Part shown: one piece after another, positions 1 to 64,000 of the stretch
How the letters are laid out: every line of letters begins with the position of its first letter
How positions within the stretch are numbered: the stretch's first letter is position 1
Source: a candidate division FCPU426 bacterium
Lineage (GTDB): Bacteria; Oederibacteriota; PGYV01; Palsa-1178
Length of the DNA stretch: 64,000 nucleotides
Assembly: GCA_003159495.1 (NCBI GenBank)
Contig: PLPI01000055.1
Span: forward strand, 3,275 to 67,274
Reading direction: 5' to 3'
The notes under the pieces: model-generated
Database searches by the model: none
Seen by the model: the letters and a program-made list of their open reading frames with translations, nothing else
Told to the model about the DNA's origin: nothing
Translations under genes and position numbers: made by a program

Positions 1-549
1 TTTGCCTTATTTATTTTAACTTGTGCTGTAATATCATCATGCAATACCGGGACATCTTCCGATCCTGCTGCCCCGGCAAATACAAACAATACAAATAGCT
101 CATCGCCGACGCCCTGTGTTCCCGGAGATATACCATACAGCAAAGTCAATTTATGCATACTGAAATTATCCCTGACTCCGGTTCCCGATGTTAAAATAAC
201 TGACAATTACGGTTATTCCATGATTTATGGGGGCGGCCATTTAGCTTTGCCGGAAACTCCCACCCCGACCCCTGTTCCCGTTGATTTCACAAAGAAAATG
301 ATTATAGGCATAAATATGTATACAACAACCGCATGGCCCGTCAGCGGCAGCGCGACAATTGTTTCACAGCTGACCGGCATGACCACGGACTGTTCATCCA
401 TAACAATTCATACAAAGCGGAATTATCTGCCCGGATACTTGTCGGGACTTTTTTACTATGTCATCGACAAAACCGCCCTGCCGATATATATAGAAGAAAC
501 CGACGTGAATTCAGACGGCACGCAAACGGTGACAACGACGCCGTTTTAA
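1..549 (+). CDS. 5'-truncated ORF, likely a lipoprotein; it enters the window already open
   Basis: Frame 1 is open from base 1 to the stop at 547-549. The translation begins FALFILTCAVISSCNTG, a lipobox-like signal end. The listed 220..549 ORF is only the part after an internal Met. Confidence 0.45.
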   Translation, partial: FALFILTCAVISSCNTGTSSDPAAPANTNNTNSSSPTPCVPGDIPYSKVNLCILKLSLTPVPDVKITDNYGYSMIYGGGHLALPETPTPTPVPVDFTKKMIIGINMYTTTAWPVSGSATIVSQLTGMTTDCSSITIHTKRNYLPGYLSGLFYYVIDKTALPIYIEETDVNSDGTQTVTTTPF

Positions 550-715
550 ATAGAAAACATTCCACCCATAGTTTTAAAAAAGCCTGGTTTCAGCAACTGC
601 CCTGTTTGTTTTATAAAATCATTTGAATGGCCGGATGAAAAAATGCTGATTTAACTTGCCTTTGATTGTACTGGTGATAAAATAAGGCATTTAATAAAAT
701 CAAAGGAGAATTCAA

Positions 716-1369
716 ATGGCGGCAAACAGGGACGTTAACGAGGCTTTTGACGAAATAATACTTAACAGGAGGTCTATCAGGTCTTTTAAGCCGGATGATT
801 TGCCGAAAGAATATGTTGAACAGGTATTAAAGGCCGGGTTTGCGGCCCCTTACGCCGGCGCAACAGGATTTCCGCTGGATGAGATAAGAAAGTTCTTTGT
901 GATAAAAAATGGTTCTGCCGCACACTCAAGAGTTGAAAAAATGATTGTTCCAAATATAAAGAAGAATTTAAAGAAGCTTAAATTTGCATCCGTGTTGAGC
1001 GGGGCTTTTGCGAAAAAGGCTAAGGCTTTTGTTGAAAGGCTCAAGATGATGGCTGAAAAGGGGATGCCGACACTGAAAACCGCCCCGTATTATATAATAA
1101 TAGCAGAAAGAAAAGGCTTCCCGCCCGTTGAAAAGCAGTCCATGTCTTATGCCCTTGAAAACATGTGGCTTAAAGCTGCCGCGCTCGGGATAGGGTTCCA
1201 GCTTATTTCCGCAACAGGGACAATGTCAAAGGACAGGGAATTTATGGATATGCTGGGATTGAAAGTCGGGGAATATGAAATTGACGGCTGTGTCATAGGC
1301 TATGCCGCGCAGGTTCCGGAAAAAAGGATTGAAACCGGCACTGAAAAATATGTGAAGTGGCTGGAATAA
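716..1369 (+). CDS. Nitroreductase family protein
   Basis: N-terminal LNRRSIRSF motif typical of NAD(P)H nitroreductases; 217 aa; RBS aaaggag 7 nt upstream. Confidence 0.8.
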   Translation: MAANRDVNEAFDEIILNRRSIRSFKPDDLPKEYVEQVLKAGFAAPYAGATGFPLDEIRKFFVIKNGSAAHSRVEKMIVPNIKKNLKKLKFASVLSGAFAKKAKAFVERLKMMAEKGMPTLKTAPYYIIIAERKGFPPVEKQSMSYALENMWLKAAALGIGFQLISATGTMSKDREFMDMLGLKVGEYEIDGCVIGYAAQVPEKRIETGTEKYVKWLE

Positions 1370-1429
1370 AACAAAACTTGCCTAAACATCAAAAAACCTA
1401 TATTATAATCCTGTTATAAAACTAATGAG

Positions 1430-1606
1430 GGTACTGTCGGAAAACCCGTTGCGTGTTTTATCCTGGGTATATGACATTTTTATTGGATTGTCGCCCGATA
1501 TAATAGAGACGGTCTCTTGCGAGGCCGTCAGATGAGCGGCGCAAGGCCAATAAAAATGTCATATACCCAGGATCAGGTAATGTTTGCGTGGTTTTCCGAC
1601 AGTACC
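1430..1606. repeat. Hairpin-forming inverted-repeat element, copy A (177 bp)
   Basis: Terminal 11-bp perfect inverted repeats GGTACTGTCGG / CCGACAGTACC. Inner 13-bp CTGTCGGAAAACC / GGTTTTCCGACAG and 25-bp CCTGGGTATATGACATTTTTATTGG / CCAATAAAAATGTCATATACCCAGG arms are perfectly complementary. The core is homologous to copy B at 22850-22934. Confidence 0.6.
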
Positions 1607-1632
1607 AATTAAACAATAAGGCGGGCAGCAAA

Positions 1633-2538
1633 ATGCGGGCCAGGGAACTGTTTTATTACCTTAAATATGGATTTTTTTCGCTGATATTACGACGGCATGC
1701 CCCGCTTGTGGCAGGGGCGGCGCTTACCGACGTATGCAACCTTTCATGCGCCCATTGCGTGGTGGCCAACAAAGGCAGGGGGCCGTACACATTTACCCGG
1801 ATACTTGAGATATTTAATATGTTTTACAACCGCGGCGCCCGTATTCTTTATATCCAGGGCGGGGAAATAATGACATGGAAGGACGGGGATAAAAACGTCA
1901 ATGACGTTATAAAAGCCGCGCGGGACGCGGGATTTTTCAAGGTTGCGGCCGTTACAAACGGGACATTCCCAGTTGATATCAACCCCGACGCCGTATGGGT
2001 AAGCCTTGACGGACCGGAGAAAATGCATGATGAAATACGCGGAAAAGGCTCATTTGCCCTGACTATCAAAAATATCAGGGACGCAAAACATCCGAATATA
2101 TCCGCCAATGTAACGGTGAACAGGAAAAACATGGCGGGAATAGCGGAGTTAATTAAATTTGTATCCTCTGAAAAAAATTTTAAGGGCATCTCAATTAACT
2201 TTCATACTCCGTATCCCGGCGTGGAGGGGCTTGCCCTTGATAAAAAGGAAAGGGAGGCCGTGCTGAAAGATGTTATACGCCTGAAAAAAGAGGGGTTAAG
2301 GGTGCTGAATTCATTTTACGGCCTTAAAAAACTCATGACGGGCCGTTACAAGCGGCCTGTTTTTATGATACAGCTTATGGAAATGGACAGGGTTTTTGAA
2401 TGCTGCTGGGGGAAAGACGATCCGGGTGTATGCGAAAAATGCGGCTACGGAATAATACCTGAGCTTTCGGGAATAGAGTCTTTAAACCCGGCGGCAATTA
2501 TAGGGGCATTGAACCTCTTTAAAGGGATAAAAAAGTGA
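1633..2538 (+). CDS. Radical SAM protein (CxxxCxxC at CNLSCAHC) with a C-terminal Cys-rich segment
   Basis: CNLSCAHC motif near residue 50, which is MoaA/SPASM-like. C-terminal CCWGKDDPGVCEKC cluster. The ORF opens at 1588, but Met at 1633 avoids overlap with the upstream hairpin element. Confidence 0.75.
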   Translation: MRARELFYYLKYGFFSLILRRHAPLVAGAALTDVCNLSCAHCVVANKGRGPYTFTRILEIFNMFYNRGARILYIQGGEIMTWKDGDKNVNDVIKAARDAGFFKVAAVTNGTFPVDINPDAVWVSLDGPEKMHDEIRGKGSFALTIKNIRDAKHPNISANVTVNRKNMAGIAELIKFVSSEKNFKGISINFHTPYPGVEGLALDKKEREAVLKDVIRLKKEGLRVLNSFYGLKKLMTGRYKRPVFMIQLMEMDRVFECCWGKDDPGVCEKCGYGIIPELSGIESLNPAAIIGALNLFKGIKK

Positions 2539-3857
2539 AAACAACCCCGGAACTGATATTAAAGAAAATACGTGGTATGAAGAAAATAACCATTGCGGCT
2601 TTTTCGGAACGGCTGTGGAAGTCGAAGGCAGTTGTCATAAATTCAGACGGAAAAATTTTTTGCAGGCTGGACGACGCGCTTGTGAAAAGGGAAATATCAA
2701 AAAATCCACGTATATCATTTATAGGTAAAGCCGGGGGCTCGGAGGTGCGGGGGCAGGCTATCGCTAGGGTTCCGGCGGATATGCCGGAAGGCGTCAAAAA
2801 AAAATCCGGGGATGATATATTTTTAATCGAACCCTACCGTATAATCATAAGCGGTCCGGGGTATTCTGAATCTGTCATTGAAAAATCAAGGTCGGGATGG
2901 CAGGTTATCACGCCGGGAGCCGCCTCAAAAATTGGCAGAGGTTTTAAATTCTGGATGGCGGCGGCTCGCATTGTATCGGCCCCTCTTTCCATAGTCCCGG
3001 TGCTGACGGGAACAATTATCGCCGCTGTTAACGGGCCGTTCCATATATTAAGATTTATAGCGGCGCTTGCCGGCGGCGTGGCGGCGCATATGGGTGTTAA
3101 TTTATACAGCGACTACAATGATTTCAAAAAAGGCTTTGACACACCCGGGGCTTTATCTTCACATACCGGGGTTTTGACCAGGGAACTTGTTTCGCCGTCA
3201 TCCGTGCTGGCGGCGTCTGTTATATGTTTTTTCGTAACAATTGCATCCGGGGTGTATCTGATATCGGCATGCGGATGGCCTGTCCTGATTTTTGGCCTGA
3301 TCGGGATAGCGGCAGGGGCATCATATACGGGCGGGCCGCTAGCCCTTAAATACCGCGCACTCGGGGAGATTACAACGGCGTTTCTCATGGGGCCCTTGAT
3401 GGTGGCCGGGGCCTATTTTGTCCAGGCCGGGCATCTGGCGGCAGAGCCGGTAATTATATCGCTGAGCCTCGGCCTGCTCGTGGGTTCGGTTACGCTTGCA
3501 AACAACATACGCGACATGGATGATGACTCCAAAAACGGATTTGTCACAATGCCGATAAAAGCAGGATTTGAAACAGCAAGGAGGATTTATTACGTTTTTT
3601 TGACGGCCCCGTACGTAATTGTCATTGTATTTATAGCGCTGTGGCCGCGATTTTATCCGGCCGCGGCAGTATTTTTCAGCCTGCCGTACATGATAAAGTG
3701 TGTCAACTGGATAAGATCGGGCGGAAAAAACAGCGCCCAGATACGCATAAGCGCGGTAAAAAATCCATATCCGCTGTATTCCATACGCCTTTATACACGT
3801 TTCTCCGCGTTACTGCTGGCAGGGCTCATGGCGGTGTTTTTTTTAACGCATCATTAA
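2535..3857 (+). CDS. UbiA-family prenyltransferase (MenA-like) with a ~150-aa soluble N-terminal extension
   Basis: GTG start overlaps the stop of the radical SAM gene. The C-terminal half is polytopic with YSDYNDFKKGFD and LANNIRDMDDD motifs, the latter matching the MenA NNxRDxxxD signature. Confidence 0.7.
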   Translation: MKTTPELILKKIRGMKKITIAAFSERLWKSKAVVINSDGKIFCRLDDALVKREISKNPRISFIGKAGGSEVRGQAIARVPADMPEGVKKKSGDDIFLIEPYRIIISGPGYSESVIEKSRSGWQVITPGAASKIGRGFKFWMAAARIVSAPLSIVPVLTGTIIAAVNGPFHILRFIAALAGGVAAHMGVNLYSDYNDFKKGFDTPGALSSHTGVLTRELVSPSSVLAASVICFFVTIASGVYLISACGWPVLIFGLIGIAAGASYTGGPLALKYRALGEITTAFLMGPLMVAGAYFVQAGHLAAEPVIISLSLGLLVGSVTLANNIRDMDDDSKNGFVTMPIKAGFETARRIYYVFLTAPYVIVIVFIALWPRFYPAAAVFFSLPYMIKCVNWIRSGGKNSAQIRISAVKNPYPLYSIRLYTRFSALLLAGLMAVFFLTHH

Positions 3858-3868
3858 TGCAAAAAAAA

Positions 3869-3907
3869 CAGCCGCGGCAATACGGGTGTTCCGGATTGCC
3901 GCGGCTG
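3869..3907 (-). terminator. Rho-independent terminator hairpin between convergent genes
   Basis: CAGCCGCGGCAAT...ATTGCCGCGGCTG stem. On the minus strand it is followed by a T8 run (the complement of aaaaaaaa at 3861-3868). Confidence 0.5.
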
Positions 3908-3922
3908 TGTGGAAAATTTCTT

Positions 3923-4375
3923 TTACTTACTGCATAACATTCTGTCGGATGCCGGTGAAATCACGGCAAAATGCGCGTCCATATCCGTGAAAGAGGAGAA
4001 TGAATATATTTTTACATCCGGCCGGTTTAATTTTATATCAAACCCGGTCTGCCTGCTCACGATGTTTCCTATATCCGCCATGGTGCTGTTGCGGGCGTCA
4101 AAGGATATCTTTTTTGAGTTCTTCAGGTCAAGAACCCCGTCTCTCCCGCCGGGCAGGTAAATTGTTCCGTTCGAAAAATCCACGGCAAAAGCGATAACCC
4201 CGGGAACCAGGAATACCAGACAGCAAAGCCCGTCCATAATGCAGACCGCCGGGTCGACATAACCGCCCCTCTGCCCGATGCGTTTCGGGTAAAGGATCGT
4301 GCCGCAACTGACGGCCTGAAGGATAAAAACCGCGCAAAGAAGCACTTTTAAAACCATGCCAAACTTTTTTAACAT
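3923..4375 (-). CDS. Putative lipoprotein
   Basis: From Met at 4375 the signal peptide is MLKKFGMVLKVLLCAVFILQAVSCG with a lipobox, preceded by the SD GGGGGTG. The ORF is open up to 4405. Confidence 0.5.
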   Translation of the reverse strand: MLKKFGMVLKVLLCAVFILQAVSCGTILYPKRIGQRGGYVDPAVCIMDGLCCLVFLVPGVIAFAVDFSNGTIYLPGGRDGVLDLKNSKKISFDARNSTMADIGNIVSRQTGFDIKLNRPDVKIYSFSSFTDMDAHFAVISPASDRMLCSK

Positions 4376-4576
4376 CTTACACCCCCGTTTAATATTAAAA
4401 ATCATTTCCGTAAATACGGAAATATAAAGTCCGTTCTTTTTAGAGTTTTTGTTTAGGCAGCCGAATCATCAAGGAGAGCCAATTATAATTATTGCTTTAA
4501 AAAACATATACATCCAAAGTAAATAAAGGTTACCACTATTATATACAACCGTCAAGGGTAAAGCGTTTGACCCCTG

Positions 4577-5686
4577 TTAAAGCCCGCCGGACTCCAGGGA
4601 TTTCAGGTTTTTCTTTATTTCGTCCTCGAGCGCCTTTGGCAGGCCGAATATTTTCACATCCATAAAGCCGCTGACTATGGCGGAAATGGCGTCCGCTTTC
4701 GGGATGCCGCGCGACATCAGGTACAGTATCTGTTCCTCGTCGATTTTTCCTATGGCGGCCTCGTGCGACATGTTCACGTCGGCAAATTTTGTGGTGAGTT
4801 CCGGCACCGCGGAAATCAGCCCTGTGTCTTTGAGCATCAGGCCGTCGCATTCAAGATGGGCGAATATCTTCGGGGAATTTCCCTCAAGCTTGCCGCGGGC
4901 CATTATGCTGCCGCCGTTTGAAATGGAACGGCTTATTATTTCGGCGCGGGTATTCTCGGCATTGAGCATCACGCGCGAGCCCAGGTCATATACCGAGCCT
5001 TCCGGAGCCAGCACCAGCGTGTTAAACTTGGCAATGGCCCCTTTCCCGGCAAGATCCGCTGCCGGGTACATCTGGGTGAGTTTTGTCTCGCGCAGGGCAA
5101 TATAATTTGATATGTAAACCCCGCCTTCCTCAACCCTTATTGCCGAACGGGGCCTGACCTCGACGTTTTTGGCCCAGTCGTGTATCATGGTGTACATAAG
5201 CGAAGCGTTCTTTCCAACGAACATTTCAGTTACGCCTATGTGCATGCCCTCGGCAAGATAACTGGCCGCGGCGCAGCCGTTTATTATATGAAGGGAAGAA
5301 CCTTCCTCGAGTATTATAAGGTTGTGGACCTTCTGCTTGAATTTGTCCTGTTTGACAAAAAAGCATGCCTGGAACGGCATGTAAGCCTTTACCCCGGCTT
5401 TTACCCTTATGAAATATCCGGACTGCGTATCTTCGAAGGCAGCGGCGGTGTATTCGTCCTTGTCCTTTTGTACCAGTGTCCAGAGTTTTGCCTTATATTC
5501 GGGATATTTTGCGGCGGCGTCCTTTATGGACATCATTTCAACGCCTTCCTGCCTCATGGAAACGTGGGTTACGCCTCCGTTTTCCATAACGAACGAGCCG
5601 TTCCTGTCCTTTTCGTCAAGGTTAATCCCCGACCTTTCTATTTTTTCCCGGTCTTTTTCATCGATTTTTATCATATGTCCTTGCAT
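4577..5686 (-). CDS. sufD: Fe-S cluster assembly protein, SufB/SufD family
   Basis: 369 aa, lying immediately downstream of and overlapping sufC; the SufBD-like beta-helix family is judged by eye from the translation. Confidence 0.75.
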   Translation of the reverse strand: MQGHMIKIDEKDREKIERSGINLDEKDRNGSFVMENGGVTHVSMRQEGVEMMSIKDAAAKYPEYKAKLWTLVQKDKDEYTAAAFEDTQSGYFIRVKAGVKAYMPFQACFFVKQDKFKQKVHNLIILEEGSSLHIINGCAAASYLAEGMHIGVTEMFVGKNASLMYTMIHDWAKNVEVRPRSAIRVEEGGVYISNYIALRETKLTQMYPAADLAGKGAIAKFNTLVLAPEGSVYDLGSRVMLNAENTRAEIISRSISNGGSIMARGKLEGNSPKIFAHLECDGLMLKDTGLISAVPELTTKFADVNMSHEAAIGKIDEEQILYLMSRGIPKADAISAIVSGFMDVKIFGLPKALEDEIKKNLKSLESGGL

Positions 5687-6408
5687 ACGTCACACTCCCT
5701 GAACCCGTTTTTTTGTATGCCTTCAAAAAGCGTCCTTGCGTCATGCCTGCATTTAATGCGCCCTTCAAGAAGGGTATAACCCGCGTCGGCGTCCACAAAA
5801 TCCATTATATATCCGGTGTGTGTGATTATCAGGGCGCTTTTTGTGCGGTGCCTGGGCTCAAGGTCGCGGCCGAGAAGGGTGCGTATTTTTCCGCCTATGA
5901 GCTTCATGTTTTCGATATCAACGCCCGATTCAGGCTCGTCAAGCATTAAGAATCCGGGTTTTTGCGCAAAAAGCTGGAGCAGTTCGGAACGTTTTATCTC
6001 TCCGCCGGAAAAACCGCTGTTGATGTCGCGGTCCATTAAATATTCGATATTGAGCGCCTTCGCCGCGACGGCCAGGTCGAGTTTAAGGCCGCTTTTTGAA
6101 AGTATTATCGAGGCCATTTCCGAAAGTTTTATGCCCTTTAGTGAAGGCGGCCGCTGGAAAAAAAGGCCGACTCCCAATTTGGCACGCTCATCAATTGGCA
6201 TTCCGTTTAATTCAATTGAATTATATTTTATTGTTCCGCGGGTTATTTTGTACTGTGGATAACCCATTATGGTCATTAAAAGGGATGTTTTTCCGGAACC
6301 GTTCGGGCCGAACAGTATATGGGTTTCACCGTCGGGAATAAGAAGGTCTATACCCTTTAAAACTTCACTGCCTGAAATCTCAACGTGTAAATCTTTTATT
6401 TCAAGCAT
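5671..6408 (-). CDS. sufC: Fe-S cluster assembly ATPase SufC
   Basis: Walker A GPNGSGKTS, ABC signature LSGGE, and a SufC-typical N-terminus MLEIKDLHVEI. Confidence 0.9.
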   Translation of the reverse strand: MLEIKDLHVEISGSEVLKGIDLLIPDGETHILFGPNGSGKTSLLMTIMGYPQYKITRGTIKYNSIELNGMPIDERAKLGVGLFFQRPPSLKGIKLSEMASIILSKSGLKLDLAVAAKALNIEYLMDRDINSGFSGGEIKRSELLQLFAQKPGFLMLDEPESGVDIENMKLIGGKIRTLLGRDLEPRHRTKSALIITHTGYIMDFVDADAGYTLLEGRIKCRHDARTLFEGIQKNGFRECDVCKDI

Positions 6409-6642
6409 AACGCCTCCATGATGATTTTATTATCAACAGCATATCACAAAATATTTTTTTTGTAAGGAATTAATTGTATTTCATGGCGTGTAACAAAGTA
6501 AGCGGAACCCCGGGTCATAAAAAAACATTTGTTCCGCAAAGCGGGACAACCTGACGGGAATAACTTTCATATAGACTGGATTAATTTCCTTAGAACACGG
6601 GAAATTTAAAAAAATACCCTTAAAAATATGGCGGTTACCATA

Positions 6643-6659
6643 CGGCATGGTATGTGCTT
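6643..6659 (+). promoter_or_regulatory. Candidate sigma-54 (-24/-12) promoter for the flgB operon
   Basis: Sequence CGGCAT-ggtat-GTGCTT with exact GG-N10-GC spacing, 39 nt upstream of the first ORF. It shares the motif with the sites at 25051 and 34394. Confidence 0.35.
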
Positions 6660-6695
6660 TATATGTATCGTTGTATTAAATAGCGGAGGTGAAAA

Positions 6696-7151
6696 ATGGA
6701 AGGCATGACGGAGCAAAAGGTAAACACCATGATAAGTAAATATTCCATGGAGATTCATTTTTATGAGTCCCTTATGAAGAAACTCGACGAGGAAATGAGG
6801 CTGTTAAAGGAAGGCGGGCAGATTGAAAAGACAATGGCCGTGCTTGCCGAGAAATCAGTAATAATTTCCAACCTTGACTCCATTGAAAGGCAGATAAAAC
6901 CCCTGAAAGCCGAATACCTGAGCGCCAAGGAAAAAACGGGTTTTTGTTCAAGGGACCTGGATAAACTTTTAATGAAGCTTTCATTCCTGCTCGAAGAGCT
7001 CATAAGCATACAGTCGCGCAATGCCGAACTGCTCCAGAAGAATATGGATTATACGAGGGTAAAGATAAATAACGTAAAAAAACGGGTCATGCTCGTTAAT
7101 ACATACAAACACACAAAAAGCGAAGGGCTTTTTCTACAGGAGGACAGGTAA
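6696..7151 (+). CDS. Hypothetical coiled-coil protein, first gene of the flagellar operon
   Basis: 151 aa, helical and charged; it sits directly before flgB and could be a flagellar chaperone or accessory protein. Confidence 0.45.
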   Translation: MEGMTEQKVNTMISKYSMEIHFYESLMKKLDEEMRLLKEGGQIEKTMAVLAEKSVIISNLDSIERQIKPLKAEYLSAKEKTGFCSRDLDKLLMKLSFLLEELISIQSRNAELLQKNMDYTRVKINNVKKRVMLVNTYKHTKSEGLFLQEDR

Positions 7152-7152
7152 A

Positions 7153-7482
7153 ATGGAAGCTGTTGATAAAATACTTTCAAAGGCTCTCGATGTCATCTGG
7201 TCGAAACAGGAGGCGGTGGCCAATAATATAGCTAACGCCGATACTCCGGGATATGTCAGGCAGGATGTTGATTTTCAGTCGGCGATTGACGACATAATGC
7301 AGAATGAGGGCAATACGGACAACTGGACGGCGCCGGAAGCGCTGCCCCAGCCGGGAGTTCCTGTAAAACTGGAAAATGAGACCGCGGAGCTGGATGAGAA
7401 CGTGGAACTTTACGATTCTGTATCAAAGATAACAGCGCTCCGCATGCAGATACTTAATTCTTCTCTGGGCAGTGCGTCATGA
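7153..7482 (+). CDS. flgB: Flagellar basal-body rod protein FlgB
   Basis: ANNIANADTPGY rod-protein N-terminal motif; 109 aa. Confidence 0.9.
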   Translation: MEAVDKILSKALDVIWSKQEAVANNIANADTPGYVRQDVDFQSAIDDIMQNEGNTDNWTAPEALPQPGVPVKLENETAELDENVELYDSVSKITALRMQILNSSLGSAS

Positions 7483-7880
7483 GCGATTTTTTAAAACCCA
7501 TGGAAATATCCCTTACAGGGATGCAGGCGCAGAAAATGAAAATGGAACTGATAGCCTCCAACGTTGCCAACTCGGACACCATCATGACAAAGGACGGCGG
7601 ATTTTACAAAAGGCAGACGCCGGTATTTGAAACGATGGTTGACGACGAGGGAAGGGCCGCGGGGGTTCAGGTCAAGGAAGTTGTCCAGGAACCAAGCGAC
7701 GGCGTCCAGAAATTTGAACCGAACAACCCTTACGCGGACTCCAAAGGGTATGTTAAATATCCCGACATAAGCACTGTGCGCGAAATGACGGATTTGATAT
7801 CGGCACAGCGCGCGTATGAGGCAAATATTGCGGTCGCATCATCGGTAAAAAACATGATTTCCAAAAGCCTTGAGATATGA
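7479..7880 (+). CDS. flgC: Flagellar basal-body rod protein FlgC
   Basis: SLTGMQAQ...ASNVANSDT N-terminal motif and QRAYEANIAV C-terminal motif. Confidence 0.9.
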   Translation: MSDFLKPMEISLTGMQAQKMKMELIASNVANSDTIMTKDGGFYKRQTPVFETMVDDEGRAAGVQVKEVVQEPSDGVQKFEPNNPYADSKGYVKYPDISTVREMTDLISAQRAYEANIAVASSVKNMISKSLEI

Positions 7881-7891
7881 GGTGAATAAAG

Positions 7892-8230
7892 ATGAAAATT
7901 GACGGAATCAGCGCGGCTCCGGGTCTTGACGTAAGCAAGCTCGATATGCCGCTTGATGGAATGGACGGGGTTTCATCGTCGCCGGGCGCCGACAGCGGGT
8001 TCGCGGCCCCTGACATTGACATGGACTCGCTTATAAATGATGCGGTAAACGCCGTTGACGCGCCACAGCAGGACCTTACGGCAAAGATAGGAAACTTCCT
8101 GCAGGGAAAAGAAGAGCTTCACAATGTGATGATAGCCGCCGAGCAGGCGCGGTTTACGATGAATTTTACGGTAAAGGTCAGGGACAAGATAATTGACGCA
8201 TACCAGACCATAATGAGAATGCAGGTTTAA
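7892..8230 (+). CDS. fliE: Flagellar hook-basal body protein FliE
   Basis: 112 aa; C-terminus DKIIDAYQTIMRMQV matches the FliE signature; position after flgC. Confidence 0.85.
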   Translation: MKIDGISAAPGLDVSKLDMPLDGMDGVSSSPGADSGFAAPDIDMDSLINDAVNAVDAPQQDLTAKIGNFLQGKEELHNVMIAAEQARFTMNFTVKVRDKIIDAYQTIMRMQV

Positions 8231-8240
8231 GGAGGAATGA

Positions 8241-9743
8241 ATGCCTATTGAACTGGCCAATTTACTGAACTCGGCAAAAAACTGGTGGAAATCACTTCAG
8301 CCCGGGCAGAAGACGGGGCTTATGATTACCGGGCTTATAGCGGCGCTTTTAGGCGGCGGGATATTTTATTGGGCGGCGACGCCGGAATATAAACCGCTCT
8401 TTACCAATTTAAGCGATACGGATTCCGCCAAGATAGTGAAAAAACTTGAGGACGACAAGGTGCCGTATAAACTCGACAAAAACACGGGCGCCGTTATGGT
8501 GGCCCAGAACATGCTCATGCAGGAAAGGATAAAAATAGCCGGAACAGGCATGTCCATCGGGGGCGGGGTCGGATTCGAACTTTTTGACAAGACAAATTTC
8601 GGCATGAGCGACGAGGAGAGAAAGATAAACTACCAGAGGGCCCTGCAGACGGAACTTGAAAGGACCATAGACAATATTTCCGGGATTGAAAAATCCAGGG
8701 TACACCTGACAATACCCGATGAAAAATTATTCGACGACGAACAGCCGCAGGCAAAGGCATCGGTTTACCTCAAATTAAAGTCCGGCGTGACGCTTGACAA
8801 GGAGCAGATACTCGGCATACAGAACCTGGTTGCAAGCAGCGTAGAAAGGCTCTCAACCGATGGAGTGGCGTTGATATCAACGGACGGAAAAATACTCACA
8901 GAATTCTCAAAAGGCGCCGATTCAGACATCAGCGACAAAAAACTGGAACTCACCAGCCATGTGGAGGACTATTACAGGAATAAAATACAATCTTTTCTGG
9001 ATAATATCCTGGGGTCAGGCAATTCAACGGTGCGTGTGAGCGCGGATCTGCAGTTTGACAAGGTGGAAAAAGCAAGGGAATCACACACACCGCAGCCGCA
9101 GCAGGCCGCGGTGAAATCCGAAGATTCAACATCCGAGGGTGTGGCGCCTTCAAACGCGGCAATGGTCACAACAAATTCCACACTTCCGGCTCCGCCGGTT
9201 GTAAGGCAGAAAAAATCGGTCAATTATGAATTAAACAGTGAGTCGGAAAGAACGGTCGTAACGCCGGGAGATGTCAAGTCCGTAACTGTTGCCGTGGTGC
9301 TTAACGGTAAATATGACCAGAAATATCTGGACTCGCTTAAACAGTCCATAGCGGCCGCAACCGGAATAAACATCAAAAATGGGGATGCCATAGACATTAA
9401 GGCGATGGAATTTAAGGCGTCGATTTCAGACGAGGAGAAGGCAAAAATAGACTCTCTGGCCAGCCGGGACTATTATTTCAGCCTTGTAAAAGACTACCTG
9501 CCGGCTCTGGCCCTGATAATCATAGGCGTCTTTTTCGCGATAAACATGGGAAAAGGGGTGCAGGTACTCTCAAAAGGGATGTTTGTCCCGATGACACATG
9601 ATAATGGCAATGGAAACGGGAATGGCAATGGAAACGGCAACGGGAACGGCCATGGAAAAAATGTGAAACCCGAGGACATACTAAAAATGGCAAGAGAAAA
9701 CCCAAAAGAAGCTGCCAAGGTAATAAAGTCATGGATATCATAA
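8241..9743 (+). CDS. fliF: Flagellar MS-ring protein FliF
   Basis: 500 aa with an N-terminal TM segment, a periplasmic ring region and a C-terminal TM segment; conserved position before fliG. Confidence 0.9.
   Translation: MPIELANLLNSAKNWWKSLQPGQKTGLMITGLIAALLGGGIFYWAATPEYKPLFTNLSDTDSAKIVKKLEDDKVPYKLDKNTGAVMVAQNMLMQERIKIAGTGMSIGGGVGFELFDKTNFGMSDEERKINYQRALQTELERTIDNISGIEKSRVHLTIPDEKLFDDEQPQAKASVYLKLKSGVTLDKEQILGIQNLVASSVERLSTDGVALISTDGKILTEFSKGADSDISDKKLELTSHVEDYYRNKIQSFLDNILGSGNSTVRVSADLQFDKVEKARESHTPQPQQAAVKSEDSTSEGVAPSNAAMVTTNSTLPAPPVVRQKKSVNYELNSESERTVVTPGDVKSVTVAVVLNGKYDQKYLDSLKQSIAAATGINIKNGDAIDIKAMEFKASISDEEKAKIDSLASRDYYFSLVKDYLPALALIIIGVFFAINMGKGVQVLSKGMFVPMTHDNGNGNGNGNGNGNGNGHGKNVKPEDILKMARENPKEAAKVIKSWIS
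9603..9656 (+). repeat. In-frame hexanucleotide (Asn-Gly)n repeat inside fliF
   Basis: aatggc/aacggg units encode NGNGNGNGNGNGNGNGHG in the FliF C-terminal linker. Confidence 0.7.
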
Positions 9744-9759
9744 TAATGGAGACAAGATA

Positions 9760-10761
9760 ATGGCCGCAACAATTGAAAAAGGAAAGGATTTCGCGAAGGT
9801 GGCGAAACTCATAGTTGCGCTCGGCTCCGAGTTTTCGAAGGATATATTAAAATATCTTAACGAGAACGAGGTTAACCGTGTAATAAAGGAAGTCATGGAT
9901 CTCGGTGAAATTTCAATGGAAGAAAGGCTCGCGATCATACGCGATTTTACACTTTCCATGGTGGAGGCGGATGAAAAAAGCTCCGGCGGGTATACTGCGG
10001 CAAAGGAAATACTTTCGAACCTTTATGACACAAAAAAAGCCGATGAGATGATATCTTTTTTAAGGCCGGACGAAGGGCCGTTCAAGTTTATTGAGGAACT
10101 TGAAACCGAGAAAGTATTCGAAGCCATAAAGAACGAACCGGCGCAGATAATCGCGGTTATTGTTACATTCACCTCGGCTGAAAAAGGGGCGGATATACTG
10201 AGTTTTATGACAAAGGAAGTCAGGGCGGATATCGCAAGGCGCATAGGGGACATTGAAAAGGCCGAGCCGGACGCCGAGATGATAAATGAAATAATATCCA
10301 TACTTAAGTCCAAGCTGGTCCAGAAAAAGGAAATCAAGATAAACGGCCTGGAAAAACTCATAAAAATACTGCACGAAGTCGACAAAAAACAGCTCAAGGA
10401 AATACTGGACATACTGGAAAAAGACTCGCCCGAAATGGCCACAATAATCAAAAAGGAACTTTTCAGGTTCGAGGACCTGAAGGCCATCGAGGACAGGTAC
10501 ATGCAGAGGATACTGCGCGAGGTGGAGGGAAAAGAGCTTGTCCTTGCGTTAAAGGGGGTTTCCGAGGAATTAAAGACAAAAATATTCACAAATATGTCGG
10601 AGCGCGGGGCCGAGATGATAAAAGACGACATGGAGGCTACCGGACCGTTAAAAAGGCAGATAGTCGAGGAATCCCAGCAGAAGGTCCTTAACGTTGTTAG
10701 AAAGCTTGAGGCCAGCGGTGAAATAGTGCTGGAAGGGGGCAATCCAGATGTTGTTGTATAG
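9760..10761 (+). CDS. fliG: Flagellar motor switch protein FliG
   Basis: 333 aa; a typical FliG N-terminus and C-terminal torque-helix region. Confidence 0.9.
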   Translation: MAATIEKGKDFAKVAKLIVALGSEFSKDILKYLNENEVNRVIKEVMDLGEISMEERLAIIRDFTLSMVEADEKSSGGYTAAKEILSNLYDTKKADEMISFLRPDEGPFKFIEELETEKVFEAIKNEPAQIIAVIVTFTSAEKGADILSFMTKEVRADIARRIGDIEKAEPDAEMINEIISILKSKLVQKKEIKINGLEKLIKILHEVDKKQLKEILDILEKDSPEMATIIKKELFRFEDLKAIEDRYMQRILREVEGKELVLALKGVSEELKTKIFTNMSERGAEMIKDDMEATGPLKRQIVEESQQKVLNVVRKLEASGEIVLEGGNPDVVV

Positions 10762-12667
10762 GATATTAAAGAATACAAAAAAGCCCCAGGACAGCGCGAT
10801 AATATCGACGGCGTCCGGAATGGGCACGGCGGCGGATGATGCGGCCGCGGCGCAGGTCAGGGGAGAAGAATACTCGCGCGGATATGAGGATGCAAAACAG
10901 GAGTTTGAAAAACTGCTTGTGACGCAGACCCGGGAAGCGCAAATACTGGCGGAAAAAAAAGCAAGGGAGGGTTTTAAGGCCCTGCTTGCGCTTGTTTTGA
11001 AAAAATACGGGGCGCTTGAAGCCGGCCGCCGCTCGGAAAATATGAATGTCATCGCTGCGGTGCTGAAGAACATACTTGCGGATTCAAAAACCGACGAGGC
11101 GTGGATGAAAAGTTCAATCGAGGCGTCAATGGCTAATTTCTCGCAGTATGAAGAGGTTGACATATACCTCAGCGAGGCTGATTTTGACGCGCTTGCTGCA
11201 AGCGGGCTGGCCGTGGAACTTGAAAAATCACGCAAGGGCATCACCATTAAAAAGGACCGTTCGCTTTTGAGGGGAGATTGCATAGTGGAATCCGGCAGCA
11301 GGGCCGTGGACGCGACCATAAATGAAAAGATCAAGAATGCCGTGGAAAAAACAGCAGCGGGAGAGGAAATAAAATCCGATACAAGCCTTGTGACGGTCGA
11401 GGGCGTGGTAAAGGAAATAGTGGGCAATGTAATTGAAGTAGAGGGGCTTGAATGTTCAATTGGCGATATGTGCGACATATTCACAAAAGACAATAAAAAA
11501 AGGATAAAGTCGGAATCCGTCGGATACAGGGACGGAAAAAATCTTTTAATGCCGCTTGATGAAATGCAGGGCGTCGGGCCGAACAGCCGGGTGATTGACC
11601 TTAAACAGCAGTTCGAACTGGGCCTCGGCGGTGATATGCTGGGGCGGGTTCTTGACGGACTCGGCAACCCGATTGACGGCGGGCCGGCGATAAAAATAAC
11701 GGAGAAGCGTTCCATATATGGAAAATCAACAACGCCGTTTGAACGCGACAGGATAAACGAAAGGCTTACGACCGGAATAAAGGCGATTGATTCCATGTTC
11801 ACATGCGGCAAGGGGCAGAGAATGGGCATTTTCTCCGGAAGCGGAGTCGGCAAATCTTCGCTTATGGGCATGATGGCGCGCAATACATCAGCCGAAATTA
11901 TAGTGATCGGACTTATAGGGGAAAGAGGAAGGGAAGTAAAGGATTTTATTGAAAAGGACCTGAAAGAAGAGGGGCTCAAAAGGGCCGTGGTTGTCGCGGC
12001 GACATCGGACAGAAGCGCGCTGGAACGCGTGCACGGAGCCATGGCGGCGACAACAATCGCGGAGTTCTTCAAAGACCGCGGCATGAACGTGCTTTTGATG
12101 ATGGATTCAGTCACGCGTTACGCGACGGCGCTGAGGGAAATAGGGCTTGCCACCGGCGAGCCGCCGTCGACAAAGGGTTACACACCATCTGTTTTTACAA
12201 AACTCCCGAAGCTCCTGGAACGCTCGGGAAATTTTGTGAAGGGCGGGTCAATCACCGCGTTTTACACGGTGCTCGTGGAAGGCGACGACATGAACGAGCC
12301 AATTGCCGATTCAGTGCGCTCAATACTCGACGGACACATAGTGCTCTCCAGGAAACTTGCCACGCGCAACCATTATCCGGCAATCGACGTGACGGCGTCC
12401 ATAAGCAGGCTTATGACCGACATAGTCCCCGAGGCCCAGGTAAAAACAGCCGGAAAGGCAAAGGAAACAGTCTCAATAATGCAGGAGATGGAGGATCTAA
12501 TAAATATAGGCGCCTATAAAAAAGGGGCCAACCCGAAGGTCGACAACGCGCGCCGTATAATCGAACAACTGAACCTGTTCCTTAAACAGGGAATAAATGA
12601 AAAAAGCGACTCGGTAAAGGGGCTGTCAGATCTTGAAAATATATTGAAAATGGAGGCTAAAAAATGA
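10748..12667 (+). CDS. fliI: Fused FliH-FliI (export-ATPase regulator plus ATPase) in one 639-aa ORF
   Basis: Residues ~40-205 carry the FliH C-terminal signature (VDIYLSEADFDAL ... LLRGDCIVESGSRAVDATINEKI). Residues ~210-639 are a FliI ATPase with Walker A GSGVGKS. No stop codon separates the two parts. Confidence 0.85.
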   Translation: MLLYRILKNTKKPQDSAIISTASGMGTAADDAAAAQVRGEEYSRGYEDAKQEFEKLLVTQTREAQILAEKKAREGFKALLALVLKKYGALEAGRRSENMNVIAAVLKNILADSKTDEAWMKSSIEASMANFSQYEEVDIYLSEADFDALAASGLAVELEKSRKGITIKKDRSLLRGDCIVESGSRAVDATINEKIKNAVEKTAAGEEIKSDTSLVTVEGVVKEIVGNVIEVEGLECSIGDMCDIFTKDNKKRIKSESVGYRDGKNLLMPLDEMQGVGPNSRVIDLKQQFELGLGGDMLGRVLDGLGNPIDGGPAIKITEKRSIYGKSTTPFERDRINERLTTGIKAIDSMFTCGKGQRMGIFSGSGVGKSSLMGMMARNTSAEIIVIGLIGERGREVKDFIEKDLKEEGLKRAVVVAATSDRSALERVHGAMAATTIAEFFKDRGMNVLLMMDSVTRYATALREIGLATGEPPSTKGYTPSVFTKLPKLLERSGNFVKGGSITAFYTVLVEGDDMNEPIADSVRSILDGHIVLSRKLATRNHYPAIDVTASISRLMTDIVPEAQVKTAGKAKETVSIMQEMEDLINIGAYKKGANPKVDNARRIIEQLNLFLKQGINEKSDSVKGLSDLENILKMEAKK

Positions 12668-13131
12668 GCGCATTCAAGTACAGGTTTGAAAAAATACTTA
12701 AAAACAAGGAACATAACGAGGATGAGATAAAAAAACAGTGTGATTCGGCAAGGACGCTGATAAGCCTTGAGAAGATCAAACTCAACGTAGCCGCTGAAAA
12801 AGAGATGCTCATGAGGCAGACTATGCTGAAAAATAGTTCATCGGGAAAACGCACCATCCAGGACATGAACGAGATAAAGTCGTTTCACACATACCTGGTT
12901 TACCTTGAAGAATTTATGAAAAGAAAGAAAGAGCAGATAGCCGTACTTGAGGCAAAACTTGAAGGGCTGCACAACGAGCTCACGGCGGCCAGGGTGGAAA
13001 AAATGACATACGAGAAGATACGGGAGAGGGATGAGAAAGTCTTTGGCGACACGGAAAACCGGAATGAGCAGAAGGCTTCGGATGAATACGCGGTATTTAA
13101 ATTCAGGGCGCAGAGCGCGGGATTAAATTAG
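12664..13131 (+). CDS. fliJ: Flagellar export protein FliJ
   Basis: 155-aa coiled-coil protein directly after fliI. Confidence 0.7.
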   Translation: MSAFKYRFEKILKNKEHNEDEIKKQCDSARTLISLEKIKLNVAAEKEMLMRQTMLKNSSSGKRTIQDMNEIKSFHTYLVYLEEFMKRKKEQIAVLEAKLEGLHNELTAARVEKMTYEKIRERDEKVFGDTENRNEQKASDEYAVFKFRAQSAGLN

Positions 13132-13139
13132 GAGCGCGT

Positions 13140-14291
13140 ATGAAAATACACATGACGCAAAACGCCTCAAACCTTAAAGCTGTGAAAGAACCGGCTGAAA
13201 AGACGATTCCGGATATGATAAAATCGGATCCGAAGGTTTTTAAAACCGCGCTTATTTCAGCCTCGGAGGAGGAACTTGCCGCTTTAAAGGACGCGTATGT
13301 TAAAAAAAGTGCGGATAAAGACGAGCCGGATCTTGAAGAGGGTAAAAAGAAAAAAAACAGCGCTTCCGCAGGCAGCAAGGCGCAGGAGTGTGAAAAGGAA
13401 AAAGACGGGAAAAAAACAGAATCAATCCCGGCATTTTATTCAGCGGCTCTTACGGACGCCGTAAATACGGCGATTCAGCCTCAAAAGGCGGCGGTAAACG
13501 TAAAAACCGCCAGGCAGTCAGCCTCAATAAGCGTGGAAACACCGGCGGATACCGGATTAAAAAACACGCCGGTCAATTCAACCCGCAGTAAGCCGGTCGG
13601 GATCGAAACAGCCGCGGTTAAAACGCAGGAGGAACAGCCGGAGCAGGAGACCGCGGCGTCAAAGACCGGAATAGCGGTAACTTCGATATCCATAACGGCT
13701 TCACGCGCAAAAAACAATGATAATTCAAAATCAGATGATACGGCCGGACAGAACAGGGATAATATTTTTGCGCCCGGGCAGACGGCCGCCGAAAGCGCAA
13801 AACAGGGGGATTTTCAGCCGGCGCTGGACGCGGACAAATCGCAGGGAGCCCAGCAGATAATAAAGACAATGGGGAGCCAGTTAAAGGCATCATTTGAAAA
13901 ACCGCCGGAAAAAGGGGTTGAATATACCGCTGTTATAAAACTTTCCCCGCCGTCGCTCGGGGCTATGGAAATAAGGACTGTTTTAAAAGACGACAATACG
14001 ATAAGCGTAAAAATAACAGCTTCAAAACAGGACACAATAACCATGCTTACCGCAAATTCAGATACGCTGAAAAATGAGCTGTCAGGAGTCTTTCAGGGAA
14101 ACGCGGGCGGGCTCGACGTAAGCGTGGGTTCGCAGCAGCAACAAGACGCTGCCGCACAGAATTTTAACGGCGATGGCCGGCAGAATACGGGAGAACAGAC
14201 GGTTTATCAGGAGAGCGCTTATATACACAGCGCCCCGGCGGCGGCGCATTATACGCCCGCATATGCTGAAAAAAATGAATACCTTGTTTAA
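13140..14291 (+). CDS. fliK: Hook-length control protein FliK
   Basis: C-terminal Flg_hook-like segment LSPPSLGAMEIRTVLKDDNTISVKITA...LKNELSG; position before flgD. Confidence 0.7.
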   Translation: MKIHMTQNASNLKAVKEPAEKTIPDMIKSDPKVFKTALISASEEELAALKDAYVKKSADKDEPDLEEGKKKKNSASAGSKAQECEKEKDGKKTESIPAFYSAALTDAVNTAIQPQKAAVNVKTARQSASISVETPADTGLKNTPVNSTRSKPVGIETAAVKTQEEQPEQETAASKTGIAVTSISITASRAKNNDNSKSDDTAGQNRDNIFAPGQTAAESAKQGDFQPALDADKSQGAQQIIKTMGSQLKASFEKPPEKGVEYTAVIKLSPPSLGAMEIRTVLKDDNTISVKITASKQDTITMLTANSDTLKNELSGVFQGNAGGLDVSVGSQQQQDAAAQNFNGDGRQNTGEQTVYQESAYIHSAPAAAHYTPAYAEKNEYLV

Positions 14292-14303
14292 AGGAGGAAG
14301 TAT

Positions 14304-14729
14304 ATGTCGACAACAGATCCGGTAACAGGAGTTACATCAACGGGAACGGGAACGTCCGCAACGGACTCGACAAGCGCTACGCAGACCCTGGGCGAGTCTG
14401 ATTTTCTGCAGTTGCTTGTCACGGAGCTTCAAAACCAGGATCCGCTTAATCCGGTCGACAACAAGGAATTTATCGCGGAGCTGGCGCAGTTTTCCAGCCT
14501 CGAGCAGATGCAGAATATGAACACAAGTTTTCAGACACTGCTAACCCAGCAGAGCCTTTCACAGTTGAATTTTGCCGTAAATCTCGTGAATCACAACATT
14601 GTAGGAACGGACAGTTCCGGCAACCAGGTGACAGGCGCGGTGACAAATATAGATTACAGTTCAGGAAACACGAGCGTGGTAGTGAACAACACGAGCGTGA
14701 GCCTTGCCAATATAATAAAAATATACTAA
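14304..14729 (+). CDS. flgD: Hook capping/assembly protein FlgD
   Basis: FLQLLVTELQNQDPLNP motif. Confidence 0.85.
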   Translation: MSTTDPVTGVTSTGTGTSATDSTSATQTLGESDFLQLLVTELQNQDPLNPVDNKEFIAELAQFSSLEQMQNMNTSFQTLLTQQSLSQLNFAVNLVNHNIVGTDSSGNQVTGAVTNIDYSSGNTSVVVNNTSVSLANIIKIY

Positions 14730-14760
14730 AAATTAAAAAGTTTAAAGGAGGCGGTTAATT

Positions 14761-16002
14761 ATGATGAGGTCATTGAACGCGGGAGTTTCGGGGCTGCAGC
14801 AGTACCAGGAAATGATGGATGTGGTGGGCAACAACATCGCCAACGTGAATACAGTCGGTTATAAGGCAAACGAAGTCACCCTGGAAGATATGATATCGCA
14901 GACTGAGGCCGGGGCCATGGCGCCAACGGACGATTCAGGCGGAACGGATCCCAGGCAGGTCGGGCTCGGTGTTACCAGCGGCACAATCAGCACGATATTC
15001 ACACAGGGAAACCTGCAGACAAGTTCATCGCCAACGGATCTGGCAATTCAGGGAAACGGATTTTTTATCCTGACACAGGGCAACAGCGCGACGCAATATT
15101 ATACAAGGGATGGGTCGTTTAATGTTGACGCCAATAACAACCTTGTAAATCCGAGCAATGGAATGGAAGTACAGGGGTGGATGGCGGACGCCAACGGGGA
15201 TATTAATACCAGCGCGCCGCTGCAGAATTTAACCATACCCATGGGAGAATTGATGACATCAAAACAAACCGACGCTGCATCTTATGTGGGAAACCTTGAT
15301 TCCACGCAGACTGCCGGGCCCACATCGGATTACCAGAACACTCTTCAGGTTTATGATTCCCTGGGGAACAGCCACCTTGTGACGGTTACCTTTGAAAAAA
15401 CAGCGGTGACGAACGAATGGCAGTGGACAGCGTCGGGGCCGGATATAACAGTGGGGCCGGACAACACCGGAGTTATTGATTTCGATACCAATGGAAATTT
15501 TGTGGACCAGACGGGCACGCTTGAACTGGATGTTGCGGCGCAGGGAGCGATGAGCCCGCTTGACATTAATCCCAATTTCAGCGGTGTGACACAGTTCGGT
15601 ACGGCGTCGACAATTACGGTTGGCAGCCAGGATGGTTATGCGCCTGGAGTCCTTCAGTCATTTACCATAGGGCAGGATGGGTCAATAACTGGGGTATATT
15701 CCAACGGTTCGACAAAAGATGTTGGCCAGATAGCGCTGGCTTCATTCAGAAACCCCGGCGGATTGGTCAAGGTGGGTTCGTCAAATTACCAGTCCAGTCC
15801 GAATTCCGGTATAGCCGATATTGGCGGCGCAACAACCGGATCCAGGGGCAGTATTATATCTGGAAGCCTTGAAATGTCAAATGTCGACCTGTCACAGGAG
15901 TTTACGAATATGATAGTTGACGAGAGAGCTTACCAGGCCAATTCCAAGATAATACAGACGGGCGATGAAATGCTCCAGACCCTCATCGGCCTGAAAAGGT
16001 AG
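14761..16002 (+). CDS. flgE: Flagellar hook protein FlgE
   Basis: N-terminal GVSGLQ...NNIANVNTVGYK and C-terminal EFTNMIVDERAYQANSK motifs. Confidence 0.9.
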   Translation: MMRSLNAGVSGLQQYQEMMDVVGNNIANVNTVGYKANEVTLEDMISQTEAGAMAPTDDSGGTDPRQVGLGVTSGTISTIFTQGNLQTSSSPTDLAIQGNGFFILTQGNSATQYYTRDGSFNVDANNNLVNPSNGMEVQGWMADANGDINTSAPLQNLTIPMGELMTSKQTDAASYVGNLDSTQTAGPTSDYQNTLQVYDSLGNSHLVTVTFEKTAVTNEWQWTASGPDITVGPDNTGVIDFDTNGNFVDQTGTLELDVAAQGAMSPLDINPNFSGVTQFGTASTITVGSQDGYAPGVLQSFTIGQDGSITGVYSNGSTKDVGQIALASFRNPGGLVKVGSSNYQSSPNSGIADIGGATTGSRGSIISGSLEMSNVDLSQEFTNMIVDERAYQANSKIIQTGDEMLQTLIGLKR

Positions 16003-16011
16003 CGTGGAAAA

Positions 16012-16200
16012 ATGGTAAAACTAACAAGGCTCGACGGGACGCCGGTCTATATAAATGAAAATTTTATAGAGATACTTGACGCGTCCCCCGATTCCGCAAT
16101 TACGCTTCACAACGGGACGACTTTTGTGGTTAAGGAAACGCCGGAAAAAATCCTTGACATGATAGAGAAGTGGAACAAAAAAAACAGGACGGGAAGGTAA
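16012..16200 (+). CDS. flbD: Flagellar protein FlbD
   Basis: 62 aa starting MVKLTRLDGTPVYINENFIEIL; FlbD family. Confidence 0.8.
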   Translation: MVKLTRLDGTPVYINENFIEILDASPDSAITLHNGTTFVVKETPEKILDMIEKWNKKNRTGR

Positions 16201-16206
16201 AATAAA

Positions 16207-17022
16207 ATGGACATAATCACAACACTGGGGCTTGTCATTGCGTGGGCATCCCTCATTGGGTCGGTGGTTATCGAGGGAATAGAGGGCGGGTCGGGTGTCA
16301 ACGTGTCCATGTTCGTCAAGATGGGCCCGATACTGCTGGTATTCGGCGGTACGTTCGGCGCGGCAATGATAGGGCTGACCAAGGAAGAGGTGATGGCCAT
16401 TCCGTCGCATATAAAAAAGGCGTTTTTTAACTCCGGGGCGAACTGTCCGGACATAATAAAAATGCTTGTTAATTTTTCCAGGCAGGTGCGCCGCGACGGA
16501 CTGCTGGTGCTTGAAAAACAGACAAAGAGCATAACGAACGAGTTTATGCGCAAAGGTGTTCAGCTGCTGGTCGACGGAGTTGACATGAACCATATAAGGC
16601 TCATCATGGAGACCGACATTATATTTTTAAAACAGAGGCATGCGGAATCCCAGGATTTTTTTTCGAAGCTGGGAGGGTTTTCCCCGACCCTTGGAATAAT
16701 CGGGACGGTCATGGGGCTGGTAAACATGCTTTCAAATCTTTCGGATCCTTCGACAATGGGGCCCGCCATTGCGTCGGCTTTTATCGCTACCCTTTACGGC
16801 GTTTCAATGGCTAATCTGGTGTACCTGCCGATAGCCAATAAGCTGAAAAAAATCAGCGCCAATGAGGTCATCGAAAGAAGGATAATGCTCGAGGGGCTGC
16901 TTTCCATTCAGGCCGGCGACAACCCCAGGATTATTGAAGAAAGGCTCCTTTCGTTTATAGCGCCTAAACAAAGGGATGAGGGACGCAGTAAAAAAGGCGC
17001 CGCCGCAAAAGAAGCAAAATAA
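16207..17022 (+). CDS. motA: Flagellar stator protein MotA
   Basis: Four TM segments; PTLGIIGTVMGLVNML motif. Confidence 0.85.
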   Translation: MDIITTLGLVIAWASLIGSVVIEGIEGGSGVNVSMFVKMGPILLVFGGTFGAAMIGLTKEEVMAIPSHIKKAFFNSGANCPDIIKMLVNFSRQVRRDGLLVLEKQTKSITNEFMRKGVQLLVDGVDMNHIRLIMETDIIFLKQRHAESQDFFSKLGGFSPTLGIIGTVMGLVNMLSNLSDPSTMGPAIASAFIATLYGVSMANLVYLPIANKLKKISANEVIERRIMLEGLLSIQAGDNPRIIEERLLSFIAPKQRDEGRSKKGAAAKEAK

Positions 17023-17045
17023 CCGGTTAACAAAAGGGAGATAAA

Positions 17046-17855
17046 ATGGCATCACAAACGCCGCCTCCGGGCGGGCTCAATGACGAGGACCACGGCCACG
17101 ATAACGAAGAGCGCTGGCTGTTGACATACGCGGATATGATGACCCTGCTCGTGGCGTTTTTTATAATGATGTACTCGATGTCGGTGCTGAACCTGGCGAA
17201 ATTCAAACAGATAGCCCTCTCGATAAAAAGCGGGTTTATGGGCGAGATGGAGGGCAAAAAGGGGCAGGCCGTGATAAACGAGGACAACAATATGTCCATA
17301 CAGCCCATTGTGCTGACCAAATCGACTGCTGATGAGAGCGGCGGGGCAAAAAGCATGACGAACGAGACTTCCGCAGTATCCGCCAACGACGCGATATTCG
17401 CAAACCTTAAAAAACAGCTTATTGACCTTAAAATAAGCAAAAAACTGCAGGGTTTGATTGATATACAGCAAAAAGAGGGAAATATTTATATTGTAATAAT
17501 AACGGACAAGATATTCTTTAAGCCCGGCGACGCGGTTTTGACCGACCCTGCGAAAGAAATTTTGACGGATATAGGCGGGATGCTCAAGCCGCTGAAAAAT
17601 GAGGTTTCGGTTGAAGGGTACACTTCGGTGACGCCTCCGGCAAAGAGTTTATACAGGAACAACTGGGAATTATCGGCGGCAAGGGCGGTATCGGTTATAA
17701 GCTTTTTTCAGAGCGAGAGCAAGATTGAGCCTGCAAGGCTTTCGCTGACGGGTTACGGACAGTGGCGGCCGGTTTTCGGGGCAAAAGATACTGATGAGAA
17801 AAACGACAGGGTTCTTATCGCCGTTATGAAAAAAACATTCAGGGGAGGTAAATAA
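17046..17855 (+). CDS. motB: Flagellar stator protein MotB
   Basis: WLLTYADMMTLL plug/TM region with conserved Asp; OmpA-like C-terminal domain. Confidence 0.85.
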   Translation: MASQTPPPGGLNDEDHGHDNEERWLLTYADMMTLLVAFFIMMYSMSVLNLAKFKQIALSIKSGFMGEMEGKKGQAVINEDNNMSIQPIVLTKSTADESGGAKSMTNETSAVSANDAIFANLKKQLIDLKISKKLQGLIDIQQKEGNIYIVIITDKIFFKPGDAVLTDPAKEILTDIGGMLKPLKNEVSVEGYTSVTPPAKSLYRNNWELSAARAVSVISFFQSESKIEPARLSLTGYGQWRPVFGAKDTDEKNDRVLIAVMKKTFRGGK

Positions 17856-17856
17856 G

Positions 17857-18369
17857 ATGGCTGATGAAGCGCAAAAACCCAAAGAGGAAGCGGTAAAAAA
17901 AGCCGGGGCGCCGGGTGTGATGGTGCTGGCGGCAATTATGGTGGGAGGGGCGTTTTTGTCGTCGTTTTTGACGGCAAAATTTATCTCTCCGGGTGCGGCC
18001 GCGCCGGCCGCAAGTCAGGCCGGAAAGGATCCGGCGAGCCTTCCAAAAGACAAGGCCAAAACCGTCACTACATTTTATAAGCTGGGCGAATTCATTGTAA
18101 ACCTGGCAAACAAGGAAGCAACGCGGTATTTAAAGACAGATATAACAATCGAGATAGTCGACTCCAAGGATGTTGAAAAACTTATAAAAGAAAAAGAGGC
18201 CATGTACCGAGACGCGATAATCCAGAAACTCAGCGAATACTCCACCCAGCAGTTGGGTACGCCGGACGGCAAGGAGAAAATGAAACAGGACCTGATAGCC
18301 GCCATATCCGGGCTTGACACGGCAATAAAAGTGGTAAATTTATATTTCAATTCCCTGATGATGCAGTAA
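17857..18369 (+). CDS. fliL: Flagellar basal body-associated protein FliL
   Basis: Single TM segment, then FYKLGEFIVNLAN...YLKTDITIEI, which is typical of FliL. Confidence 0.8.
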   Translation: MADEAQKPKEEAVKKAGAPGVMVLAAIMVGGAFLSSFLTAKFISPGAAAPAASQAGKDPASLPKDKAKTVTTFYKLGEFIVNLANKEATRYLKTDITIEIVDSKDVEKLIKEKEAMYRDAIIQKLSEYSTQQLGTPDGKEKMKQDLIAAISGLDTAIKVVNLYFNSLMMQ

Positions 18370-18385
18370 AAAAGGAGGGGAAAAA

Positions 18386-19303
18386 TTGATGGCATTAATT
18401 GAGAAAAAAGAGAACGGAGTAAAACTGTACGATTTCAAGTCGAACATACTCCTGCAGCCCGATGAGTTGAAATCCATAAAATTCCTCGCGGAGAGCTTTA
18501 CGGAGACGCTTTCGTTCGCTTTTTCCGGCCATTTTAAGAGGCCCTTCACGGTCAAATACAGGGAAACAGTGGTCAATAAGTTCGGGCAGGCCGCGAAGAA
18601 ACTTAAGATGCCCGTAGTTATTGCCAGGGCCGGGATAGAGGGTATGGAAGGCGAAATATTTATGCAGATAGACAGGAACTTAAGCTACCTTATGACCGAC
18701 GGATTTTTGGGCGGCGACTCGGTGAAATGCGAGGAGCGGCAGGAAATTACGGCCATTGAGGAGAGGATATTGTTCAGGACCTGCGACAGGATACTGCGCC
18801 ACTTTGAAAGGTCGCTTCCCAGGAACCTGAAGTATTCATTTGAAATAAAGGAAGTTATAAAAAAAGCGGAAAACTTCGAGATACACTCGCTTGATGACCT
18901 TGTAACCACCATACATTTTGACGTAACCTTTGCGGATAATCAGGGGGGGATAATGCTGGGATTTCCATCCTTCCTTCTGGAACCGGTGCTGAAAAAAGGG
19001 CTCAAAAAAATTCCCCAGCAGGAAAAAAAACCGCCCAGCCAGGATTCGATAGAGGCCAGGGCAAGGCGGCTCAATAATGTACCGCTTGACTGCAAGGTCG
19101 TCCTGAGCGGAATAAATATCAGATTGAAGGACCTTGTCGATATACAGCCCGGGGATTGTGTTACGCTTGATCACGACATTTACAAACCGCTCATTGTGAT
19201 GATAGGTGGAAAACCCAAGTTCCTGGCTATGCCCGGGCTCCGCGGGAAAAAAATGGCGGTCAGGGTGACCGACTTTATAAAAGGAGAAAAAACAAATGGA
19301 TGA
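18386..19303 (+). CDS. fliM: Flagellar motor switch protein FliM
   Basis: 305 aa with a CheC-like middle domain and a C-terminal SpoA/FliN-like domain; lies between fliL and fliN. Confidence 0.8.
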   Translation: MMALIEKKENGVKLYDFKSNILLQPDELKSIKFLAESFTETLSFAFSGHFKRPFTVKYRETVVNKFGQAAKKLKMPVVIARAGIEGMEGEIFMQIDRNLSYLMTDGFLGGDSVKCEERQEITAIEERILFRTCDRILRHFERSLPRNLKYSFEIKEVIKKAENFEIHSLDDLVTTIHFDVTFADNQGGIMLGFPSFLLEPVLKKGLKKIPQQEKKPPSQDSIEARARRLNNVPLDCKVVLSGINIRLKDLVDIQPGDCVTLDHDIYKPLIVMIGGKPKFLAMPGLRGKKMAVRVTDFIKGEKTNG

Positions 19304-19631
19304 GGTTAAAAAGGCCGAGTTCGCCGCGATTGAGGGTGTGGAATCCGCCGGGGTAAAAGAGGCCATTACCAAGGAAAAGATAGAGAAAATACTCGATGTT
19401 ACACTGGGCGCGACGGTGGAACTGGGCAACACAAAGCTGACCCTTGAAAGGGCACTTAACGTGGATGTGGGCACTGTTATCGAACTCGACAAGGTGGCGG
19501 GAGAACCGGTTGATTTTTACATCAATGACAACCTTTTTGCGCGCGGCGAGGTGGTGGTAATCGGGGAAAAATATGGAGTGCGCATAACAGAACTGGCATC
19601 GGGTTCTGCTGTAAAGGCGGCAAAGCTGTGA
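19296..19631 (+). CDS. fliN: Flagellar motor switch protein FliN
   Basis: SpoA-domain motif GTVIELDK...DFYINDNLFARGEVVVIGEKYGVRITE. Confidence 0.85.
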   Translation: MDEVKKAEFAAIEGVESAGVKEAITKEKIEKILDVTLGATVELGNTKLTLERALNVDVGTVIELDKVAGEPVDFYINDNLFARGEVVVIGEKYGVRITELASGSAVKAAKL

Positions 19632-20020
19632 GAAAAACAGCGGCGGCATTGATGCTTGTCCTTTTGCTTTCGGGGTTCTGCCTTGGAGGCACAACACCCA
19701 CGGCAAAAGACTCCGGTTATGAATACAAAGGGACCGGATACCTGACCGTCGTTTACGCGTTAAAGGTAATTGTAGCGATTTCTATTTTAAGCGGAATCGC
19801 ATACGGCGCTTTAAAATTAATGAAAAAATACAACCTGAATCCCGCAGCGTTCAACGACGAGATAAAACTCAAGGCGGTCAAAACCATACTGGGCGACAAG
19901 AAGGCCGCGATAATTGAGGCACGGGGCAGGGAATACCTCGTGGCCATATCGAGGGATAATATTACCCTCATTGCCGCGCTTGAAGGGGCCCCAAAAACAA
20001 AAAAGGGCGCGTCGAAATGA
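19628..20020 (+). CDS. fliO: Flagellar biosynthesis protein FliO/FliZ-like
   Basis: 130-aa bitopic membrane protein between fliN and fliP. Confidence 0.6.
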   Translation: MRKTAAALMLVLLLSGFCLGGTTPTAKDSGYEYKGTGYLTVVYALKVIVAISILSGIAYGALKLMKKYNLNPAAFNDEIKLKAVKTILGDKKAAIIEARGREYLVAISRDNITLIAALEGAPKTKKGASK

Positions 20021-20814
20021 GACTCAGAATATTGCTCGCGGCCGTGGCAATACTGGCGCTTTTCACACCTGCGTTCGCCTCCGATTCCATAAACCTGAAT
20101 ATAGGCGTCGGGTCGTCCAACGGCGGCGGCATCGTCAATTCGCAGGGCAGTAACGTCTCAATAAACCTGGCTGAGCCGTCCAATGAAAAGGAATTATCAG
20201 GGGCGGTAAAGGCTTTAATAGTCCTGACAGTGCTGTCGCTTGCTCCGGCCATATTTGTGCTGTGCACATCATTTATCAGGATAATAATCGTGCTGTCGAT
20301 ATTAAGGCAGGGCATAGGCCTGCAGACGCTTCCGCCAAACCAGGTGCTGGTTGGTTTCGCCGTCTTTCTTACCATATTTAACATGCTGCCGGTAATTCAG
20401 CAGATAAATGTGAACGCGGTAAAACCATATTACGCCAAACAGATTTCATGGCAGGAGGCGCTCGACAGCGGGACACAGCCGCTCAAAAAATTCATGCTGG
20501 CGCAGACAAGGGACGAAGATCTGTCGGTATTTTTATCCCTGGTAAAGGAAAAACCGAAGTCGAGGAAGGACCTTTCAATATTTGTGGTCATTCCGGCATT
20601 CGTGCTGAGCGAACTTAAAGTCGGGTTCGAAATAGGCTTCATATTATACATACCGTTCCTTGTGGTCGACATGATAGTTGCGTCCATTTTAATGTCCATG
20701 GGCATGATGATGCTTCCGCCTATCATGATATCTCTGCCTTTCAAGATACTGCTTTTTGTGCTAATTGACGGCTGGCGGCTCGTTACAGAGGCGCTTCTTA
20801 AAAGTTTCCATTGA
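20017..20814 (+). CDS. fliP: Flagellar export apparatus protein FliP
   Basis: Signal peptide followed by conserved FliP TM segments (LSLAPAIFVLCTSFIRIIIVLSILRQ). Confidence 0.9.
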   Translation: MRLRILLAAVAILALFTPAFASDSINLNIGVGSSNGGGIVNSQGSNVSINLAEPSNEKELSGAVKALIVLTVLSLAPAIFVLCTSFIRIIIVLSILRQGIGLQTLPPNQVLVGFAVFLTIFNMLPVIQQINVNAVKPYYAKQISWQEALDSGTQPLKKFMLAQTRDEDLSVFLSLVKEKPKSRKDLSIFVVIPAFVLSELKVGFEIGFILYIPFLVVDMIVASILMSMGMMMLPPIMISLPFKILLFVLIDGWRLVTEALLKSFH

Positions 20815-20880
20815 CGGCCCGGCGGCATCATACACGGGGATATTCCGGCTTAAAAAAATGAGAAAGGCGGGCAAAGTCGC

Positions 20881-22668
20881 ATGTTAAATAAAAAATATTA
20901 CAAAGGCAGCGACCTTTATTCGGACGGAGACGTTGAAAATGATATATTGAAGATTGTAAGGGAAGGTAAGGATCCTGAAAAGGCAATAGCCGAAGACAGC
21001 CGCTGGCCCATACTTTATCATCTTACTTCCACCAGGGAAAATTTGCTTGAATGGATACCTTTTGAAAAGAACGCAAGCCTGCTCGAAATAGGCGCGGGTT
21101 GCGGCGCGCTTACCGGACTGCTGTGCGAGAAACTCGGCAAAGTGACGGCTGTCGAGCTTTCGGCCAGAAGGGCGGAAATAACAAATGAAAGGCTTAAAGA
21201 TAAAAAAAACCTTGAAATATACGCGGGAAACCTGAGCGACATTGAATTCGGGGAAAAGTTCGATTATATAACTCTCATAGGCGTGCTTGAATATGCCGGC
21301 AAGTACAAGAACTCGAAAAACCCGTATATGGATTTTCTTAAGGACGTCAAAAAACTTCTTAAGGATGATGGAACGCTTATTATTGCCATTGAAAATAAAT
21401 TCGGGATGAAGTATTTTTCCGGCGCGCGTGAGGACCACACCGGAGCGGCTTTTGACGGCATACAGGGTTATACGCGCAGTGACGTGAGGACTTTCGGGAA
21501 AAACGAGCTGATCAGCCTTCTTAAAAGTTCGGGTTACGGTGAAAGTCATTTTTATTACCCCATGCCGGATTACAAATTACCGGGCGTGATATTTTCGGAT
21601 TTCCGCCCGCCGAAAATCGGTGAGATAGGCAGGACGTTTTCTAATTTCGACAGGGATAAAGTGTCGGTTTTCAGCGAATGCCTCGGGTTTGAGAACGCGG
21701 TTAACAGCGGCGAATTCGGATTTTTTGCGAATTCATTTCTCGTTTTTTGCGGCAAAAAACCGGCCATTGATTTTGTCAAATACAATAACCTCAGGATGCC
21801 CGCATTCCAGGCAGCGACGGAGATCATGAGCGGCGGGGCGGCCTCGACAAAGAGAAGCTTGCGCGGGGACGGGGAAAAACACATATCGCGCATAGTACAA
21901 AATTTCTCAAAACTCGGGGAAAACCACGGTGATTTTAAAATAGCGGGATGCAGGTTTGAAGCGGGAAAAGCGGTTTTTGAGTACATAGAGGGCAGGTCGC
22001 TGGATGAACTGCTCTATGAAAACGCCGTAAAAAGGGATAAAAACGGTTTTTTCGGACTGCTTGCGGAGTTTAAAAAGAATTTTGATTCGCTGGACAGGTC
22101 GAAAATAAGCAATTTTAAGGCTGACGTCGGTTTTACGGAAATATTCGGGGATACGGCGATAGATTTTGACTTCGATTCCTTCAAGGTATCGGACATAGAC
22201 ATTATATTTGACAATATTATCGTAAAAGACGGCGCACAGGTGTTGATTGACTATGAGTGGGTTTTTGAAACCGTACTGCCGGTAAATTATATTTTGTTCA
22301 GGTCAATATTCACCTTCTGGAACAAATACGTGGAGCATCTGGACGGTTTTGTCACGCCCGAGGAAATATTTAATTTTTTTGGAATAGCCTTTAAAGAGAT
22401 ACCGTTTTACGGGCAGATGGAAAGAAAATTTCAGGCATTTGTCCATGATCAGCCAAGGCTCTCAAATCTGGCGGGTTTTCAGAAAAGAAGGGACGAAATA
22501 AAAATTTACGACATGGTAAAACATTCGGGCTACCTGGAAACGCGCGTGAAGGCGCTTAATATGGAAATGGAAAAGACAAGAAAGCTGATATGTGAAAAAG
22601 AGGATATTATAGAAAAACTCAGGGTAGAGCTTGACGGAATGAAAAAACAGCCGGAAAAGACCGCTTAG
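20881..22668 (+). CDS. Class I SAM-dependent methyltransferase fused to a ~350-aa C-terminal domain of unknown function (possibly kinase-like)
   Basis: Motif I LEIGAGCGALTGLL and post-I VAVELS in residues ~60-220. C-terminal region has a DIIFDN(x16)IDYEW arrangement and a terminal coiled coil. Confidence 0.7.
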   Translation: MLNKKYYKGSDLYSDGDVENDILKIVREGKDPEKAIAEDSRWPILYHLTSTRENLLEWIPFEKNASLLEIGAGCGALTGLLCEKLGKVTAVELSARRAEITNERLKDKKNLEIYAGNLSDIEFGEKFDYITLIGVLEYAGKYKNSKNPYMDFLKDVKKLLKDDGTLIIAIENKFGMKYFSGAREDHTGAAFDGIQGYTRSDVRTFGKNELISLLKSSGYGESHFYYPMPDYKLPGVIFSDFRPPKIGEIGRTFSNFDRDKVSVFSECLGFENAVNSGEFGFFANSFLVFCGKKPAIDFVKYNNLRMPAFQAATEIMSGGAASTKRSLRGDGEKHISRIVQNFSKLGENHGDFKIAGCRFEAGKAVFEYIEGRSLDELLYENAVKRDKNGFFGLLAEFKKNFDSLDRSKISNFKADVGFTEIFGDTAIDFDFDSFKVSDIDIIFDNIIVKDGAQVLIDYEWVFETVLPVNYILFRSIFTFWNKYVEHLDGFVTPEEIFNFFGIAFKEIPFYGQMERKFQAFVHDQPRLSNLAGFQKRRDEIKIYDMVKHSGYLETRVKALNMEMEKTRKLICEKEDIIEKLRVELDGMKKQPEKTA

Positions 22669-22849
22669 ATGAAAAAATCTTGGCGAACATTGATAACCAG
22701 GTCGATATGATGAGATACTGTCAAGAGTAGTGTGTAAATTGATTTAGCCATAATAAGACAACTCGCCGGTTTCTTTCGAATTTAATTCAACAATCTGCAA
22801 AAAAATATGATGATACCGGATTGATTATAATATACAACAATGATAAAAT

Positions 22850-22934
22850 GGCACTGTCGAAAAACCGGTTGCACGGTTTATCCTGGATATATGCGCGGGA
22901 TCAAGCAACATTGGCGGGGTTTTCCGAAGGTACC
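22850..22934. repeat. Hairpin-forming inverted-repeat element, copy B (85-bp core)
   Basis: GGCACTGTCGAAAAACCGGTTGCACGGTTTATCCTGGATATATG...GGATCAAGCAACATTGGCGGGGTTTTCCGAAGGTACC aligns with the two ends of copy A at ~85% identity. Confidence 0.6.
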
Positions 22935-23158
22935 ATAAGGGAGCGATTGTTTGTAAAATGTGCAAAAGATAATGGCGGAAAGATGTTTTAGTCTGGCGGG
23001 CGGGTCTGCTGGATGACCGATATTTAGAAAAAAATGTAAGGTGTTCGTCTGCGTTGTGGATCTTGGCGTGCATGACCCGGTATTCAAAAAGCCATAACAG
23101 CCAAACTTATGGTATTATAAGCCGTAGTTTTTCGCAATATCAAAAGGTGGCTCTAAAA

Positions 23159-24901
23159 ATGACGATAAGTATTTTTGCGGCAATATCATTTTTCACGGCA
23201 ATAGCAGCTTTTCTAACCGGTATTTATATTTACCGGCAGGATCCCAGAAACCCGATGAACCAGACTTTTATGTACGGTTCGGCCGTTGTTGCATGGTGGG
23301 CCCTGTGCGAATTTCTTTACCGCACGGCGCCGGATGCTGTTTACGCCGCATTCTGGATAAAAATGTGTTTCGTATGGCCGTTCGGGCTCGCGTTCTTCCT
23401 TGACGCGATCATATATTTCCTGGATACGGATGCAAAAATAAAAATGATGCCGCGCATGCTTGCTTTATACGCGCCCGCGGTTGTTATTGCCTTAATACAC
23501 CTTTTTTTTACGGGGCTGTACTTCGGGCCGCCGGTAAAAATGTGGTGGGGATATACGGTATCAAAAGGGCCGCTTCTGGGTGTTATAAATTTTTATTCCA
23601 TCTTACTTTTTGCCGTTTCAGCGGCCTGGCTGCTCGTGTTTGCGTTAAAAACAAAAGACGCTGTAAAAAAGAGGCATGCTTTTGTAATAGCGGCCGGGCT
23701 TTTAACGGCCACCCTTATGGCATTTTCTGTCGGGATACAGGAGATTTTCTTTAACCGGCAGACTCCGGAACTCTCGACGGCGGCGATACTCGCGGGAATA
23801 ATTATAATCGTATTTGGCTCGGTTAAGCACGGGGTTTTCTCGGTAAATGTTAAGAATTCAGCCGGGCACATATTAAACGTAATGAAAGAGGGGTTTGCAC
23901 TTACGACCCCGGATATGCGCATCAAAACTGTAAATGAATTTTTCTGCCTGATGACGGGCTACCTTATGGAAGAAGTGGAAGGCATGAATCTGGGGTCATT
24001 TGCTGGGCTTAATTCCGATGGAAGAGGAGAATTTGAAACCCTGCTGAAAAGAAAAGATGCGGGCCTCATGCCGGTCGGCGCATCGCACACTGTTGTGAGG
24101 GATAATCGCGGCAATATTGCGGGGCATATTTTTGTCTTCGCGGATATTACGGATAAGAAGAAAAAACTTGAAATAGAGGCCGAATACAGGAAATTGATCC
24201 AGGGTGAGGCATCTAAAAATGAGATTATCAACGTTATTGGCCATGAGATGAAAACTCCGCTTACATCAATAAAGGGATTTTCATCGCTTCTGATAAGCGG
24301 GGCCGCGGGACGGTTGAATGAAAACCAGAGGGAATACACGGAGGCAATCAAGGCTAATGCGGACAGGCTGGTCGAAATGACCTCGGATTTTATAGATATA
24401 ATCAGGATATCGTCCGGCAGGATGCCTCTCGTGAAAGAAAAATTCGACATGTCGGCGGTGGTGAATAATGTTTCGGACAAATTTAATTACATTCTTGCGG
24501 GTTCCGGGATAACCGTTACCGCCGGAAAAAAAGCCGTTTGTATGGTATTCGGGGATGAAAAGAGGCTTGAACAGGCCGTTTCAAATATGGTGCTTAACGC
24601 GGTAAAATTTTCGCAAGACGGTGACTGCGTGAAAATTTATTGTTCCGCCGCCGTGGGGACCGCAGCCGCGCAGGTATGGGTGGAGGATACTGGCAGGAAA
24701 TTGTCTCCGCAAGAGGTCAATGAAATATTCGCCGGACTGCTTATAATAAAAAATAATCGTTCCACAAAAAAGAACCACGGGACACCCTTTGCGATGACCA
24801 TTTCCAGGGCCATTGCCGAGTCACACGGAGGCAACCTGGTTTACAGAGATAACGGAACAAAAAAGGGCAACACGTTCGTAATGGAAATACCGCTGAGTTA
24901 A
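23159..24901 (+). CDS. Polytopic membrane sensor histidine kinase (multi-TM, PAS, HisKA, HATPase_c with degenerate G1/G2 boxes)
   Basis: Six to seven predicted TM helices, H-box IGHEMKTPL and N-box NAVKFS. G1 is DTGRK (not DxGxG) and G2 is GTPFAM (not GxGLGL). RBS aaggtgg before ATG 23159; the ORF is open from 23054. Confidence 0.7.
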   Translation: MTISIFAAISFFTAIAAFLTGIYIYRQDPRNPMNQTFMYGSAVVAWWALCEFLYRTAPDAVYAAFWIKMCFVWPFGLAFFLDAIIYFLDTDAKIKMMPRMLALYAPAVVIALIHLFFTGLYFGPPVKMWWGYTVSKGPLLGVINFYSILLFAVSAAWLLVFALKTKDAVKKRHAFVIAAGLLTATLMAFSVGIQEIFFNRQTPELSTAAILAGIIIIVFGSVKHGVFSVNVKNSAGHILNVMKEGFALTTPDMRIKTVNEFFCLMTGYLMEEVEGMNLGSFAGLNSDGRGEFETLLKRKDAGLMPVGASHTVVRDNRGNIAGHIFVFADITDKKKKLEIEAEYRKLIQGEASKNEIINVIGHEMKTPLTSIKGFSSLLISGAAGRLNENQREYTEAIKANADRLVEMTSDFIDIIRISSGRMPLVKEKFDMSAVVNNVSDKFNYILAGSGITVTAGKKAVCMVFGDEKRLEQAVSNMVLNAVKFSQDGDCVKIYCSAAVGTAAAQVWVEDTGRKLSPQEVNEIFAGLLIIKNNRSTKKNHGTPFAMTISRAIAESHGGNLVYRDNGTKKGNTFVMEIPLS

Positions 24902-25050
24902 CTTTTATCAAGAAAACGCGGTTTTACGCCTATCAACAGTAATTTCTGCAAGTGAAATCAAAAAAACAACACATGGAATAATTTCCACAAAATACCATGG
25001 AAAACAATCCATACTTTTCAGTAAAGGCCTTGTTTTTATAGGTTTTTATC

Positions 25051-25067
25051 CGGCATACTTCGTGCAA
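25051..25067 (+). promoter_or_regulatory. Candidate sigma-54 promoter for fliQ-fliR-flhB-flhA
   Basis: Sequence CGGCAT-acttc-GTGCAA with GG-N10-GC spacing, 50 nt upstream of fliQ. Confidence 0.35.
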
Positions 25068-25114
25068 TATGGTATACCTGCCATAATGTATATATTGATT
25101 TTCCGGAGGGAACC

Positions 25115-25384
25115 ATGGGAACTGGTGATGTGATGATGATACTGAAAAATGCGGCGGCGGTTACATTTATTACGGTCGCGCCGATAATGGTTATCGGCCT
25201 GGTGCTTGGGCTTTCAATTTCCATTTTTCAGGCGGTGACGTCAATACAGGAAATGACTCTTACGTATGTCCCGAAAATACTCATCTCGCTTTTGTGCATA
25301 ATACTTTTCGGCCCCTGGATGATGCAGATGGTGATTTCATTTTCCACAAATCTGATAAGGTCGATTCCGGACCTTGTAAAGTGA
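25115..25384 (+). CDS. fliQ: Flagellar export apparatus protein FliQ
   Basis: 89 aa with two TM segments; a typical FliQ sequence. Confidence 0.9.
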   Translation: MGTGDVMMILKNAAAVTFITVAPIMVIGLVLGLSISIFQAVTSIQEMTLTYVPKILISLLCIILFGPWMMQMVISFSTNLIRSIPDLVK

Positions 25385-25391
25385 GGTACAC

Positions 25392-26168
25392 GTGGAAGCA
25401 TTAATACTGGTTCTAAAGTTTTACGTCCTGATGGCGGTCAGGATAAGCGCCATAATAATACTTTTTCCGGGATTTGGTTCCACGGGTTTCCCTGCAATCG
25501 CAAAGGTATTCATAATAGGTGCGCTGTCGCTTGTGGTCATGATGGGCACACCGGCAGTCGCCGCCCCGGTGCTTGCGGATAACATAATATTTTCCATATA
25601 TATAGTCAAGGAGGCTTTCATAGGATTTTTTATAGGATTTCTTTCACAGATACCGTTCATGGCGGTCAGGGCCGCCGGCGATATGATAAGTTTTAACACC
25701 ATGTTCTCGATGGCCAATGTTATAGACCCGACAATGGAACAGCAGGTGACCGTATGGGGGGAATTTTACAACATTATGGCAACCCTTGTATTTTTTGTCA
25801 TGAACGGCCACCTTATAATACTAAAAGCGATAACCTTTTCTTTTGCCAAAATATCAGTACTCGCGCCTGTAATGCTTGATCAGGACGTCCTGCGGCATGT
25901 GACAGGTGTGGCAAGTTCCATATTTATAGCGGGAGTTTTGATAGCGGCTCCGGTTGCCGTCACCCTTTTTATGTCAAATGTAAGCATGGGCGTGGTTTCG
26001 AGGACAATGCCCCAGTTTAATGTATTTGTGGTGGGTATGCCGCTGCAGATTATGCTCGCTTTCATACTTATAATAGTTACCGTGCCGATGGATACGGAGC
26101 TGGTTGGCAACGTGATTGGAAGGATGTTCGGGGAAATCAACGGCTTAATAGCCGCTTTAGCGAGGTAA
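25392..26168 (+). CDS. fliR: Flagellar export apparatus protein FliR
   Basis: 258-aa polytopic protein following fliQ. Confidence 0.85.
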   Translation: MEALILVLKFYVLMAVRISAIIILFPGFGSTGFPAIAKVFIIGALSLVVMMGTPAVAAPVLADNIIFSIYIVKEAFIGFFIGFLSQIPFMAVRAAGDMISFNTMFSMANVIDPTMEQQVTVWGEFYNIMATLVFFVMNGHLIILKAITFSFAKISVLAPVMLDQDVLRHVTGVASSIFIAGVLIAAPVAVTLFMSNVSMGVVSRTMPQFNVFVVGMPLQIMLAFILIIVTVPMDTELVGNVIGRMFGEINGLIAALAR

Positions 26169-26170
26169 AG

Positions 26171-27238
26171 ATGGCAGATTCGAGCAAGACGGAAAAACCG
26201 ACGCCAAAGAAGATAAGAGAGTCCAGGGAAAAGGGGCAGTCCGCCAAAAGCAGCGAGGTTTCGTCCGTAATACAGATAATAGGATTTCTGTTAGTAGTGT
26301 TCATGTCTTCCCGGACAATGTTGTCAGTAATGATTAAGAGTTTTTATTCCTCCATAGAAGAGGCCGGGAGCGGAAAGGTCCTTGATTTTGACAGGGCGCA
26401 TGCTCTGCTGACCGGGGGAGCGATGGCCGTGTTTTCCGCAATTACTCCGGCATTAATAACTCTTCTTGCGCTCGCGCTTGTTTCGGGTGTGGCCCAGTCG
26501 GGATTTTCATTCGCGGAAAAGGCTCTCTCCCCGAATTTTGGGAAGATAAACCCGCTGAACGGATTTTCACGCCTGTTTTCATCCCGTTCATGGGTTGAAC
26601 TTCTGAAATCCATATTCAAGATCGGTGTTGTTTTTGCAATATTATACAACGTATTCATGACGGAAAAGGACCGCATTATGATGCTGTCCGGTACGGATGT
26701 TTACACGGTGCTGAATTATTCGGCCCATCTTTTTACGGAAATAATAAAAAAAATAGCCGTTTTTCTTATAGCGCTTGCAATTGTGGATTATATATGGCAG
26801 AAACATGATTTTATGTCGAACCTTAAAATGAGCAAACAGGAAGTCAAGGATGAAATGAAACAGACCGAAGGCGACTTGAGAACCAAGGCAATGATAAGAA
26901 ACTGGCACAAACGCAAGATCAAGCACGCGATGATGGAGTCGGTAAAAAAGGCTACTTTTGTCACGGTAAACCCTACGCATTATGCGGTTGCGGTAAAATA
27001 TGAACGCGGCATGAGGGGGCCAAAACTGCTTGCCAAGGGGGCGGACCTGATGGCCAAAAGAATAAGGGAACTTGCCAAAGAATACAAGGTGCCAATAGTC
27101 AAAAACGCGGAACTTACCCGTTCGATTTATTTTTCCACAGAGGTGGGCAGATTCATCCCGCCAAAACTATTTAAGGCGCTTGCAAAAGTGCTTGTGTTTA
27201 TATACAGGATGGAAAGGGAGAAAAAAAATGGAAGATAA
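26171..27238 (+). CDS. flhB: Flagellar export apparatus protein FlhB
   Basis: Four N-terminal TM segments; NPTH autocleavage motif present (VTVNPTHYAV). Confidence 0.9.
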   Translation: MADSSKTEKPTPKKIRESREKGQSAKSSEVSSVIQIIGFLLVVFMSSRTMLSVMIKSFYSSIEEAGSGKVLDFDRAHALLTGGAMAVFSAITPALITLLALALVSGVAQSGFSFAEKALSPNFGKINPLNGFSRLFSSRSWVELLKSIFKIGVVFAILYNVFMTEKDRIMMLSGTDVYTVLNYSAHLFTEIIKKIAVFLIALAIVDYIWQKHDFMSNLKMSKQEVKDEMKQTEGDLRTKAMIRNWHKRKIKHAMMESVKKATFVTVNPTHYAVAVKYERGMRGPKLLAKGADLMAKRIRELAKEYKVPIVKNAELTRSIYFSTEVGRFIPPKLFKALAKVLVFIYRMEREKKNGR

Positions 27239-29315
27239 AAAACCGGTAAAACAGGGCGGAGCCACGGTGGCCGTGATGATAGTCAGCCTGATAATGATAA
27301 TGATCATACCCCTGCCCCCTTCGCTTATAAGCTTTTTGATTGTTATAAACTTTACACTTTCACTGCTTATACTCATGATAACCCTGTATATAGGCAATCC
27401 CCTTGAATTCTCGGTTTTTCCCAGCGTGCTGCTGGTAATGACCCTGCTTGACCTGGCGCTTAATATATCCATAACCAGGATGATACTTTTGAGCGGCAAC
27501 GCCGGCTCGGTCGTTTCGGCTTTTGGCGAGTTTGTCGTCGGCGGGAATGTGGTGGTGGGGCTGGTTGTATTTATAATAATAACAATCGTCCAGTTCGTGG
27601 TCATAACAAAAGGCGCCGAGAGGATAGCCGAGGTGGCGGCCAGATTTACCCTGGACGCCATGCCGGGAAAACAGATGTCCATCGACGCTGACTTGTCCGC
27701 GGGGCTCATAACGAACGAGGAGGCAAGGCGCCGCAGGAGGGAAGTTGAGGACGAGGCCGACTTTTACGGGGCAATGGATGGAGCCTCAAAATTTGTCAAA
27801 GGGAACGTCATTGCCGCAATAATAATAATATTTATAAACATTCTTGGCGGCATGGTTATGGGATATTTAAGGGGCGGGATGTCCCTGCTTGAAATAACAA
27901 AAATATACACAATCCTGACCATAGGCGAGGGGCTCGTGGCCCAGATACCGGCACTGGTGGTATCCATGGCGATGGGCGTGATCGTTACCCGCGCGGCGTC
28001 AAAATCAGACCTGGGGTCTGATTTTACCGCGCAGATATCAATGCAGCCAAAGGCGATAAAAATAGTAGCCGGATTCCTGTATGTGTTCGCCGCGGCCGGC
28101 CTTTTTACAAAATTACCGGTGTTCCCGTTCCTTTTAATGGCCATTCTGATGCATATAGTGTCCTCAAGGTTGAAAACGCAGCCGGAAACCTCAAAAGGAA
28201 GGGATGCCAGGGATGATAAAAAAAAGGACGGAGTCCCCCCGCTGTACAATATTATAAAAGTTTACCCGATAGAGCTTAACATAGGTTACGGGCTTTTGTC
28301 CCTGATAGACGAGAACAAAAAAGGAAATCTTCTGGACCGGCTTAAGCTCGTGCGCGAGAATGTTTCAAAAGAGCTCGGGTTCCTTCTGCCGCTGATAAGG
28401 GTTAAGGACAACAGCGAACTTACCACGAACCAGTACGCAATCAAAATAAAGGGCAATGAGGTGGCACAGGGGGAAATACTCATCGGCCATTATCTTGCAA
28501 TGACTTCGAACAACAAGGAGACAAAAGTAAAGATAAACGGCCTCCCGACGCAGGAACCGACATTCGGCCTGCCGGCAATATGGATAATTGAAAAAGAGAG
28601 GTTAAAGGCCGAAACCGCCGGGTATACGGTGGTTGATTCCGTGTCGGTTCTGGCCACACATCTTACGGAAGTCATAAAGACATACGCCCACGAAGTGTTC
28701 ACAAGAAAAGAACTCACGCAGATGATAGATATCATAAAAGCGGACAACCCGTCGCTTGTCGAGGATCTTATCCCGAATACGCTCTCCGCGGGTGATGTCG
28801 AAGCCGTGATAAAAAATGTCCTGAAGGAGAAGATTCCGGTGCGCGATATAGAGACCATACTTGAGGCGCTTGCCAACAACGGCAAGAAGATAAAGGATAC
28901 CGGGGTCCTGACGGAAATCATCAGGGAGGCTATATCCCGCTCGATATGCAGCCAGTTCAACAACGGAAAAAACCATCTTACCGTCGTTGCGATGGATCCA
29001 AACCTTGAAAAGTTAATAACGGAAAATGTCAGGCAGGTGGACAATGACGTGGTATATTCAATCGAACCGTCGCTTATGCAGAAAATAGTTAAATCCATAG
29101 GCTCTGCGGTGGAAAAACTCCTCGCCGTGAGCCCCATGCCGCTCGTGGTGTGTTCCCCGAATGTCAGGATGCATTTAAAAAAGCTCACCGAAAGGATAAT
29201 CCCGAACCTGAACATAATTTCCTACAATGAGATCGACCCCCTTTATAACGTCGAATCCGTTGCGATAATCGGGCTGCCCGAGGGGGCCGTGTCAGACAAG
29301 AATGTTATGGATTAA
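27228..29315 (+). CDS. flhA: Flagellar export apparatus protein FlhA
   Basis: ~695 aa with an N-terminal TM domain and a large cytoplasmic domain. Start chosen at MEDKK with a good RBS; the ORF is open from 27180. Confidence 0.9.
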   Translation: MEDKKPVKQGGATVAVMIVSLIMIMIIPLPPSLISFLIVINFTLSLLILMITLYIGNPLEFSVFPSVLLVMTLLDLALNISITRMILLSGNAGSVVSAFGEFVVGGNVVVGLVVFIIITIVQFVVITKGAERIAEVAARFTLDAMPGKQMSIDADLSAGLITNEEARRRRREVEDEADFYGAMDGASKFVKGNVIAAIIIIFINILGGMVMGYLRGGMSLLEITKIYTILTIGEGLVAQIPALVVSMAMGVIVTRAASKSDLGSDFTAQISMQPKAIKIVAGFLYVFAAAGLFTKLPVFPFLLMAILMHIVSSRLKTQPETSKGRDARDDKKKDGVPPLYNIIKVYPIELNIGYGLLSLIDENKKGNLLDRLKLVRENVSKELGFLLPLIRVKDNSELTTNQYAIKIKGNEVAQGEILIGHYLAMTSNNKETKVKINGLPTQEPTFGLPAIWIIEKERLKAETAGYTVVDSVSVLATHLTEVIKTYAHEVFTRKELTQMIDIIKADNPSLVEDLIPNTLSAGDVEAVIKNVLKEKIPVRDIETILEALANNGKKIKDTGVLTEIIREAISRSICSQFNNGKNHLTVVAMDPNLEKLITENVRQVDNDVVYSIEPSLMQKIVKSIGSAVEKLLAVSPMPLVVCSPNVRMHLKKLTERIIPNLNIISYNEIDPLYNVESVAIIGLPEGAVSDKNVMD

Positions 29316-29383
29316 TGGGGAGAAAATGATTATCATTAATGCGCCGGTTGTTGGTGAAACAGAAGAAAAACCGAGGAGGAATA

Positions 29384-30796
29384 ATGGACGTAAAAGCGTA
29401 TAAGATCCTGATAATAGACGATGACCCGGAGATAGTCTGGTACATCAGCAGCCTGATGAAAAAATTCGGGTATGAATTTGAAAGCTCTCCGAACGGCGAG
29501 GACGGGCTGGCAAAAATAGATAAAACATCATTTGATCTTGTCATACTTGATATCACCATGCCCGGGTTGTCGGGCGTCGAGGTCATGAAGCGCATGAACG
29601 AGCGGGGGTTTAAGTCGCCGGTAATAATCCTTTCAGCATATGAAAATGTCAATTTTGCGGTCGAGACGACAAAGCTGGGGGCCTATGATTACCTTGTAAA
29701 GCCGGTTGATGAGGAAAAATTAAGGGTGACGGTCCAGAATGCCCTGAAAACAAGGGAACTGGAAACCGAGGTCAAAATACTGCGCAATAAGATAAAGGCC
29801 GACGACCCTGACGGGGAAATAATAACCGGCCATCCGATTTTTATAAAAACAATAGAGACTGCAAAAAAAATATCGGGCTACGAGGTTTCGGTGCTGATCC
29901 TTGGAGAATCGGGGACGGGCAAGGAACTAATAGCAAGGACGATACACCGCAACAGCCAGAGAAAAGACGGCGCCTTTGTTTCCATAGACTGCGCCACGCT
30001 GCCTGACAACCTGGTGGAATCGGAACTCTTCGGACATGAAAAAGGGTCCTTCACCGGGGCCACCGAGGCGAAAACAGGAAGGTTTGAACTGGCCAACGGA
30101 GGATCTCTTTTCCTCGATGAGATAGGGAACCTTTCCCTGAATGTGCAGAAAAAACTTTTAAGGGTGATCCAGGAAAGGAAAATAGTGAGGATAGGCGGCA
30201 AAAAAACCATCGATCTTGATATCCGCATTATAACCGCCACTAATGTGGACCTGGCTGAAGCCGTTAAAAAAGGGGAATTCAGGGATGATCTGTTTCACAG
30301 GATAAACGAGTATTATCTTGAACTGCCGCCGCTAAGGATGAGGGGGGACGACATTCTGCTTTTAGCCGGAAGGTTCATACTGAAATACAACTTAAAATTC
30401 GGCAAAAATGTCAAAGACATTGATGACGAGGTAAAACAAATATTTACGGACTATTCGTGGCCCGGCAATGTAAGGGAGCTTGAAAACACGATAAAGCACG
30501 CTATTTTAATGGCTGATGCTGTTATCACAAAGGCAAACCTCCCCAAAAGCCTTACTGACAGGGTTATGATGGGAGAGGCCGCGGATTATTCCGGGAATCC
30601 GGAGGGCGCGGATGCAGGGACCGACGGAGAAATAATGTCTTTGAAAGACGCCTGCGGCAGGGCCAGGGAACACATAGAAAGGGAAATGATAATGAAGGCC
30701 CTTAAAAAGTTCAAGTGGAACAAAACGAAGGTGGCCGAGGCGCTTAAGGTGGATTACAAGACACTTTACAATAAAATGAAAGAATACGGGCTTTAA
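29384..30796 (+). CDS. Sigma-54-dependent response regulator (REC, AAA+ sigma-54 activator, Fis-type HTH)
   Basis: REC acidic pocket IIDDDPE...LDITMP. Walker A GESGTGKE and a GSFTGA (GAFTGA-type) loop. C-terminal HTH WNKTKVAEALKVDYKTLYNKM. RBS gaggagg. Confidence 0.85.
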   Translation: MDVKAYKILIIDDDPEIVWYISSLMKKFGYEFESSPNGEDGLAKIDKTSFDLVILDITMPGLSGVEVMKRMNERGFKSPVIILSAYENVNFAVETTKLGAYDYLVKPVDEEKLRVTVQNALKTRELETEVKILRNKIKADDPDGEIITGHPIFIKTIETAKKISGYEVSVLILGESGTGKELIARTIHRNSQRKDGAFVSIDCATLPDNLVESELFGHEKGSFTGATEAKTGRFELANGGSLFLDEIGNLSLNVQKKLLRVIQERKIVRIGGKKTIDLDIRIITATNVDLAEAVKKGEFRDDLFHRINEYYLELPPLRMRGDDILLLAGRFILKYNLKFGKNVKDIDDEVKQIFTDYSWPGNVRELENTIKHAILMADAVITKANLPKSLTDRVMMGEAADYSGNPEGADAGTDGEIMSLKDACGRAREHIEREMIMKALKKFKWNKTKVAEALKVDYKTLYNKMKEYGL

Positions 30797-30809
30797 GGAG
30801 GCACAGGAA

Positions 30810-31004
30810 ATGGCATTTATAACATTTTTCGCGCCGCCGGCGGCGTTTTTAGCGTGCGTCATCCTTGGAATACTGTTCCATAAATCGTGGGGAGGGGTGC
30901 TTGCAGGATCGGTAGTATTTTATGCCCTGACTTTTATACTGATGGCTGTGATAAATAAAATAACGGCTGACAGGATGCCTGTAAACAGCGAGGTGGAAAA
31001 ATGA
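30810..31004 (+). CDS. Small two-TM membrane protein of unknown function
   Basis: 64 aa, strong RBS aaggagg, 4-bp overlap with fliA. Confidence 0.4.
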   Translation: MAFITFFAPPAAFLACVILGILFHKSWGGVLAGSVVFYALTFILMAVINKITADRMPVNSEVEK

Positions 31005-31738
31005 ACGACGATGAAAGGATAATGTGGGAAAGGTTCAAACAAACGAAAAGCGCCGCGGCCAGGAACGAAATAGCCAAAAAATATATAAATCTGGTGCGGT
31101 TTGTGGTTGAAAAGGTCTATTTTGCATCCTCGCTGGCCAGCAAAGACGACCTTTTTAACATCGGCGCCATGGGGCTGCTGGAAGCTGTGGAGAAATACGA
31201 CACGGGACGGGATATAAAATTCGTAACATACGCCTATTTCAGGATATACGGCAGTATAATGGACTATTTAAGAAGCGCGGATTGGGCTCCCAGGTCCGTC
31301 AAGGAAAAATCATCAAAACTTGAAAAAGCCTACAGGGCATTAATGGAACGCGGCATTTCAAACCCCACGGACGAGCAGGTCGCCGGGGAGATGAAAATGG
31401 ATATGAACTCATATTACAGGCTTATAGACGGCCTGCATGTCAACAAGGTTTATTCGATAGACGAATTTTTTTCCGCTGACGGCGCGGGCTGCCCGGTATG
31501 TGCCGATGAAAACTCCGGAAACACCGAGCGCAGGGAACTGCTGGCGCGCATAATAGACACGGCCCTTGACAGCAGGGAACAATCGGTGCTGGCGATGTAT
31601 TATTATGAAGGTTTCACCCTCAAGGAAATATCAAAGTCAATGGACCTTACTGAGGCGAGAATCTCCCAGATACACGGGCAGGCCATCTCCAAGATAAAGG
31701 CGCAACTATCCATTGAAAAAGTGCTGAATATATTTTAG
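31001..31738 (+). CDS. fliA: Flagellar sigma factor FliA (sigma-28)
   Basis: Sigma-70 regions 2 and 4: YINLVRFVV..., DLFNIGAMGLLEAVEKYD, LKEISKSMDLTEARISQI. Confidence 0.8.
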   Translation: MNDDERIMWERFKQTKSAAARNEIAKKYINLVRFVVEKVYFASSLASKDDLFNIGAMGLLEAVEKYDTGRDIKFVTYAYFRIYGSIMDYLRSADWAPRSVKEKSSKLEKAYRALMERGISNPTDEQVAGEMKMDMNSYYRLIDGLHVNKVYSIDEFFSADGAGCPVCADENSGNTERRELLARIIDTALDSREQSVLAMYYYEGFTLKEISKSMDLTEARISQIHGQAISKIKAQLSIEKVLNIF

Positions 31739-31815
31739 AATTAGGCAAGTACGGCAGCGTGCCTGACAGGGGGTTTAAAAACGGGGCGGCCGAAAACAGG
31801 CGGGAAAAGGAAAAT

Positions 31816-34254
31816 ATGCAAAAAAAAATTCTTATAGTCGACGATGAACCCGATATTGTAAAAATAATCAAGATAATACTTGAGATAGAGCCGGGACAGT
31901 ATGAAGTGCATACCTCCAGCGACGGCAGGGACGCCCTGAAAAAGATATCCGAGTTCAGGCCGGATCTTATTCTCCTTGATGAAATGCTGCCTCTTTTAAA
32001 AGGCAATGAAGTGGCGAAAATAATCAAAAACGACCCCGAACTCAGAAAAATACCCGTCATAATGGTAACCGCGCGGCACCTGCAAAAGGACAAGGTGGAC
32101 AGCCTGGAAAACGCGATGGTGGACGACTATATAACAAAGCCTTTTGAGCCGGAGGAACTGCGCGCCAGGATAAAGGCCATGCTCAGGATTAAAACACTGA
32201 CCGACGAGCTTGAGGCCGCAAACCGGTCCATGCAGGAACTGTATTCAAGGGCGGCCGACACGGCCGCGATGCGCAAGAGAATGCTTGACGAGGTGCTCAG
32301 GGGCATGCCGTTTGCCGTAATGCTGACCGACGGGGAGATGCAGATACTTGAGGCGAACTCAAACCTGTATGAGATGCTTTCAATCGACCAGGGGCGCATA
32401 ATAGGCGCTGATGCGTCGGCCCTGTTTGGCACCAGGATAAAACGTGATGTAACCCCGACCATGGTGCAGTTTTTTGCCCCCAAGAAAGGAAAATTATACC
32501 TGGAAATCAGCTGCGTGGAAATGGATGACGGGCTGCGCTGTATACTTGTCGTAAATGACAGGACGCGCGAACGCCTTATGAACAACATACAGGTGCTTTT
32601 CAGGCACACTCTCAATGAATCAACGGGAAATACAAACACCGAATTTTTCAAAAAACTGCTCGGCGAGGTGAAAAGTTATTTTTATGCCGAAGCCGGCGCG
32701 GTTTATATCTTTGACGGGGACAACATTTACAAGGGCGCAATGGCGGAACAGGGCGGGGCGGAGAAATTTTCGGACGCGGAATTGAAGGTTTACATGCCGC
32801 AGGTAAAAAAAGCGATGCATCAGCGGCCCGCTTATATATCCGGGGCCGATATAAAAAAGTACATGGAGGACCCTTCCGGCCATGTGACGAATATTGTGGC
32901 CATACCCTTAAAGGGCATGGAGATAAAACTCGGCATCCTTATGCTTTACAATTCACCCGGCATAGAAACATCATTTGAATATAAGATAGAAATTATAGAC
33001 TTTATCGTAAGTATTGTGAGCGTGCTTTATAAGAACATGATGCTTGTCGGCAAACTCAACAAGGAAAATATACTTGTCAGGAGCCTTATAAATATTTCGC
33101 AGATAATAAATTCGACCATGGAATACAACAAGCTCATCGGAATATTCGTTGAGATAGTTTCCCAGTTTATAGGATCGGAAACAGTGGGGCTGTTTTTGTT
33201 CAACAAAAAAACACACAACCTTGAGCACATACATTCCAGGGGTTATTCCAGGGAGCGGATGGAACTCTATTCGAAGTCGCTTATCAGCAGGGATGAAATA
33301 GAGAATTACGGCAGGGATGAAGCCGCGGCCCTTGTGAACAATGAAAAATTTGCGCCGTTTAATACCCCGGGGCTGACAAAGGTTTTCCCGCTGAAATTAA
33401 GGTATAAGCTCATAGGCTATGTCAGCGTTGAAAAAGCCGAAACAGACCCGATGCATATGGAAATGCTTGCCCTTTTGATGGAGCATGTCGCCAAATCAAT
33501 TGAGAACTCATACCTTTTCGACCAGATATTAAAGCAGAACGAACAGCTTATTAATACTACGGAAATGCTGCGCAAGACGGAACAGAGGCTGATTATAAGC
33601 GAACAGCTTGCCGGTATGGGGAAGTTTGCCGCGGCAGTTGCCCACGAGATCAGGAATCCGCTCACCATTATGCTCGGCGCGGTCCAGAATTCAAGGAACG
33701 CAACTGTGGAGGAAAAAGATTCCATACTGGAGCATCTGGAGGGGAAAATAATCGATATTGACCACATTTTGAAACAGATGATGGAATACGCCAAACAGAT
33801 GAAGATAACCATAGAGGAATTTGACCCGGTAGCTTCGATAGGAGAAACCCTTAATTTTATAGGACACAAGGCCAAAGTTGAGAATGTCAGGATTAAACAG
33901 GACCTGAAAGTGGCGTCAAAGGTGAAGGCCGACAGGATGTGGTTTGAAAGGGTGCTTTTAAACCTTTATATGAACGCAATGGATGAAATGAAAGGCGGCG
34001 GGGAACTTACCGTGTCCGCCTCCGAGGACGCCGAGAACATTATTTTAAATATCGGAGATACGGGCAGCGGAATACCCGAAGAGATAAAAAACAAGATATT
34101 CGAGCCGTTCAACACATCCAAAAAAACCGGAACCGGGCTCGGGTTGTACAATGTGAAAAAGGCAATAGAACTGCAGGGCGGAAAAATAGACTTTATTACT
34201 TCAAAGCAGGGCACTGTTTTTACCATACACCTGGCAAAGTGTGTACCCGAATAA
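31816..34254 (+). CDS. Hybrid sensor kinase: N-terminal REC, PAS/GAF, HisKA, canonical HATPase_c
   Basis: REC ILIVDDEPDIV...LILLDEMLP; H-box AHEIRNPL; G1 DTGSGI; G2 GTGLGL. The ORF is open from 31759. Confidence 0.75.
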   Translation: MQKKILIVDDEPDIVKIIKIILEIEPGQYEVHTSSDGRDALKKISEFRPDLILLDEMLPLLKGNEVAKIIKNDPELRKIPVIMVTARHLQKDKVDSLENAMVDDYITKPFEPEELRARIKAMLRIKTLTDELEAANRSMQELYSRAADTAAMRKRMLDEVLRGMPFAVMLTDGEMQILEANSNLYEMLSIDQGRIIGADASALFGTRIKRDVTPTMVQFFAPKKGKLYLEISCVEMDDGLRCILVVNDRTRERLMNNIQVLFRHTLNESTGNTNTEFFKKLLGEVKSYFYAEAGAVYIFDGDNIYKGAMAEQGGAEKFSDAELKVYMPQVKKAMHQRPAYISGADIKKYMEDPSGHVTNIVAIPLKGMEIKLGILMLYNSPGIETSFEYKIEIIDFIVSIVSVLYKNMMLVGKLNKENILVRSLINISQIINSTMEYNKLIGIFVEIVSQFIGSETVGLFLFNKKTHNLEHIHSRGYSRERMELYSKSLISRDEIENYGRDEAAALVNNEKFAPFNTPGLTKVFPLKLRYKLIGYVSVEKAETDPMHMEMLALLMEHVAKSIENSYLFDQILKQNEQLINTTEMLRKTEQRLIISEQLAGMGKFAAAVAHEIRNPLTIMLGAVQNSRNATVEEKDSILEHLEGKIIDIDHILKQMMEYAKQMKITIEEFDPVASIGETLNFIGHKAKVENVRIKQDLKVASKVKADRMWFERVLLNLYMNAMDEMKGGGELTVSASEDAENIILNIGDTGSGIPEEIKNKIFEPFNTSKKTGTGLGLYNVKKAIELQGGKIDFITSKQGTVFTIHLAKCVPE

Positions 34255-34393
34255 AATATTGAACGCCTTCGCCCGGTATTATTTTGTATCCCGGGCCGGC
34301 CCGGCCGCCTTGTTTCCATAATTTATGGAAGAAAACCCCTGTTATCATCCGCGATAAACCGTAAAAACCCTTATTTTAAATGAAAAAATCATC

Positions 34394-34410
34394 CGGCACG
34401 TTTTGTGCTA
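34394..34410 (+). promoter_or_regulatory. Candidate sigma-54 promoter for flgF-flgG-flgA-flgH-flgI
   Basis: Sequence CGGCAC-gtttt-GTGCTA with GG-N10-GC spacing, 43 nt upstream of flgF; the best of the three matches to TGGCAC-N5-TTGCW. Confidence 0.4.
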
Positions 34411-34450
34411 AATATCCATATGCCATAAAAATTATAAACGTGAGGTTGCG

Positions 34451-35143
34451 ATGGATAACGGGATAAGGATTTCAGCAGATGCAATGACCGTAAAGATGCA
34501 ACAGCACGAAATTACAGCCCAGAACACCGCCAACATAGACACTGATTACTATAAAAGCAAGGATCTATTTTTTGTTGACATGGATGACGGCGCCCCGCAG
34601 ACGGTTGAAACCACCGACTTTTCCAGCGGCCCTGTGCGGAACACGGGCAACCCGCTTGATGTCACGCTGGGGAAAAATTATTTTTTAAAGGCCGAAGACG
34701 GCAGCGGTTCGGCATATTATATAAAGGACGGAAGGCTTTCAATGAATTCGTCCGGCGAACTCACCTTTCAGGGGATGAAAATACTCAATACTTCCGGCAC
34801 CAGCATAAAAATAAATTCACTCTCCGGCTTCAAAATAACGAAAAACGGCAGCTGCATGGAAAACAATGAAGTGGTGGGAAAGCTTGACATAGTACAGGCA
34901 GGCGCCTCGGCAAGGATAGTGCCCCAGGACAACGGGGCGTTTAAAATAGACGATGACGGCGTCGCCGCGCCGGCCGGATATTCCCTTATAACGCAGGGAA
35001 TGAGGGAAGGGTCAAATGTAAACAGGGTCAACGAAATGATAAAAATGGTGAACACTCTGAATTCATACGAGGCAAACCAGAAACTTATACAGGCAAATGA
35101 CGATGCTGTGGAAAAGGCAATAGCCGAGTTTGGAAAATTCTAG
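34451..35143 (+). CDS. flgF: Flagellar proximal rod protein FlgF
   Basis: 230 aa with rod-family N- and C-terminal heptads, directly before flgG. Confidence 0.75.
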   Translation: MDNGIRISADAMTVKMQQHEITAQNTANIDTDYYKSKDLFFVDMDDGAPQTVETTDFSSGPVRNTGNPLDVTLGKNYFLKAEDGSGSAYYIKDGRLSMNSSGELTFQGMKILNTSGTSIKINSLSGFKITKNGSCMENNEVVGKLDIVQAGASARIVPQDNGAFKIDDDGVAAPAGYSLITQGMREGSNVNRVNEMIKMVNTLNSYEANQKLIQANDDAVEKAIAEFGKF

Positions 35144-35161
35144 GAAAAGGGGTATTAAAAA

Positions 35162-35911
35162 ATGAGAGCACTCTGGGTATCAGGTTCGGGAATGGCGGCA
35201 GAAGAACAAAAACTTGACCTTATCGCGAACAATATGGCCAATATGAATACTGTGGGTTATAAGTTCCAGGACGCTTTTGTGCAGGAAATGTCACAGGTGG
35301 ACGACGACGGGAAAAACGTGCAGATAAATCCGGCCGGGTCGTATGTGGCTTCCACATCGAGGAATTTCACACAGGGCGCGATTGCGTCCACCGGAAACAG
35401 CCTGGATGTGGCCATAAACGGCGACGGTTTTTTTGAAGTCACACTGCCCGATGACACCACTGGATATACCAGAGGCGGACAGTTTTCCGTGGACGCCAAT
35501 GGTTCGCTTGTAACAAAGGACGGCAACAAGGTTTATCCCGACGTCACTGTGCCGCCGGACACGACTTCAATCACAATAAACACCAGCGGACAGATATCGG
35601 CCCTGAAAAATGACGGCACCACGCAGGTTCTCGGGTCGTTTGAACTGGCAAAGTTCATAAACCCGGGCGGATTGACCGACGAGGGCGGCGGCATATTCAA
35701 GCCAAACGCAAATTCCGGGGATCCTGTAGTGGATGCGCCGGGAAACCAGGGGATCGGGACGCTGCAGCAGGGTTATACTGAAGGTTCTAATGTGGATTTG
35801 TCAACTGAAATGTTAAAGATGATGCTTACCCAGAGGTCCTATGAAATGAACACCAAGGTGCTGCAGACAACCGACCAGATGATGAGCCTCGCAAACGGGA
35901 TAAAGAGGTAA
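35162..35911 (+). CDS. flgG: Flagellar distal rod protein FlgG
   Basis: NNMANMNTVGYK N-terminal and TQRSYEMNTKVLQTTDQM C-terminal motifs. Confidence 0.9.
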   Translation: MRALWVSGSGMAAEEQKLDLIANNMANMNTVGYKFQDAFVQEMSQVDDDGKNVQINPAGSYVASTSRNFTQGAIASTGNSLDVAINGDGFFEVTLPDDTTGYTRGGQFSVDANGSLVTKDGNKVYPDVTVPPDTTSITINTSGQISALKNDGTTQVLGSFELAKFINPGGLTDEGGGIFKPNANSGDPVVDAPGNQGIGTLQQGYTEGSNVDLSTEMLKMMLTQRSYEMNTKVLQTTDQMMSLANGIKR

Positions 35912-35913
35912 TT

Positions 35914-36621
35914 ATGAAAAAAATAACCGCGATAATAATCGGCGTTTTGCTGCCCGCGGCGTGCTTTGCCATGAATGCCGCCGGACAAAAGAGCGCTAAA
36001 AATTTGATTATGACGGCGGTTATCAATGAAATAAAAAAGGAAGCGCCAAAAAACGCCGCCATAAGCGTTGAATTTGAAAAGCCGCAGCTTATAAATGTTT
36101 TTGACGGAGCCGTTTCAATCACCGCCGGGACCCGGGGGAGCCTGTCCGGGGAAATGCGTTTTTATATTTCGGGATATGTCGACGGTAAAAAGATGGATTC
36201 ATATATACCGGTTCTTGTGCGGGCGGTTTGCCCGGTTATAGTTGCGTCAAGGACCCTTGAGGCAAGGACGATGATACGCGGGACGGACCTGTCAATGGCG
36301 GATAAAGATATTGCAACCATGAGTTTTATGCCGTTTTTTGCGGGAGACGCGGATAAAATTACCGGTATGCTTACCTCAAAAGCCCTGCAAAAAGCAAGGG
36401 TGATAGGGCCATCTGATGTCCAGCCGGTGCCGGTAATATCGCGGGGCGACCTGGTTACAATTACATGCAATGATGAAAATATGCACATGGAAGTCCAGGG
36501 CCGCGCCGAAGGGCAGGGCGCCGTGGGCGAAACAATAGAGGTCAGGAATACCGCTTCAAAAAAACTTGTTATGGCAACGGTTGTGTCACAATCCATGGTC
36601 CGGGTAGGGGAGGGAAAATGA
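35914..36621 (+). CDS. flgA: P-ring assembly chaperone FlgA
   Basis: Signal peptide; C-terminal SAF-like domain (RGDLVTI...VRNTASKKLV). Confidence 0.75.
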   Translation: MKKITAIIIGVLLPAACFAMNAAGQKSAKNLIMTAVINEIKKEAPKNAAISVEFEKPQLINVFDGAVSITAGTRGSLSGEMRFYISGYVDGKKMDSYIPVLVRAVCPVIVASRTLEARTMIRGTDLSMADKDIATMSFMPFFAGDADKITGMLTSKALQKARVIGPSDVQPVPVISRGDLVTITCNDENMHMEVQGRAEGQGAVGETIEVRNTASKKLVMATVVSQSMVRVGEGK

Positions 36622-37190
36622 AAAAAACAATAATGGTATTAAGCCTGTTTTTTATAAGCGCCTGTTTTTTATCTGCTGTGGATTTGTCGGGGGATTTGAA
36701 TTCACCTTATTCAAATACAAAGACGTATAAGACGGGGGATACGGTGAGAGTGCTTATAAACGAAAATGCGACCGCTGCGCAGTCCAATGAAACCGGCGTG
36801 TCAAGGGATTTTGGGATCACAGCCGGTGCCGGGCCGTCAAGCAACACCACGGCATACGGCGGGCAGTTCAACTATAATAACCAGAATACCGGGAAAGGAA
36901 CCGCGACCCAGAGCGGTGTGCTGCAGACCGAGATAACGGTCGAAGTTATGGAGGTCAAACAGAACGGGTATCTTGTGTTAAAGGGGCAGAAGGATCTGCA
37001 GATGAACGGCAACACGCAGAAAATATCCGTAGAGGGGGAAGTTAACCCCATGGATATAGAGGCGGACAACACGATTCTTTCGACAAAAGTGGTAAACGCG
37101 AAAATAAATTATACAGGCGACGGCGTTCTTGGCAACAAGGCAAAAATGGGTTTCCTGAGCCAGGTTTTTGACTGGCTGGGAATATTCTGA
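36618..37190 (+). CDS. flgH: Flagellar L-ring protein FlgH
   Basis: Lipoprotein-like signal (FISAC); the C-terminal motif LVLKGQKDLQMNG...INYTGDG matches the FlgH family. Confidence 0.85.
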   Translation: MKKTIMVLSLFFISACFLSAVDLSGDLNSPYSNTKTYKTGDTVRVLINENATAAQSNETGVSRDFGITAGAGPSSNTTAYGGQFNYNNQNTGKGTATQSGVLQTEITVEVMEVKQNGYLVLKGQKDLQMNGNTQKISVEGEVNPMDIEADNTILSTKVVNAKINYTGDGVLGNKAKMGFLSQVFDWLGIF

Positions 37191-38323
37191 TGGCGGGGGA
37201 TATGATGGCAAAATATAAAAAACTTGTTGGAATGGCGACTGCGCTGGTAATTATTGCCGTTCTGGTTCCCGCAATAGTGATGGCTATCCCGGCGAAGATA
37301 AAGGATTTGACTTCCATGGTCGGCATGCAGAGCAACGACCTTATAGGATACGGCGTTGTTGTCGGTTTGAGCGGTTCGGGCGACAGGGGGAAAGACCTGG
37401 TCACCGTGGAATCCATAGTGAATATGCTTGATAAACTGGGTGTAAGAGTGCCGCTGGACCAGATAGAAACAGCCAACTGTGCCGCGGTAATTGTTACGGC
37501 CGTGCTGCCGCCAACCTGCGAACAGGGCGAGAATATAGATGTCCATATTTCATCAATAGGGAACGCCACCAGCCTTTACGGCGGTACGCTTCTTATGACC
37601 CCTTTAAAAGCCGGAAATAACGAGGCATGCGCCGTGGCACAGGGATCCGTAGCAGTCGGCGGCCATAATTTTGAGATGAATAACAACAGCGTGAGCAAGA
37701 ACGCGCCGACTTCGGGATTTATCGCGGGCGGCGCCATGGTGCAGAAAAAAATAGACGCTGATTTTACCGCGGATAGTGAAGTGGCTTTTATAACCGCAAG
37801 GAACGATTTTGAACTTGCCGAAGCAATAATAAAGGGAATAAACGCGAAATTCGGGGACGGGACAGCCGGCACCACCGACGGCAAAAAAATAACAGTAAAG
37901 GTACCCGCTGATTTTGTGAGCGACAAAGCATCGTTTATAGCGGCGGTTTCGGCCCTGGAAGTGGATGATCCGGGCGAACCGTCAATTGTGCTTGATGAAC
38001 GCACGGGAACGGTGATAATGGGGGCGCAGGTTCCGGTCGACGAGGTTGCCATTTCACACGGCAACCTGCACGTTGCCATATCATCAAGAAATATTATTTC
38101 ACAGCCCAACCCGTTTTCTTCAGGAAGCACGCTGCAGGCTTTGAATTCCAGCATGACGGTGGACCAGGACAGGGCGAACTTTGCGGCCCTTAAAAAAGGC
38201 GCAACCCTTGCCGATGTGGTAAAAAACCTGAACACCATGGGCGTCTCGGCGGATGATATAATTTCAATTATAACCGATATGAAAGTAGCCGGGGCAATCA
38301 AGGGAAAAGTAATAGTAAAATAG
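37190..38323 (+). CDS. flgI: Flagellar P-ring protein FlgI
   Basis: Signal peptide, then IKDLTSMVGMQSNDLIGYGVVVGLSGSGD, the FlgI signature. Confidence 0.9.
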   Translation: MAGDMMAKYKKLVGMATALVIIAVLVPAIVMAIPAKIKDLTSMVGMQSNDLIGYGVVVGLSGSGDRGKDLVTVESIVNMLDKLGVRVPLDQIETANCAAVIVTAVLPPTCEQGENIDVHISSIGNATSLYGGTLLMTPLKAGNNEACAVAQGSVAVGGHNFEMNNNSVSKNAPTSGFIAGGAMVQKKIDADFTADSEVAFITARNDFELAEAIIKGINAKFGDGTAGTTDGKKITVKVPADFVSDKASFIAAVSALEVDDPGEPSIVLDERTGTVIMGAQVPVDEVAISHGNLHVAISSRNIISQPNPFSSGSTLQALNSSMTVDQDRANFAALKKGATLADVVKNLNTMGVSADDIISIITDMKVAGAIKGKVIVK

Positions 38324-38366
38324 CTCTTTTACAGGCCATGTTGTATATACACGCGGATTTTGATGT

Positions 38367-38394
38367 TTAACATTCTTTCGGAGCGCGCCGATAC
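38367..38394 (+). promoter_or_regulatory. Weak sigma-28-like promoter upstream of flgM
   Basis: TTAA-N16-GCCGATAC compared with the TAAA-N15-GCCGATAA consensus. Confidence 0.3.
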
Positions 38395-38419
38395 TGAATA
38401 TGAAGCAGTATCGTAAAAT

Positions 38420-39022
38420 GTGCGAAAAAGGAGTGTGGACATCATGGGAATCAGCATAGATAAGGTTGGCATGGCGCAAAATGCGCCTGCACCGGCAGCC
38501 GCGGCGCAGGCAGTTGCCGCGCAACAGCCCGCACCAAAGCAGGCAGTTTCGCAGCAGGTTGTTCAGCAGGCGGCGCAGCAACCGGCCATAACACAGCAGG
38601 CCATGCAGCAACCGGCGGTACAGGGGCCGGACGCAAGTCAGGAACAGGCGGATGTAACGCAGAAAAAACCCGCGGAAAAGGCCGCCCCGGAAAAGGCCAG
38701 GAAGTATTACACGGCCAATGACCTGAAAACAGCCACAGGAATGAGCAGTGACATACTGAAACTTAATGATGACCTTCGAAATATCGCCAAACAGAGTTTT
38801 CAGTACCAGACGGATATAGATGAAATAAAGAAAGAAATTGACGGAAGCGACAGCAATGATCCGGCAAAGCTTGAAAGGGATACCGCCGAACTGAGTTCCC
38901 TTAAGGCGCAGCTTAACGAAGCTGATACGGACAGAATGAGGAAAATTAATGAAATCAGGACCAAGTACGCCGGGGGAACATATAAGGTTAACAGCATGGA
39001 TGTTGTGAATAGCTGGGATTAA
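38420..39022 (+). CDS. flgM: Anti-sigma-28 factor FlgM-like, with a long Gln/Ala-rich N-terminal extension
   Basis: The C-terminus INEIRTKYAGGTYKVNSMDVVNSW matches the FlgM G-x-Y-xV motif. 200 aa versus a typical ~90 aa. Confidence 0.55.
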   Translation: MRKRSVDIMGISIDKVGMAQNAPAPAAAAQAVAAQQPAPKQAVSQQVVQQAAQQPAITQQAMQQPAVQGPDASQEQADVTQKKPAEKAAPEKARKYYTANDLKTATGMSSDILKLNDDLRNIAKQSFQYQTDIDEIKKEIDGSDSNDPAKLERDTAELSSLKAQLNEADTDRMRKINEIRTKYAGGTYKVNSMDVVNSWD

Positions 39023-39040
39023 AGACTCAAAGGAGAAAAA

Positions 39041-39562
39041 ATGGAAACGACGCCCGCTCCGGAAAGCTGCATAGAGAACGCATACAGGTGTTTTGACGAG
39101 ATAGCCAATCTCTACAAGAAACTCCTTGACTTGTCCATGAAGGAAAAGGAATTGATAATATACGAGGACCTTAAAACCCTGACAACGACGATAATAGAAA
39201 AAGAAGAGCTTATGAACGCCATAAGCGTACAAAAGGACGAGGTTAAGGAACATATGGAAGGCGTGAAGCTGGGATACGGCTACCAGCAGGGCGAACAGGT
39301 GCCTGTGATGAGGCTCATAAAACTTTTTCCCGGGGACTGGACAAACAAATTTGAGATGGTTTTCGCCCGCCTCAGGGAATATACGTCAAGCATAAGGACC
39401 GTTGCAATGGTCAACAAACGGCTTATCGCGGATACGGTAAAGTTCATAAATTATGTGGTAAATTTTATGAAAAAAGGTGACGGGGAAATGACTGTATATT
39501 CCCACAAGGGATTTGCCGTTAAGAAATCGAACGAACTTAATTTTCTTGACGTCCAGCTTTAG
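39041..39562 (+). CDS. flgN: FlgN-like chaperone for FlgK/FlgL
   Basis: 173-aa helical protein between flgM and flgK. Confidence 0.5.
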   Translation: METTPAPESCIENAYRCFDEIANLYKKLLDLSMKEKELIIYEDLKTLTTTIIEKEELMNAISVQKDEVKEHMEGVKLGYGYQQGEQVPVMRLIKLFPGDWTNKFEMVFARLREYTSSIRTVAMVNKRLIADTVKFINYVVNFMKKGDGEMTVYSHKGFAVKKSNELNFLDVQL

Positions 39563-39578
39563 GTTATAGGAGGATAAA

Positions 39579-40988
39579 ATGCCATCAACATTTTTCGGCC
39601 TTGAAATTGCATTAAGCGGCCTTACGGCGCAGACGGCGGCGCAGAGCGTTGTTTCCAACAACATAGCCAACGCAAACACACCGGGTTACACAAAGCAGGT
39701 GGCGCAGATGACGTCAACACTGCCGTATCCCGATCCGTCGGCAAACGCGGCAATGATTGCCGGACAGCTCGGAACCGGAGTGGCCGTAACCATGATAGAC
39801 AGCGCAAGGGATAAAATGCTTAACAACCAGATAACAAACAACACGGCCCAGCAGTCTTCAAACACGGCTTTAATGAACGGGTTGTCCGAACTGGAATCAT
39901 TTTTTAACGAGCCGTCAACGCCTTCGCTGGGCGACTCTCTTAACAATTTTTACAGCGCCCTGAGCAGCCTCTCAAGCAACCCCACGGACGAGGGGGTCAG
40001 GCAAAATCTTGTAAATTCCGCCCAGACTCTTACCGGCGAGTTTTCCAGCATGAACACCAACCTGAACAATATGGATACGCAGATAAACGGAAACGTGGCA
40101 TCGGATGTTTCCTCGATTAACAGCCTTGCAACCCAGATAAACAACATCAACTACCAGATATATAAGGCCCAGAATATGGGATTTACCACCAATGACCTTC
40201 TTGACACCAGGCAGGACCTCATGAACAGCCTTTCAAAACTGACAAATTTCCAGTCGACGGATATGGGCAACGGCTATATGAAGATAGAAATAAACGGACA
40301 TACCCTGGTGGGGCAGAATTATACTGTGCCGCTGACAACCGTGAATGACCCGGCAAATAACAACGCTGTAATGCCCGTCTTTTCAGATGACGGTAGCCCC
40401 CTTGTTACGACCGGCGGCGAGATAAACGGGCTGATGACCCTGCGCGATGTCAACATGACCCAGTACAAGGGGGAGCTTGATTCAATAGCGCAGAATCTGA
40501 TGACTTCCGTTAATTCACTGCAGTCATCGGGTTATGCCCTTAACGGCGCCGCACCGACGGGTATAAATTTCTTTAACGGAACGGATTCAACCAATATAAC
40601 AGTAAACCCGGATATAGTTTCGGATCCGACACAGATAGCGGCGGCGGCAACGGCTTCATCTTCGGGAGACGGCTCCAACGCGCTGGCGATGTCAGACCTG
40701 CAGAACACGCTTTCAATGTCCGGGGGCACGCAGACGATAGGGGAGTATTATGCCTCGCTCGTGAGCCAGGTGGGAAGCGACTCCCAGAGCTACCAGAACA
40801 ACGACCAGATATTTACAAGCGTGGCCAACAACCTGCAGAACCAGTGGCAGTCGGAATCGGGTGTTTCACTTGACGAGGAGATGACCAACCTGATCCAGTT
40901 CCAGCATGCCTATGAGGCAAGCTCCAAGGTCATGGTCGTGCAGGACCAGATGCTTCAGACGCTGATAAATATGATAAATCCTTCTTAG
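39579..40988 (+). CDS. flgK: Hook-associated protein 1 FlgK
   Basis: GLEIALSGL...NNIANANTPGY N-terminus and a conserved C-terminal helix. Confidence 0.85.
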   Translation: MPSTFFGLEIALSGLTAQTAAQSVVSNNIANANTPGYTKQVAQMTSTLPYPDPSANAAMIAGQLGTGVAVTMIDSARDKMLNNQITNNTAQQSSNTALMNGLSELESFFNEPSTPSLGDSLNNFYSALSSLSSNPTDEGVRQNLVNSAQTLTGEFSSMNTNLNNMDTQINGNVASDVSSINSLATQINNINYQIYKAQNMGFTTNDLLDTRQDLMNSLSKLTNFQSTDMGNGYMKIEINGHTLVGQNYTVPLTTVNDPANNNAVMPVFSDDGSPLVTTGGEINGLMTLRDVNMTQYKGELDSIAQNLMTSVNSLQSSGYALNGAAPTGINFFNGTDSTNITVNPDIVSDPTQIAAAATASSSGDGSNALAMSDLQNTLSMSGGTQTIGEYYASLVSQVGSDSQSYQNNDQIFTSVANNLQNQWQSESGVSLDEEMTNLIQFQHAYEASSKVMVVQDQMLQTLINMINPS

Positions 40989-41014
40989 AGTTATTAAATA
41001 GTTGAGGTGAAAAT

Positions 41015-41917
41015 ATGAGAGTAACAGATTCCTACATGTACGACAGTTTTATATCGGATTTACAGAATAACATGCAGCAGTTGGACAAGATTAACCAGAA
41101 AATATCCACGGGGCTGGACGTGAACAAACCGTCGGACTCGCCGGATAAAATAGGCAGTATTATATCGCTCAGGGATTCCATAAATAATATTACGCAGTAC
41201 CAGACGAACGTCGGCGCGGCGAATAATTACCTTAATTCCACATCGACGGCGCTTACATCCATGGCGAATATTTTAAACAGCGCGCAGACGCTTGCTGTAC
41301 AGGGGGCAAACGACACTTACAGCGCGGATGACCGTACTTCCATGGCAACCCAGGTGGACAATCAGATACAGGAGATGCTTACACTTGGCAATACGCAGGT
41401 TAACGGGCAGTATATTTTCGGCGGTTACCAGACGTCGACGCAGCCTTTTACGGCAACCACGACCGGCACATCAGTGACCGGAGTAACATACAACGGGGAC
41501 AGCGGGCTGATGCCTGAAGAGATAAACCAGGGGGATATAATAAATAAGAACGTTCCGGGTTCAAGCCTGACAGCCGCTGGAACCGACGTTTACAATGCAC
41601 TTATCAATTTCAGAAACGACCTTCAGAATAATGATGCCACGGCAATAACGGCGGATATAGGGACTCTGCAGAGCGCGTATAACAGCATTACAACCATGAA
41701 CACCGATATCGGCGGAAAATTACAAAGAACCACCGACGTCAGTTCAACATTGACGAATACCAACACGACGCTGACCGGCATACAGTCATCCCTTGAGGAT
41801 GTGGACATGCCCACGGCAATGACGAATTTTCAGCTCCAACAGAATGTCTACCAATCCGCACTGACGTCAATATCGCAGATGATGCAGCAGACAACGCTCG
41901 CGGATATTTTGAGATAA
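41015..41917 (+). CDS. flgL: Hook-associated protein 3 FlgL
   Basis: 300 aa with flagellin-like N- and C-terminal helices; follows flgK. Confidence 0.8.
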   Translation: MRVTDSYMYDSFISDLQNNMQQLDKINQKISTGLDVNKPSDSPDKIGSIISLRDSINNITQYQTNVGAANNYLNSTSTALTSMANILNSAQTLAVQGANDTYSADDRTSMATQVDNQIQEMLTLGNTQVNGQYIFGGYQTSTQPFTATTTGTSVTGVTYNGDSGLMPEEINQGDIINKNVPGSSLTAAGTDVYNALINFRNDLQNNDATAITADIGTLQSAYNSITTMNTDIGGKLQRTTDVSSTLTNTNTTLTGIQSSLEDVDMPTAMTNFQLQQNVYQSALTSISQMMQQTTLADILR

Positions 41918-41953
41918 AAGATTTATATATGAAAAAGGAAAAGAGGCGTAAAG

Positions 41954-42421
41954 ATGGCAAACGGTGTGGTTGAAACGACGGAAAAAAGCAGGGAAATAAA
42001 TTTTGTGAAGCCGGTGCTGGGGTTTGAGGAGAGCAGGATATACTCCTTTCAGGAATATAAGCCGGGAAGCCCTTTTATGTGGATGATTTCCGCCGGGGAC
42101 GAACGGCTCAGGTTTATTGTAATTAATGTGTTTGACTTTTTCCCCGGCTATGATTTAAAATTAAGCAACGACGACAGGGAACTTCTGGGCTTTGATGAAA
42201 AAAGCGCGCTTGTATTCGGGCTCGTGTCGATCCCGGAAAATCCGGAGGAGATGACGGTGAATCTGGCGGCTCCGGTCGTTGTTAATTACAAAAAAATGGC
42301 CGGCGGGCAATTTGTGAACCTGATTGATGGATATTCACTGAAAGAACCGCTTGTTAAAAGAGGAGAAGCAAATGCTGATTCTGTCAAGGAAAACGGGAGA
42401 AAAGATAATAATAAACGGTGA
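41954..42421 (+). CDS. fliW: Flagellar assembly factor FliW
   Basis: 155 aa; INFVKPVLGFE...RLRFIVINVFDFFPGYD matches the FliW family. Confidence 0.8.
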   Translation: MANGVVETTEKSREINFVKPVLGFEESRIYSFQEYKPGSPFMWMISAGDERLRFIVINVFDFFPGYDLKLSNDDRELLGFDEKSALVFGLVSIPENPEEMTVNLAAPVVVNYKKMAGGQFVNLIDGYSLKEPLVKRGEANADSVKENGRKDNNKR

Positions 42422-42605
42422 CATCGAAATAACCATAGCCGAACTGAGGGGCTCCGAGGTGCGCATCGGCATATCGGCCCCGAAGAATGTATCAATATAC
42501 AGGGAGGAGGTGTACAGAAAAGTGCAGCAGGAGAACGTGAAAGCGATGGTTGAAAAAACGCCGGATTTAACGAAGGTGGAACTGAAGGGGAAAAAGAAAA
42601 AATAA
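42372..42605 (+). CDS. csrA: Carbon storage regulator CsrA
   Basis: MLILSRKTGEKIIINGDIEITI... is canonical for CsrA. The start overlaps the end of fliW; the ORF is open from 42351. Confidence 0.9.
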   Translation: MLILSRKTGEKIIINGDIEITIAELRGSEVRIGISAPKNVSIYREEVYRKVQQENVKAMVEKTPDLTKVELKGKKKK

Positions 42606-42697
42606 AATTTAAGTTTTTGAAAGAGAAAGACGAAGATAAAGTGTAAGAGAAAAACAACAACTGCTTCGATGGCCACGGAGCAAGCGACGCCGAAAGA

Positions 42698-42738
42698 CCC
42701 GGAATGGATTCCGGGAAAAAAACATCACGGAGGATGAA
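42698..42738 (+). promoter_or_regulatory. Predicted CsrA-binding sites in the flagellin 5' leader
   Basis: Hairpin CCCGGAA-tgga-TTCCGGG presents GGA in its loop. A second GGA lies in the SD (acGGAGGAtgaatcATG). Confidence 0.45.
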
Positions 42739-42740
42739 TC

Positions 42741-43562
42741 ATGGTTATCAATCACAACATCAGCTCGATGATCGCTCTCACGAACTTGAACAACACGGAC
42801 AGTGCGATGCAGTCTTCCCTCACGAAGCTTTCTTCAGGCGACAAAATTGTTACGTCAGCAGACGATCCGGCGGGTATGGCAATTGCTCAGAAAATGTTGG
42901 CCCAGATGAATTCTCTGACACAGGCCAAACAGAACACATCGGACGGCCTTTCCCTCATGCAGACAGCGGACGGTTCTTTAAACACGGCAACCGACATCCT
43001 GCAGAGGCTAAACACCCTGGCAGTAAGGTCGGCGAACGACGCGACTCTTACGACCTCGGACAAAGGGCTGATACAGAGCGAAGCCAACCAGCTCACATCG
43101 GAACTCACCAGAATGGCATCTACGGTACAGTTCAACACAAAAAATCTGCTTGACGGAAACTTCACCAATGAACAGCTTCAGGTAGGCACGGGCTCTGCCT
43201 CATCGGACCAGATCGACTTAAGCATAACCGGCGTCAGCGCGAAAACACTTGGTGTTGATTCGCTGGATTTCACCACGGTTGCGGGATCCGAGTCCGCGAT
43301 TGATTCAATAACATCGGCCATCAACCTTGTGTCCGCCAACAGGGGCCAGATAGGCGCTGTTATGGACAGGCTTCAGGAGACAAGCAGCAACATCGACATC
43401 GAGAACACGAACATGACGGCATCCGAATCCAACATCATGGATGTTGACATGGCATCGGAAATGTCAAACTTCACAAGGCTGCAGGTACTCCAGCAGTCGG
43501 GCACTTCCATGCTGGCGCAGGCAAATTCACTGCCGCAGAGTGTTCTTAAACTGATGCAGTAA
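42741..43562 (+). CDS. fliC: Flagellin (minimal D0-D1 type, 273 aa)
   Basis: MVINHNISSMIALTNL N-terminus and LPQSVLKLMQ C-terminus; no hypervariable domain. Confidence 0.9.
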   Translation: MVINHNISSMIALTNLNNTDSAMQSSLTKLSSGDKIVTSADDPAGMAIAQKMLAQMNSLTQAKQNTSDGLSLMQTADGSLNTATDILQRLNTLAVRSANDATLTTSDKGLIQSEANQLTSELTRMASTVQFNTKNLLDGNFTNEQLQVGTGSASSDQIDLSITGVSAKTLGVDSLDFTTVAGSESAIDSITSAINLVSANRGQIGAVMDRLQETSSNIDIENTNMTASESNIMDVDMASEMSNFTRLQVLQQSGTSMLAQANSLPQSVLKLMQ

Positions 43563-43577
43563 AATTTCAATCAACGG

Positions 43578-43608
43578 GCCGGCAGGGCTTTAACCCTGCC
43601 GGCTTTTT
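43578..43608 (+). terminator. Rho-independent terminator after the flagellin gene
   Basis: GCCGGCAGGG-ctttaa-CCCTGCCGGC stem followed by TTTTT. Confidence 0.7.
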
Positions 43609-43651
43609 AATCAGCCGGAATTTATGCCGGCTTTAAGCACTGGAAAGGAGA

Positions 43652-45526
43652 ATGAAAATGGCGTCAAGTTTGTTCATTACGGGGCTTTCGTCGGGGATTG
43701 ACTGGTCATCAATAATAACCGAAATGATGACAGCCGCCCGGATACCGGAAACAACAATGCAGAATCAGGTGGCGTCGGATCAGGACGGGCTGACTTTCTG
43801 GTCCGGGCTTACAACGGACGTGAATACCCTTCAAAACGCGGCGGATGCCATGCGTAATATAGGCGGCGATGTATTTGATTCAAAGGCTCCGTCAATTTCA
43901 AATCCTTCAGTTGCGAGCGCAACCCTGAGCGACAATAATACGCCCATGAGCAATTATAATATAAATGTAACTTCTCTTGCTTCTTTCGCCATTAAAACAA
44001 GCGGGGTGCTATATACCGCATCAAATGCGAATCCTGCGCCGGCATCGGAAACAAGTTCCGCCGCCATCAATTCATCGGGTAATACAGTTTCATCGGCGGT
44101 TACGCTGGGCGCACAGGGGGTGAATTTCAACACAACCCCTGATGATTCCGGATCAATCACCGTGAACGGTGTTGCAATAAACTGGAACTCAACAGACAGC
44201 CTGAACGACATTGCCGCAAGGATAAATGCTTCCAACACCGGCGCAACCGCCGTTTATAACGCCCAGAATCAGACTTTTAACATAAGCTCGGGGACAACTG
44301 GCCAGGCGGCAACGGTAAAACTGGGAGAGACTTCGGGAAACCTTCTGGAGGCGCTTAATTTAACGGCCGGAACTTATTCGGGAACCAACGCAAAAGCCAC
44401 TGACCAGACGCACCTGCTTGATTCAAGCGCGGCAAACCTTGACAATACCGTTACAGCCGGGATTTTTACCATTAATAATGTGAAATTCAGCGTTGACCCG
44501 GCCAAGGATTCAATTCATTCCGTACTTTCTGAGATTAACACATCAAACGCCGGAGTAACAGCTACCTATGATTCGTCCAGCGGGACCATAAGCCTTGCGG
44601 CGGATAATTCGGGTTCGGCGAATGATATTGTACTGGGAAGCGCGGACGACACTTCAAACATACTTTATGCCCTCAAATTATCATCAAGCAATCCACCGGT
44701 TGGCGGCGCTTCCGATACATATTCGGGAACTGACGCGCAATATTCGATAAATGGCGGCAGTACGGTTACTTCTTCCTCAAATATAATCACCGGAGCCATA
44801 CCCGGTATGACGGTGAACCTTTCGGGCGCCGGGCAGACCACAATAAGCGTTGCCTCTGATACACAGGGCATAACTGAAGCGGTACAGACGTTTACGGACG
44901 CATTTAATAAGGTCATGACAGATATTCAGACACAGCTGACAACGGCCGCTGTCCAGAATCCGACAACAGGCGATGAAATGTTCCAGGGAAGCCTGAGCAA
45001 CAACAGCACCCTTGAAACATTAAAGGAAAAGCTTGAAGGCATGGTTGACAACCTGATACCCGGTATGAGCGGGGGGGTAAACATGGCGGCCGAGGCCGGG
45101 CTTTCTCTTACGTCAAACGATAATTATCAGACCCTTACGCTAAATTTTGATTCCGCAAAATTTCAGCAGATGCTGAGTTCGAATCCCAACGGCATGTCAC
45201 AGTTTTTTTCTTCCAATACCGGATTTGCCCAGAATGCTTTCAATGTGCTGAATAATTATACGGCGCCGCTGGGCCCGATCAGCGCGGAAGTAACAAACCT
45301 TAATAACGATGTGTCGTCAAAGACCGATCAGATAACGGAATTTGAGTCTAGGATGACAATGGAACAGAGCCAGCTGCAAACCGAGTTTTCAAATATGGAA
45401 GCTTCAATGTCCACAATGAAAAATCAGATGGCCTATTTTTCCGCCATGTCCGGTACTTCAACGTCGTCTTCATCGTCATCATCATCTACTTCGGGCTCTT
45501 CTTCCGGAACATCAAGCTCAAGTTAG
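43652..45526 (+). CDS. fliD: Filament cap protein FliD (624 aa) with a Ser-rich C-terminal tail
   Basis: SGIDWSSIITEMM N-terminal motif. The C-terminus ends SSSSSSSSTSGSSSGTSSSS. Confidence 0.85.
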   Translation: MKMASSLFITGLSSGIDWSSIITEMMTAARIPETTMQNQVASDQDGLTFWSGLTTDVNTLQNAADAMRNIGGDVFDSKAPSISNPSVASATLSDNNTPMSNYNINVTSLASFAIKTSGVLYTASNANPAPASETSSAAINSSGNTVSSAVTLGAQGVNFNTTPDDSGSITVNGVAINWNSTDSLNDIAARINASNTGATAVYNAQNQTFNISSGTTGQAATVKLGETSGNLLEALNLTAGTYSGTNAKATDQTHLLDSSAANLDNTVTAGIFTINNVKFSVDPAKDSIHSVLSEINTSNAGVTATYDSSSGTISLAADNSGSANDIVLGSADDTSNILYALKLSSSNPPVGGASDTYSGTDAQYSINGGSTVTSSSNIITGAIPGMTVNLSGAGQTTISVASDTQGITEAVQTFTDAFNKVMTDIQTQLTTAAVQNPTTGDEMFQGSLSNNSTLETLKEKLEGMVDNLIPGMSGGVNMAAEAGLSLTSNDNYQTLTLNFDSAKFQQMLSSNPNGMSQFFSSNTGFAQNAFNVLNNYTAPLGPISAEVTNLNNDVSSKTDQITEFESRMTMEQSQLQTEFSNMEASMSTMKNQMAYFSAMSGTSTSSSSSSSSTSGSSSGTSSSS

Positions 45527-45549
45527 TACAATAAAAAAGGGGTGAAATT

Positions 45550-46179
45550 ATGAAACTTTTAATTGACGGGATTGAATACGGAGCGATTGAGTTTGAAAAA
45601 CAGAACAGGAACACGCTGGCGGAACTGGTGGCGCAGGGGACTGGAAAAAATGACAGGATAATAGTCTTTTTGAAGACTCCGGGCGGCGAAAAGTACGACT
45701 TTTACGGCCAGGATATTTTCGGCCTTGTGAGCGTACATGACGAATACGTGGATCTTGTGACCGCAACCCAGAAAGAAATAGCCATGGCGACAATATATGA
45801 TTCTGTTTTTGTGCTTGAGAAGGTGAAAGGCGCGCTGAAAAAGGTGGTGGAACTTCTTCTGACGGGCGAATTCGAGAAATCCATGAAAAATTTCTCGCAG
45901 TGTGTATCAAGCATACAAACCATTTTTGCAATGATGGGGACAATGAAAGCCACCGGGCTCTTGAATTTTGTCGAAGGGCGCAGCTATGTAAATGAATTTA
46001 TTGACAAGTCATCCACTGTAAACGGAATGCTTACAAGAATAGTGGATGCCATCAGCCTGGAGGATAATATAATGACCGCGGACATTGTGGAATACGAGTT
46101 GTTGCCGATGATAGACAGCTGGGAAGACACAATGCCGGTTTTGTATAAGGATGTAATGGAAGGCAACACACTACATTAG
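45550..46179 (+). CDS. Hypothetical protein between fliD and fliS
   Basis: 209 aa with no motif I recognise; its position suggests a flagellar accessory role. Confidence 0.45.
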   Translation: MKLLIDGIEYGAIEFEKQNRNTLAELVAQGTGKNDRIIVFLKTPGGEKYDFYGQDIFGLVSVHDEYVDLVTATQKEIAMATIYDSVFVLEKVKGALKKVVELLLTGEFEKSMKNFSQCVSSIQTIFAMMGTMKATGLLNFVEGRSYVNEFIDKSSTVNGMLTRIVDAISLEDNIMTADIVEYELLPMIDSWEDTMPVLYKDVMEGNTLH

Positions 46180-46195
46180 GAATTTGGGGGTAAAA

Positions 46196-46603
46196 ATGGA
46201 AAAAAACGGGCTTGCAACGGAAGATGCGAGGAGCAATTCAATAAAAAAGTATGTGAATAATAGTTTCTTGACACGCACACCGGAACTGCTTATACTTGAT
46301 CTGTACGACGGCTGTATAAAATTTCTGCGGGCGGCTCTGGACGGCTTCAACGAGGAGTCGTATGAGAAAATTAACAACAACCTCAACAGGGCGGACGCCA
46401 TTGTGGATGAGCTTAACGGCTCGCTTAATTTTGAAAAGGGCGGGGAAATAGCGGTTAATTTTAGAAAACTTTACACTTTTATTGACCGGTCAATAACGGC
46501 GAGCAATGTGAAAAAAGACCGGCAAAAGGCCGAGGATGCCCTGAAAATAATACAGATGATGCGCGACACATGGAGCGAAGGCGTTGTAAAAAACAGGGTT
46601 TAG
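46196..46603 (+). CDS. fliS: Flagellin chaperone FliS
   Basis: ELLILDLYDGCIKFL...EKINNNLNRADAIVDELNGSLNFE matches the FliS family. RBS ggggg precedes ATG 46196. Confidence 0.85.
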   Translation: MEKNGLATEDARSNSIKKYVNNSFLTRTPELLILDLYDGCIKFLRAALDGFNEESYEKINNNLNRADAIVDELNGSLNFEKGGEIAVNFRKLYTFIDRSITASNVKKDRQKAEDALKIIQMMRDTWSEGVVKNRV

Positions 46604-46625
46604 AAAAACTGTTTTGAGATAAAAA

Positions 46626-46652
46626 GCCCGGGCATTCATTGCCCGGGCTTTT
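46626..46652 (+). terminator. Rho-independent terminator after fliS
   Basis: GCCCGGGCA-ttcat-TGCCCGGGC stem followed by TTTT. Confidence 0.7.
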
Positions 46653-46748
46653 CCATTAATGCAAGAACTTTCAGAGAGGTGACAGGAGAAAGCAGAATTA
46701 TTATAAAAATACCACGGCTTTTAAAGTGTGGTTTTATGATGGTGAAAA

Positions 46749-47111
46749 ATGGAAGCGTTTGGCGGCAAGGATAACAGGAAGCACAAGAGAGCGAACATAA
46801 CGGCCGAGGTGGTTTATAAATACGCCGATATACTCGATTATGGCGGCGACCTTAAAACGCAAAAATCCGGGCGCAGCCTCGATATAAGCGTTTCAGGGAT
46901 TCAGATGGTTGTTGATGAGGCCATGTTTCCGGGACAGGTGATAAAAATGGATATACACCTGCCGCACGAGGAAGTGCCCCTGACAACCTTCGGCAGGGTT
47001 GAATGGTGCAGAAAGGACGAGGCGGTCATAGGTATCTACAGGGTCGGGGTTAATTTTATGCTCATTGACGCGGATCATACGAGCCTGATAAGGAAAATAA
47101 CCGGAGAGTGA
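46749..47111 (+). CDS. PilZ-domain protein (c-di-GMP receptor candidate)
   Basis: RKHKR (RxxxR) and DISVSG (DxSxxG) motifs with the correct spacing; 120 aa. Confidence 0.75.
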   Translation: MEAFGGKDNRKHKRANITAEVVYKYADILDYGGDLKTQKSGRSLDISVSGIQMVVDEAMFPGQVIKMDIHLPHEEVPLTTFGRVEWCRKDEAVIGIYRVGVNFMLIDADHTSLIRKITGE

Positions 47112-47219
47112 CGGCAGTAATATAATTTAAGTAATTAAGGCTGCCAGCCGAATATATTGTGGATAGAGTTTTCGCAGAAGTTTCGTTAAAGATTTCAATA
47201 GCATCTCAGGGAGAAAAAT

Positions 47220-48125
47220 GTGGATCTAAAAGCGGATATCAGGCAGGCAATTGAGAAATTTGCCAATGACAGCGGATACAGCGGTTCCATCGTGGAGCCG
47301 TATGCGGTTGAAATAATGAATCTTATTGACATTCTCGGGGACACAAAATACACGGAACTTGCGGCGCTTGTTTACAGGATTTCCGCCGGTTTACAGCACC
47401 CGGGAGAGAATATTTCAACGGGAACTAATGAAAAAGGCGAAACAGGGGTATTCACGATTTCACCTGAGCTGAAGGCCGGGATAATCGGGCTTATCAGGGC
47501 GGAACTGGGGCGCGGCGGTGAGAATATTCAGGAAAAAACGGATAAAACAGCTGAAGCGGTTGCGGAGCCGCCGGTACCGTTTGACCTTGAAACAGGCAAA
47601 AAACATTTTGAGGCCGTTGCGGGAAAAATGGTTTCATGTATGGCAGAGGATATTTCCACGCTTATAAATGAGAAAATGAAGGCCGAATTCCAGGGTATAG
47701 AGGAAATATCCGGTGCTGAAATAATAAAAGCTGACGGGGAGAAATACATAACCATAGAGAACCTCAGGGACCAGGGGCCGAAGATTATATTAAGGGTTCA
47801 GGCAAAATTATTTATAAGGGCAGCCGGTGTTATGTCAAAGATGCCGCAGAATGTGGTTGAAGAAAAAATGACGACATTTAACCTTAATCAGAGCGACCTT
47901 GATGCGATAAGGGAAGTCTGCAGCCAGGTGACCGGCTCCATTAACAGGGCAATTCCATCCGGAAAATCAGAGCTCGGAGTCATAATAAATTTTGATGAGG
48001 CAAAGGAAAAGGAATTGCTTGGAGACGGGCGGTTTGTTATTTGCCGCTATAAGATGGGAAGTACACCGGATTTAATGGGAAATGTCGAAATAATTACAGC
48101 AACTGCCGATTCAATGAAACTTTAA
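47220..48125 (+). CDS. Hypothetical protein (GTG start)
   Basis: 301-aa ORF preceded by RBS gggag; no motif I recognise. Confidence 0.45.
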   Translation: MDLKADIRQAIEKFANDSGYSGSIVEPYAVEIMNLIDILGDTKYTELAALVYRISAGLQHPGENISTGTNEKGETGVFTISPELKAGIIGLIRAELGRGGENIQEKTDKTAEAVAEPPVPFDLETGKKHFEAVAGKMVSCMAEDISTLINEKMKAEFQGIEEISGAEIIKADGEKYITIENLRDQGPKIILRVQAKLFIRAAGVMSKMPQNVVEEKMTTFNLNQSDLDAIREVCSQVTGSINRAIPSGKSELGVIINFDEAKEKELLGDGRFVICRYKMGSTPDLMGNVEIITATADSMKL

Positions 48126-48329
48126 TTTACCGTAACTATATTGCCGCATTGCAAAACAACTCCGCAAGAACATGGAAAAGATTCCATGTTTTATGAAAAA
48201 AGTTTCCTTCCAAAATAGATCGCCTGATAATATCCCTTTAAAAACTGGACTTTTTACGGCATGGATTGTGCTTTAATTATTGGAGCCATAGCATGTTTTT
48301 TATGTGCCGGGCAATCCGGAGGAAAAGGG

Positions 48330-49613
48330 ATGAAACGAGTAGTTATGATTTCTATTATGATGTCCGCTGGTTTTGCGGCTTTTGGATTTGACATAAACTA
48401 CAGTGGGCTGATGTGCGAGGCCTCCATTGGAGCCGGGGCAGGAGGATTTTCCGGATACAATGACACTCTTGCGGGCGAGAGTTCCGGCTATGAGTCGGCG
48501 GGTTATAATGCCGGCTTATCAGGTGTTGATGCTTCCGCAATATTTAACTGGGGTGTTATGGCTATGTTTGACACTTCAATCGCCGGAGAGACCGGAATCG
48601 GCTTATACGAAGGATATATGCGCGCAGGCTCAAATGGAACGGTTTATTATCAGGATGGAAGTGTGATGGAAAAAAGGGACATCTTCCTGGGTTATTACAG
48701 CCTTGAATTATGCGCGAGAAAATATTTTGAGATTGCGCGCGGCCTCAAAGCTTTCGGCGGCTTAAGGGTGGGATTATTCATGGCGGTGAATAATTATATT
48801 GAAACAGAAATTTATGACGGCTCCGGCAATCTTGAGAAAGCTGTAATTGAGGATATAAACGGTGTGGTTCCAGGAGCGGCAATAGACGCAGGGCTTATGT
48901 ATGCCTTGAACGGTGAAACCGGAATATTCCTCGACTGCGGATTACGGGCCGCTTCAGGGGAGAGGGAGGCGTCATTAAGGTCCAACGATTTATCAATCAA
49001 TTCAACAAAAGCAAATTTCAATTCGGATTTTTCCGGGGTTTACGTTGCCCTGGGTATATATTATAAGTTCCCGGCAGACGGAGAAAAAAATATCAAACAA
49101 TCCGTTAAACCTAAAAAAACATTAATAAGCTCTCCGGCCGCGACAGCAACAGTTGTGTCAACACAGACAAAAATGGCAACAGCGGAAGAGACGGCAACAG
49201 TTGCGGCAACAGAGACGACAATGGCAACAGCAACAGAAACGGCAACAATGGCCGCAACGCAGCCGGAGGCTTCCATAACTGCCCGGGATACTCCGGCGGA
49301 GCAGCCGCAATATGTTAAAAAGAAACGGACGGCTCCCGTAGAAAAAACACCTGCACCCGTAATGACCCCGGTCACACGGGAGGATTTTGCCGCGGAAGGC
49401 GACGCGAAGTTCCTGAATTCGGATTATTCCGGCGCGGCTCAATTGTATAAAAAAGCCGCCGCGGTAAATGCGGACGCGCTGACCTATAAAAAGCTGGGCA
49501 ACTCTTATTATTACGTGAATAACATCAGCGAAGCCGTTCGGTATTATGCAAAATCGCTTGAATTGAACCCGGATGATACAAAATTAAAAGAATTTCTGGC
49601 GGGCTTAAGATGA
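48330..49613 (+). CDS. Secreted protein with degenerate Ala/Thr repeats and a C-terminal TPR
   Basis: RBS ggagga; signal peptide MKRVVMISIMMSAGFAAFG; ATxETAT repeats; C-terminal TPR-like YKKLGNSYYYVNNISEAVRYYAKSLELNPDD. Confidence 0.55.
   Translation: MKRVVMISIMMSAGFAAFGFDINYSGLMCEASIGAGAGGFSGYNDTLAGESSGYESAGYNAGLSGVDASAIFNWGVMAMFDTSIAGETGIGLYEGYMRAGSNGTVYYQDGSVMEKRDIFLGYYSLELCARKYFEIARGLKAFGGLRVGLFMAVNNYIETEIYDGSGNLEKAVIEDINGVVPGAAIDAGLMYALNGETGIFLDCGLRAASGEREASLRSNDLSINSTKANFNSDFSGVYVALGIYYKFPADGEKNIKQSVKPKKTLISSPAATATVVSTQTKMATAEETATVAATETTMATATETATMAATQPEASITARDTPAEQPQYVKKKRTAPVEKTPAPVMTPVTREDFAAEGDAKFLNSDYSGAAQLYKKAAAVNADALTYKKLGNSYYYVNNISEAVRYYAKSLELNPDDTKLKEFLAGLR
49141..49263 (+). 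repeat. Degenerate tandem repeat (gcaacag-type units) encoding an Ala/Thr-rich linker
   Basis: Reiterated ggcaacagc/gacggcaacag units within the preceding CDS. Confidence 0.5.
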
Positions 49614-51604
49614 AAAAAAGAGCGGGCGCGTTAAATGTTCTTGCGACAGCGGCCCTGATACTGGTATTCGGGCAGTCATGCAACCCGAAAAAAATGCTGC
49701 CGACGGCGCCGATAATTGATTTTATAAAAACGCCGTCTGCCACAAGCCAGATGACGGCAACCACAACAAAAACGGAGGGCCCGTCGCCGACAGAAACGGA
49801 ATGGCTCAGCGCCACAATAACACAAACCATATCCAGTACTCCCACAATGACGCTTTTTGTATCCCCGACAATATCACCGACAATAACAATTACATCCACA
49901 TCAACACCTGTGGCGCCTGAAGGGTCGGCATCTATTTCACCGGCCTGGGCGGTTATGAATACTACGGGAAACACCTGGAGGATAGTTTACAGCGCCGGAA
50001 CAACAACATGGGCGGCTTCGCCAGGCTATGGGACACTTAAGATAACCGTGCCGGCAGGATTTTCCTCGCCGTCTTTAAGCTCCACGGACCCGGGATATTT
50101 TACGGTCTCAGTTTCCAACGGGACCCTTTTTTCCTATACGGTGAACGGTATGCAGATACTGCTGCAGGTAAGGGGGCTTATTACGGGCGCCGGGACAATA
50201 ACGATTAATTTTGGGGACAGAAGCGGCGGCGGCCCGGGAGCCGCGGCTGCCGCAAACGCCGGAAATTTTACATTTGCGGTTGAAATGACGCCGGACGGCG
50301 ATATAACAGCACCGATTGACAGCAGTCCGTCGCTTGATATAGTCACTCCCCTGGGTTCAGCAACGTTGTCGCCGCAGACGGCGGCCTGCGGCCTGGGCGG
50401 AAATACGGCGGAGCTGACATATATCCCGCAGACACTGTGGGGCAACGGAACCCTGCAGATAACCATTCCGGCCGGATTTTCACAGCCTTCGCTTAATTCA
50501 GGGGCCCCGGGCTATTTTACCGTATCGGTAATTGGTGGGACTCTCACGCAGGTTATGACCGAGTCCATGAATATTATTGTATCCGCGTCAGGGATACCGA
50601 ACGATACCGGCAGGATAATTGTGGATTACGGCTCAAGGTCCGGAACCGGGCCGGGGTTTACCGCGCCCTATGCGGCGGGAAATTATACTTTTTCCGTGGC
50701 ATCAGACAATGACGGAACGAACATACACCAGATTGCATCAAGCCCGCTTTTCGCGGTTAACCCGGCCACGGCAACGGTGACGCAGACATTTACGGTGACG
50801 CAGACCGTAACCCCCACGCCCACAATAAGCAAAACATTTACTGTGAGCCCGACTGTTACAAAAACATCAATTGCTTCAAAGACATTTACGCCGACCTTTT
50901 CAATGACACAGACAATAACGCGTACTTTTACGGTAAGCCCGACCTTTACTGTAACGCCGACACGGACGGTTTCGCCGACATCCAGCGTGACAAAAACAAT
51001 AACACCCACTTATTCCGTCACGCTTACAAAGACTGCCACGCCGACGAAAACAGCCTCGCCGACTTTTACATCGACACGGACGGTTACGGACACAAAAACT
51101 GTGACGCCGACAAAAACCGGGACATTCACCCAGACGGCGACTGTGACGCCGACTTTTACAATAACACCCACTTTTACCCCGCATGAAGTGGTTTTCCCGG
51201 ATCCTAACCTGGACAATGCCGTAAGATCCGCGATAGGGAAACCCACGGGCATAATTTACAGCACCGATCTGTACAGCCTGACAACACTGAACGCGTTCGG
51301 CTCGGGAATATCGGATTTGACCGGGCTCGACCAGTGCACGAGCCTGGTAATACTTTCGCTGTATAATAATTCCATAACTTCAATTGCACCCCTTGCCGGG
51401 CTCACTTCGCTTAATTACGTCGATCTTAATTCAAACCAGGTGGCGGACATAACGGCGCTTGTCCAGAACGCCGATGCCGGCGGGCTTACGTCCGGGGCAC
51501 AGGTGATACTTAACAACAATCCTTTAAGCGCGCAGGCGCTGAATACAGACATCCCTTACCTGCAGTCTAAGGGAGTGGTGGTGTCATTTACGGCTTCCAA
51601 CTGA
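49610..51604 (+). CDS. Lipoprotein with duplicated internal domains, a Thr-rich repeat linker and C-terminal leucine-rich repeats
   Basis: Lipobox LVFGQSC. Two ~130-aa paralogous segments (ITVPAGFSSPSLSS...GYFTVSV and ITIPAGFSQPSLNS...GYFTVSV). A TxTxT linker, then LRRs LxxLxxLxLxxNxIxxIxxL. Confidence 0.6.
   Translation: MKKRAGALNVLATAALILVFGQSCNPKKMLPTAPIIDFIKTPSATSQMTATTTKTEGPSPTETEWLSATITQTISSTPTMTLFVSPTISPTITITSTSTPVAPEGSASISPAWAVMNTTGNTWRIVYSAGTTTWAASPGYGTLKITVPAGFSSPSLSSTDPGYFTVSVSNGTLFSYTVNGMQILLQVRGLITGAGTITINFGDRSGGGPGAAAAANAGNFTFAVEMTPDGDITAPIDSSPSLDIVTPLGSATLSPQTAACGLGGNTAELTYIPQTLWGNGTLQITIPAGFSQPSLNSGAPGYFTVSVIGGTLTQVMTESMNIIVSASGIPNDTGRIIVDYGSRSGTGPGFTAPYAAGNYTFSVASDNDGTNIHQIASSPLFAVNPATATVTQTFTVTQTVTPTPTISKTFTVSPTVTKTSIASKTFTPTFSMTQTITRTFTVSPTFTVTPTRTVSPTSSVTKTITPTYSVTLTKTATPTKTASPTFTSTRTVTDTKTVTPTKTGTFTQTATVTPTFTITPTFTPHEVVFPDPNLDNAVRSAIGKPTGIIYSTDLYSLTTLNAFGSGISDLTGLDQCTSLVILSLYNNSITSIAPLAGLTSLNYVDLNSNQVADITALVQNADAGGLTSGAQVILNNNPLSAQALNTDIPYLQSKGVVVSFTASN
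50770..51180 (+). repeat. Thr-rich degenerate tandem repeat region
   Basis: acg/aca-rich units encoding TFTVTPT-like repeats. Confidence 0.5.
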
Positions 51605-51711
51605 AACAACGGGGAAATTTTAAGAATAAAATCCAATTTTCCGATAATATTAAAAATCTTGCCGGTTGAAAATAGGCGCCGAATCTGTTATTATGTGTCA
51701 AATAACAGGCG

Positions 51712-52398
51712 GTGAATATGGATATTTCCACAAGGCTCATGTCAATTACCATGGAATTTGTCTTTATGCCGGTTCAGGCCGGGGATAAAAAACTGCGCGG
51801 CATATTTGACTCGGTTTCGGAATCTCACTCGATTACATCGTTTTCAACCCTGCCCGACGGAAGCACCGTAATGTCCACCAAGGAAGAAAAAAACAACCTT
51901 TCCCGTTACAGGATACTGCGGGACAGGGTGGTTATAACCTACGAATTCTGCTCAAATTCCATAAACTATTACAGCGCCCTCGCTTCGGATTTTTTAAGCG
52001 TCTTTGCGAAAACGGCCGGGGTTTCCCTGATTCTTATGCACAGTATTATAATAAGGAAGCTGGTGAATTTAAGGCAGTTTGAGGACGGCAGGGATTACCT
52101 TATAAAAAAGGCCCTGTCGCTCACCGACGAGGACCTCAAGGTTTTTGCCAGGCCGCTGCATGTGATAGGCACGAGGATGTTTTTTCCGGCGGTGGATCAG
52201 GGGCTGTCGGCTTATGATATAAAAGTGGAATCATGGGGCGAGGATACAAGGTCCATATTTATCGAGTGTGCCGGCATCTATTCCGCGCCGGCCGACATTG
52301 GAAAAGACGTATCTGTCATAAGCATTGATACGGATAAAACAGATGATTTCATATCAAACAATATTCTTGGATTCCTGAAACAATTCGGCGGCAGGTAA
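51712..52398 (+). CDS. Hypothetical protein
   Basis: 228-aa ORF with no motif I recognise. Confidence 0.4.
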   Translation: MNMDISTRLMSITMEFVFMPVQAGDKKLRGIFDSVSESHSITSFSTLPDGSTVMSTKEEKNNLSRYRILRDRVVITYEFCSNSINYYSALASDFLSVFAKTAGVSLILMHSIIIRKLVNLRQFEDGRDYLIKKALSLTDEDLKVFARPLHVIGTRMFFPAVDQGLSAYDIKVESWGEDTRSIFIECAGIYSAPADIGKDVSVISIDTDKTDDFISNNILGFLKQFGGR

Positions 52399-52425
52399 GT
52401 TTTTTTAAATAACGGAGGTGCTTTT

Positions 52426-53913
52426 ATGATTGTCAGGGCAATGCAAAAAAAGATATTTGAAATTACGGCGGACCTTTACATAATCCCGGTATTTAAGGGG
52501 GAAAATAACAGGTTTTCGCCGGAGGATTATTCGCTCTTCGGGGCGAAATTGGAGGCTTTTGCCGAAAATGGCGGCATAAAAGAAGAATATAAAAAACGCT
52601 CGTTTTATTCCTTTGAGGCTTTTGGCGGGGTCAAAAAAATATTTTTCCTGGGGCTCGGCGAAAAGGAAAAACTTACCCGTGAAAAAATAAGGGAAGCATC
52701 CGGGTTTGCCGCGAAAGAGGCCAAATCACTCGGGGCGGCAAATATAGCCATGGCCCTGCTTTCGCCTTCGCCGGATGATTTTAAGGCGCAGCTTGAGGGG
52801 TTTATGCTGGCCGATTACTCCTATGACGAACTCAAGGCAAAAAAGGATGCGGATAAAATATCAGCGCTGAATTTTCCGGACACCGCGGTGCAGTTTGAAA
52901 AGGCCATAAGCGAAACAACACAGGTCATTGACGCCGTATTTTTTGCGAAGGACCTTATGAACGGGCCGGGGAACTACTCAACGCCCGCGAAAATCGCGGA
53001 TGCGGCGAAAAAAGTTGCGGCCGGCGACAAGAGGATAAAGTTGAAAGTATATTCGCTTGAAGAGGCGAAAAAAATGGGAATGGGAAGTTTTTATTCGGTG
53101 GCCAAGGGTTCGGAAGAGCCGGCGAAATTCATAGTCGCGGAATACAAAGGCGCCCCGGCTTCAAAAAAGAAAGGGGTCTTTGTAGGCAAGGGAATAACTT
53201 TTGATTCGGGCGGTATATCGCTGAAACCCCAGGTTTCCGGTTCGTCCATGATAGAGGATATGAAGTTTGACATGTCGGGAGCGGCTTCGGTAATTGCGCT
53301 GATGAAAATAATATCAGGCCTTAATATGAAAATAAACGCGGTATTTATAGCGCCGGTTACGGAAAATCTTCCTTCGGGCAAGGCCTACAAACCGGGGGAT
53401 GTATTGACGTCAATGTCCGGAAAAACCATCGAGGTTATCTCCACGGACGCCGAAGGCAGGCTTATACTGTGTGATGCCCTTTATTTCGCGCAGAAGTATT
53501 CGCCTGCATTTATTGTGGACATCGCGACCCTTACCGGCGCGTGCGTGATGGCCCTGGGCCATTTCGCCACCGGGCTTATGGGCAACGACGAAACGATTAA
53601 AACCATGATGAAAAAAGCGGGTGAAACAAGCGGCGAGACCGTATGGGAACTGCCCATGCTTGAAGAATACGCCGAGACCCTGAAATCAAAATATGCTGAC
53701 ATAAAAAACATAGGCGAAGGCGGGGCGGGAACTTCGGTTGCGGGCCTTTTCCTGAAAGAATTTGTGGGTGATTATCCGTGGGTGCATCTTGATATAGCCG
53801 GAACGGCTTACGGCATAAAAAATAAATCATATATTCCTGACGGCGTGGCCGCAACCGGCGTGAGGCTTATGTATGAATTTACAAAAAACGCAGTAAATGG
53901 AGGGGTGCTATGA
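52426..53913 (+). CDS. pepA: Leucyl aminopeptidase (M17 family)
   Basis: NTDAEGRL motif and GKGITFDSGG substrate/metal-binding region. Confidence 0.85.
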   Translation: MIVRAMQKKIFEITADLYIIPVFKGENNRFSPEDYSLFGAKLEAFAENGGIKEEYKKRSFYSFEAFGGVKKIFFLGLGEKEKLTREKIREASGFAAKEAKSLGAANIAMALLSPSPDDFKAQLEGFMLADYSYDELKAKKDADKISALNFPDTAVQFEKAISETTQVIDAVFFAKDLMNGPGNYSTPAKIADAAKKVAAGDKRIKLKVYSLEEAKKMGMGSFYSVAKGSEEPAKFIVAEYKGAPASKKKGVFVGKGITFDSGGISLKPQVSGSSMIEDMKFDMSGAASVIALMKIISGLNMKINAVFIAPVTENLPSGKAYKPGDVLTSMSGKTIEVISTDAEGRLILCDALYFAQKYSPAFIVDIATLTGACVMALGHFATGLMGNDETIKTMMKKAGETSGETVWELPMLEEYAETLKSKYADIKNIGEGGAGTSVAGLFLKEFVGDYPWVHLDIAGTAYGIKNKSYIPDGVAATGVRLMYEFTKNAVNGGVL

Positions 53914-54416
53914 GAAAAATTTTTTTATTTTTGTCCGTGGTCATACTTGTTTTATCGGCCGGCCTTTTTGCGGCCGACGCTTCGCAGATAGAGGATTTAA
54001 AACAGAAACAGTCGCTTGGCTTTGACCTGAACGGGAACCAGGTTATTTACAGGGTGTGGGCAAATCAAAATGTCGGGCTCGACCTGTCCGCTGGATTTTC
54101 AATGAACGGCTCAAATTCAATGGTTTCGGTCGGTGCGGGAATGGTATCTGCGCTTGTTGAAAAGGATTCTTTCGCGGTCAATATCATTCCGGGCCTGAAA
54201 TTCGGCTATGCTACCGGCTCAAGCGACTTGACGCTTGTAGGCGGGGCAGCGTTGGAGTTCATGGCGGTTTTGTCGGCTATAAGCAAAGACCTTTCGGTCA
54301 GTTCACAAGTCGGGGCATATATCGGGATAAGCAGCACAAACAACCAGACAAACCTGCTGATAGCGGCGGCAAAAGATTTTGCAATCAGCCCGGTAATAAT
54401 CAGGTACTATTTTTAG
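53910..54416 (+). CDS. Small secreted or outer-membrane-like hypothetical protein
   Basis: Signal peptide; a 168-aa protein rich in beta-strand-like segments; overlaps the pepA stop. Confidence 0.4.
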   Translation: MRKIFLFLSVVILVLSAGLFAADASQIEDLKQKQSLGFDLNGNQVIYRVWANQNVGLDLSAGFSMNGSNSMVSVGAGMVSALVEKDSFAVNIIPGLKFGYATGSSDLTLVGGAALEFMAVLSAISKDLSVSSQVGAYIGISSTNNQTNLLIAAAKDFAISPVIIRYYF

Positions 54417-54510
54417 TTTTAAAAGCTTTAAAAATGGGATAAAAAGCGGAGCGCGTCAGCACGCCTGTTTTTAGCCGGCCCGGGCGCAAATTTAAAGAGA
54501 GGGGTGCCAG

Positions 54511-56778
54511 TTGATTAATATAAATGACCTTCTTCATATGATGATAGAACGAAAGGCCTCGGATATTCATTTAAAGGAAGGCAGGCCGCCGCTTTTAAGG
54601 ATTGACGGCAACATGATTATGACCGACATGGAAATACTCTCGCGCCAGGATATGAAAGAGATGATGTTTTCCATGATGGACGAGAAACAGCGGAAAAAGT
54701 TTGAGGATACGAACGAGATGGACCTCGCATATAACCTCGAGGGCGTCGCACGCTTCAGGGCAAACGCTTTTCAGCAGATGGGAAAATATGAGGTTGTGTT
54801 AAGGGCCATACCCATAAGAGTGCCGTCAATTGAGGAAATGAACCTTCCGGCAATAGTCTCGGACGCGGCCCTTTTTACCAGGGGGCTTGTGCTTGTCACC
54901 GGCACCACGGGAAGCGGAAAATCCACGACGCTTGCCGCCATGATAAACAAGGTCAACGAGACATACCAGAACCATATAGTGACAATTGAGGACCCGATAG
55001 AGTTCGTCCATTCCGACAAAAAATCAAGCGTCTCCCAGAGGGAAATAGGGCTTGATACCGAGAATTTCAGCACGGCCCTTAAATACGTGTTAAGGCAGGA
55101 TCCGGATGTGATACTGATCGGCGAAATGAGGGACGCGGAAACTGTCGGAATAGCGATGTCGGCCGCCGAGACCGGCCACATGGTATTTTCCACGCTTCAT
55201 ACAATGGACACCATCCAGACGATAAACAGGATACTTGATTTTTTTCCGAAGGAACAGCAGGCACAGGTGCGGGTACAGCTCGCGGGCGCGCTGAGGGCCG
55301 TAATATCCTTAAGGCTTATTCCAAGGATTGATATGTCCGGCAGGGTGCCGGCGGTGGAAGTGCTGCTGGTGACGCCGACTGTCCGCGGTTACATGGAGGA
55401 AGGCAAGCTGGGCGCGATCAAGGAGCTTATCAGGGACGGCGGACAGTCCGGCATGCAGACATTTGACCAGTCCCTTATCGGGTTGTATAAAAAAGGGCTG
55501 ATATCCATAGATGACGCGAAAAAGAACGCCACTTCTCCGCAGGAAATCGACCTTATGCTAAAGGGGATAACTTCAAGCAGGGCCTCGGCCCAGTCCATAC
55601 TTGACAATATGCTCAAAGAACAGGGCAGGCATGAACTTACAACGGAAATAAAGGCGGCAAAAGATACAGCCGCCAGGGGCCTGATAAAGGAAGCGTTCGC
55701 AATGTTCGAGAAGCTGCGCGAGAAATATCCCGATGACAGGGAAGTGGGCGAAAATCTGGAGTCTTTAAGGAACAGGCTGAGCTCGGAGCAGTTTTCGCAG
55801 GATATAAAAAATATAATCCAGGAAGGGCTTAATATATACAAGAAGGGCAACATAAAAGGGGCGATAGTAAAGTGGCAGGAGGGGCTTTCCATTGACCCGG
55901 CCAGCGCGCAGCTAAAGGCTTATATAAAGTCCGCTGAGGAAAAGCTGGCGGCGGCGGAAAATTTGCCCGGGATTATCGCGGAAGGGGTCGCAATATACAA
56001 GACGGGAAAAATTGAGGAAGCGATAGAAAAATGGAACGAGGCTCTCAGGCTTGACGGAAGCAATGCGCAGGCCAGGTCGTATATATCGGGGGCCGAACAA
56101 AAACTCAGGGAATTGAAATTAAAAAAAGAAACAGACTCTGTGTTAAAGTCGGGTATGGATGAAATTAATGCGGGAAACGAGCTTGAGGCGCTTATGCTTT
56201 TTAAGCGCGCGCTTAATTTGAAACCGGATTCTGCCGAGATAAAAAACGCGCTGGACGCTTCGTACGGCAGGCTTGCAAAGGAAAATTTCGGCGAGGACGT
56301 GGACGGGGCGCTCGCTTCGGAAGCTTTTGTCAAGGGAATCAACAGGATGCTTGACGAGGACTATCTTGCGGCGTTAAAAGAGTGGAAAAAAGTGGTTGAA
56401 AAAAGGCCCCTTGAACACAAGCTTAAGGATTATATGGAAAAAACGAAAAAAATATTGAAAAACCGCCTTGAAACCCTGATGGAAAACGCCGATGAATCGT
56501 ACAGGAACAAGAAAACAGCCGACACGATGGATTACCTCAATAAAATACTGCACATCGACCCTGCCAATGAATTCGCCCTGAAATATATGCATGACTTAAA
56601 ACCGATATTTGACGAGGAAGTGTCGAAACTATACAGGGAAGCCTCGGACCTTTACGCGGCAGGCAGGTTCAGGGAGTCGAAGGAAAAAATATTGATGGTT
56701 CTCAGGATAGACCCGGGCCAGCCGGCCGCGCGCAAAAAGCTCGAGGAAATCAACGAGAGGATTTCGGCAGCCGGATAA
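54511..56778 (+). CDS. PilT-family retraction ATPase fused to ~390 aa of TPR-like repeats
   Basis: TTG start. N-terminus ASDIHL; Walker A GTTGSGKST; Asp box DPDVILIGEMRD; His box. The C-terminal half is reiterated ~35-40-aa modules (AIxKWxEALxLDPxxAQ). Confidence 0.75.
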   Translation: MININDLLHMMIERKASDIHLKEGRPPLLRIDGNMIMTDMEILSRQDMKEMMFSMMDEKQRKKFEDTNEMDLAYNLEGVARFRANAFQQMGKYEVVLRAIPIRVPSIEEMNLPAIVSDAALFTRGLVLVTGTTGSGKSTTLAAMINKVNETYQNHIVTIEDPIEFVHSDKKSSVSQREIGLDTENFSTALKYVLRQDPDVILIGEMRDAETVGIAMSAAETGHMVFSTLHTMDTIQTINRILDFFPKEQQAQVRVQLAGALRAVISLRLIPRIDMSGRVPAVEVLLVTPTVRGYMEEGKLGAIKELIRDGGQSGMQTFDQSLIGLYKKGLISIDDAKKNATSPQEIDLMLKGITSSRASAQSILDNMLKEQGRHELTTEIKAAKDTAARGLIKEAFAMFEKLREKYPDDREVGENLESLRNRLSSEQFSQDIKNIIQEGLNIYKKGNIKGAIVKWQEGLSIDPASAQLKAYIKSAEEKLAAAENLPGIIAEGVAIYKTGKIEEAIEKWNEALRLDGSNAQARSYISGAEQKLRELKLKKETDSVLKSGMDEINAGNELEALMLFKRALNLKPDSAEIKNALDASYGRLAKENFGEDVDGALASEAFVKGINRMLDEDYLAALKEWKKVVEKRPLEHKLKDYMEKTKKILKNRLETLMENADESYRNKKTADTMDYLNKILHIDPANEFALKYMHDLKPIFDEEVSKLYREASDLYAAGRFRESKEKILMVLRIDPGQPAARKKLEEINERISAAG

Positions 56779-57453
56779 ATGAAAAAAACATTATTTTTTA
56801 TATTCACGGCGGTACTGGCGCTTCTTTCGGTATCGGCTTCCATAGAAATGGTAAGGCTTGTCCGCGGGCTTTCGGTCACCACCCACGAGGAAATATCATT
56901 TCTTTCCGGTTTTATCGTGTATATGGTAATTCACTTCCTGTTTTATAAGCCGGTTTTCGCCCATGTTATGGCGCATGAACTGACGCATATGTTCATATCG
57001 GCCCTTTTCGGCGGAAAGACAAAGTCGCTGCATGTATCCACGGAGGGCGGAAAAGTGCTGGTTTCAAAATCAAATTTTATCGTTTCCCTGGCCCCGTATT
57101 TTTTTCCCCTTTATGCTTTTGTCGCCGCTTTTATTTATTTTATAGCCAGGGATGAATACAGGGTTTATGTGGCGTTCTTTGTGGGGGCGGCGCTTTCTTT
57201 TCATATTGCCCTGACAATATTTTCGCTTACCACGAAACAGAGCGACCTTTATGAGGACGGCACAAATATAGTGTTCTCGCTTCTTTTTGTTTTCTTTATG
57301 AACATAATGATAATAGCGCTGATACTTTCCATTGTTTCGCAGAAGGTGAATTACCTTGTTTTTATGAAAGACACGGCGGCCGGCTGCTGGGAAATAATCA
57401 GCCGGCTGTGGACGTTTGCATCCTCGTTTCTATACGGCGGCAGGCGCCGCTAA
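56779..57453 (+). CDS. Polytopic membrane protein with an HExxH motif (putative zinc metalloprotease-like)
   Basis: HVMAHELTHMF within or near a TM helix; 224 aa. Confidence 0.45.
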   Translation: MKKTLFFIFTAVLALLSVSASIEMVRLVRGLSVTTHEEISFLSGFIVYMVIHFLFYKPVFAHVMAHELTHMFISALFGGKTKSLHVSTEGGKVLVSKSNFIVSLAPYFFPLYAFVAAFIYFIARDEYRVYVAFFVGAALSFHIALTIFSLTTKQSDLYEDGTNIVFSLLFVFFMNIMIIALILSIVSQKVNYLVFMKDTAAGCWEIISRLWTFASSFLYGGRRR

Positions 57454-57461
57454 ATTCCATA

Positions 57462-59153
57462 TTACCATTCAAGTTTTTGTTTCTGCAGTTCGAGGAATTC
57501 CTTTGTAATCTTTTCCATATATCCGCGTGCTTCCTGGTTGTCAGGGTCGAGCTTTAAATACTCGCGCCACAGCCCGATGGATTTTTCAAAATCGCCCTTT
57601 GTATAAAGCAAAACCGCGTTGTTGTAAAGATCGCCGAGTTTTTTGTCCTTTTCCGTTTTTTGAGCGGTCACGGCATCAACTTTTGCCTTTATCTTCTGCT
57701 GTGCCTGCTGTATATAATTGTATACCATCCTCTGCATGGGCGAGGCTTTTATGACCTTATCCCATTCGTCCACGGCTTTTTCGTAATTGCCCGAAGTGTA
57801 ACTCGCCAGCCCCTTCTCAAAATGTTCCTTGATGACTTCTTTATTGCCTTCCTGGACGGCGAGGTTCTTTTCGCCGAGGGTCGTAATAAGCTCCTGCGCG
57901 TTGGCCAGTTTTGCGGCGGCTTCTTTATTATCCGGCTCAAGGTCAAGGGCGTTTTTCAGGCTGACCATGGCGTCTATGTAAAGGTTCTGTTTCATGAGGT
58001 CATCCGCGTCATTTATAAAGTTTATTACCTTTGTCCGGCTGAGCAGCGTTTTTATCTCCGCCTGTTTTTGGGTGAACCAGGGGTCGCCCGGGGCCCATAT
58101 GAGGGCCTTGTCGACGGATATGCCGGCATTCTCGTAATCGCCGGATTTCATAAAATCCTCGGTTTCCTTTTCATATTTTGAGACTGTTTCGGATTTTATC
58201 TGCTCAATAAGCTCGTATTTTGCCTTTTCTTCCTTTGTCCTGAATTTGCTCTCGATTGAACGGACGTTATCGCCAAAATCATACGTTATTGAGAACCTGT
58301 GGACAAGGTCAAGGCTTGTCTGGACAAGGGCATAATTCAGGCGCGCCCCTGAATATTTTAATGAAGCGCCGCAGGAGATGCCGCTGTTTGAAAAGCCAAG
58401 GCGTACGGAAAGAAAATTATAGGCCGAAAATTCCGCACCGCAATGCGCGGTTATGCCGGTGATGTATTCCTCTCCTGAGAATCCGGCGCCAACCCGGACC
58501 AGCCCGGAAATCTCTTCAAGCACATGCTTTTCCCATCCGAGAGTGACGTCGTAATAAAGAGGCAGTGTGTCGGATGATGACGAGTAGCGGAAATCGGGTT
58601 CCAGCAGGTCGCCGGCAAAGAGCGAAAGCTTGGCGTCATAGGGAAGAAAAATAATGGAACCGGCGTCAATGCCGAAACCGGAAACGGATATGTTGTAAAA
58701 GTCATGGTTAATATACCGCGCGTTCGCGCCAACGTCCATCAGGCCGAGTATGTTTATCCCGTAGGAAAGGTAAAGTGATTTATAAGTATCGGAAAAAGTC
58801 CCGGTAAGGATGTTATTCGCGTCGCGTTCCTCCACGTTTCCCGAGTCCAGCAGCACGCCGGAAACGGAAAGGGTGCCCCTGTCAATAATCGGGCAGGCGT
58901 AACTCAGGCAGGAGACCATTGCGCCGTCAAAAAGGTTGTAATACATCAGCCCCAGTTCCTGGGTCTGGACAGAACCGAGCCCGGCCGGGTTTGTAAAGGC
59001 GGAAAACGCGCCCGAGGTAAAAGGGGCGTAGGAACCGGACATGCCGGAATTTATAATATCACTGTCCGAAAAGAAATAAAGGTTGTTGGCGGCAAGTATA
59101 GCCGGTAAAAACATCAGCGAAGCCAGCGTTAAGATGCGTAAGTTTTTTTTCAT
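57462..59153 (-). CDS. Outer-membrane beta-barrel-like protein (PorP/SprF-like N-terminal region) with a C-terminal TPR domain
   Basis: Signal peptide; FTNPAGLG motif near the N-terminus; alternating beta-strand pattern for ~300 aa; then TPR-like repeats. Confidence 0.45.
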   Translation of the reverse strand: MKKNLRILTLASLMFLPAILAANNLYFFSDSDIINSGMSGSYAPFTSGAFSAFTNPAGLGSVQTQELGLMYYNLFDGAMVSCLSYACPIIDRGTLSVSGVLLDSGNVEERDANNILTGTFSDTYKSLYLSYGINILGLMDVGANARYINHDFYNISVSGFGIDAGSIIFLPYDAKLSLFAGDLLEPDFRYSSSSDTLPLYYDVTLGWEKHVLEEISGLVRVGAGFSGEEYITGITAHCGAEFSAYNFLSVRLGFSNSGISCGASLKYSGARLNYALVQTSLDLVHRFSITYDFGDNVRSIESKFRTKEEKAKYELIEQIKSETVSKYEKETEDFMKSGDYENAGISVDKALIWAPGDPWFTQKQAEIKTLLSRTKVINFINDADDLMKQNLYIDAMVSLKNALDLEPDNKEAAAKLANAQELITTLGEKNLAVQEGNKEVIKEHFEKGLASYTSGNYEKAVDEWDKVIKASPMQRMVYNYIQQAQQKIKAKVDAVTAQKTEKDKKLGDLYNNAVLLYTKGDFEKSIGLWREYLKLDPDNQEARGYMEKITKEFLELQKQKLEW

Positions 59154-59163
59154 TGTGCCACCA

Positions 59164-61512
59164 TCACTTTATTAATGTAATTTTACGCGAAAGGGTCTGC
59201 TTTGAGCCCGACGCGGATTTGAATTCCGACCTTACTATGTATGTGCCGGCAAGGCATTCACGCCCCGAACTGCCGGAACCATCCCAGAAATCCTCCTCAT
59301 GTGAACCGGGAGCTTTTGGAACGCCGTCACAGATAACGCGGATGAGACGGCCGGTCAAATCAAATATTTTTATTGTAACGCTTGACTGGGTGTCAAGATA
59401 ATAGGCAAATTTGGTCGGCTCTCCCGGCCTGAAAGGATTCGGGTAATTGGTAAGCGTGAGCACCGAAGTATCTCCGGTTATGTAACCCGTGCCCGATGAC
59501 ATGGGGAAAGAGTCGCCGGAAGCGGCAATTATCGAAATCACGCGAAGAGGGTCGTTGTCCTGATAAACATTGAGGCCTGCCGCCGAGACGAGAGAAACCT
59601 GCATGGATTTTGCCGTGGCATCGGGGCGCGGAAAAATATAAATTGCGGCGTCGGCCGGTACCGTAATCGGCCTGGGGAAAACAATATAGAAAGTGGAGCC
59701 TGATGACGGCGCGGCTGTTGTAAAGTCCTGGTCAAGGGCGGTCACGCGTATTGAGGAAACAGCGGAGGAAAAATCCTCGGCCGTACCATTGCTGTCCGAG
59801 GCCGTAAGCGTTATGCCCCTTACGAGAAGGGTTCCGGAACCGAATGAAAGCGGGGCGGTGAGGTCAATATCCATTATTTTAACGCCGGCATCTCCTTTAT
59901 AAAGGTTTTTCGGCATTGACGGGACGTGGCTGACGGTGAAAGAACTTGACAGAAGCGCGGTGTTGGAAAAGAACGGCAGCTGTATTGATGGAATTACCAC
60001 AACGCTGGAAAAAGAATTTTTATCCCTTGCAAGGATATCCTGCGCCGAAATAATGCCGGCTTTCATGCTGTTTGAAACAGTTGAGGAACTTATATCGGCC
60101 CTTACCACTACGGTAACGGCAGAGCCGGCCGGGACCACGATGGTGTTTATCAGCGGTATAGAGGAAAAATCACCCGAGGTTTCAAGAGTCGAAGCGTTTT
60201 TTGAACCGTATATGATGGACCCGTCCGGGCTTGTCACATATATTTTTGATAGAAGGTTTGCGGGGATAAGCGGGTTTGAGTTGATGTCGTTTAAAGTAAT
60301 TTTAATGTTGTTGACCTCGGCCGAGGCATAATTTGCCGGAACCGGGCTTGAGAATCCCACCTCAAGAAGGGTGACGTTCTGCTGGCCCTTGTTTACATTC
60401 TGCGCAATATCGCTGACGGCCCAAGCCGAGATTGAAACCGCGGCCGGTTCTATGGTCGTATAATTGGAATTCATCGTAAATCCGGTGGAATCCGCGGGAT
60501 CCGCCGAGACCGTCACGAAAGCGGAAGTGTAGTAATCCATGGCCGTTATGCAGCTTCCGGAAACGAGCGAGAGGACAAAATTTTGCCCGGACGACGCCGC
60601 GGATGTAGTGACTGCCGCGTAAACCGTCGTGGTGACAGAACTCCCGGCCGGGACTATCAGGGATGAAATCGGTATAATGACAGCGGTGGCCGCGTCCGGT
60701 ATGGCCGCGCCGGAACTTGAACCGTATATGGTGCCGTTTGATTCGTCCTGAACGCGTATGCTTGAAATAATACCGGCAGGGTCCAGGATGGTGCCATAAG
60801 GGGTCTCCGTCTGCACCGTAATGGTTATCGAAGTGACAACGACAGGCGCGGATGAAGGAGCGGAGTTATTCGAGAATGTAAGTTCCATGGGAATAAGATT
60901 TTCCTGGCCGGTTGAAACGTACGGCTGCATTGTGCCGTTTGCGTGGGAAATGAGCAGCGAGGACGCCGGCGAGGCCTGCGCAACCTGAAGGACGGCGGGC
61001 GACGCTGGACGGTTCAAAGGGTTTATAACCGAGCCGGAAACCCATGAAAGGCCGTTTGACTGCATCTCAATCGTGCCTCCCACCGGCGAGGATGAAATAT
61101 CCACGGTCACGAATATGCCGGAGTTGTTCGATACAACAAGCGGCGCCGGGGAAAGTGTCCATGTTGCGCCTGAACCGTCAACACTAAAAACGCCCGCAAC
61201 AGATGCGTCGGAAAAATTATTATCGGCTGAATACCACAATTTTACGGTCCCTCCCGCAATCGACTGCGGTTCGGACGCGACGCCCTGGAACCATGAGTTA
61301 AGGGTATTTTTTATCGAGATGAATGAAAGTGTATCGCCTGAGGCATCGGCGGAAATTGACATGTGATAGACAGGATTGACGGTTGTGCCGGCCTCAAGAT
61401 AGGCGCCGTCAATGCCCACCGGTGTTATGCTCACGGAAGTTACGGCTGAAAAAACGGCAAAAGGAAAAATGACCGCGGAAAGTAATAAAATCAAACCCTT
61501 AAAATTTTTCAT
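59164..61512 (-). CDS. Large secreted protein with a T9SS-type (Por) C-terminal sorting domain / FlgD-Ig-like tail
   Basis: Signal peptide MKNFKGLILLLSAVIFPFAVFSA from Met at 61512 (RBS aaggag). The C-terminus NYPNPFRPGEPTKFAYYL...VTIKIFDLTGRLIRVI matches the Por secretion tail consensus. Confidence 0.6.
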   Translation of the reverse strand: MKNFKGLILLLSAVIFPFAVFSAVTSVSITPVGIDGAYLEAGTTVNPVYHMSISADASGDTLSFISIKNTLNSWFQGVASEPQSIAGGTVKLWYSADNNFSDASVAGVFSVDGSGATWTLSPAPLVVSNNSGIFVTVDISSSPVGGTIEMQSNGLSWVSGSVINPLNRPASPAVLQVAQASPASSLLISHANGTMQPYVSTGQENLIPMELTFSNNSAPSSAPVVVTSITITVQTETPYGTILDPAGIISSIRVQDESNGTIYGSSSGAAIPDAATAVIIPISSLIVPAGSSVTTTVYAAVTTSAASSGQNFVLSLVSGSCITAMDYYTSAFVTVSADPADSTGFTMNSNYTTIEPAAVSISAWAVSDIAQNVNKGQQNVTLLEVGFSSPVPANYASAEVNNIKITLNDINSNPLIPANLLSKIYVTSPDGSIIYGSKNASTLETSGDFSSIPLINTIVVPAGSAVTVVVRADISSSTVSNSMKAGIISAQDILARDKNSFSSVVVIPSIQLPFFSNTALLSSSFTVSHVPSMPKNLYKGDAGVKIMDIDLTAPLSFGSGTLLVRGITLTASDSNGTAEDFSSAVSSIRVTALDQDFTTAAPSSGSTFYIVFPRPITVPADAAIYIFPRPDATAKSMQVSLVSAAGLNVYQDNDPLRVISIIAASGDSFPMSSGTGYITGDTSVLTLTNYPNPFRPGEPTKFAYYLDTQSSVTIKIFDLTGRLIRVICDGVPKAPGSHEEDFWDGSGSSGRECLAGTYIVRSEFKSASGSKQTLSRKITLIK

Positions 61513-61943
61513 GAAAACTCCTTGATCCGGCGGATGGGCAGACAAAAAATCAGAAAGCAAAACCGCCTGATGTCGTTTTGTTGTCCATAACATTATCGGT
61601 ATTGATAATATAAAGATTAAATAATATCGCAGTTAAAAGGATATTATAATAATGTAACAATGTCAAGCGGGATGTCAAAAAGGAAGTAAAAAGGGAAAAA
61701 ATTTTTGATAAAATCAATTTTGTTTTCATATTATGAAACCACAACAAATTGTATGCCGAGATACTTTAAGACACACTATAGTGCGTTTTTTTTGCCTTAA
61801 AACAATGGGCTTTACTTAAAAAGTGCATTCAACCATTTTACCTGCTTGACAATACTATTATCAACTAAGTATAATGTTAACGTTAATATGGATTTTAAAT
61901 GCGTAATAATATATACTTATATTAATGATAGGGAGGTTTTGCT

Positions 61944-62216
61944 TTGAAAAAAGAAGATACTGTTTTGCTTGAAAAAATAAATGATACGCCCGCAGGCGAT
62001 AAAACATTATTCGGGATTAAAGAGGTTTCGGAATTGCTTTGCGTCCATCAGCAGACATTAAGAAACTGGGAAAGAAAAAAAGTGTTAGTGCCGCTGCGCG
62101 CCGGAGACAGGCGCGTTTATACCGCGGAGCACATTGAACTTTGCAGGAAGATAAAGGAGTTTTCCGGCAAGGGAGTTCCTTTAAAAGGAATCAAAGAGCT
62201 TATCAATAAAATCTGA
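61944..62216 (+). CDS. MerR-family transcriptional regulator
   Basis: HTH FGIKEVSELLCVHQQTLRNWE. Confidence 0.7.
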   Translation: MKKEDTVLLEKINDTPAGDKTLFGIKEVSELLCVHQQTLRNWERKKVLVPLRAGDRRVYTAEHIELCRKIKEFSGKGVPLKGIKELINKI

Positions 62217-62245
62217 ATAAAACGGCAACAGCCGGAGGATATTTA

Positions 62246-62539
62246 ATGGCGCAGTCAAAAGCAGAGAAAGATATGATAGTTAAGAATTATATGGAGGATA
62301 TTGTAAGAAGGAATATGGACGAACAGTATGAAGGCAGGCAGGATGTATGCAAATGCGCAAGGTGCCGTCTTGACGTATTCGCCCTTGCGATAAACCGTTT
62401 GCCGCCAAAATATGTGGTTTCCGACAGGGGGCATATTTTTACTAAACTGCAGGAGATGGAACAGCAGTTTAATGCCGACGTAACAAGGGAAGTTTTAAAG
62501 GCAATTGATTTTATAAAGACACATAAAAGGCATCAATAG
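62246..62539 (+). CDS. ComFB-like protein
   Basis: Four conserved Cys (CKCARC...) and a NRLPPKY-type motif. Confidence 0.5.
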   Translation: MAQSKAEKDMIVKNYMEDIVRRNMDEQYEGRQDVCKCARCRLDVFALAINRLPPKYVVSDRGHIFTKLQEMEQQFNADVTREVLKAIDFIKTHKRHQ

Positions 62540-62617
62540 GGATATGTAATACCTGTTATCATACGGGAATGTTAACAGGGTTGTAAAACTAACGGGAAAA
62601 TTGTTTTCAGGGAGATT

Positions 62618-64000
62618 ATGGGGAAGTTGTCTGACGGCTTTAAAAAAGTTCCCACAGGAACGGCTATAAAGGCGCTGCTGGCGTTGTTTGTAATTTTATT
62701 TTTGCTGCCTTTAAGGCTGAACGCGGTTCCGGATATACCTTCGGACAGGATAAAAGGCGAGGATATAATCGCTTACGATCCAATCGACGGTAAATTCGTA
62801 TATTCTGCCATGTCCGGCAATATAAAAAAGTCGGGAGTTGATGTTTCGAAATTCAGGAGCAGGCGTATACGCTCATCCAAACATAGCGATACGGACATAT
62901 CCGAATATTCTATTTCAGAAGGCGATGTTGTCGCGCTGGCGGCAAGGCTCCATAAGAGTGTTGACAGGGCGGCCATTAAAAGATCCAGGCTCAACACACG
63001 CAAACTGAAGGACAATGTTTACAGGCTGGAGCTTTCCGACAAGGCCGACGGGCAGTGGTACAGGTTCCAGATGGATATTCCGCACGGCTCAATAGTCGAA
63101 AAGATAATCAGGGATGACGGTGTTGAAATAACCAACGACCTTGTCCCGGACGGCGCAGGAAATTACACTTTGCAGAACAGGTTTTACAGGGACGGCGACA
63201 AGCTTTATTTTTATGACGACCCGATAAACGGGTATTCGGTTGTTTTGTATCCGGCATCGCCCAGTTTTTCCATGCTGATCGAAGAGGCAAGCGCGGCAGG
63301 CGGCGGCTGCGGGCAGATATCGTGCATCATGTACCCTTATGACGGACAGACAACTCTTGAGAATAATACGGCAATTGACCATCTGGGCAGGAGCGGGGAC
63401 AACGGCATAGGAAGGAACGTTTCCAACGACGGCGGAAATAAGATGGCATTCAGGTATCAGAGCTCGTCGGGCGGACTCTATTATCAGTACGGCAATACAG
63501 GAGCGACCGAGAATTCTTATCCCGCTGTGCGCGGCAGGGCCTTTACACATGTGAGCCAGAATTACAACCACATGAATACCACACCGTGGGGACAGACAGA
63601 GGCGGCAATAACGACGGTTTTTGACACGACACAGGCCAGCCCGGAAATACCTTTTACCATAACCAAAAAGACAATAATCCGCGGTAATATGAAGTGGTTC
63701 GCCACTATTTTCTACATAACAAATTCCGGGACACAGGGGCTTACGGCTTCTAATATTGATTTTTTTAACTGCTCTGACTTTGATTTTGACGGCGACCCCA
63801 ACGGGGACAGCTGCTCTTATGATCCGGCCAATGACACTTTTTACGGTTATAAACCTGCCGGGAACCCGATAGCATATATGGGGTTTGCCAGCCCTTCACT
63901 GAGTATAGCCCACGATGTAAATGTATGGAACCTGATGTGGGGGGATGTGCAGAACGCGGCCCTTAATAATGCCGCGGTCTACAACGGCGACGCTTCAGGC
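62618..64000 (+). CDS. 3'-truncated secreted protein (>=461 aa)
   Basis: ATG at 62618 is followed by an open frame to the window end; verified codon by codon. N-terminal signal/TM MGKLSDGFKKVPTGTAIKALLALFVILFLL. Confidence 0.5.
   Translation, partial: MGKLSDGFKKVPTGTAIKALLALFVILFLLPLRLNAVPDIPSDRIKGEDIIAYDPIDGKFVYSAMSGNIKKSGVDVSKFRSRRIRSSKHSDTDISEYSISEGDVVALAARLHKSVDRAAIKRSRLNTRKLKDNVYRLELSDKADGQWYRFQMDIPHGSIVEKIIRDDGVEITNDLVPDGAGNYTLQNRFYRDGDKLYFYDDPINGYSVVLYPASPSFSMLIEEASAAGGGCGQISCIMYPYDGQTTLENNTAIDHLGRSGDNGIGRNVSNDGGNKMAFRYQSSSGGLYYQYGNTGATENSYPAVRGRAFTHVSQNYNHMNTTPWGQTEAAITTVFDTTQASPEIPFTITKKTIIRGNMKWFATIFYITNSGTQGLTASNIDFFNCSDFDFDGDPNGDSCSYDPANDTFYGYKPAGNPIAYMGFASPSLSIAHDVNVWNLMWGDVQNAALNNAAVYNGDASG

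Follow-up and report, generated by a model that had tools for sequence, protein, structure and literature searches.

A natural FliH–FliI fusion as a rare, clade-conserved variant of the flagellar export ATPase

FliH is regarded as a homologue of the b and delta subunits of F-type ATPases, or of subunit E of the A/V-type enzymes, and in rotary ATPases the peripheral stalk binds the catalytic subunit at its N-terminal crown. In the canonical flagellar system FliH is a separate polypeptide whose homodimers each tether and regulate one FliI, with the N-terminal segment of FliI holding FliI non-covalently on the C-terminal domains of the FliH dimer. The normal FliH:FliI ratio is 2:1, whereas the partners FliF–FliG and FliM–FliN normally occur at about 1:1. 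Models of export place a FliI6FliH12FliJ complex at the gate, with soluble FliH2FliI acting as a dynamic carrier (PMC7911332). Within injectisomes the corresponding regulator attaches through its N-terminal adaptor peptide to the SPOA domains of the sorting platform, and a FliM–FliN fusion made as an experimental construct retains function (both PMC4443714). Natural b–delta fusions have been documented (bioRxiv 10.1101/2021.01.01.425057), and a FliF–FliG fusion is reported to retain function (PMC11481574).

The window analysed here, the whole 64-kb stretch of a contig from a candidate division FCPU426 bacterium, has a flagellar gene set that is essentially complete, with about 40 genes, flgB to fliS, spread over ~40 kb. 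As a tentative guide to taxonomy, its nearest named PepA relatives are those of Ca. Goldbacteria MAGs, at 47-54% identity. The FliH encoded within it is not a separate polypeptide but is instead covalently joined to FliI in a single gene, fliHI. The literature searched yielded no account of FliH and FliI being fused in nature.

The fliHI gene and its neighbours

The following features define the locus, with positions counted along the window.

9760..10761, + strand: fliG; its stop lies 14 nt inside fliHI, with presumed translational coupling
10731..10739, + strand: Shine-Dalgarno-like GGAAGGGGG (inferred), 8 nt 5' of the fliHI ATG and within the 3' end of fliG
10748..12667, + strand: fliHI, FliH–FliI fusion; a single 639-aa ORF with Pfam and NCBIfam matches and conserved full-length homologues
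12664..13131, + strand: fliJ; a 4-nt ATGA overlap places the fliJ ATG on the fliHI stop

The fliHI ORF runs from an ATG start to a TGA stop with zero internal stops. Its start codon is supported by the Shine-Dalgarno-like sequence together with an N-terminus common to all homologues, in which M1 and K8 are invariant. The 14-nt overlap with fliG is also found in L081, L085, L086 and L087. An Rfam scan of the 64-kb window gave no match, so that the surroundings of the fliHI junction contain neither a riboswitch nor another RNA element. The first-pass annotation had described a FliH C-terminal signature followed by FliI in one frame, and this is borne out, as LLRGDCIVESGSRAVDATINEKI forms residues 173-195 and no stop separates it from FliI; nor does the reading frame hold the missed stop near the junction that it was thought prudent to look for.

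The two halves and their junction

Residues 1-203 are a full FliH in which all recognisable FliH elements are kept, arranged as follows.

10748..10777, + strand: residues 1-10, MLLYRILKNT, the conserved peptide at the FliH N-terminus, presumed to be the adaptor that binds the C-ring (FliM/FliN)
10778..10837, + strand: residues 11-30, variable spacer, predicted disordered and poorly conserved (pLDDT <50 for residues 1-30)
10838..11131, + strand: residues 31-128, the long stalk helix of FliH (31-112) followed by a short helix (117-128) (AF2; dN/dS 0.13)
11156..11356, + strand: residues 137-203, FliH C-terminal globular alpha/beta domain with last helix 191-203 (…DATINEKIKNAVEK) (Pfam, HMM, AF2)

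The start of the clade proteins, M(S/L)LY(R/K)I(I/L)KN, resembles the MS(S/N/D)(V/I)IK with which many stand-alone FliH proteins begin, and the motif [ILVMF][ILV][KR] is present within the first 10 aa in all 12 of the fused proteins and in 51 of 149 stand-alone FliH, against a background of 9%. An adaptor role for this peptide is presumed by analogy with that described elsewhere (PMC4443714). In the stalk helix region (31-128) heptad and coiled-coil analysis gave periodicities that peaked at 3.65 and 4.5 instead of 3.5, so that the sequence by itself lends no support to dimerisation of the FliH part.

Assignment of this half to FliH is made by profile searches run in both directions. The Pfam FliH family (PF02108) matches residues 74-197 at 35.9 bits, over a gathering cut-off of 24.1, and covers profile positions 5-127 of 128; other fusions range from 65-74 bits (P0080 and the Desulfobacteraceae proteins discussed below) down to 21.2 bits, under the cut-off, in P0011. 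A profile built from the FliH part of the clade retrieved 8,285 FliH relatives, with 149 of the 150 best being stand-alone proteins of 154-409 aa, and the eight of these checked against Pfam were all FliH. In the reverse search a stand-alone-FliH HMM matched the fliHI ORF with E=7e-25. It had been suggested that the product be compared with both family HMMs, and this comparison found residues 1-205 to be FliH-like and residues 208-633 to match FliI.

The second half, residues 216-639, is by its residues an apparently intact and catalytically complete FliI ATPase.

11393..11626, + strand: residues 216-293, FliI N-terminal beta-barrel domain (Pfam, AF2), matching FliI of 5B0O and 2DPY
11774..12406, + strand: residues 343-553, ATPase domain of RecA type; it has Walker A at 364-370, catalytic-loop GERGRE 391-396 and Walker B …MMDS 451-454
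12425..12634, + strand: residues 560-629, T3SS ATPase C-terminal helical domain (Pfam)

Pfam assigns ATP-synt_ab_N to residues 222-285, ATP-synt_ab to 343-553 (306 bits) and T3SS_ATPase_C to 560-629, whilst the NCBIfam model TIGR01026 (fliI_yscN) matches residues 208-633 at 589.9 bits against a cut-off of 379.5. The best-scoring model is TIGR03497 (FliI_clade2) at 593.3 bits, just under its equivalog cut-off of 629.8, a shortfall consistent with a divergent lineage and with the missing FliI N-terminus. The Walker A motif GSGVGKS noted at first pass is indeed present (nt 11837-11857), and in a 52-sequence alignment that includes stand-alone FliI the positions G364-S370, E392, D453, R457 and R535 are invariant. 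The three-domain FliI fold, a beta-barrel, an ATPase domain and a C-terminal helical domain, is seen by Pfam, AF2 and Foldseek alike, with target-normalised TM scores of 0.90-0.94 to 5B0O and 2DPY, and the best structural match of the model is FliI in the FliH–FliI complex 5B0O (target-normalised TM 0.90). The setting is also that of a flagellar FliI, with fliG upstream and fliJ downstream.

Between the two halves lies a short linker.

11357..11392, + strand: residues 204-215, 12-residue coil linker (TAAGEEIKSDTS region) (AF2; dN/dS 0.18; length fixed across the clade)

One tryptic peptide of the fliHI product that would span the junction is SDTSLVTVEGVVK. The coil connects the FliH part straight to the first FliI beta-strand, with no FliI N-terminal helix. 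The AF2 model has a pLDDT of 85.6 and a pTM of 0.76, with block-mean pLDDT of 78-84 where the coil lies, these being values for a monomer in which only 12 sequences cover the FliH part. The junction is exactly 31 aa long in all clade members measured, whereas among 51 pairs of unfused FliH and FliI it is never below 35 aa and has a median of 48. The HMM derived from the N-termini of unfused FliI matches the window protein only from position 15, leaving positions 1-14 without a counterpart, and the TIGR01026 alignment begins at model position 14. It is on the unmatched HMM positions, the late start of the TIGR01026 alignment, the 31-aa junction and the coil that the FliI N-terminal segment is scored as absent. 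The clade has lost the free FliI N-terminal segment of ~20 aa that normally binds the FliH dimer. In P0004 and P0007 the N-terminal HMM alignment reaches positions 4-6, which is read as a spurious run into the FliH terminal helix and weakens a claim of clean deletion.

Conservation and alternative explanations

The fused architecture is found in 12 clusters including that of the window, with proteins of 636-652 aa at 43-100% identity (43-83% for the 11 others), each set in the order fliG–fliHI–fliJ. It might be supposed that all this reflects an error of sequencing or assembly in which a stop or frameshift between separate fliH and fliI genes was missed or introduced, as adjacent-gene fusions in metagenome assemblies are often artefacts, and a related assembly, L082, has a split fliG directly beside the fused gene. 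An error is, however, hard to reconcile with the same architecture and fixed-length junction recurring down to 43% identity, or with the protein P0002, which is identical in four independent assemblies from different samples and different pipelines; these recurrences answer the proposal that related genomes be searched for the same fusion. The window's own 90% cluster has a member seen on 35 contigs. The junction is shorter than in any unfused pair and so could not accommodate a tail of FliH, the N-terminus of FliI and an intergenic gap between them. Compared with P0002, dN/dS is 0.17 for the FliH part, 0.18 for the linker and 0.04 for the FliI part, at dS >1, values by which all three, the linker among them, are judged to be under purifying selection. 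The chance of an artefact is negligible; that reading is effectively refuted and the fusion is real. The claim that fliH and fliI form a true in-frame 639-aa fusion is upheld, both halves scoring above their family thresholds in a protein that recurs under purifying selection. Just as little probability attaches to reading residues 1-205 as a coiled-coil extension of FliI with no relation to FliH, a view which the modest Pfam score of the window protein and the sub-threshold score of P0011 might encourage. The matches of the clade profile include FliH by the thousand and are exclusively FliH at the top, the reverse match is strong, the fold elements of the AF2 model match those of FliH, and the space between fliG and fliI, where unfused relatives carry fliH, has no separate copy of that gene. 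A non-FliH N-terminus is refuted by the reciprocal profile searches.

Two further explanations accept the fused gene. It is unlikely that the fusion acts together with an extra stand-alone FliH encoded elsewhere, so that a fused and a free chain pair up and preserve the FliH2:FliI unit in heterodimeric form. The window makes 64 kb of the genome visible and a paralogue elsewhere could restore 2:1; structural work on the Salmonella FliH–FliI complex has reportedly found the canonical FliH dimer to be asymmetric, given which one tethered and one free chain are structurally conceivable. Yet no second fliH or fliI was found in the 64-kb window, where two FliH HMMs matched no ORF but fliHI better than E=1, and the cluster-flanking regions of relatives are also without fliH. 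A little less likely still is that separate FliH and FliI are released from the fused gene, whether by internal initiation, by programmed frameshift or termination at the junction, or by proteolysis of the linker. In the window, residues 199, 215 and 220 are encoded by in-frame GTG codons, and there is an A-rich run, GAAAAAAC (~11343-11350), from which the +1 frame stops 8 codons on, but no SD-like sequence precedes the GTGs, the A-run is missing from P0002, P0011 and P0009, and P0011 is without any in-frame start codon in the junction. Among the clade members compared the junction has no conserved internal start codon or slippery run. A frameshift at the A-run and initiation at GTG215 were each tried as candidates and rejected, neither being conserved in P0002, P0009, P0011 and P0080. 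A free FliI made from the junction would also be without the FliH-binding segment, and thus the separated proteins would be without their canonical mutual binding.

The preferred explanation is that fliHI is a genuine, vertically inherited fusion, a single polypeptide that combines the export ATPase (FliI) with its own stalk or tether (FliH), and on the sequence evidence this is probably correct. All members are metagenomic. The N-terminal peptide would dock on the FliM/FliN C-ring and, as happens in Salmonella, the FliI parts would assemble around FliJ into a hexameric ring below FlhA. As the FliH-binding segment of FliI is deleted in the clade, the peptide bond is proposed to have taken over from the non-covalent tether. 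A fixed 1:1 ratio in place of FliH2:FliI may reasonably be inferred, and since a single-chain FliH–FliI is made 1:1, the FliH chains on a FliI6 ring would number six, not twelve, arranged either as three paired stalks or as six single ones. More tentative, and less likely than not, is the stronger form of this proposal, that the 1:1 FliH–FliI is obligate with no free FliH, that the FliH-binding helix is dispensable and that half the usual FliH chains hold the ring. If true, the second FliH and the reversible cytoplasmic FliH2FliI carrier cycle would not be universal needs of flagellar export.

The fusion challenges the textbook ratio of two FliH per FliI, and the FliH2–FliI or SctL2–SctN ratio underlies models of how the ATPase is delivered and anchored under the export gate. 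A 1:1 lineage without the docking helix is a natural experiment on which FliH–FliI features are essential, those at stake being the second FliH chain, the reversibility of binding between FliH and FliI, and inhibition by FliH of premature hexamerisation. The junction sequence may also guide the choice of the shortest linker for a designed single-chain FliH–FliI. The public label 'flagellum-specific ATP synthase' masks the apparent lack of a fliH gene.

Comparison with known systems

A FliH–FliI fusion is also present in four Desulfobacteraceae/Desulfatitalea MAGs (L023, L025, L026 and L049), where it is likewise encoded by a single ORF (653-657 aa) whose Pfam architecture matches that of fliHI. 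The nearest FliI relatives of these proteins are those of unfused Desulfosarcina, including the complete D. variabilis genome, and the Desulfobacteraceae fusion is therefore independent in origin. Thus FliH–FliI fusion arose more than once, and the fused architecture is viable. Unlike fliHI, the Desulfobacteraceae proteins retain the whole FliI N-terminal segment: ~50 aa separate the DARI motif from the beta-barrel, and the N-terminal HMM alignment begins at position 3-6. Their fusion looks like a simple loss of the fliH stop codon. As a fusion that keeps the helix it offers an evolutionary intermediate for comparison.

The Salmonella FliH2–FliI complex (5B0O) is built from the same two families, encoded in the same gene neighbourhood, with a FliI part 50% identical to that of fliHI, and its FliH N-terminal peptide, stalk helix and C-terminal domain are all present in fliHI. 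It consists, however, of three chains at 2:1, whereas fliHI gives one polypeptide at a gene dosage of 1:1, and Salmonella FliI keeps the FliH-binding N-terminal segment where fliHI has coil. The Trp7/Trp10 clamp of Salmonella FliH (PMC4443714) is absent from the N-terminal peptide of fliHI. The injectisome SctL–SctN pair (OrgB–InvC, YscL–YscN) is a homologous pairing of stator/regulator and ATPase, although these are separate proteins and the fliHI locus is flagellar (fliF, fliG, fliJ, fliK, flgE, motAB), with NCBIfam SctN models scoring below the FliI models on fliHI.

The FliF–FliG and FliM–FliN fusions resemble fliHI in that adjacent interacting flagellar proteins tolerate covalent linkage. 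In the literature searched, no description was found of a rotary or T3SS ATPase whose stalk is fused to the catalytic subunit. fliHI is a rare natural variant of the flagellar export ATPase, conserved in its clade, and whilst the fusions known from rotary ATPases join stalk subunit to stalk subunit, it joins the stalk to the catalytic subunit.

Reading frame and domain content of fliHI

On the + strand fliHI opens at 10748 (ATG) and reads without a break to its TGA at 12665-12667, giving 639 aa, and the single fused FliH-FliI ORF described in the first-pass annotation, one frame with no stop inside, is borne out. The FliH-like motif it quoted lies at residues 173-195 and the Walker A GSGVGKS at residues 364-370 (nt 11837-11857), and in the comparison with FliH and FliI HMMs that it proposed both PF02108 and TIGR01026 score above cut-off.

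Pfam domains of the fliHI product
Residues 74-197, FliH (PF02108), 35.9 bits (gathering cut-off 24.1), profile positions 5-127 of 128
Residues 222-285, FliI beta-barrel
Residues 343-553, ATP-synt_ab, 306 bits
Residues 560-629, T3SS_ATPase_C

The match to TIGR01026 (FliI/YscN, NCBIfam) covers residues 208-633 at 589.9 bits (cut-off 379.5) and starts only at model position 14, with the catalytic residues of the FliI part invariant. The FliH and FliI elements are shown to be all intact, the FliI N-terminal segment excepted. An SD-like GGAAGGGGG is found 8 nt 5' of the start codon, the 5' end shares 14 nt with the end of fliG and the 3' end shares 4 nt (ATGA) with the start of fliJ, overlaps which indicate translational coupling along fliG-fliHI-fliJ. 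Opposite fliG and fliHI are antisense ORFs of 251 aa (10023-10778, - strand) and 488 aa (10648-12114, - strand), their translations rich in Ser/Phe/Ile, which look like mechanical by-products of a purine-rich coding strand and not genes.

The N-terminal part had also been called FliH-like, and residues 1-205 are indeed so, with profiles matching both ways. The FliH parts of the fused clade (the window protein and its full-length fused relatives) were made into a profile, and a HMMER search of 1.84 billion cluster representatives with it matched 8,285 proteins at E <= 1e-3, of which 513 reached E <= 1e-10. Among the best 150 matches 149 are stand-alone proteins of 154-409 aa, the one fused protein being the clade's own representative, and all eight stand-alone matches tested are Pfam FliH at 68-114 bits. 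The reverse HMM, made from the 149 stand-alone proteins, finds the fliHI ORF at E=7e-25, with no E-value below 1 for any other ORF of the window. An AF2 model (52-sequence alignment, mean pLDDT 85.6, pTM 0.76) has residues 1-30 disordered, a single long helix over 31-112 and, at 137-203, an alpha/beta domain whose terminal helix is 191-203, the layout expected of FliH. That this half is something other than FliH is excluded by the profile matches in both directions, the Pfam tests and the modelled layout.

The N-terminus itself is conserved in the clade as M(S/L)LY(R/K)I(I/L)KN, resembling the MS(S/N/D)(V/I)IK start common in stand-alone FliH, and the pattern [ILVMF][ILV][KR] occurs within the first 10 residues of 12/12 fused proteins and 51/149 stand-alone FliH (background 9%). 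Salmonella uses FliH(1-18) as the adaptor peptide that binds the FliM-FliN SPOA pair (PMC4443714), and by analogy the N-terminus of fliHI may have the same role.

Fused relatives and genome setting

The suggested search for the same fusion in relatives was productive, with 11 further full-length proteins as well as separate fusions in Desulfobacteraceae. Across 5.8 billion protein clusters the 11 proteins (P0002-P0011 and P0080) are 636-652 aa long, with P0002-P0011 54-83% and P0080 43% identical to the window protein in the alignment of fused proteins. P0002-P0011 cover 99-100% of the query, nearly all carry pre-annotated FliH and ATPase Pfam domains, and there are no junction indels among P0002-P0010; the next-ranked matches are ordinary FliI of 435-440 aa. 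Four independent assemblies, two from JGI metagenomes, one from ENA and one from Logan, carry P0002 in identical form, flanked by fliG and fliJ in each of the four, and P0009, P0011 and P0080 have the same gene order and 14-nt fliG overlap as the window. The 90% cluster of the window protein includes a member found on 35 contigs. Between the window and P0002 dN/dS (Nei-Gojobori) is 0.17 for FliH, 0.12 for the FliH C-domain, 0.18 for the linker and 0.04 for FliI, at dS > 1, so the fused frame has been maintained across near-saturating synonymous divergence. An assembly or sequencing artefact, which would have joined two separate genes, is therefore effectively excluded by this constraint, by the recurrence of the fusion in 11 other clusters and four data sets, and by an unbroken frame with both halves matched by family models.

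One P0002 assembly (JGI 3300014161, locus L082, 4822-5822) has an intact fliHI beside a fliG broken into two ORFs (239 and 86 aa), probably through a frameshift error or decay to a pseudogene.

The window is in essence one flagellar supercluster, at about 6.7-46.6 kb, and the regulon in which fliHI lies is complete.

Gene order in the flagellar supercluster
flgN-like, flgB, flgC, fliE, fliF, fliG, fliHI, fliJ, fliK, flgD, flgE, flbD
then motA, motB, fliL, fliM, fliN, fliO, fliP
then an inserted methyltransferase and histidine kinase, fliQ, fliR, flhB, flhA
then a sigma-54 activator, sigma-28-like factor, hybrid kinase
then flgF, flgG, flgA, flgH, flgI, flgM, flgN, flgK, flgL
then fliW, flagellin, fliD, fliS

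Inserted and regulatory genes
20881-22668, SAM-dependent methyltransferase, 595 aa
23054-24901, 7TM-PAS-HisKA histidine kinase, 615 aa
29339-30796, sigma-54-dependent response regulator
31001-31738, sigma-28-like factor
31759-34254, hybrid response-regulator/histidine kinase, 831 aa

The presence of L- and P-ring genes means that the host is a diderm. The fliPQR export-gate genes are normally contiguous, and here the insert (20881-24901) separates fliP (20017-20814) from fliQ (25115-25384) and fliR. The usual place of flhF and flhG is after flhA, a slot (29339-34254) held in the window by regulators. FliF has a perfect (Asn-Gly)7 repeat at residues 457-470 (~9609-9650), just before its conserved C-terminal FliG-binding tail, and the hexanucleotide tandem repeat encoding it could vary in length. 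There are two FlgN-family chaperone genes, 6696-7151 (36 bits) heading the flgB operon and 39041-39562 (65 bits) in the usual flgM-flgN-flgK position. Right after fliS the ORFs 46749-47111 (120 aa) and 47220-48125 (301 aa, no Pfam match) may be lineage-specific flagellar accessory genes. Outside the cluster, 54511-56778 encodes a 755-aa protein of unusual architecture, a T2SSE/PilB-type secretion ATPase (residues 4-279) with C-terminal TPR repeats.

The nearest named relatives of the window PepA are from Candidatus Goldbacteria/Goldiibacteriota MAGs (47-54% identity), with one 'Spirochaetia' MAG at 57%, and the FliI of a Goldiibacteriota MAG (P0099, 59% identical) is of the ordinary unfused kind. 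PepA homologues (78%, 67%) match the fused P0003 (81%) and P0005 (67%) in the length of their longest contigs (74,477 and 137,798 bp), which suggests shared contigs and vertical inheritance of the fusion.

The junction and a second fusion lineage

In unfused loci the junction was measured as the FliH tail past D-A-(R/T)-(I/L) plus the FliI N-terminus up to the beta-barrel G-x-V-x4-G, a sum with a median of 48 residues over 51 loci (5th percentile 37, minimum 35); in the window and P0002-P0008, the members measured, it is exactly 31. The residues kept past DATI (NEKIKNAVEK…) fit the FliH terminal-helix pattern, and Pfam FliH extends to 197. An HMM from 58 unfused FliI N-termini (consensus SAAALDLEKYLKALEELELIKVSGKV…) matches the window only from position 15 and most clade members from 15-20, in agreement with the TIGR01026 start, and the AF2 model has residues 204-215 as coil, not helix. 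Together these indicate that the clade has lost an amphipathic FliI N-terminal segment of ~14 residues. In the study of the Salmonella complex structure 5B0O this segment is reportedly a helix that docks onto a dimer of FliH_C. Canonically, ATPase activity and the formation of the ring are regulated through binding of the FliI N-terminal region by the C-terminal region of FliH (PMC7911332). On the simplest reading, once a peptide bond joined the two proteins the non-covalent tether became redundant, and it was later trimmed.

It could be that the one gene yields two proteins, by separate translation or by proteolysis, an idea unsupported by any conserved signal: across the clade the junction conserves neither an internal start codon nor an SD-like sequence nor a slippery run, and that of P0011 has zero in-frame start codons, making separate translation of the halves unlikely. 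Proteolysis of the fused product is still conceivable. Equally, an extra free FliH might be encoded elsewhere in the genome, but there is no second fliH or fliI in the 64-kb window and no fliH in the regions flanking the relatives' clusters.

A survey of one genome per GTDB species, over its 80 best FliI loci, turned up FliH-FliI ORFs of 653-657 aa in four Desulfobacteraceae/Desulfatitalea MAGs, with FliH Pfam scores of 65-74 bits.

Desulfobacteraceae/Desulfatitalea fusions
L023, 5512-7482
L025, 5521-7488
L026, 5509-7482
L049, 5281-7242

Their FliI domains are nearest each other and then those of unfused Desulfosarcina (L011, the complete D. variabilis genome, L068 and L073), in which the fliH-fliI gap is 10-21 nt; these relationships show that the fusion was an independent event. 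Unlike the window clade they keep ~50 residues from DARI to the barrel and match the FliI N-terminus HMM from position 3-6, and they resemble the product of a simple loss of the stop codon, a step earlier on the path taken by the window clade. P0080 has diverged far, its FliI lying at distances of ~0.56-0.59 from fused and unfused proteins alike. With the window clade it still shares the 14-nt fliG overlap, an upstream GAF-kinase context and the junction motif ETS-x-V-x2-EG, and it is probably an early-diverging member of the clade with a 10-residue insertion.

Proposed working and comparison with known systems

The N-terminal peptide of fliHI would dock on FliM/FliN, the stalk helix would bridge the distance to the ATPase, and the FliI part would form a hexamer around FliJ, beneath FlhA. 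The canonical complex is FliI6FliH12FliJ, with twelve FliH (PMC7911332); if FliH and FliI are made 1:1, the ring would bear six FliH chains, not twelve. These might pair between neighbouring protomers, giving three stalks, or stay single, and in solution the protein would be a monomer or (FliHI)2 dimer, not FliH2FliI.

Adjacent genes with interacting products commonly fuse in evolution, and FliH and FliI are both well known. The fused proteins are already public, labelled only 'flagellum-specific ATP synthase', and full-text searches with targeted reading found no natural FliH-FliI fusion in the literature. What lifts this case above a routine fusion is the apparent conflict with the well-established 2:1 FliH:FliI stoichiometry, the accompanying loss of the docking segment and the independent origin in a second lineage, which supplies an intermediate form. 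Engineered FliM-FliN fusions have been described (PMC4443714) and FliF-FliG fusion proteins are used in structural work (PMC11481574). Natural fusions are known among the stalk subunits of rotary ATPases (bioRxiv 10.1101/2021.01.01.425057), and the three-stalk option for fliHI would be reminiscent of the three E-G stalks of V-ATPases.

Follow-up and report, generated by a model that had tools for sequence, protein, structure and literature searches.

How the flagellar export genes fliP and fliQ came to lie 4.3 kb apart is the question raised by the stretch of bacterial DNA analysed here (the window, 64,000 nucleotides; all annotated features are on the + strand). The usual flagellar unit is ordered fliLMNOPQR-flhBA. 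In the window, fliP (20017..20814, Pfam FliP 8e-79, 89% identity to L082/L168) is the last flagellar gene of an upstream transcription unit, and the export-gate genes fliQ (25115–25384, Pfam Bac_export_3 8e-24), fliR, flhB and flhA (together 25115..29315, Pfam) form a downstream unit. The gap runs exactly from the fliP stop to the fliQ start (20815–25114), as the initial annotation had it, and holds a 595-residue methyltransferase fusion, a 490-bp spacer and a 580-residue 7TM-PAS histidine kinase. Outside the window's clade, fliQ lies directly 3′ of fliP at 126 of 143 informative FliP loci (88%) and does not at the other 17; adjacency is common, but to describe it as almost universal, as had been done, is an overstatement because of these exceptions. 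The gene order of the window is matched in a separate 3.2-kb ENA contig and in at least 24 independently assembled contigs (ENA, JGI and Logan) representing four distinct places, with spacers 100% identical in three and a one-base difference in the fourth, and the gap is therefore not an assembly error.

Following fliP is a trifunctional-looking reading frame (20881..22668), confirming the proposed methyltransferase fusion: a class I SAM methyltransferase (residues ~56–240, domain match 56–170) is accompanied by ~400 further residues, with an APH/choline-kinase-like kinase domain at residues ~290–530 and a long C-terminal helix at 549–589. All members of the methyltransferase-fusion family retain the catalytic D-x4-N of the kinase domain and its Mg-binding D; the other members lie in NeuB, CMP-sugar, glycosyltransferase and O-acetylation loci, that is, in general glycan and not flagellar loci. 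The gene was found in no species but the window's; L168, L166 and the nearest relative, L171, lack it, yet the FliQ of L171 has 100% amino-acid identity to that of the window. It forms part of a young, species-specific inserted block with approximate boundaries 20838..23060, comprising the gene, ~43 bp upstream and ~390 bp of non-coding DNA downstream. At the edges of this block, two short stretches match the fliP–kinase spacers of L171 and L082: the first ~20 nt behind the fliP stop and the ~100 nt leading up to the kinase start. The remainder of the fliP–kinase interval has no alignment to them. The gene is a recently acquired, putatively sugar-type methyltransferase-kinase with a WbdD-like layout. 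By analogy with WbdD, it would cap or modify a cell-surface glycan; a role in flagellin modification is unsupported.

Between the two genes is the non-coding spacer (22669..23158, 490 bp, GC 0.40), to which a hairpin repeat element had been assigned. This element was not recovered: the spacer has no repeat family, no Rfam match even at E ≤ 1, no ORF relics and no + strand terminator-like site, and shuffled sequences fold as well as its single short hairpin (z = 0.05). What had been called a hairpin repeat is probably a two-copy element (22824..22893, second copy 1405–1473), with similarity spanning about 45–70 nt (blastn 84% over 44 nt).

The second gene in the gap (23159..24901) encodes, as first annotated, a polytopic sensor histidine kinase, with the Pfam architecture HisKA_7TM–PAS_9–HisKA–HATPase_c and the H-box HEMKTPL. 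An earlier TTG start at 23054 was rejected in favour of the ATG at 23159, the start kept in relatives, giving 580 residues. Hydropathy shows seven transmembrane (TM) helices joined by short loops, which suggests sensing within the membrane, and the N-terminal region matches HisKA_7TM (PF16927) at 46 bits, against a Pfam cut-off of 28.6. We know of no ligand of this domain. Of its kinase boxes, H, N and G1 are retained and G2 is degenerate, and the core is like that of WalK, PhoR, VanS and SrrB, not of the NtrB/FlrB type. Among 5.8 billion proteins, orthologs form only four clusters, all at the fliP/fliQ junction, with 81%, 64% and 40% identity in three related lineages. The kinase is kept under purifying selection (dN/dS 0.16 against L171), and its divergence far outpaces that of the flagellar proteins (64% and 40% identity versus 80–91% and 61–84%). 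In no lineage does it have an adjacent cognate regulator other than the flagellar ones. Its nearest relative away from the junction, P0126 (24% identity), sits outside any flagellar gene cluster, with CheW and MCP chemotaxis genes nearby.

Occupying the same junction in related lineages is a changing set of genes. The order is fliP–kinase–fliQ in L171, L082, L168 and L169, fliP–kinase–SDR–fliQ in L166, fliP–small methyltransferase–fliQ in L178 and fliP–LOG–TspO–OYE–fliQ in L179, and in L180, the deepest member of the clade, fliP and fliQ are adjacent; the cargo at this site varies by lineage. A tree of seven concatenated proteins has the form ((window,L168),(L166,L178)),L179,L180 with 100% bootstrap at every split. 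Mapping gene content onto this tree traces the kinase, absent from L179 and L180, back to the ancestor shared by ((window,L168),(L166,L178)) and makes its absence from L178 a loss. Common to four lineages, the kinase has been held at the exact junction across ~0.3 substitutions per site of protein divergence, and the methyltransferase is restricted to the window's species. This comparison establishes the order of events, with the kinase older than the methyltransferase, and dissolves both the single 4.3-kb insertion and the joint sensory and modification module of the initial annotation into two separate acquisitions; in synteny with relatives, the kinase remains at the junction, but the methyltransferase–kinase pair is not conserved.

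Ahead of fliQ, 50 nt from its ATG, lies a sigma-54-type promoter with −24 GG and −12 GC elements at the correct spacing (25051..25066, cGGCATacttcgTGCA), for which orthologous sites are present in L171, L168/L082, L166, L178 and L179; the earlier prediction that fliQ has a promoter of its own agrees with this conservation. The pattern CGGCAY-N5-GTGC has four occurrences in the window, all of them intergenic and on the + strand, where 0.18 would be expected. Preceding the promoter are two enhancer-like palindromes, ATGGAA-N4-TTCCAY (24973..25012; copies 24973–24988 and 24997–25012, starts 24 nt apart), an enriched motif that has 11 matches in the window where 4.7 would be expected. They are conserved in the window, L171, L168/L082 and L166, with palindrome 2 placed 55–56 nt before the GG; direct reading shows both in L178 as well, where an explicit terminator hairpin precedes them, and L179 has divergent versions. 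The GG/GC elements, the fixed-distance palindromes and the Shine–Dalgarno sequence stand out as a conserved architecture inside otherwise diverged fliQ-upstream spacers, and the conserved promoter type points to sigma-54 dependence of fliQ. In L180, the sigma-54 site and palindromes lie upstream of fliP rather than between fliP and fliQ. A second promoter of the same kind (34394..34408) lies upstream of rod genes (flgF/G-like, 34451–), with orthologous sites in L168 (21152), L178 (17342) and L180 (16065), and a further sigma-54-type site (6643..6657) lies upstream of a flgN-like gene at 6696, which opens a tightly packed run through fliF, fliG and fliHI onward to fliP. The rpoN gene is not in the 64-kb window.

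Directly after flhA, a position seen only in the window's clade among the loci sampled, is an NtrC-family sigma-54 activator of the AtoC/NtrC/ZraR-like type (29339..30796; REC–AAA+–HTH_8 from Pfam and its translation), with Walker A GESGTGKE, a GSFTGA loop and the acceptor Asp in LVILDITMPG. Following fliA is a hybrid kinase (31759..34254; REC–(sensor)–HisKA–HATPase, Pfam) that every one of the six lineages retains. Its H-box (HEIRNPL) is of the NtrB/AtoS/ZraS type, its best matches are AtoS and ZraS in NCBIfam and ThkA and ZraS in the PDB, and its REC domain is PhoP/VicR/YycF/PhoB-like. The hybrid is likely the cognate kinase of the activator, and we assign the two as the clade's conserved FlrBC/FleSR-like pair. 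The 7TM kinase was also considered as the partner of the NtrC-type regulator and rejected, since the matching core is that of the hybrid (HEIRNPL), and the HEMKTPL-bearing core of the 7TM kinase resembles WalK/PhoR. The lineages without the 7TM kinase (L178, L179 and L180) all keep the activator and the hybrid, and the REC domain of the hybrid is intact there; another phosphodonor must therefore exist.

Taken together, the 4.3-kb interval is probably a composite of accessory genes gathered at an operon boundary particular to the lineage. Within the clade, which is uncultured, a sigma-54-dependent promoter with two activator-type palindromes would cut the fliLMNOPQR-flhBA unit before fliQ. Having their own promoter, fliQ, fliR, flhB, flhA and the downstream sigma-54 activator would be independent of read-through from fliP, so that DNA could enter behind fliP without polar effect and different cargo could become fixed in each lineage. 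The conserved promoter and palindromes thus probably mark an operon boundary at which insertions are tolerated, a permissive site that is a post hoc explanation drawn from a clade sample of only ~seven lineages; the cargo could instead have been selected for co-expression with flagella. Of the two events, the older brought in an orphan 7TM-PAS histidine kinase, since kept under purifying selection but lost in L178, and the recent, species-specific one brought in the methyltransferase-kinase-coiled-coil gene with its ~390 bp of non-coding DNA. As no terminator-like site lies between them, both genes may be transcribed as a 3′ extension of the unit ending at fliP, with read-through across the 490-bp spacer. 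The 7TM kinase may then feed membrane signals, as an optional input, into the core flagellar circuit of the clade, likely by phosphorylating the PhoB/WalR-like REC of the hybrid, whose AtoS/ZraS-like kinase would control the NtrC-type activator and through it the sigma-54 promoters; this pairing is suggested by subfamily resemblance, not specificity residues.

Set against this composite origin is the original proposal that methyltransferase and kinase are one module inside the export-gate operon, the kinase sensing the assembly or state of the export apparatus as a FlgSR-type checkpoint and the methyltransferase modifying a flagellar component. The kinase does stay at the junction in four lineages under purifying selection, is membrane-embedded as are FliPQR/FlhBA, and lies in one cluster with sigma-54 promoters and a sigma-54 activator; the trigger of known flagellar two-component systems is fT3SS/MS-ring formation (PMC3760246, PMC7064773), and in the unrelated MAG L059 a REC-PAS kinase is wedged between fliQ and fliR, so that sensor kinases inside gate operons recur. 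The separate acquisitions, with the methyltransferase missing in L171, L168 and L166, nevertheless make the proposal unlikely, as do the three lineages that keep activator and hybrid without the kinase, the metabolically unrelated cargo at the same site in sister lineages, a kinase core that is not NtrB/FlrB type, the cytoplasmic nature of known flagellar kinases (PMC7064773) and the general glycan setting of the methyltransferase homologs.

Somewhat easier to entertain, if still doubtful, is that both genes are unrelated to flagella, as neutral or independently useful cargo at a permissive site, with the kinase signalling to a regulator elsewhere in the genome. The heterogeneous content of the site (SDR, methyltransferase, LOG, TspO and OYE), the fast evolution of the kinase, its dispensability in L178 and the non-flagellar location of P0126 would all fit; the flagellar regulators are however the only adjacent candidates in any lineage, the kinase has stayed fixed at the exact junction over ~0.3 substitutions per site, and likely co-transcription with fliP would tie its expression to flagellar assembly anyway. 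Insertion of the whole 4.3 kb by a single mobile element or genomic island (transposon, integron cassette or phage remnant) is very improbable. The interval encodes no transposase, integrase or recombinase; tRNAs, other RNA families and terminal inverted repeats are likewise lacking, and its sole flanking direct repeat is a 12/14 match (by estimate, ~0.5 such matches would arise by chance in the 600-bp spacer region, and more in the full interval). GC is 0.39–0.40 in the spacer and the latter half of the methyltransferase gene versus a window mean of 0.47, and the short spacer element has its second copy in the window, but GC3 (0.51 in the methyltransferase, 0.52 in the 7TM kinase) is within the range of neighbouring flagellar genes, the two genes differ in age, and a methyltransferase–spacer–kinase block with recombination sites is so far absent at unrelated loci. 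The probability of a chimera of assembly or binning at the fliP/methyltransferase, methyltransferase/kinase or kinase/fliQ joins is negligible, the same joins being present in the 3.2-kb contig and in 24 ENA/JGI/Logan contigs from different sample accessions.

Among known systems, the closest in logic are FlgS/FlgR of Campylobacter and Helicobacter, FlrB/FlrC of Vibrio and FleS/FleR of Pseudomonas. Shared with these are an NtrC-family REC–AAA+–HTH activator inside the flagellar cluster, sigma-54-type promoters upstream of rod and basal-body genes and a nearby kinase with an NtrB-type H-box (here the REC-kinase hybrid), and the clade could plausibly also follow the scheme in which early genes act on later ones by way of a two-component system. 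The analogy drawn initially is reasonable because the cluster carries a sigma-54 two-component circuit; the NtrC-matching kinase core, however, belongs to the downstream hybrid and not to the 7TM kinase. Known flagellar kinases are described as cytoplasmic, without TM segments (PMC7064773), whereas the junction kinase has seven TM helices and is WalK/PhoR-like. The clade also differs in that its activator falls under the NCBIfam cut-offs for FlgR (315 versus 750 bits) and FlbD (328 versus 750), its likely cognate kinase has an extra N-terminal REC, its genes lie after flhA, after fliA and between fliP and fliQ rather than beside a master regulator, flhF and flhG are out of their usual place, and the export-gate genes fliQ–flhA themselves appear to be sigma-54-dependent. 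The junction kinase resembles HisKA_7TM (PF16927) sensor kinases in its above-cut-off N-terminus and short loops; such kinases have been noted mainly in haloarchaea (PMC5847659), and a flagellar association was not found in the literature searched.

The 595-residue protein recalls E. coli O9a WbdD, a bifunctional coiled-coil enzyme (kinase and methyltransferase) that ends O-polysaccharide chains (PMC3482155), in its order of class I methyltransferase, eukaryotic-like/APH-like kinase and C-terminal coiled-coil helix, in its family-wide kinase D-x4-N and Mg-binding D, and in the presence of homologs in surface-glycan gene clusters. WbdD PDB chains had no detectable similarity to it among all 41 phmmer matches or the best 60 of 85 matches of a profile search. 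Unlike WbdD, its predicted coiled coil is only ~40 residues long, and the gene stands alone in a flagellar operon, with no glycosyltransferase or ABC transporter nearby in the window. The split itself is paralleled by the non-adjacent, separately controlled fliP and fliQ of Alphaproteobacteria, Campylobacterota and Zetaproteobacteria (the 17 of 143 loci), where the genes are dispersed or found kilobases away from each other on opposite strands; the window, by contrast, keeps a collinear fliP...fliQRflhBA arrangement whose sole change is the opening of a variable cargo slot that contains an internal promoter.

Within a large flagellar supercluster recognized by Pfam on the + strand, fliP and fliQ are separated by a gap that runs from the fliP stop to the fliQ start and matches exactly the initially annotated coordinates, 20815–25114. 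Ending at fliP (20017–20814) is a long run of genes that opens with a flgN-like gene at 6696 and continues through fliF, fliG, a fused fliH-fliI, fliJ, fliK, flgE, motA, motB, fliL, fliM, fliN and a fliO-like gene. Below fliP, after a 66-bp spacer, is a 595-residue ORF with a class I SAM methyltransferase domain (20881–22668, +), referred to here as the methyltransferase. A non-coding spacer of 490 bp then leads to a 580-residue sensor histidine kinase of HisKA_7TM-PAS-HisKA-HATPase_c architecture (the 7TM kinase, 23159–24901, +), and a further 213 bp to fliQ (25115–25384, +), fliR, flhB and flhA. The kinase start is placed at ATG 23159, as the N-terminus MTISIF... is kept in relatives and the upstream TTG extension is not. 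Following flhA on the same strand are an NtrC-family sigma-54 response regulator (the activator, 29339–30796), a 64-residue ORF, fliA and a REC-HisKA-HATPase hybrid kinase (the hybrid, 31759–34254), with rod, ring, hook-associated, flagellin and fliD genes 3′ of the hybrid. FlgH and FlgI genes are present, and mark the host as a diderm-type flagellate; the flagellin is a minimal protein of 273 residues.

Several features of the cluster are unusual in themselves. FliH and FliI form a single 639-residue ORF (10748–12667, +; domains FliH, ATP-synt_ab and T3SS_ATPase_C), a fusion kept across the clade described below, including at 1–1618 of contig L166 and 1–1697 of contig L168. A long FlgM-like ORF (38420–39022, 200 residues) carries the FlgM domain at its C-terminus only, and there are two FlgN-family genes, at 6696–7151 and 39041–39562.

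The split of fliP from fliQ is real. A separate 3.2-kb ENA contig has the same joins, from a partial fliP through the methyltransferase into a partial kinase, and all of the 24 longest contigs read, which come from samples in ENA, JGI and Logan, keep the order fliP-methyltransferase-kinase-fliQ. A kinase sharing 90% identity or more with the one in the window is indexed in 85 blocks of the collection. Where four places were compared, all three spacers were 100% identical in three of them, and the fourth had one base change in the spacer upstream of fliQ. The survey of adjacency drew 161 FliP loci from species genomes in GTDB and from metagenomes in JGI; 143 of the loci were informative and outside the clade. 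At 126 of these (88%) fliQ lies directly 3′ of fliP; at the other 17 the genes are dispersed, as in Alphaproteobacteria, Sulfurospirillum and Ghiorsea, among others, and none of the 143 has a collinear layout in which other genes (cargo) sit between fliP and fliQ. Beyond the near-identical contig L081, the only exception in the FliP scans is a close relative, L082 (FliP 89% identical). A metagenome contig (L098, 1824–3484) shows by tblastn what seems to be a fliP - fliR-like - fliQ order, an unusual permutation of gate genes.

The lineages that share this part of the cluster form a discrete uncultured clade, delimited by FlhA identities to the window of 100, 91, 84, 82, 80, 78, 74, 72 and 64%, followed by a drop to 51% in Negativicutes and Chloroflexota. 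The best GTDB FliP matches are 58–59% identical, and the scan returned no close GTDB species match. Among 5.8 billion clustered proteins, orthologs of the 7TM kinase comprise the kinase itself and proteins of 81, 64, 64 and 40% identity, below which identity falls to 24%. The fliP-fliQ junction differs from lineage to lineage. It holds the methyltransferase and then the kinase in the window; a 346-bp spacer and then the kinase (81% identical) in L171, whose FliQ is 100% identical in amino acids; the kinase (64%) in L082 and L168, with an identical kinase protein in L169; and the kinase (40%) followed by an SDR gene in L166, with an identical kinase protein in L167. Lacking the kinase are L178 (FlhA 80%), with a 242-residue methyltransferase, L179 (FlhA 78%), with LOG-like, TspO and OYE genes, and L180 (FlhA 72%), in which the junction is empty and fliP and fliQ are adjacent across a 14-nt spacer. 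The downstream order flhA-activator-small ORF-fliA-hybrid is kept in all of these lineages other than L171, which was left out of that comparison because fliR is cut by the end of its 2.7-kb contig.

Seven proteins were concatenated (2,642 columns) for a neighbour-joining tree with 200 bootstraps, which has the topology ((window,L168),(L166,L178)),L179,L180, with 100% support at every split. Mapped onto it, the kinase has a single gain, at the root of the four-lineage group, and a loss or replacement in L178. The 595-residue methyltransferase was gained on the terminal branch of the window only; the alternative needs three independent losses. Unrelated genes have been gained, lost and replaced at the junction. 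Because the two genes were acquired at very different ages, what had been described as a single 4.3-kb insertion comprises at least two events, and the pair does not form one sensory and modification module, the gains being separate on the tree. Synteny across the related lineages bears out the split and dissolves the gene pair as one ancestral unit, the kinase being old and the methyltransferase confined to the species of the window.

Fifty nucleotides before the fliQ ATG, on the fliQ strand, is a sigma-54-type site (25051–25066, cGGCATacttcgTGCA), with 12 nt from the G of the −24 GG to the G of the −12 GC. The proposal that fliQ has its own sigma-54-like promoter holds for motif and spacing, and the predicted promoter is conserved across lineages. 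Upstream of it are two palindromes, ATGGAA-N4-TTCCAY, with starts 24 nt apart in the window, L171, L168/L082 and L166; in the four-lineage alignment the second palindrome lies 55–56 nt from the −24 GG. The −24/−12 element reads cGGCATacttcgTGCA in the window and tGGCACgcatagTGCT in L166 and L178, and a sigma-54-type promoter also precedes fliQ in L178 and L179. The remaining conserved part of this spacer is a GGAGG Shine-Dalgarno; the spacer has otherwise diverged, with the promoter architecture kept. The palindrome-promoter block travels with fliQ, since in L166 the SDR gene lies upstream of it; a strong terminator hairpin lies 5′ of the block in L178. L180, with fliP and fliQ adjacent, has a similar site and two palindromes upstream of fliP instead. 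There, a 2.1-kb spacer between the fliO-side gene and fliP (3962–6080; 25.6% GC against 40.8% in its flanks) is free of substantial ORFs, the one present being of 57 residues, and carries ATGGAA-N4-TTCCA palindromes at 5716 and 5958 and a sigma-54-like site at 6025; relics of any cargo gene were not detected in it.

The window has four occurrences of the strict clade motif, CGGCAY-N5-GTGC, where 0.18 are expected, and none of 100 shuffles reaches four; since two of the four sites served to define the motif after the fact, this statistic is indicative only. All four are intergenic, on the + strand and 39–50 nt upstream of a + strand start: at 6643 before the flgN-like gene opening the long unit that ends at fliP, at 25051 before fliQ, at 34394 before the rod genes, and at 48257 before TPR and LRR genes. 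For the rod genes, orthologous sites are found in L168 (21152), L178 (17342) and L180 (16065), and conservation at orthologous positions is a stronger argument for promoters than the motif count. A plain consensus scan with TGGCAC-N5-TTGCA at three mismatches was uninformative (127 matches against 166 expected), and the case for promoters is drawn from the stricter motif together with conservation. The window itself does not include rpoN. Upstream of the TPR (48261–49613) and LRR (49610–51604) genes, the segment 48172–48271 holds a perfect ATGGAAAAGATTCCAT palindrome and a sigma-54-like site, CGGCATGGATTGTGC; the ATG called for the TPR gene (48261) overlaps the promoter, and translation therefore probably begins further downstream. 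The two genes may share a regulon with fliQ.

One account of how genes come to collect at this junction is that the interval is a mobile element or genomic island, a reading rejected on its contents: only two ORFs are present, and neither recombinase, transposase, tRNA, RNA family nor significant terminal repeats were found in the interval. A 14-nt direct repeat at 22677 and 23060 (12/14 matching), considered as a target duplication, was rejected, since chance alone should give about 0.5 such matches over the 600 bp of the spacer region, with a higher number over the full interval. Composition is not decisive as to foreign origin, GC3 of the methyltransferase and kinase (0.51–0.52) lying within the range of their neighbours. 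The hairpin repeat element initially annotated in the 490-bp spacer did not survive inspection, no repeat family, structured RNA or gene relic being found there. Rfam returned nothing in the whole window at gathering thresholds, or in 22600–25200 at E ≤ 1; repeats and hairpins in the interval were limited to short chance-level matches; folding of the one hairpin in the spacer, and of a candidate terminator that follows the kinase, is not better than that of shuffles; and cargo-gene relics were found in none of the spacers of the window, L171, L166 and L180. What the 490-bp spacer does contain is a segment of about 45–70 nt (22824–22893) that recurs at 1405–1473 (84% over 44 nt), one copy upstream of the kinase and the other upstream of a radical-SAM/UbiA pair, and that may be a shared promoter or operator. 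Overlapping its 5′ end is a putative sigma-70-like −35/−10 pair from a consensus scan (TTGATT-17-TAAAAT, 22821–22849). Homology to the spacers between fliP and the kinase in L171 and L082 covers the last ~100 nt before the kinase start, and the young insert therefore spans roughly 20838–23060.

The account that we favour is that the fliQ promoter created the site. The clade would have split an ancestral fliL-to-flhA unit by an internal sigma-54 promoter; the gap behind fliP would thereby have become an operon end, tolerant of insertions because these would carry no polar cost. On present sequence comparisons, the interval is best seen as cargo, namely a sensor kinase that is old and optional and a glycan-type enzyme that is young, at an operon boundary which the promoter created. 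An otherwise very stable junction has here become a gene-turnover slot, with five contents in about seven related lineages. Tying this turnover to a concrete cause, the conserved internal sigma-54 promoter and its putative enhancer sites, would make it a natural example of promoter gain opening a permissive site. It is also a warning for annotation, as embedding in an export operon does not prove flagellar function.

The methyltransferase belongs to a large family (more than 2,300 matches, with full-length relatives of up to 48% identity), and its AlphaFold model has a pLDDT of 90.9. Invariant in the family are D440-x4-N445 and D457-x-E459 (IDYEW), which we take to be the catalytic loop and metal-binding Asp of the APH and choline-kinase-type class. 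Searches of the PDB with the C-terminal half, by sequence and by profile, found nothing. Homologs sit in glycan loci, next to NeuB, CMP-sugar synthetase, PIG-L and formyltransferase genes (L162), GT2/GT4 glycosyltransferases and UDP-GlcNAc 2-epimerase (L164), or MBOAT and AlgX-like O-acetylation genes (L165), and for this reason a glycan-capping or glycan-modifying role is our best guess. Modification of flagellin, as first proposed, is unsupported: neither glycosyltransferase nor flagellin-glycosylation genes are present in the window, and the flagellin is minimal. Most likely, the protein is a recently arrived glycan enzyme. In its order of domains, with a class I SAM methyltransferase at the N-terminus and a eukaryotic-like kinase domain behind it, it is like WbdD, an enzyme that stops O-antigen growth by phosphorylation and then methylation of the terminal mannose (PMC3482155). 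A single predicted terminal helix of ~40 residues (549–589) follows, much shorter than the coiled coil described for WbdD. Unlike WbdD, it is encoded outside any ABC-transporter-dependent polysaccharide locus, alone between fliP and the kinase. As a single sequence it matches no WbdD chain in the PDB at E ≤ 1 (41 matches, all listed), and none is among the best 60 of 85 matches of the family profile.

The 7TM kinase matches HisKA_7TM (PF16927) at 46.0 bits against a cut-off of 28.6, over residues 46–264 of the 615-residue ORF, and HisKA and HATPase_c follow, as in PF16927-type kinases. Its seven hydrophobic helices are joined by loops of at most ~15 residues, and it therefore has no periplasmic domain; a PAS domain and a complete H-box, HEMKTPLTSIKGF, come next. 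Orthologs keep the N and G1 residues; the G2 box is degenerate. Divergence is much faster than in the flagellar proteins (64% and 40% identity against 80–91% and 61–84%), and dN/dS against L171 is 0.16, alike in the 7TM, PAS and kinase parts, which identifies a maintained gene. The H-box motif HEMKTPL and the best matches of the core, to WalK, PnpS, PhoR and VanS (NCBIfam) and SrrB, DivL and HK853 (PDB), place it in the WalK/PhoR-like class, whose members usually partner OmpR/PhoB-type receivers.

The activator (Response_reg, Sigma54_activat, AAA_lid_14 and HTH_8, with Walker A, GSFTGA loop and acceptor Asp) is AtoC/NtrC/ZraR-like, with AtoC its best NCBIfam match (432 against a cut-off of 714). 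It scores below the cut-offs of the curated FlgR (NF049963, 315 against 750) and FlbD (NF050807, 328 against 750) models, and no equivalog-level NCBIfam name applies to kinase, activator, hybrid or methyltransferase. The hybrid has the H-box HEIRNPL and best matches AtoS, ZraS and ThkA; its N-terminal REC is PhoP/VicR/YycF/PhoB-like. By these assignments, the kinase core matching the activator is that of the downstream hybrid, not that of the 7TM kinase, and they suggest, at subfamily level only, a relay from the 7TM kinase to the hybrid REC and from the hybrid kinase through the activator to sigma-54 promoters. The acceptor Asp, Thr and Lys of the hybrid REC are kept in L178, L179 and L180, all without the 7TM kinase, which argues against an exclusive role of that kinase; it is a possible, optional membrane-integral input to the sigma-54 circuit of the clade. 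The layout of this circuit, in which the activator follows flhA, the REC-kinase hybrid follows fliA and flhFG are absent from their usual position, is undescribed. At 29339–31738 the activator, the small ORF and fliA occupy the usual place of flhF/flhG after flhA. In the sample of 161 FliP loci, this clade alone has a full-length activator immediately 3′ of flhA. The small ORF (30810–31004) is conserved at 54–64 residues, hydrophobic and, read by eye, like two TM helices. The GTG start called for the hybrid adds 19 residues (31759–31815) absent from all relatives, the conserved start being the ATG of MQKKILIVDD.

More speculative is a reading in which the 7TM-PAS kinase is a membrane-embedded sensor of the nascent export gate, or of the nearby membrane state, that licenses sigma-54 transcription; we consider this improbable. 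Produced alongside FliP from the last part of the first flagellar unit, the kinase would detect FliP, FliQ, FliR, FlhB and FlhA through its seven helices and, via hybrid and activator, would promote sigma-54 transcription of fliQ-flhA and of the activator itself. If true, the gate operon would itself encode a feed-forward checkpoint, in which the kinase would be the membrane-integral equivalent of FlgS, FlrB and FleS, which are soluble. An unrelated marine MAG (L059, FliP 51% identical) encodes a 600-residue REC-PAS-HisKA-HATPase kinase (2139–3941) between fliQ (1845–2111) and fliR (3938–4723), an independent hint that sensor kinases inside gate operons may recur.

In characterized flagellar systems, kinase activity depends on the fT3SS, the MS-ring and the rotor being formed (PMC3760246, PMC7064773), and FlgS, FlrB and FleS are described as cytoplasmic, in unrelated groups (PMC7064773). 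The window resembles FlgSR, FlrBC and FleSR in having an NtrC-family REC-AAA+-HTH activator, though outside the interval 20815–25114, and, by motif and conservation only, in having sigma-54-type sites upstream of rod genes. It differs from them in the kinase of the interval, which has seven TM segments and a WalK/PhoR-type core, whereas theirs are cytoplasmic, without TM segments and with an NtrB/FlrB-type core.

Follow-up and report, generated by a model that had tools for sequence, protein, structure and literature searches.

Two-component systems made of a cytoplasmic histidine kinase and an NtrC-type regulator control flagellar synthesis in several groups of bacteria. The described examples FlgS/FlgR (Campylobacter, Helicobacter), FlrB/FlrC (Vibrio) and FleS/FleR (Pseudomonas) activate the sigma-54 promoters of rod and hook genes, which is followed by late control through FliA and FlgM (PMC7064773, PMC3930126), and these systems co-occur with FlhF/FlhG (PMC7064773). 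In Geobacter, flagellar genes are reported to have FgrM as their RpoN-dependent master activator (Ueki et al. 2012, cited in PMC8844916). The flagellar superoperon of spirochaetes and Firmicutes normally runs on as flhF-flhG-flgV-fliA, where FlgV, a flagellar basal-body protein with two transmembrane segments, has its gene between the flhF/flhG module and the sigma-28 gene (PMC11607428). LvrB of Leptospira is the prototype of the receiver-controlled histidine kinases and is activated by phosphorylation of its receiver (PMC13269768).

The window, by which we mean the whole 64-kb stretch of DNA analysed here, contains a flagellar superoperon of the order flgB-flgC-fliE-fliF-fliG-fliH/I-fliJ-fliK-flgD-flgE-flbD-motA-motB-fliL-fliM-fliN-fliO-fliP, continued after a junction by fliQ-fliR-flhB-flhA, which matches the spirochaete/Firmicute order. 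The coordinates of flhA agree with a mapped 695-aa gene call (L001). Behind it, all four genes listed in the initial annotation are found where it had placed them, namely a sigma-54 activator, a 64-aa protein with two hydrophobic segments, fliA and a kinase with an N-terminal receiver (Table 1); the next gene 3' of this module is flgF, as identified by Pfam. FliA scores 199.6 bits against the TIGR02479 FliA/WhiG family, above its cut-off of 189.6. The initial annotation had further proposed that other genes occupy the usual flhF/flhG slot, which agrees with the superoperon order and with the gene content: in Pfam, no plausible gene ORF of the window with 180 aa or more matched an SRP54-type GTPase or a MinD/ParA ATPase, so flhF and flhG are absent from the window, and neither gene lies within ±8-10 kb of the module in its relatives. 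RpoN is not encoded in the 64-kb window. We regard it as probable that a sigma-54 control module has taken the place in the flagellar superoperon where flhF and flhG normally stand. The module arranges a well-known type of flagellar control in a new way and involves no new mechanism.

Table 1. Features of the control module and its surroundings, with positions in the window.
Feature	Position	Strand	Context and basis
Sigma-54 promoter P1	6643..6658	+	Precedes the first superoperon gene (FlgN-like ORF at 6696, then flgB)
7TM-PAS histidine kinase	23159..24901	+	fliP/fliQ junction; Pfam HisKA_7TM, PAS_9, HisKA, HATPase_c
Two tandem ATGGA-N6-TCCAT palindromes, 8-bp spacer	24973..25012	+	Predicted enhancer upstream of the fliQ promoter
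Sigma-54 promoter P2, CGGCATACTTCGTGCA	25051..25066	+	Predicted to drive fliQ-fliR-flhB-flhA-regulator-small protein-fliA-kinase
flhA	27228..29315	+	Final export-apparatus gene ahead of the module; TIGR01398 FlhA, 794 bits (cut-off 772)
NtrC-family sigma-54 activator response regulator, REC-AAA+-HTH_8, 470 aa	29384..30796	+	Pfam, ribosome-binding site
64-aa protein, two hydrophobic segments	30810..31004	+	4-nt overlap with fliA; FlgV position of other superoperons
fliA (sigma-28)	31001..31738	+	TIGR02479
Soluble REC-PAS-GAF-GAF-DHp-CA histidine kinase (REC-kinase)	31816..34254	+	Pfam, AlphaFold2 secondary structure, Foldseek, hydropathy
GC-rich hairpin	34294..34306	+	Past the kinase stop codon; consensus scan only, possible operon end
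Everted half-sites TCCAT-N5-ATGGA	34315..34329	+	Upstream of the flgF promoter; window, L014, L015
Sigma-54 promoter P3	34394..34409	+	Predicted to drive flgF-flgG-flgA-flgH-flgI
Sigma-28 promoter TTAAC-N15-GCCGATAC	38367..38394	+	Before flgM (38444-39022)
Exact palindrome	48172..48187	+	Upstream of P4
Sigma-54 promoter P4	48257..48272	+	Precedes a TPR protein (true ATG 48331) and an LRR protein

The order flhA-regulator-small protein-fliA-REC-kinase recurs in eight distinct genomes that belong to a single uncultured clade (window, L014, L015, L006, L008/L016, L010, L045, L047), one of which, L045, has a sequence that is cut inside the regulator gene, so that its flhA is not seen. Across these eight, the identity of the regulator drops from 86% to 53%. 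Six of them have flgF directly after the module; L006 has about 3.3 kb of other genes in between, and L047 has no flgF within 10 kb downstream. In L011/L012, the gene next to the regulator orthologue (60% identity) on its 3' side already encodes an orthologue of the kinase, of 357 aa and with the layout REC-DHp-CA; fliA does not separate the two. The L011 pair lies outside any visible flagellar cluster.

The regulator begins with an ATG preceded by a GGAGG ribosome-binding site and shows three features of the NtrC family: a receiver pocket, an AAA+ sigma-54 interaction domain and a C-terminal Fis-type HTH (Pfam Response_reg 4e-28, Sigma54_activat 2e-67, AAA_lid_14, HTH_8 9e-14). Its receiver residues D12/D13, D56, S84 and K106 do not vary in eight orthologues. 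The same eight conserve the Walker A motif GESGTGKE, the loop G[SA]FT[GN]A (GSFTGA in the window), the Walker B motif FLDE and the arginine finger R300. The best NCBIfam match is AtoC, with 431.6 bits against a cut-off of 714, and among curated families AtoC, NtrC and ZraR lie nearer to it than the flagellar activators do. As an equivalog of named flagellar activators the regulator was rejected (FlbD 327.7 bits, FlgR 315.1 bits, cut-off 750 each).

Three sigma-54 promoters had been annotated initially; they stand out by score, and P4 adds a fourth. The pattern CGGCAY-N5-KTGCW has four exact matches in the window where 0.99 are expected, all of them on the forward strand with a start codon about 50-75 bp downstream. 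A scan with a position weight matrix, trained partly on these same four sites, gave them 20.4-22.8 bits, with the next best site at 14.1. Their positions are also conserved: the site before flgF lies at −49 to −67 from the ATG in six genomes and just before flgF in a seventh (L045), and the site before fliQ (fliP in L008) is found in five. The Selenomonadaceae control locus (L046) has no such sites.

Three of the four promoters have a conserved palindrome upstream, either ATGGA-N6-TCCAT or its everted form; for P1 we found no clear ATGGA/TCCAT site upstream. The tandem palindromes before fliQ retain their half-sites and differ in the inner bases (window, L006, L014, L015), and in L008 this palindrome precedes the fliP promoter. 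In the whole 64 kb there are just two places with the exact palindrome, both upstream of a sigma-54 promoter. Judged from this pattern in the sequence, ATGGA-N6-TCCAT or its everted form is likely to be the binding site of the regulator.

A sigma-28-like site had been noted before flgM, and it is indeed conserved in four genomes (window, L015, L014, L008) whose flanks have diverged. The flagellin gene showed no clear site of this kind, which leaves the late tier apparent only for the flgM operon.

Taken together in one scheme, the soluble kinase would use its PAS and GAF domains to integrate signals, would be gated, like other receiver-controlled kinases such as LvrB, when its own N-terminal receiver is phosphorylated, and would pass phosphate to Asp56 of the regulator. 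The phosphorylated regulator would bind ATGGA-N6-TCCAT, 40-70 bp upstream of the CGGCAY-N5-KTGCW promoters, and with RpoN-polymerase activate four operons: flgB-fliP, fliQ-kinase, flgF-flgI and the TPR/LRR pair. FlgM would hold FliA until the hook-basal body is complete, after which FliA would drive the flgM-flgN-flgK-flgL operon. Since the fliQ operon holds the regulator, fliA and the kinase, a self-activating loop is implied, in which activation would reinforce itself and supply FliA. Comparison between genomes independently supports each part of the two-tier cascade predicted in the initial annotation, which agrees in silico with the promoters and the catalytic residues, except that it would be a feedback loop instead of a simple two-step ladder, with a late tier apparent only for the flgM operon. 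In our judgement the scheme as a whole, from the kinase through the regulator and the sigma-54 operons to FliA/FlgM, has a good chance of being correct.

As in FlgS/FlgR, FlrB/FlrC and FleS/FleR, sigma-54 promoters precede rod and hook genes and a cytoplasmic kinase is encoded together with an NtrC-type regulator. The locus differs from these systems in that its regulator is no equivalog of theirs, its kinase has an N-terminal receiver and a PAS-GAF-GAF sensor, and the module occupies the flhF/flhG position. The sigma-54 promoters here also stand before the MS-ring and export-apparatus genes and before fliA, a set that in Vibrio falls to the master regulator FlrA. FgrM is reportedly fed by a multicomponent His-Asp phosphorelay with several kinases. 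As a single sigma-54 activator needed for flagellum synthesis, FgrM is similar to the regulator proposed here, but it belongs to a different phylum and a different cluster organisation.

The ORF of the REC-kinase covers 31759-34254 (831 aa) and is readable from a GTG at 31759; translation probably begins at the ATG at 31816 (812 aa). Pfam detects Response_reg (1e-24), HisKA and HATPase_c, but the PAS signal is weak (PAS_8, E = 0.002) and no GAF family matches the window kinase. The orthologue in L008 does match GAF_3 (29.2 bits, cut-off 27). In the AlphaFold2 model (pLDDT 66), the receiver is followed by a long helix, a PAS domain (165-250), a GAF-like domain (295-386, low confidence), a GAF domain (437-540), DHp and CA, and the top Foldseek matches are full-length phytochromes of PAS-GAF-PHY-kinase architecture. 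The initial assignment as a REC-PAS/GAF-kinase hybrid therefore holds directly for the receiver and the kinase core, and by these indirect lines for the weakly visible PAS/GAF part. Hydropathy indicates a soluble protein with no membrane segment. The residues D10, E11, D55, K108 and H610 and the G-boxes are unchanged across orthologues.

A further Foldseek match is LvrB (PDB 8vc9), which likewise has an N-terminal receiver ahead of DHp and CA. The window kinase, however, inserts about 450 residues of PAS-GAF-GAF between receiver and DHp; the single signalling helix that joins the two in LvrB-type kinases is missing from it and present in the L011 orthologue. Further, LvrB signals to the anti-sigma factor LvrC and not to a sigma-54 activator.

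The initial annotation had left the choice between two kinases for the regulator, the 7TM kinase at 23159 and the REC-kinase at 31816, which can now be narrowed to the latter. The REC-kinase accompanies the regulator in nine genomes, that is in every genome examined. Its core, with the H-box HEIRNPL, scores highest against AtoS and ZraS in NCBIfam and matches ZraS in the PDB (9jfj, 9e-36). AtoS and ZraS are the partners of AtoC and ZraR, the best NCBIfam matches of the regulator, a correspondence that argues from class and is no test of specificity. The 7TM kinase has the H-box HEMKTPL and a core of the WalK/PnpS/PhoR/VanS type; it is present in the cluster in the window, L015 and L006 and absent from it in L014, L008, L010 and L047. 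Other genomes carry a methyltransferase, a short-chain dehydrogenase or TspO with an OYE-type reductase at the fliP/fliQ junction. We conclude that the REC-kinase is likely the kinase of the regulator, and that the question is largely answerable in this way.

As variable cargo with a WalK/PhoR-type core, the 7TM kinase would at most feed the N-terminal receiver of the REC-kinase. The resulting three-step relay, from the 7TM kinase through this receiver to the regulator, would extend our explanation without excluding it, and we consider it possible, if on balance doubtful. The receiver best matches receivers of the PhoB, PleD, MtrA and YycF type, which makes the class pairing with the 7TM core coherent; moreover, receiver phosphorylation is what activates LvrB (PMC13269768), and three genomes have the 7TM kinase in the cluster. 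Against this, four lack it there, and the unrelated cargo at the same junction elsewhere means that its co-location could be accidental.

Could the regulator and the REC-kinase be passengers that serve non-flagellar genes, while a different activator encoded elsewhere acts on the flagellar sigma-54 promoters? The pair in L011/L012 sits beside a sigma-54 site preceding Peptidase_M6-like and UPF0164 genes, and the affinity of the regulator to AtoC, NtrC and ZraR points the same way. Yet the module has one constant position in the eight genomes while cargo at adjacent junctions comes and goes, and it lies inside a sigma-54 flagellar operon with a conserved predicted enhancer, so we find this quite unlikely.

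Direct phosphorylation of the regulator by the 7TM kinase, with the REC-kinase serving another pathway or acting mainly as a phosphatase or phosphate sink, appears very improbable. The 7TM kinase is encoded in the same cluster, on the same strand and upstream of P2, but it is not conserved with the regulator and its DHp class fits OmpR-type partners, whereas the REC-kinase accompanies the regulator everywhere examined, including in L011 outside a visible flagellar cluster. That the REC-kinase is a phytochrome-like sensor making flagellar synthesis responsive to light can be dismissed almost entirely, since its likeness to the bacteriophytochromes found by Foldseek (E = 4e-20) is confined to domain order, with TM-scores of only 0.17-0.24 on the pLDDT 66 model and no invariant cysteine, as bilin binding would need, across seven kinase orthologues.

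The small protein is the remaining member of the module. Each of the eight genomes has an ORF of 54-64 aa in its place. Hydropathy peaks lie at residues ∼3-23 and ∼30-50 of the 64-aa protein, and both recur in all seven aligned sequences (from seven of the eight genomes). No Pfam or NCBIfam family matched the protein. It resembles FlgV in being a small protein with two predicted transmembrane segments whose gene lies directly 5' of fliA in the superoperon of a spirochaete-affiliated lineage. It differs in its length of only 54-64 aa, with a tail of 6-16 aa in place of the long polar tail, and in lacking a conserved C-terminal peptide and, in the second segment, an arginine. The sole invariant residues are G20 and K25, and hhalign gave a probability of 0.2% against a 128-aa two-segment protein at the same position in Selenomonadaceae, a comparator whose identity as FlgV is unverified.

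A more far-reaching reading, which we consider unlikely, is that FlhF/FlhG were lost completely in this clade and the whole superoperon, with its MS-ring and export-apparatus genes and fliA, came under one self-activating sigma-54 regulator and a receiver-gated PAS-GAF-GAF kinase, to which the 54-64-aa protein would report the assembly of the export apparatus. If this were true, the lineage would be a counter-example to the co-occurrence of such two-component systems with FlhF/FlhG and would hold the first sigma-54 flagellar hierarchy known to us in Spirochaetota.

The flagellar genes of this contig, as named by Pfam and NCBIfam, form one plus-strand supercluster extending from about 6.6 to 46.6 kb of the window (see table). 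Through flhA, their order is that of the superoperon of spirochaetes and Firmicutes, which normally continues with flhF, flhG, flgV and the gene for sigma-28 (PMC11607428). Here, flhA is followed by a module of four genes, encoding an NtrC-type sigma-54 regulator, a 64-aa protein, FliA and a kinase with a receiver domain (REC-kinase). The initial annotation had placed this module in the flhF/flhG slot, a wording that is apt given how the superoperon order normally runs on. Among the plausible genes of at least 180 aa in the 64-kb window, none encodes an FlhF- or FlhG-like protein. Elsewhere in the supercluster, the single ORF covering FliH and FliI looks like a fusion of the two.

Flagellar supercluster and associated features in the window and, where a locus is named, in relatives
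Feature	Position	Strand	Content
Supercluster, 5' part		+	FlgN-like ORF, flgB, flgC, fliE, fliF, fliG, FliH+FliI single ORF
Supercluster, next part		+	fliJ, fliK, flgD, flgE, flbD, motA, motB, fliL, fliM, fliN, fliO-position ORF, fliP
fliP–fliQ interval	20881-24901	+	595-aa SAM methyltransferase, 7TM-PAS histidine kinase (23159-24901)
Supercluster, next part		+	fliQ, fliR, flhB, flhA, then the four module genes
Supercluster, 3' part		+	flgF, flgG, flgA, flgH, flgI, flgM, flgN, flgK, flgL, fliW, csrA, flagellin, fliD, fliS
Regulator	29384-30796	+	NtrC type
64-aa ORF	30810-31004	+	
fliA	31001-31738	+	
REC-kinase	31816-34254	+	812 aa from this likely start; 831 aa if the ORF is read from the GTG at 31759
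FlgN-like ORF	6696-7151	+	PF05130, 1e-8; first gene downstream of P1, upstream of flgB
Second FlgN	39041-39562	+	
FliH–FliI ORF	10748-12667	+	639 aa; FliH domain (residues 74-197), FliI ATPase (343-629), no intervening stop
fliW and csrA	41954-42745	+	directly upstream of the flagellin gene
ORF after fliS	46749-47111	+	120 aa; may be PilZ-like (RxxxR ... DxSxxG, by eye)
Sigma-54 site P1	6643-6658	+	before the first superoperon gene
Sigma-54 site P2	25051-25066	+	before fliQ
Sigma-54 site P3	34394-34409	+	before flgF
Sigma-54 site P4	48257-48272	+	before the TPR gene
Exact palindromes	24997; 48172		ATGGA-N6-TCCAT
P4 region	48172-51604	+	exact palindrome and P4 ahead of two genes
First P4 gene	48331-49613	+	hydrophobic N-terminus, C-terminal TPR; real start at 48331
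Second P4 gene		+	664-aa LRR protein
CCCTTATTTT / CCTTTAAAA-like boxes	~25030; 34370; 48235; 6615		and matching places in relatives
Sigma-28-like site	51621-51647	+	TAAG-N15-TCCGATAA, in the gap before the next ORF
ORF after this site	51712-52398	+	228 aa, no Pfam family
fliP|fliQ cargo, L006	2471-5368		7TM kinase, short-chain dehydrogenase
fliP|fliQ cargo, L047	591-3067		LOG-like, TspO and OYE genes

All four genes were recovered where they had first been placed. The regulator starts with an ATG preceded by a GGAGG site and comprises receiver, sigma-54 AAA+, lid and Fis-type HTH domains in Pfam, and FliA scores above the FliA/WhiG cut-off of NCBIfam. By Pfam and hydropathy, the kinase is a soluble protein with a receiver and a HisKA-HATPase core. 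The 64-aa ORF, with two hydrophobic peaks, matches no family in Pfam or NCBIfam. It resembles FlgV in position and in its two membrane segments, but is much shorter and has neither the conserved arginine nor the tail of FlgV; hhalign found no profile similarity to the two-TM protein at the same position of one Selenomonadaceae locus. We regard it as an analogue of FlgV in position, with no function assigned.

The order flhA, regulator, 54- to 64-aa ORF, fliA, REC-kinase occurs in eight distinct genomes, with regulator identities from 86% down to 53% (the contig of one locus, L045, ends within the regulator gene, leaving its flhA out of view). A MAG contig of GCA_003142155.1 and several contigs from metagenomes encode the exact regulator protein. 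The kinase is directly followed by flgF in six of the eight genomes; about 3.3 kb of other genes intervene in L006, and flgF is absent from the 10 kb downstream of the module in L047. What lies at the fliP|fliQ and kinase|flgF junctions varies, other genomes having unrelated cargo or nothing there. The former is a hot spot of such cargo, of which L014 and L010 have none; its methyltransferase is confined to the species of the window, and the 7TM kinase belongs to the cluster in the window, L015 and L006 only. An orthologue of the regulator, 60% identical, also occurs with no flagellar genes in view, at L011:1073-6888, where it and a 357-aa kinase adjoin a sigma-54 site (L011:3907) preceding Peptidase_M6-like and UPF0164 genes.

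Searches with the sigma-54 consensus TGGCAC-N5-TTGC, allowing up to two mismatches, were uninformative (42 matches in the window, 58 expected); detection requires a lineage-specific form, CGGCAY-N5-KTGCW, which we found by inspection to be common to three intergenic regions. It has four exact matches in 64 kb against 0.99 expected, all on the plus strand and about 50-75 bp upstream of a start codon. A weight matrix trained on 12 sites, of which eight come from relatives, gives the four 20.4-22.8 bits and the next-best site in the window 14.1. The motif before flgF keeps its position in six genomes with diverged flanks, and L045 too has a site just before flgF; the motif before fliQ is present in four genomes and lies before fliP instead in L008. 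The Selenomonadaceae control locus has no such site. The three sigma-54 promoters proposed initially thus lie far above background, P2 and P3 at positions conserved across genomes. P4 joins them as a fourth, and the TPR and LRR genes that it precedes are candidates for addition to the flagellar regulon.

The fliQ promoter is preceded by a tandem of 16-bp palindromes (ATGGA-N6-TCCAT) with 8 bp between them. Four genomes share the tandem, with conserved half-sites and variable inner bases, and in L008 the palindrome is found upstream of the fliP promoter. Both exact copies in the window lie upstream of sigma-54 promoters. The flgF promoter has an everted form, TCCAT-N5-ATGGA, in three genomes, and P1 has no clear site of either kind. 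This is the signature expected of sites for a dimeric activator with a Fis-type HTH, and we infer from it that the regulator would bind there. Most of these promoters also carry a CCCTTATTTT / CCTTTAAAA-like box between upstream palindrome and -24 element, which may be the site of a bending protein.

In seven loci, no sigma-54 site directly precedes the regulator, fliA or the kinase. Gaps of 4-77 bp separate the genes from fliQ to the kinase, and downstream of the kinase lies a hairpin; the three genes would therefore most simply be read from P2. The circuit would then be self-activating, its operon encoding its own regulator, fliA and kinase, and fliA would be under sigma-54, as in the class II flhA operon of Vibrio. 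A generic scan for sigma-70 promoters and terminators gave nothing decisive on basal promoters.

Promoters, sites and synteny support in silico the predicted cascade from sigma-54 to FliA and FlgM, its late tier in part. As the canonical sigma-28 scan with three mismatches was too noisy (221 matches), we kept only intergenic sites conserved across genomes. One of these, TTAAC-N15-GCCGATAC, is shared by four genomes in front of flgM; for the flagellin gene, no convincing sigma-28 site was found. In the leader of the latter, CsrA-type hairpins with GGA in the loop and another GGA at the ribosome-binding site, together with fliW and csrA just upstream, suggest control by CsrA/FliW.

The sensor region of the REC-kinase had been annotated as PAS/GAF. 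Even though the middle 450 residues of the window protein give only sub-threshold PAS matches and no GAF match in Pfam, there is indirect support: the L008 orthologue exceeds the GAF_3 cut-off, and an AlphaFold2 model (seven orthologues, pLDDT 66) shows one PAS and two GAF-like strand/helix patterns between receiver and DHp. A third line of indirect support comes from Foldseek, whose top-ranked structures are full-length PAS-GAF-PHY-kinase phytochromes, with ZraS and LvrB, a receiver-kinase of Leptospira, next. As no cysteine is invariant among the orthologues, and TM-scores were low, we reject a phytochrome identity. The middle region is rare: among 5.8 billion proteins, only nine clusters matched over the full length, after which scores fell from 895 to 210 bits and matches covered the receiver only. 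One assembly of the same species from a metagenome (L001:12376-14871) splits the 831-aa kinase into two gene calls, 512 and 306 aa long, through either a frameshift variant or a mistake in assembly.

The initial annotation left open which kinase feeds the regulator. We favour the REC-kinase over the 7TM kinase: in all genomes examined it is found alongside the regulator, including L011/L012, where the 357-aa orthologue directly after the regulator has a REC-DHp-CA architecture. Its core best matches AtoS and ZraS (H-box HEIRNPL), and the regulator AtoC and ZraR in NCBIfam. The 7TM kinase has a core of the WalK/PhoR type (H-box HEMKTPL) and, judged by its distribution, appears to be dispensable cargo. 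The receiver of the soluble kinase is PhoB/WalR-like and so compatible with the 7TM kinase, which could thus feed it in a three-step relay ending at the regulator; we consider this rather unlikely. For such a receiver-fed relay, LvrB offers a mechanistic template, as phosphorylation of its receiver frees the catalytic domains and switches the kinase on (PMC13269768).

The module would act like FlgSR, FlrBC and FleSR, of whose families it is not a member by NCBIfam. Two-component control of flagellar genes through sigma-54 is established in Proteobacteria and Campylobacterota, where it is coupled with FlhF/FlhG; spirochaetes examined to date rely, to our knowledge, on sigma-70 and sigma-28. The flagellar sigma-54 two-component systems surveyed by Burnham et al. 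(PMC7064773) co-occur with FlhF/FlhG; within the window, the module stands in their place. These findings are of mainly comparative value and imply no new mechanism. The clade would run the same control logic with other components, a regulator of the AtoC/ZraR kind and a multi-sensor kinase gated by its receiver, at the exact flhF/flhG position of a spirochaete-type superoperon. The proposed regulon is concrete, with four promoters, a predicted 16-bp binding palindrome and two candidate members, and the module is a natural system in which to study how sigma-54 activators are fed by kinases under receiver control.
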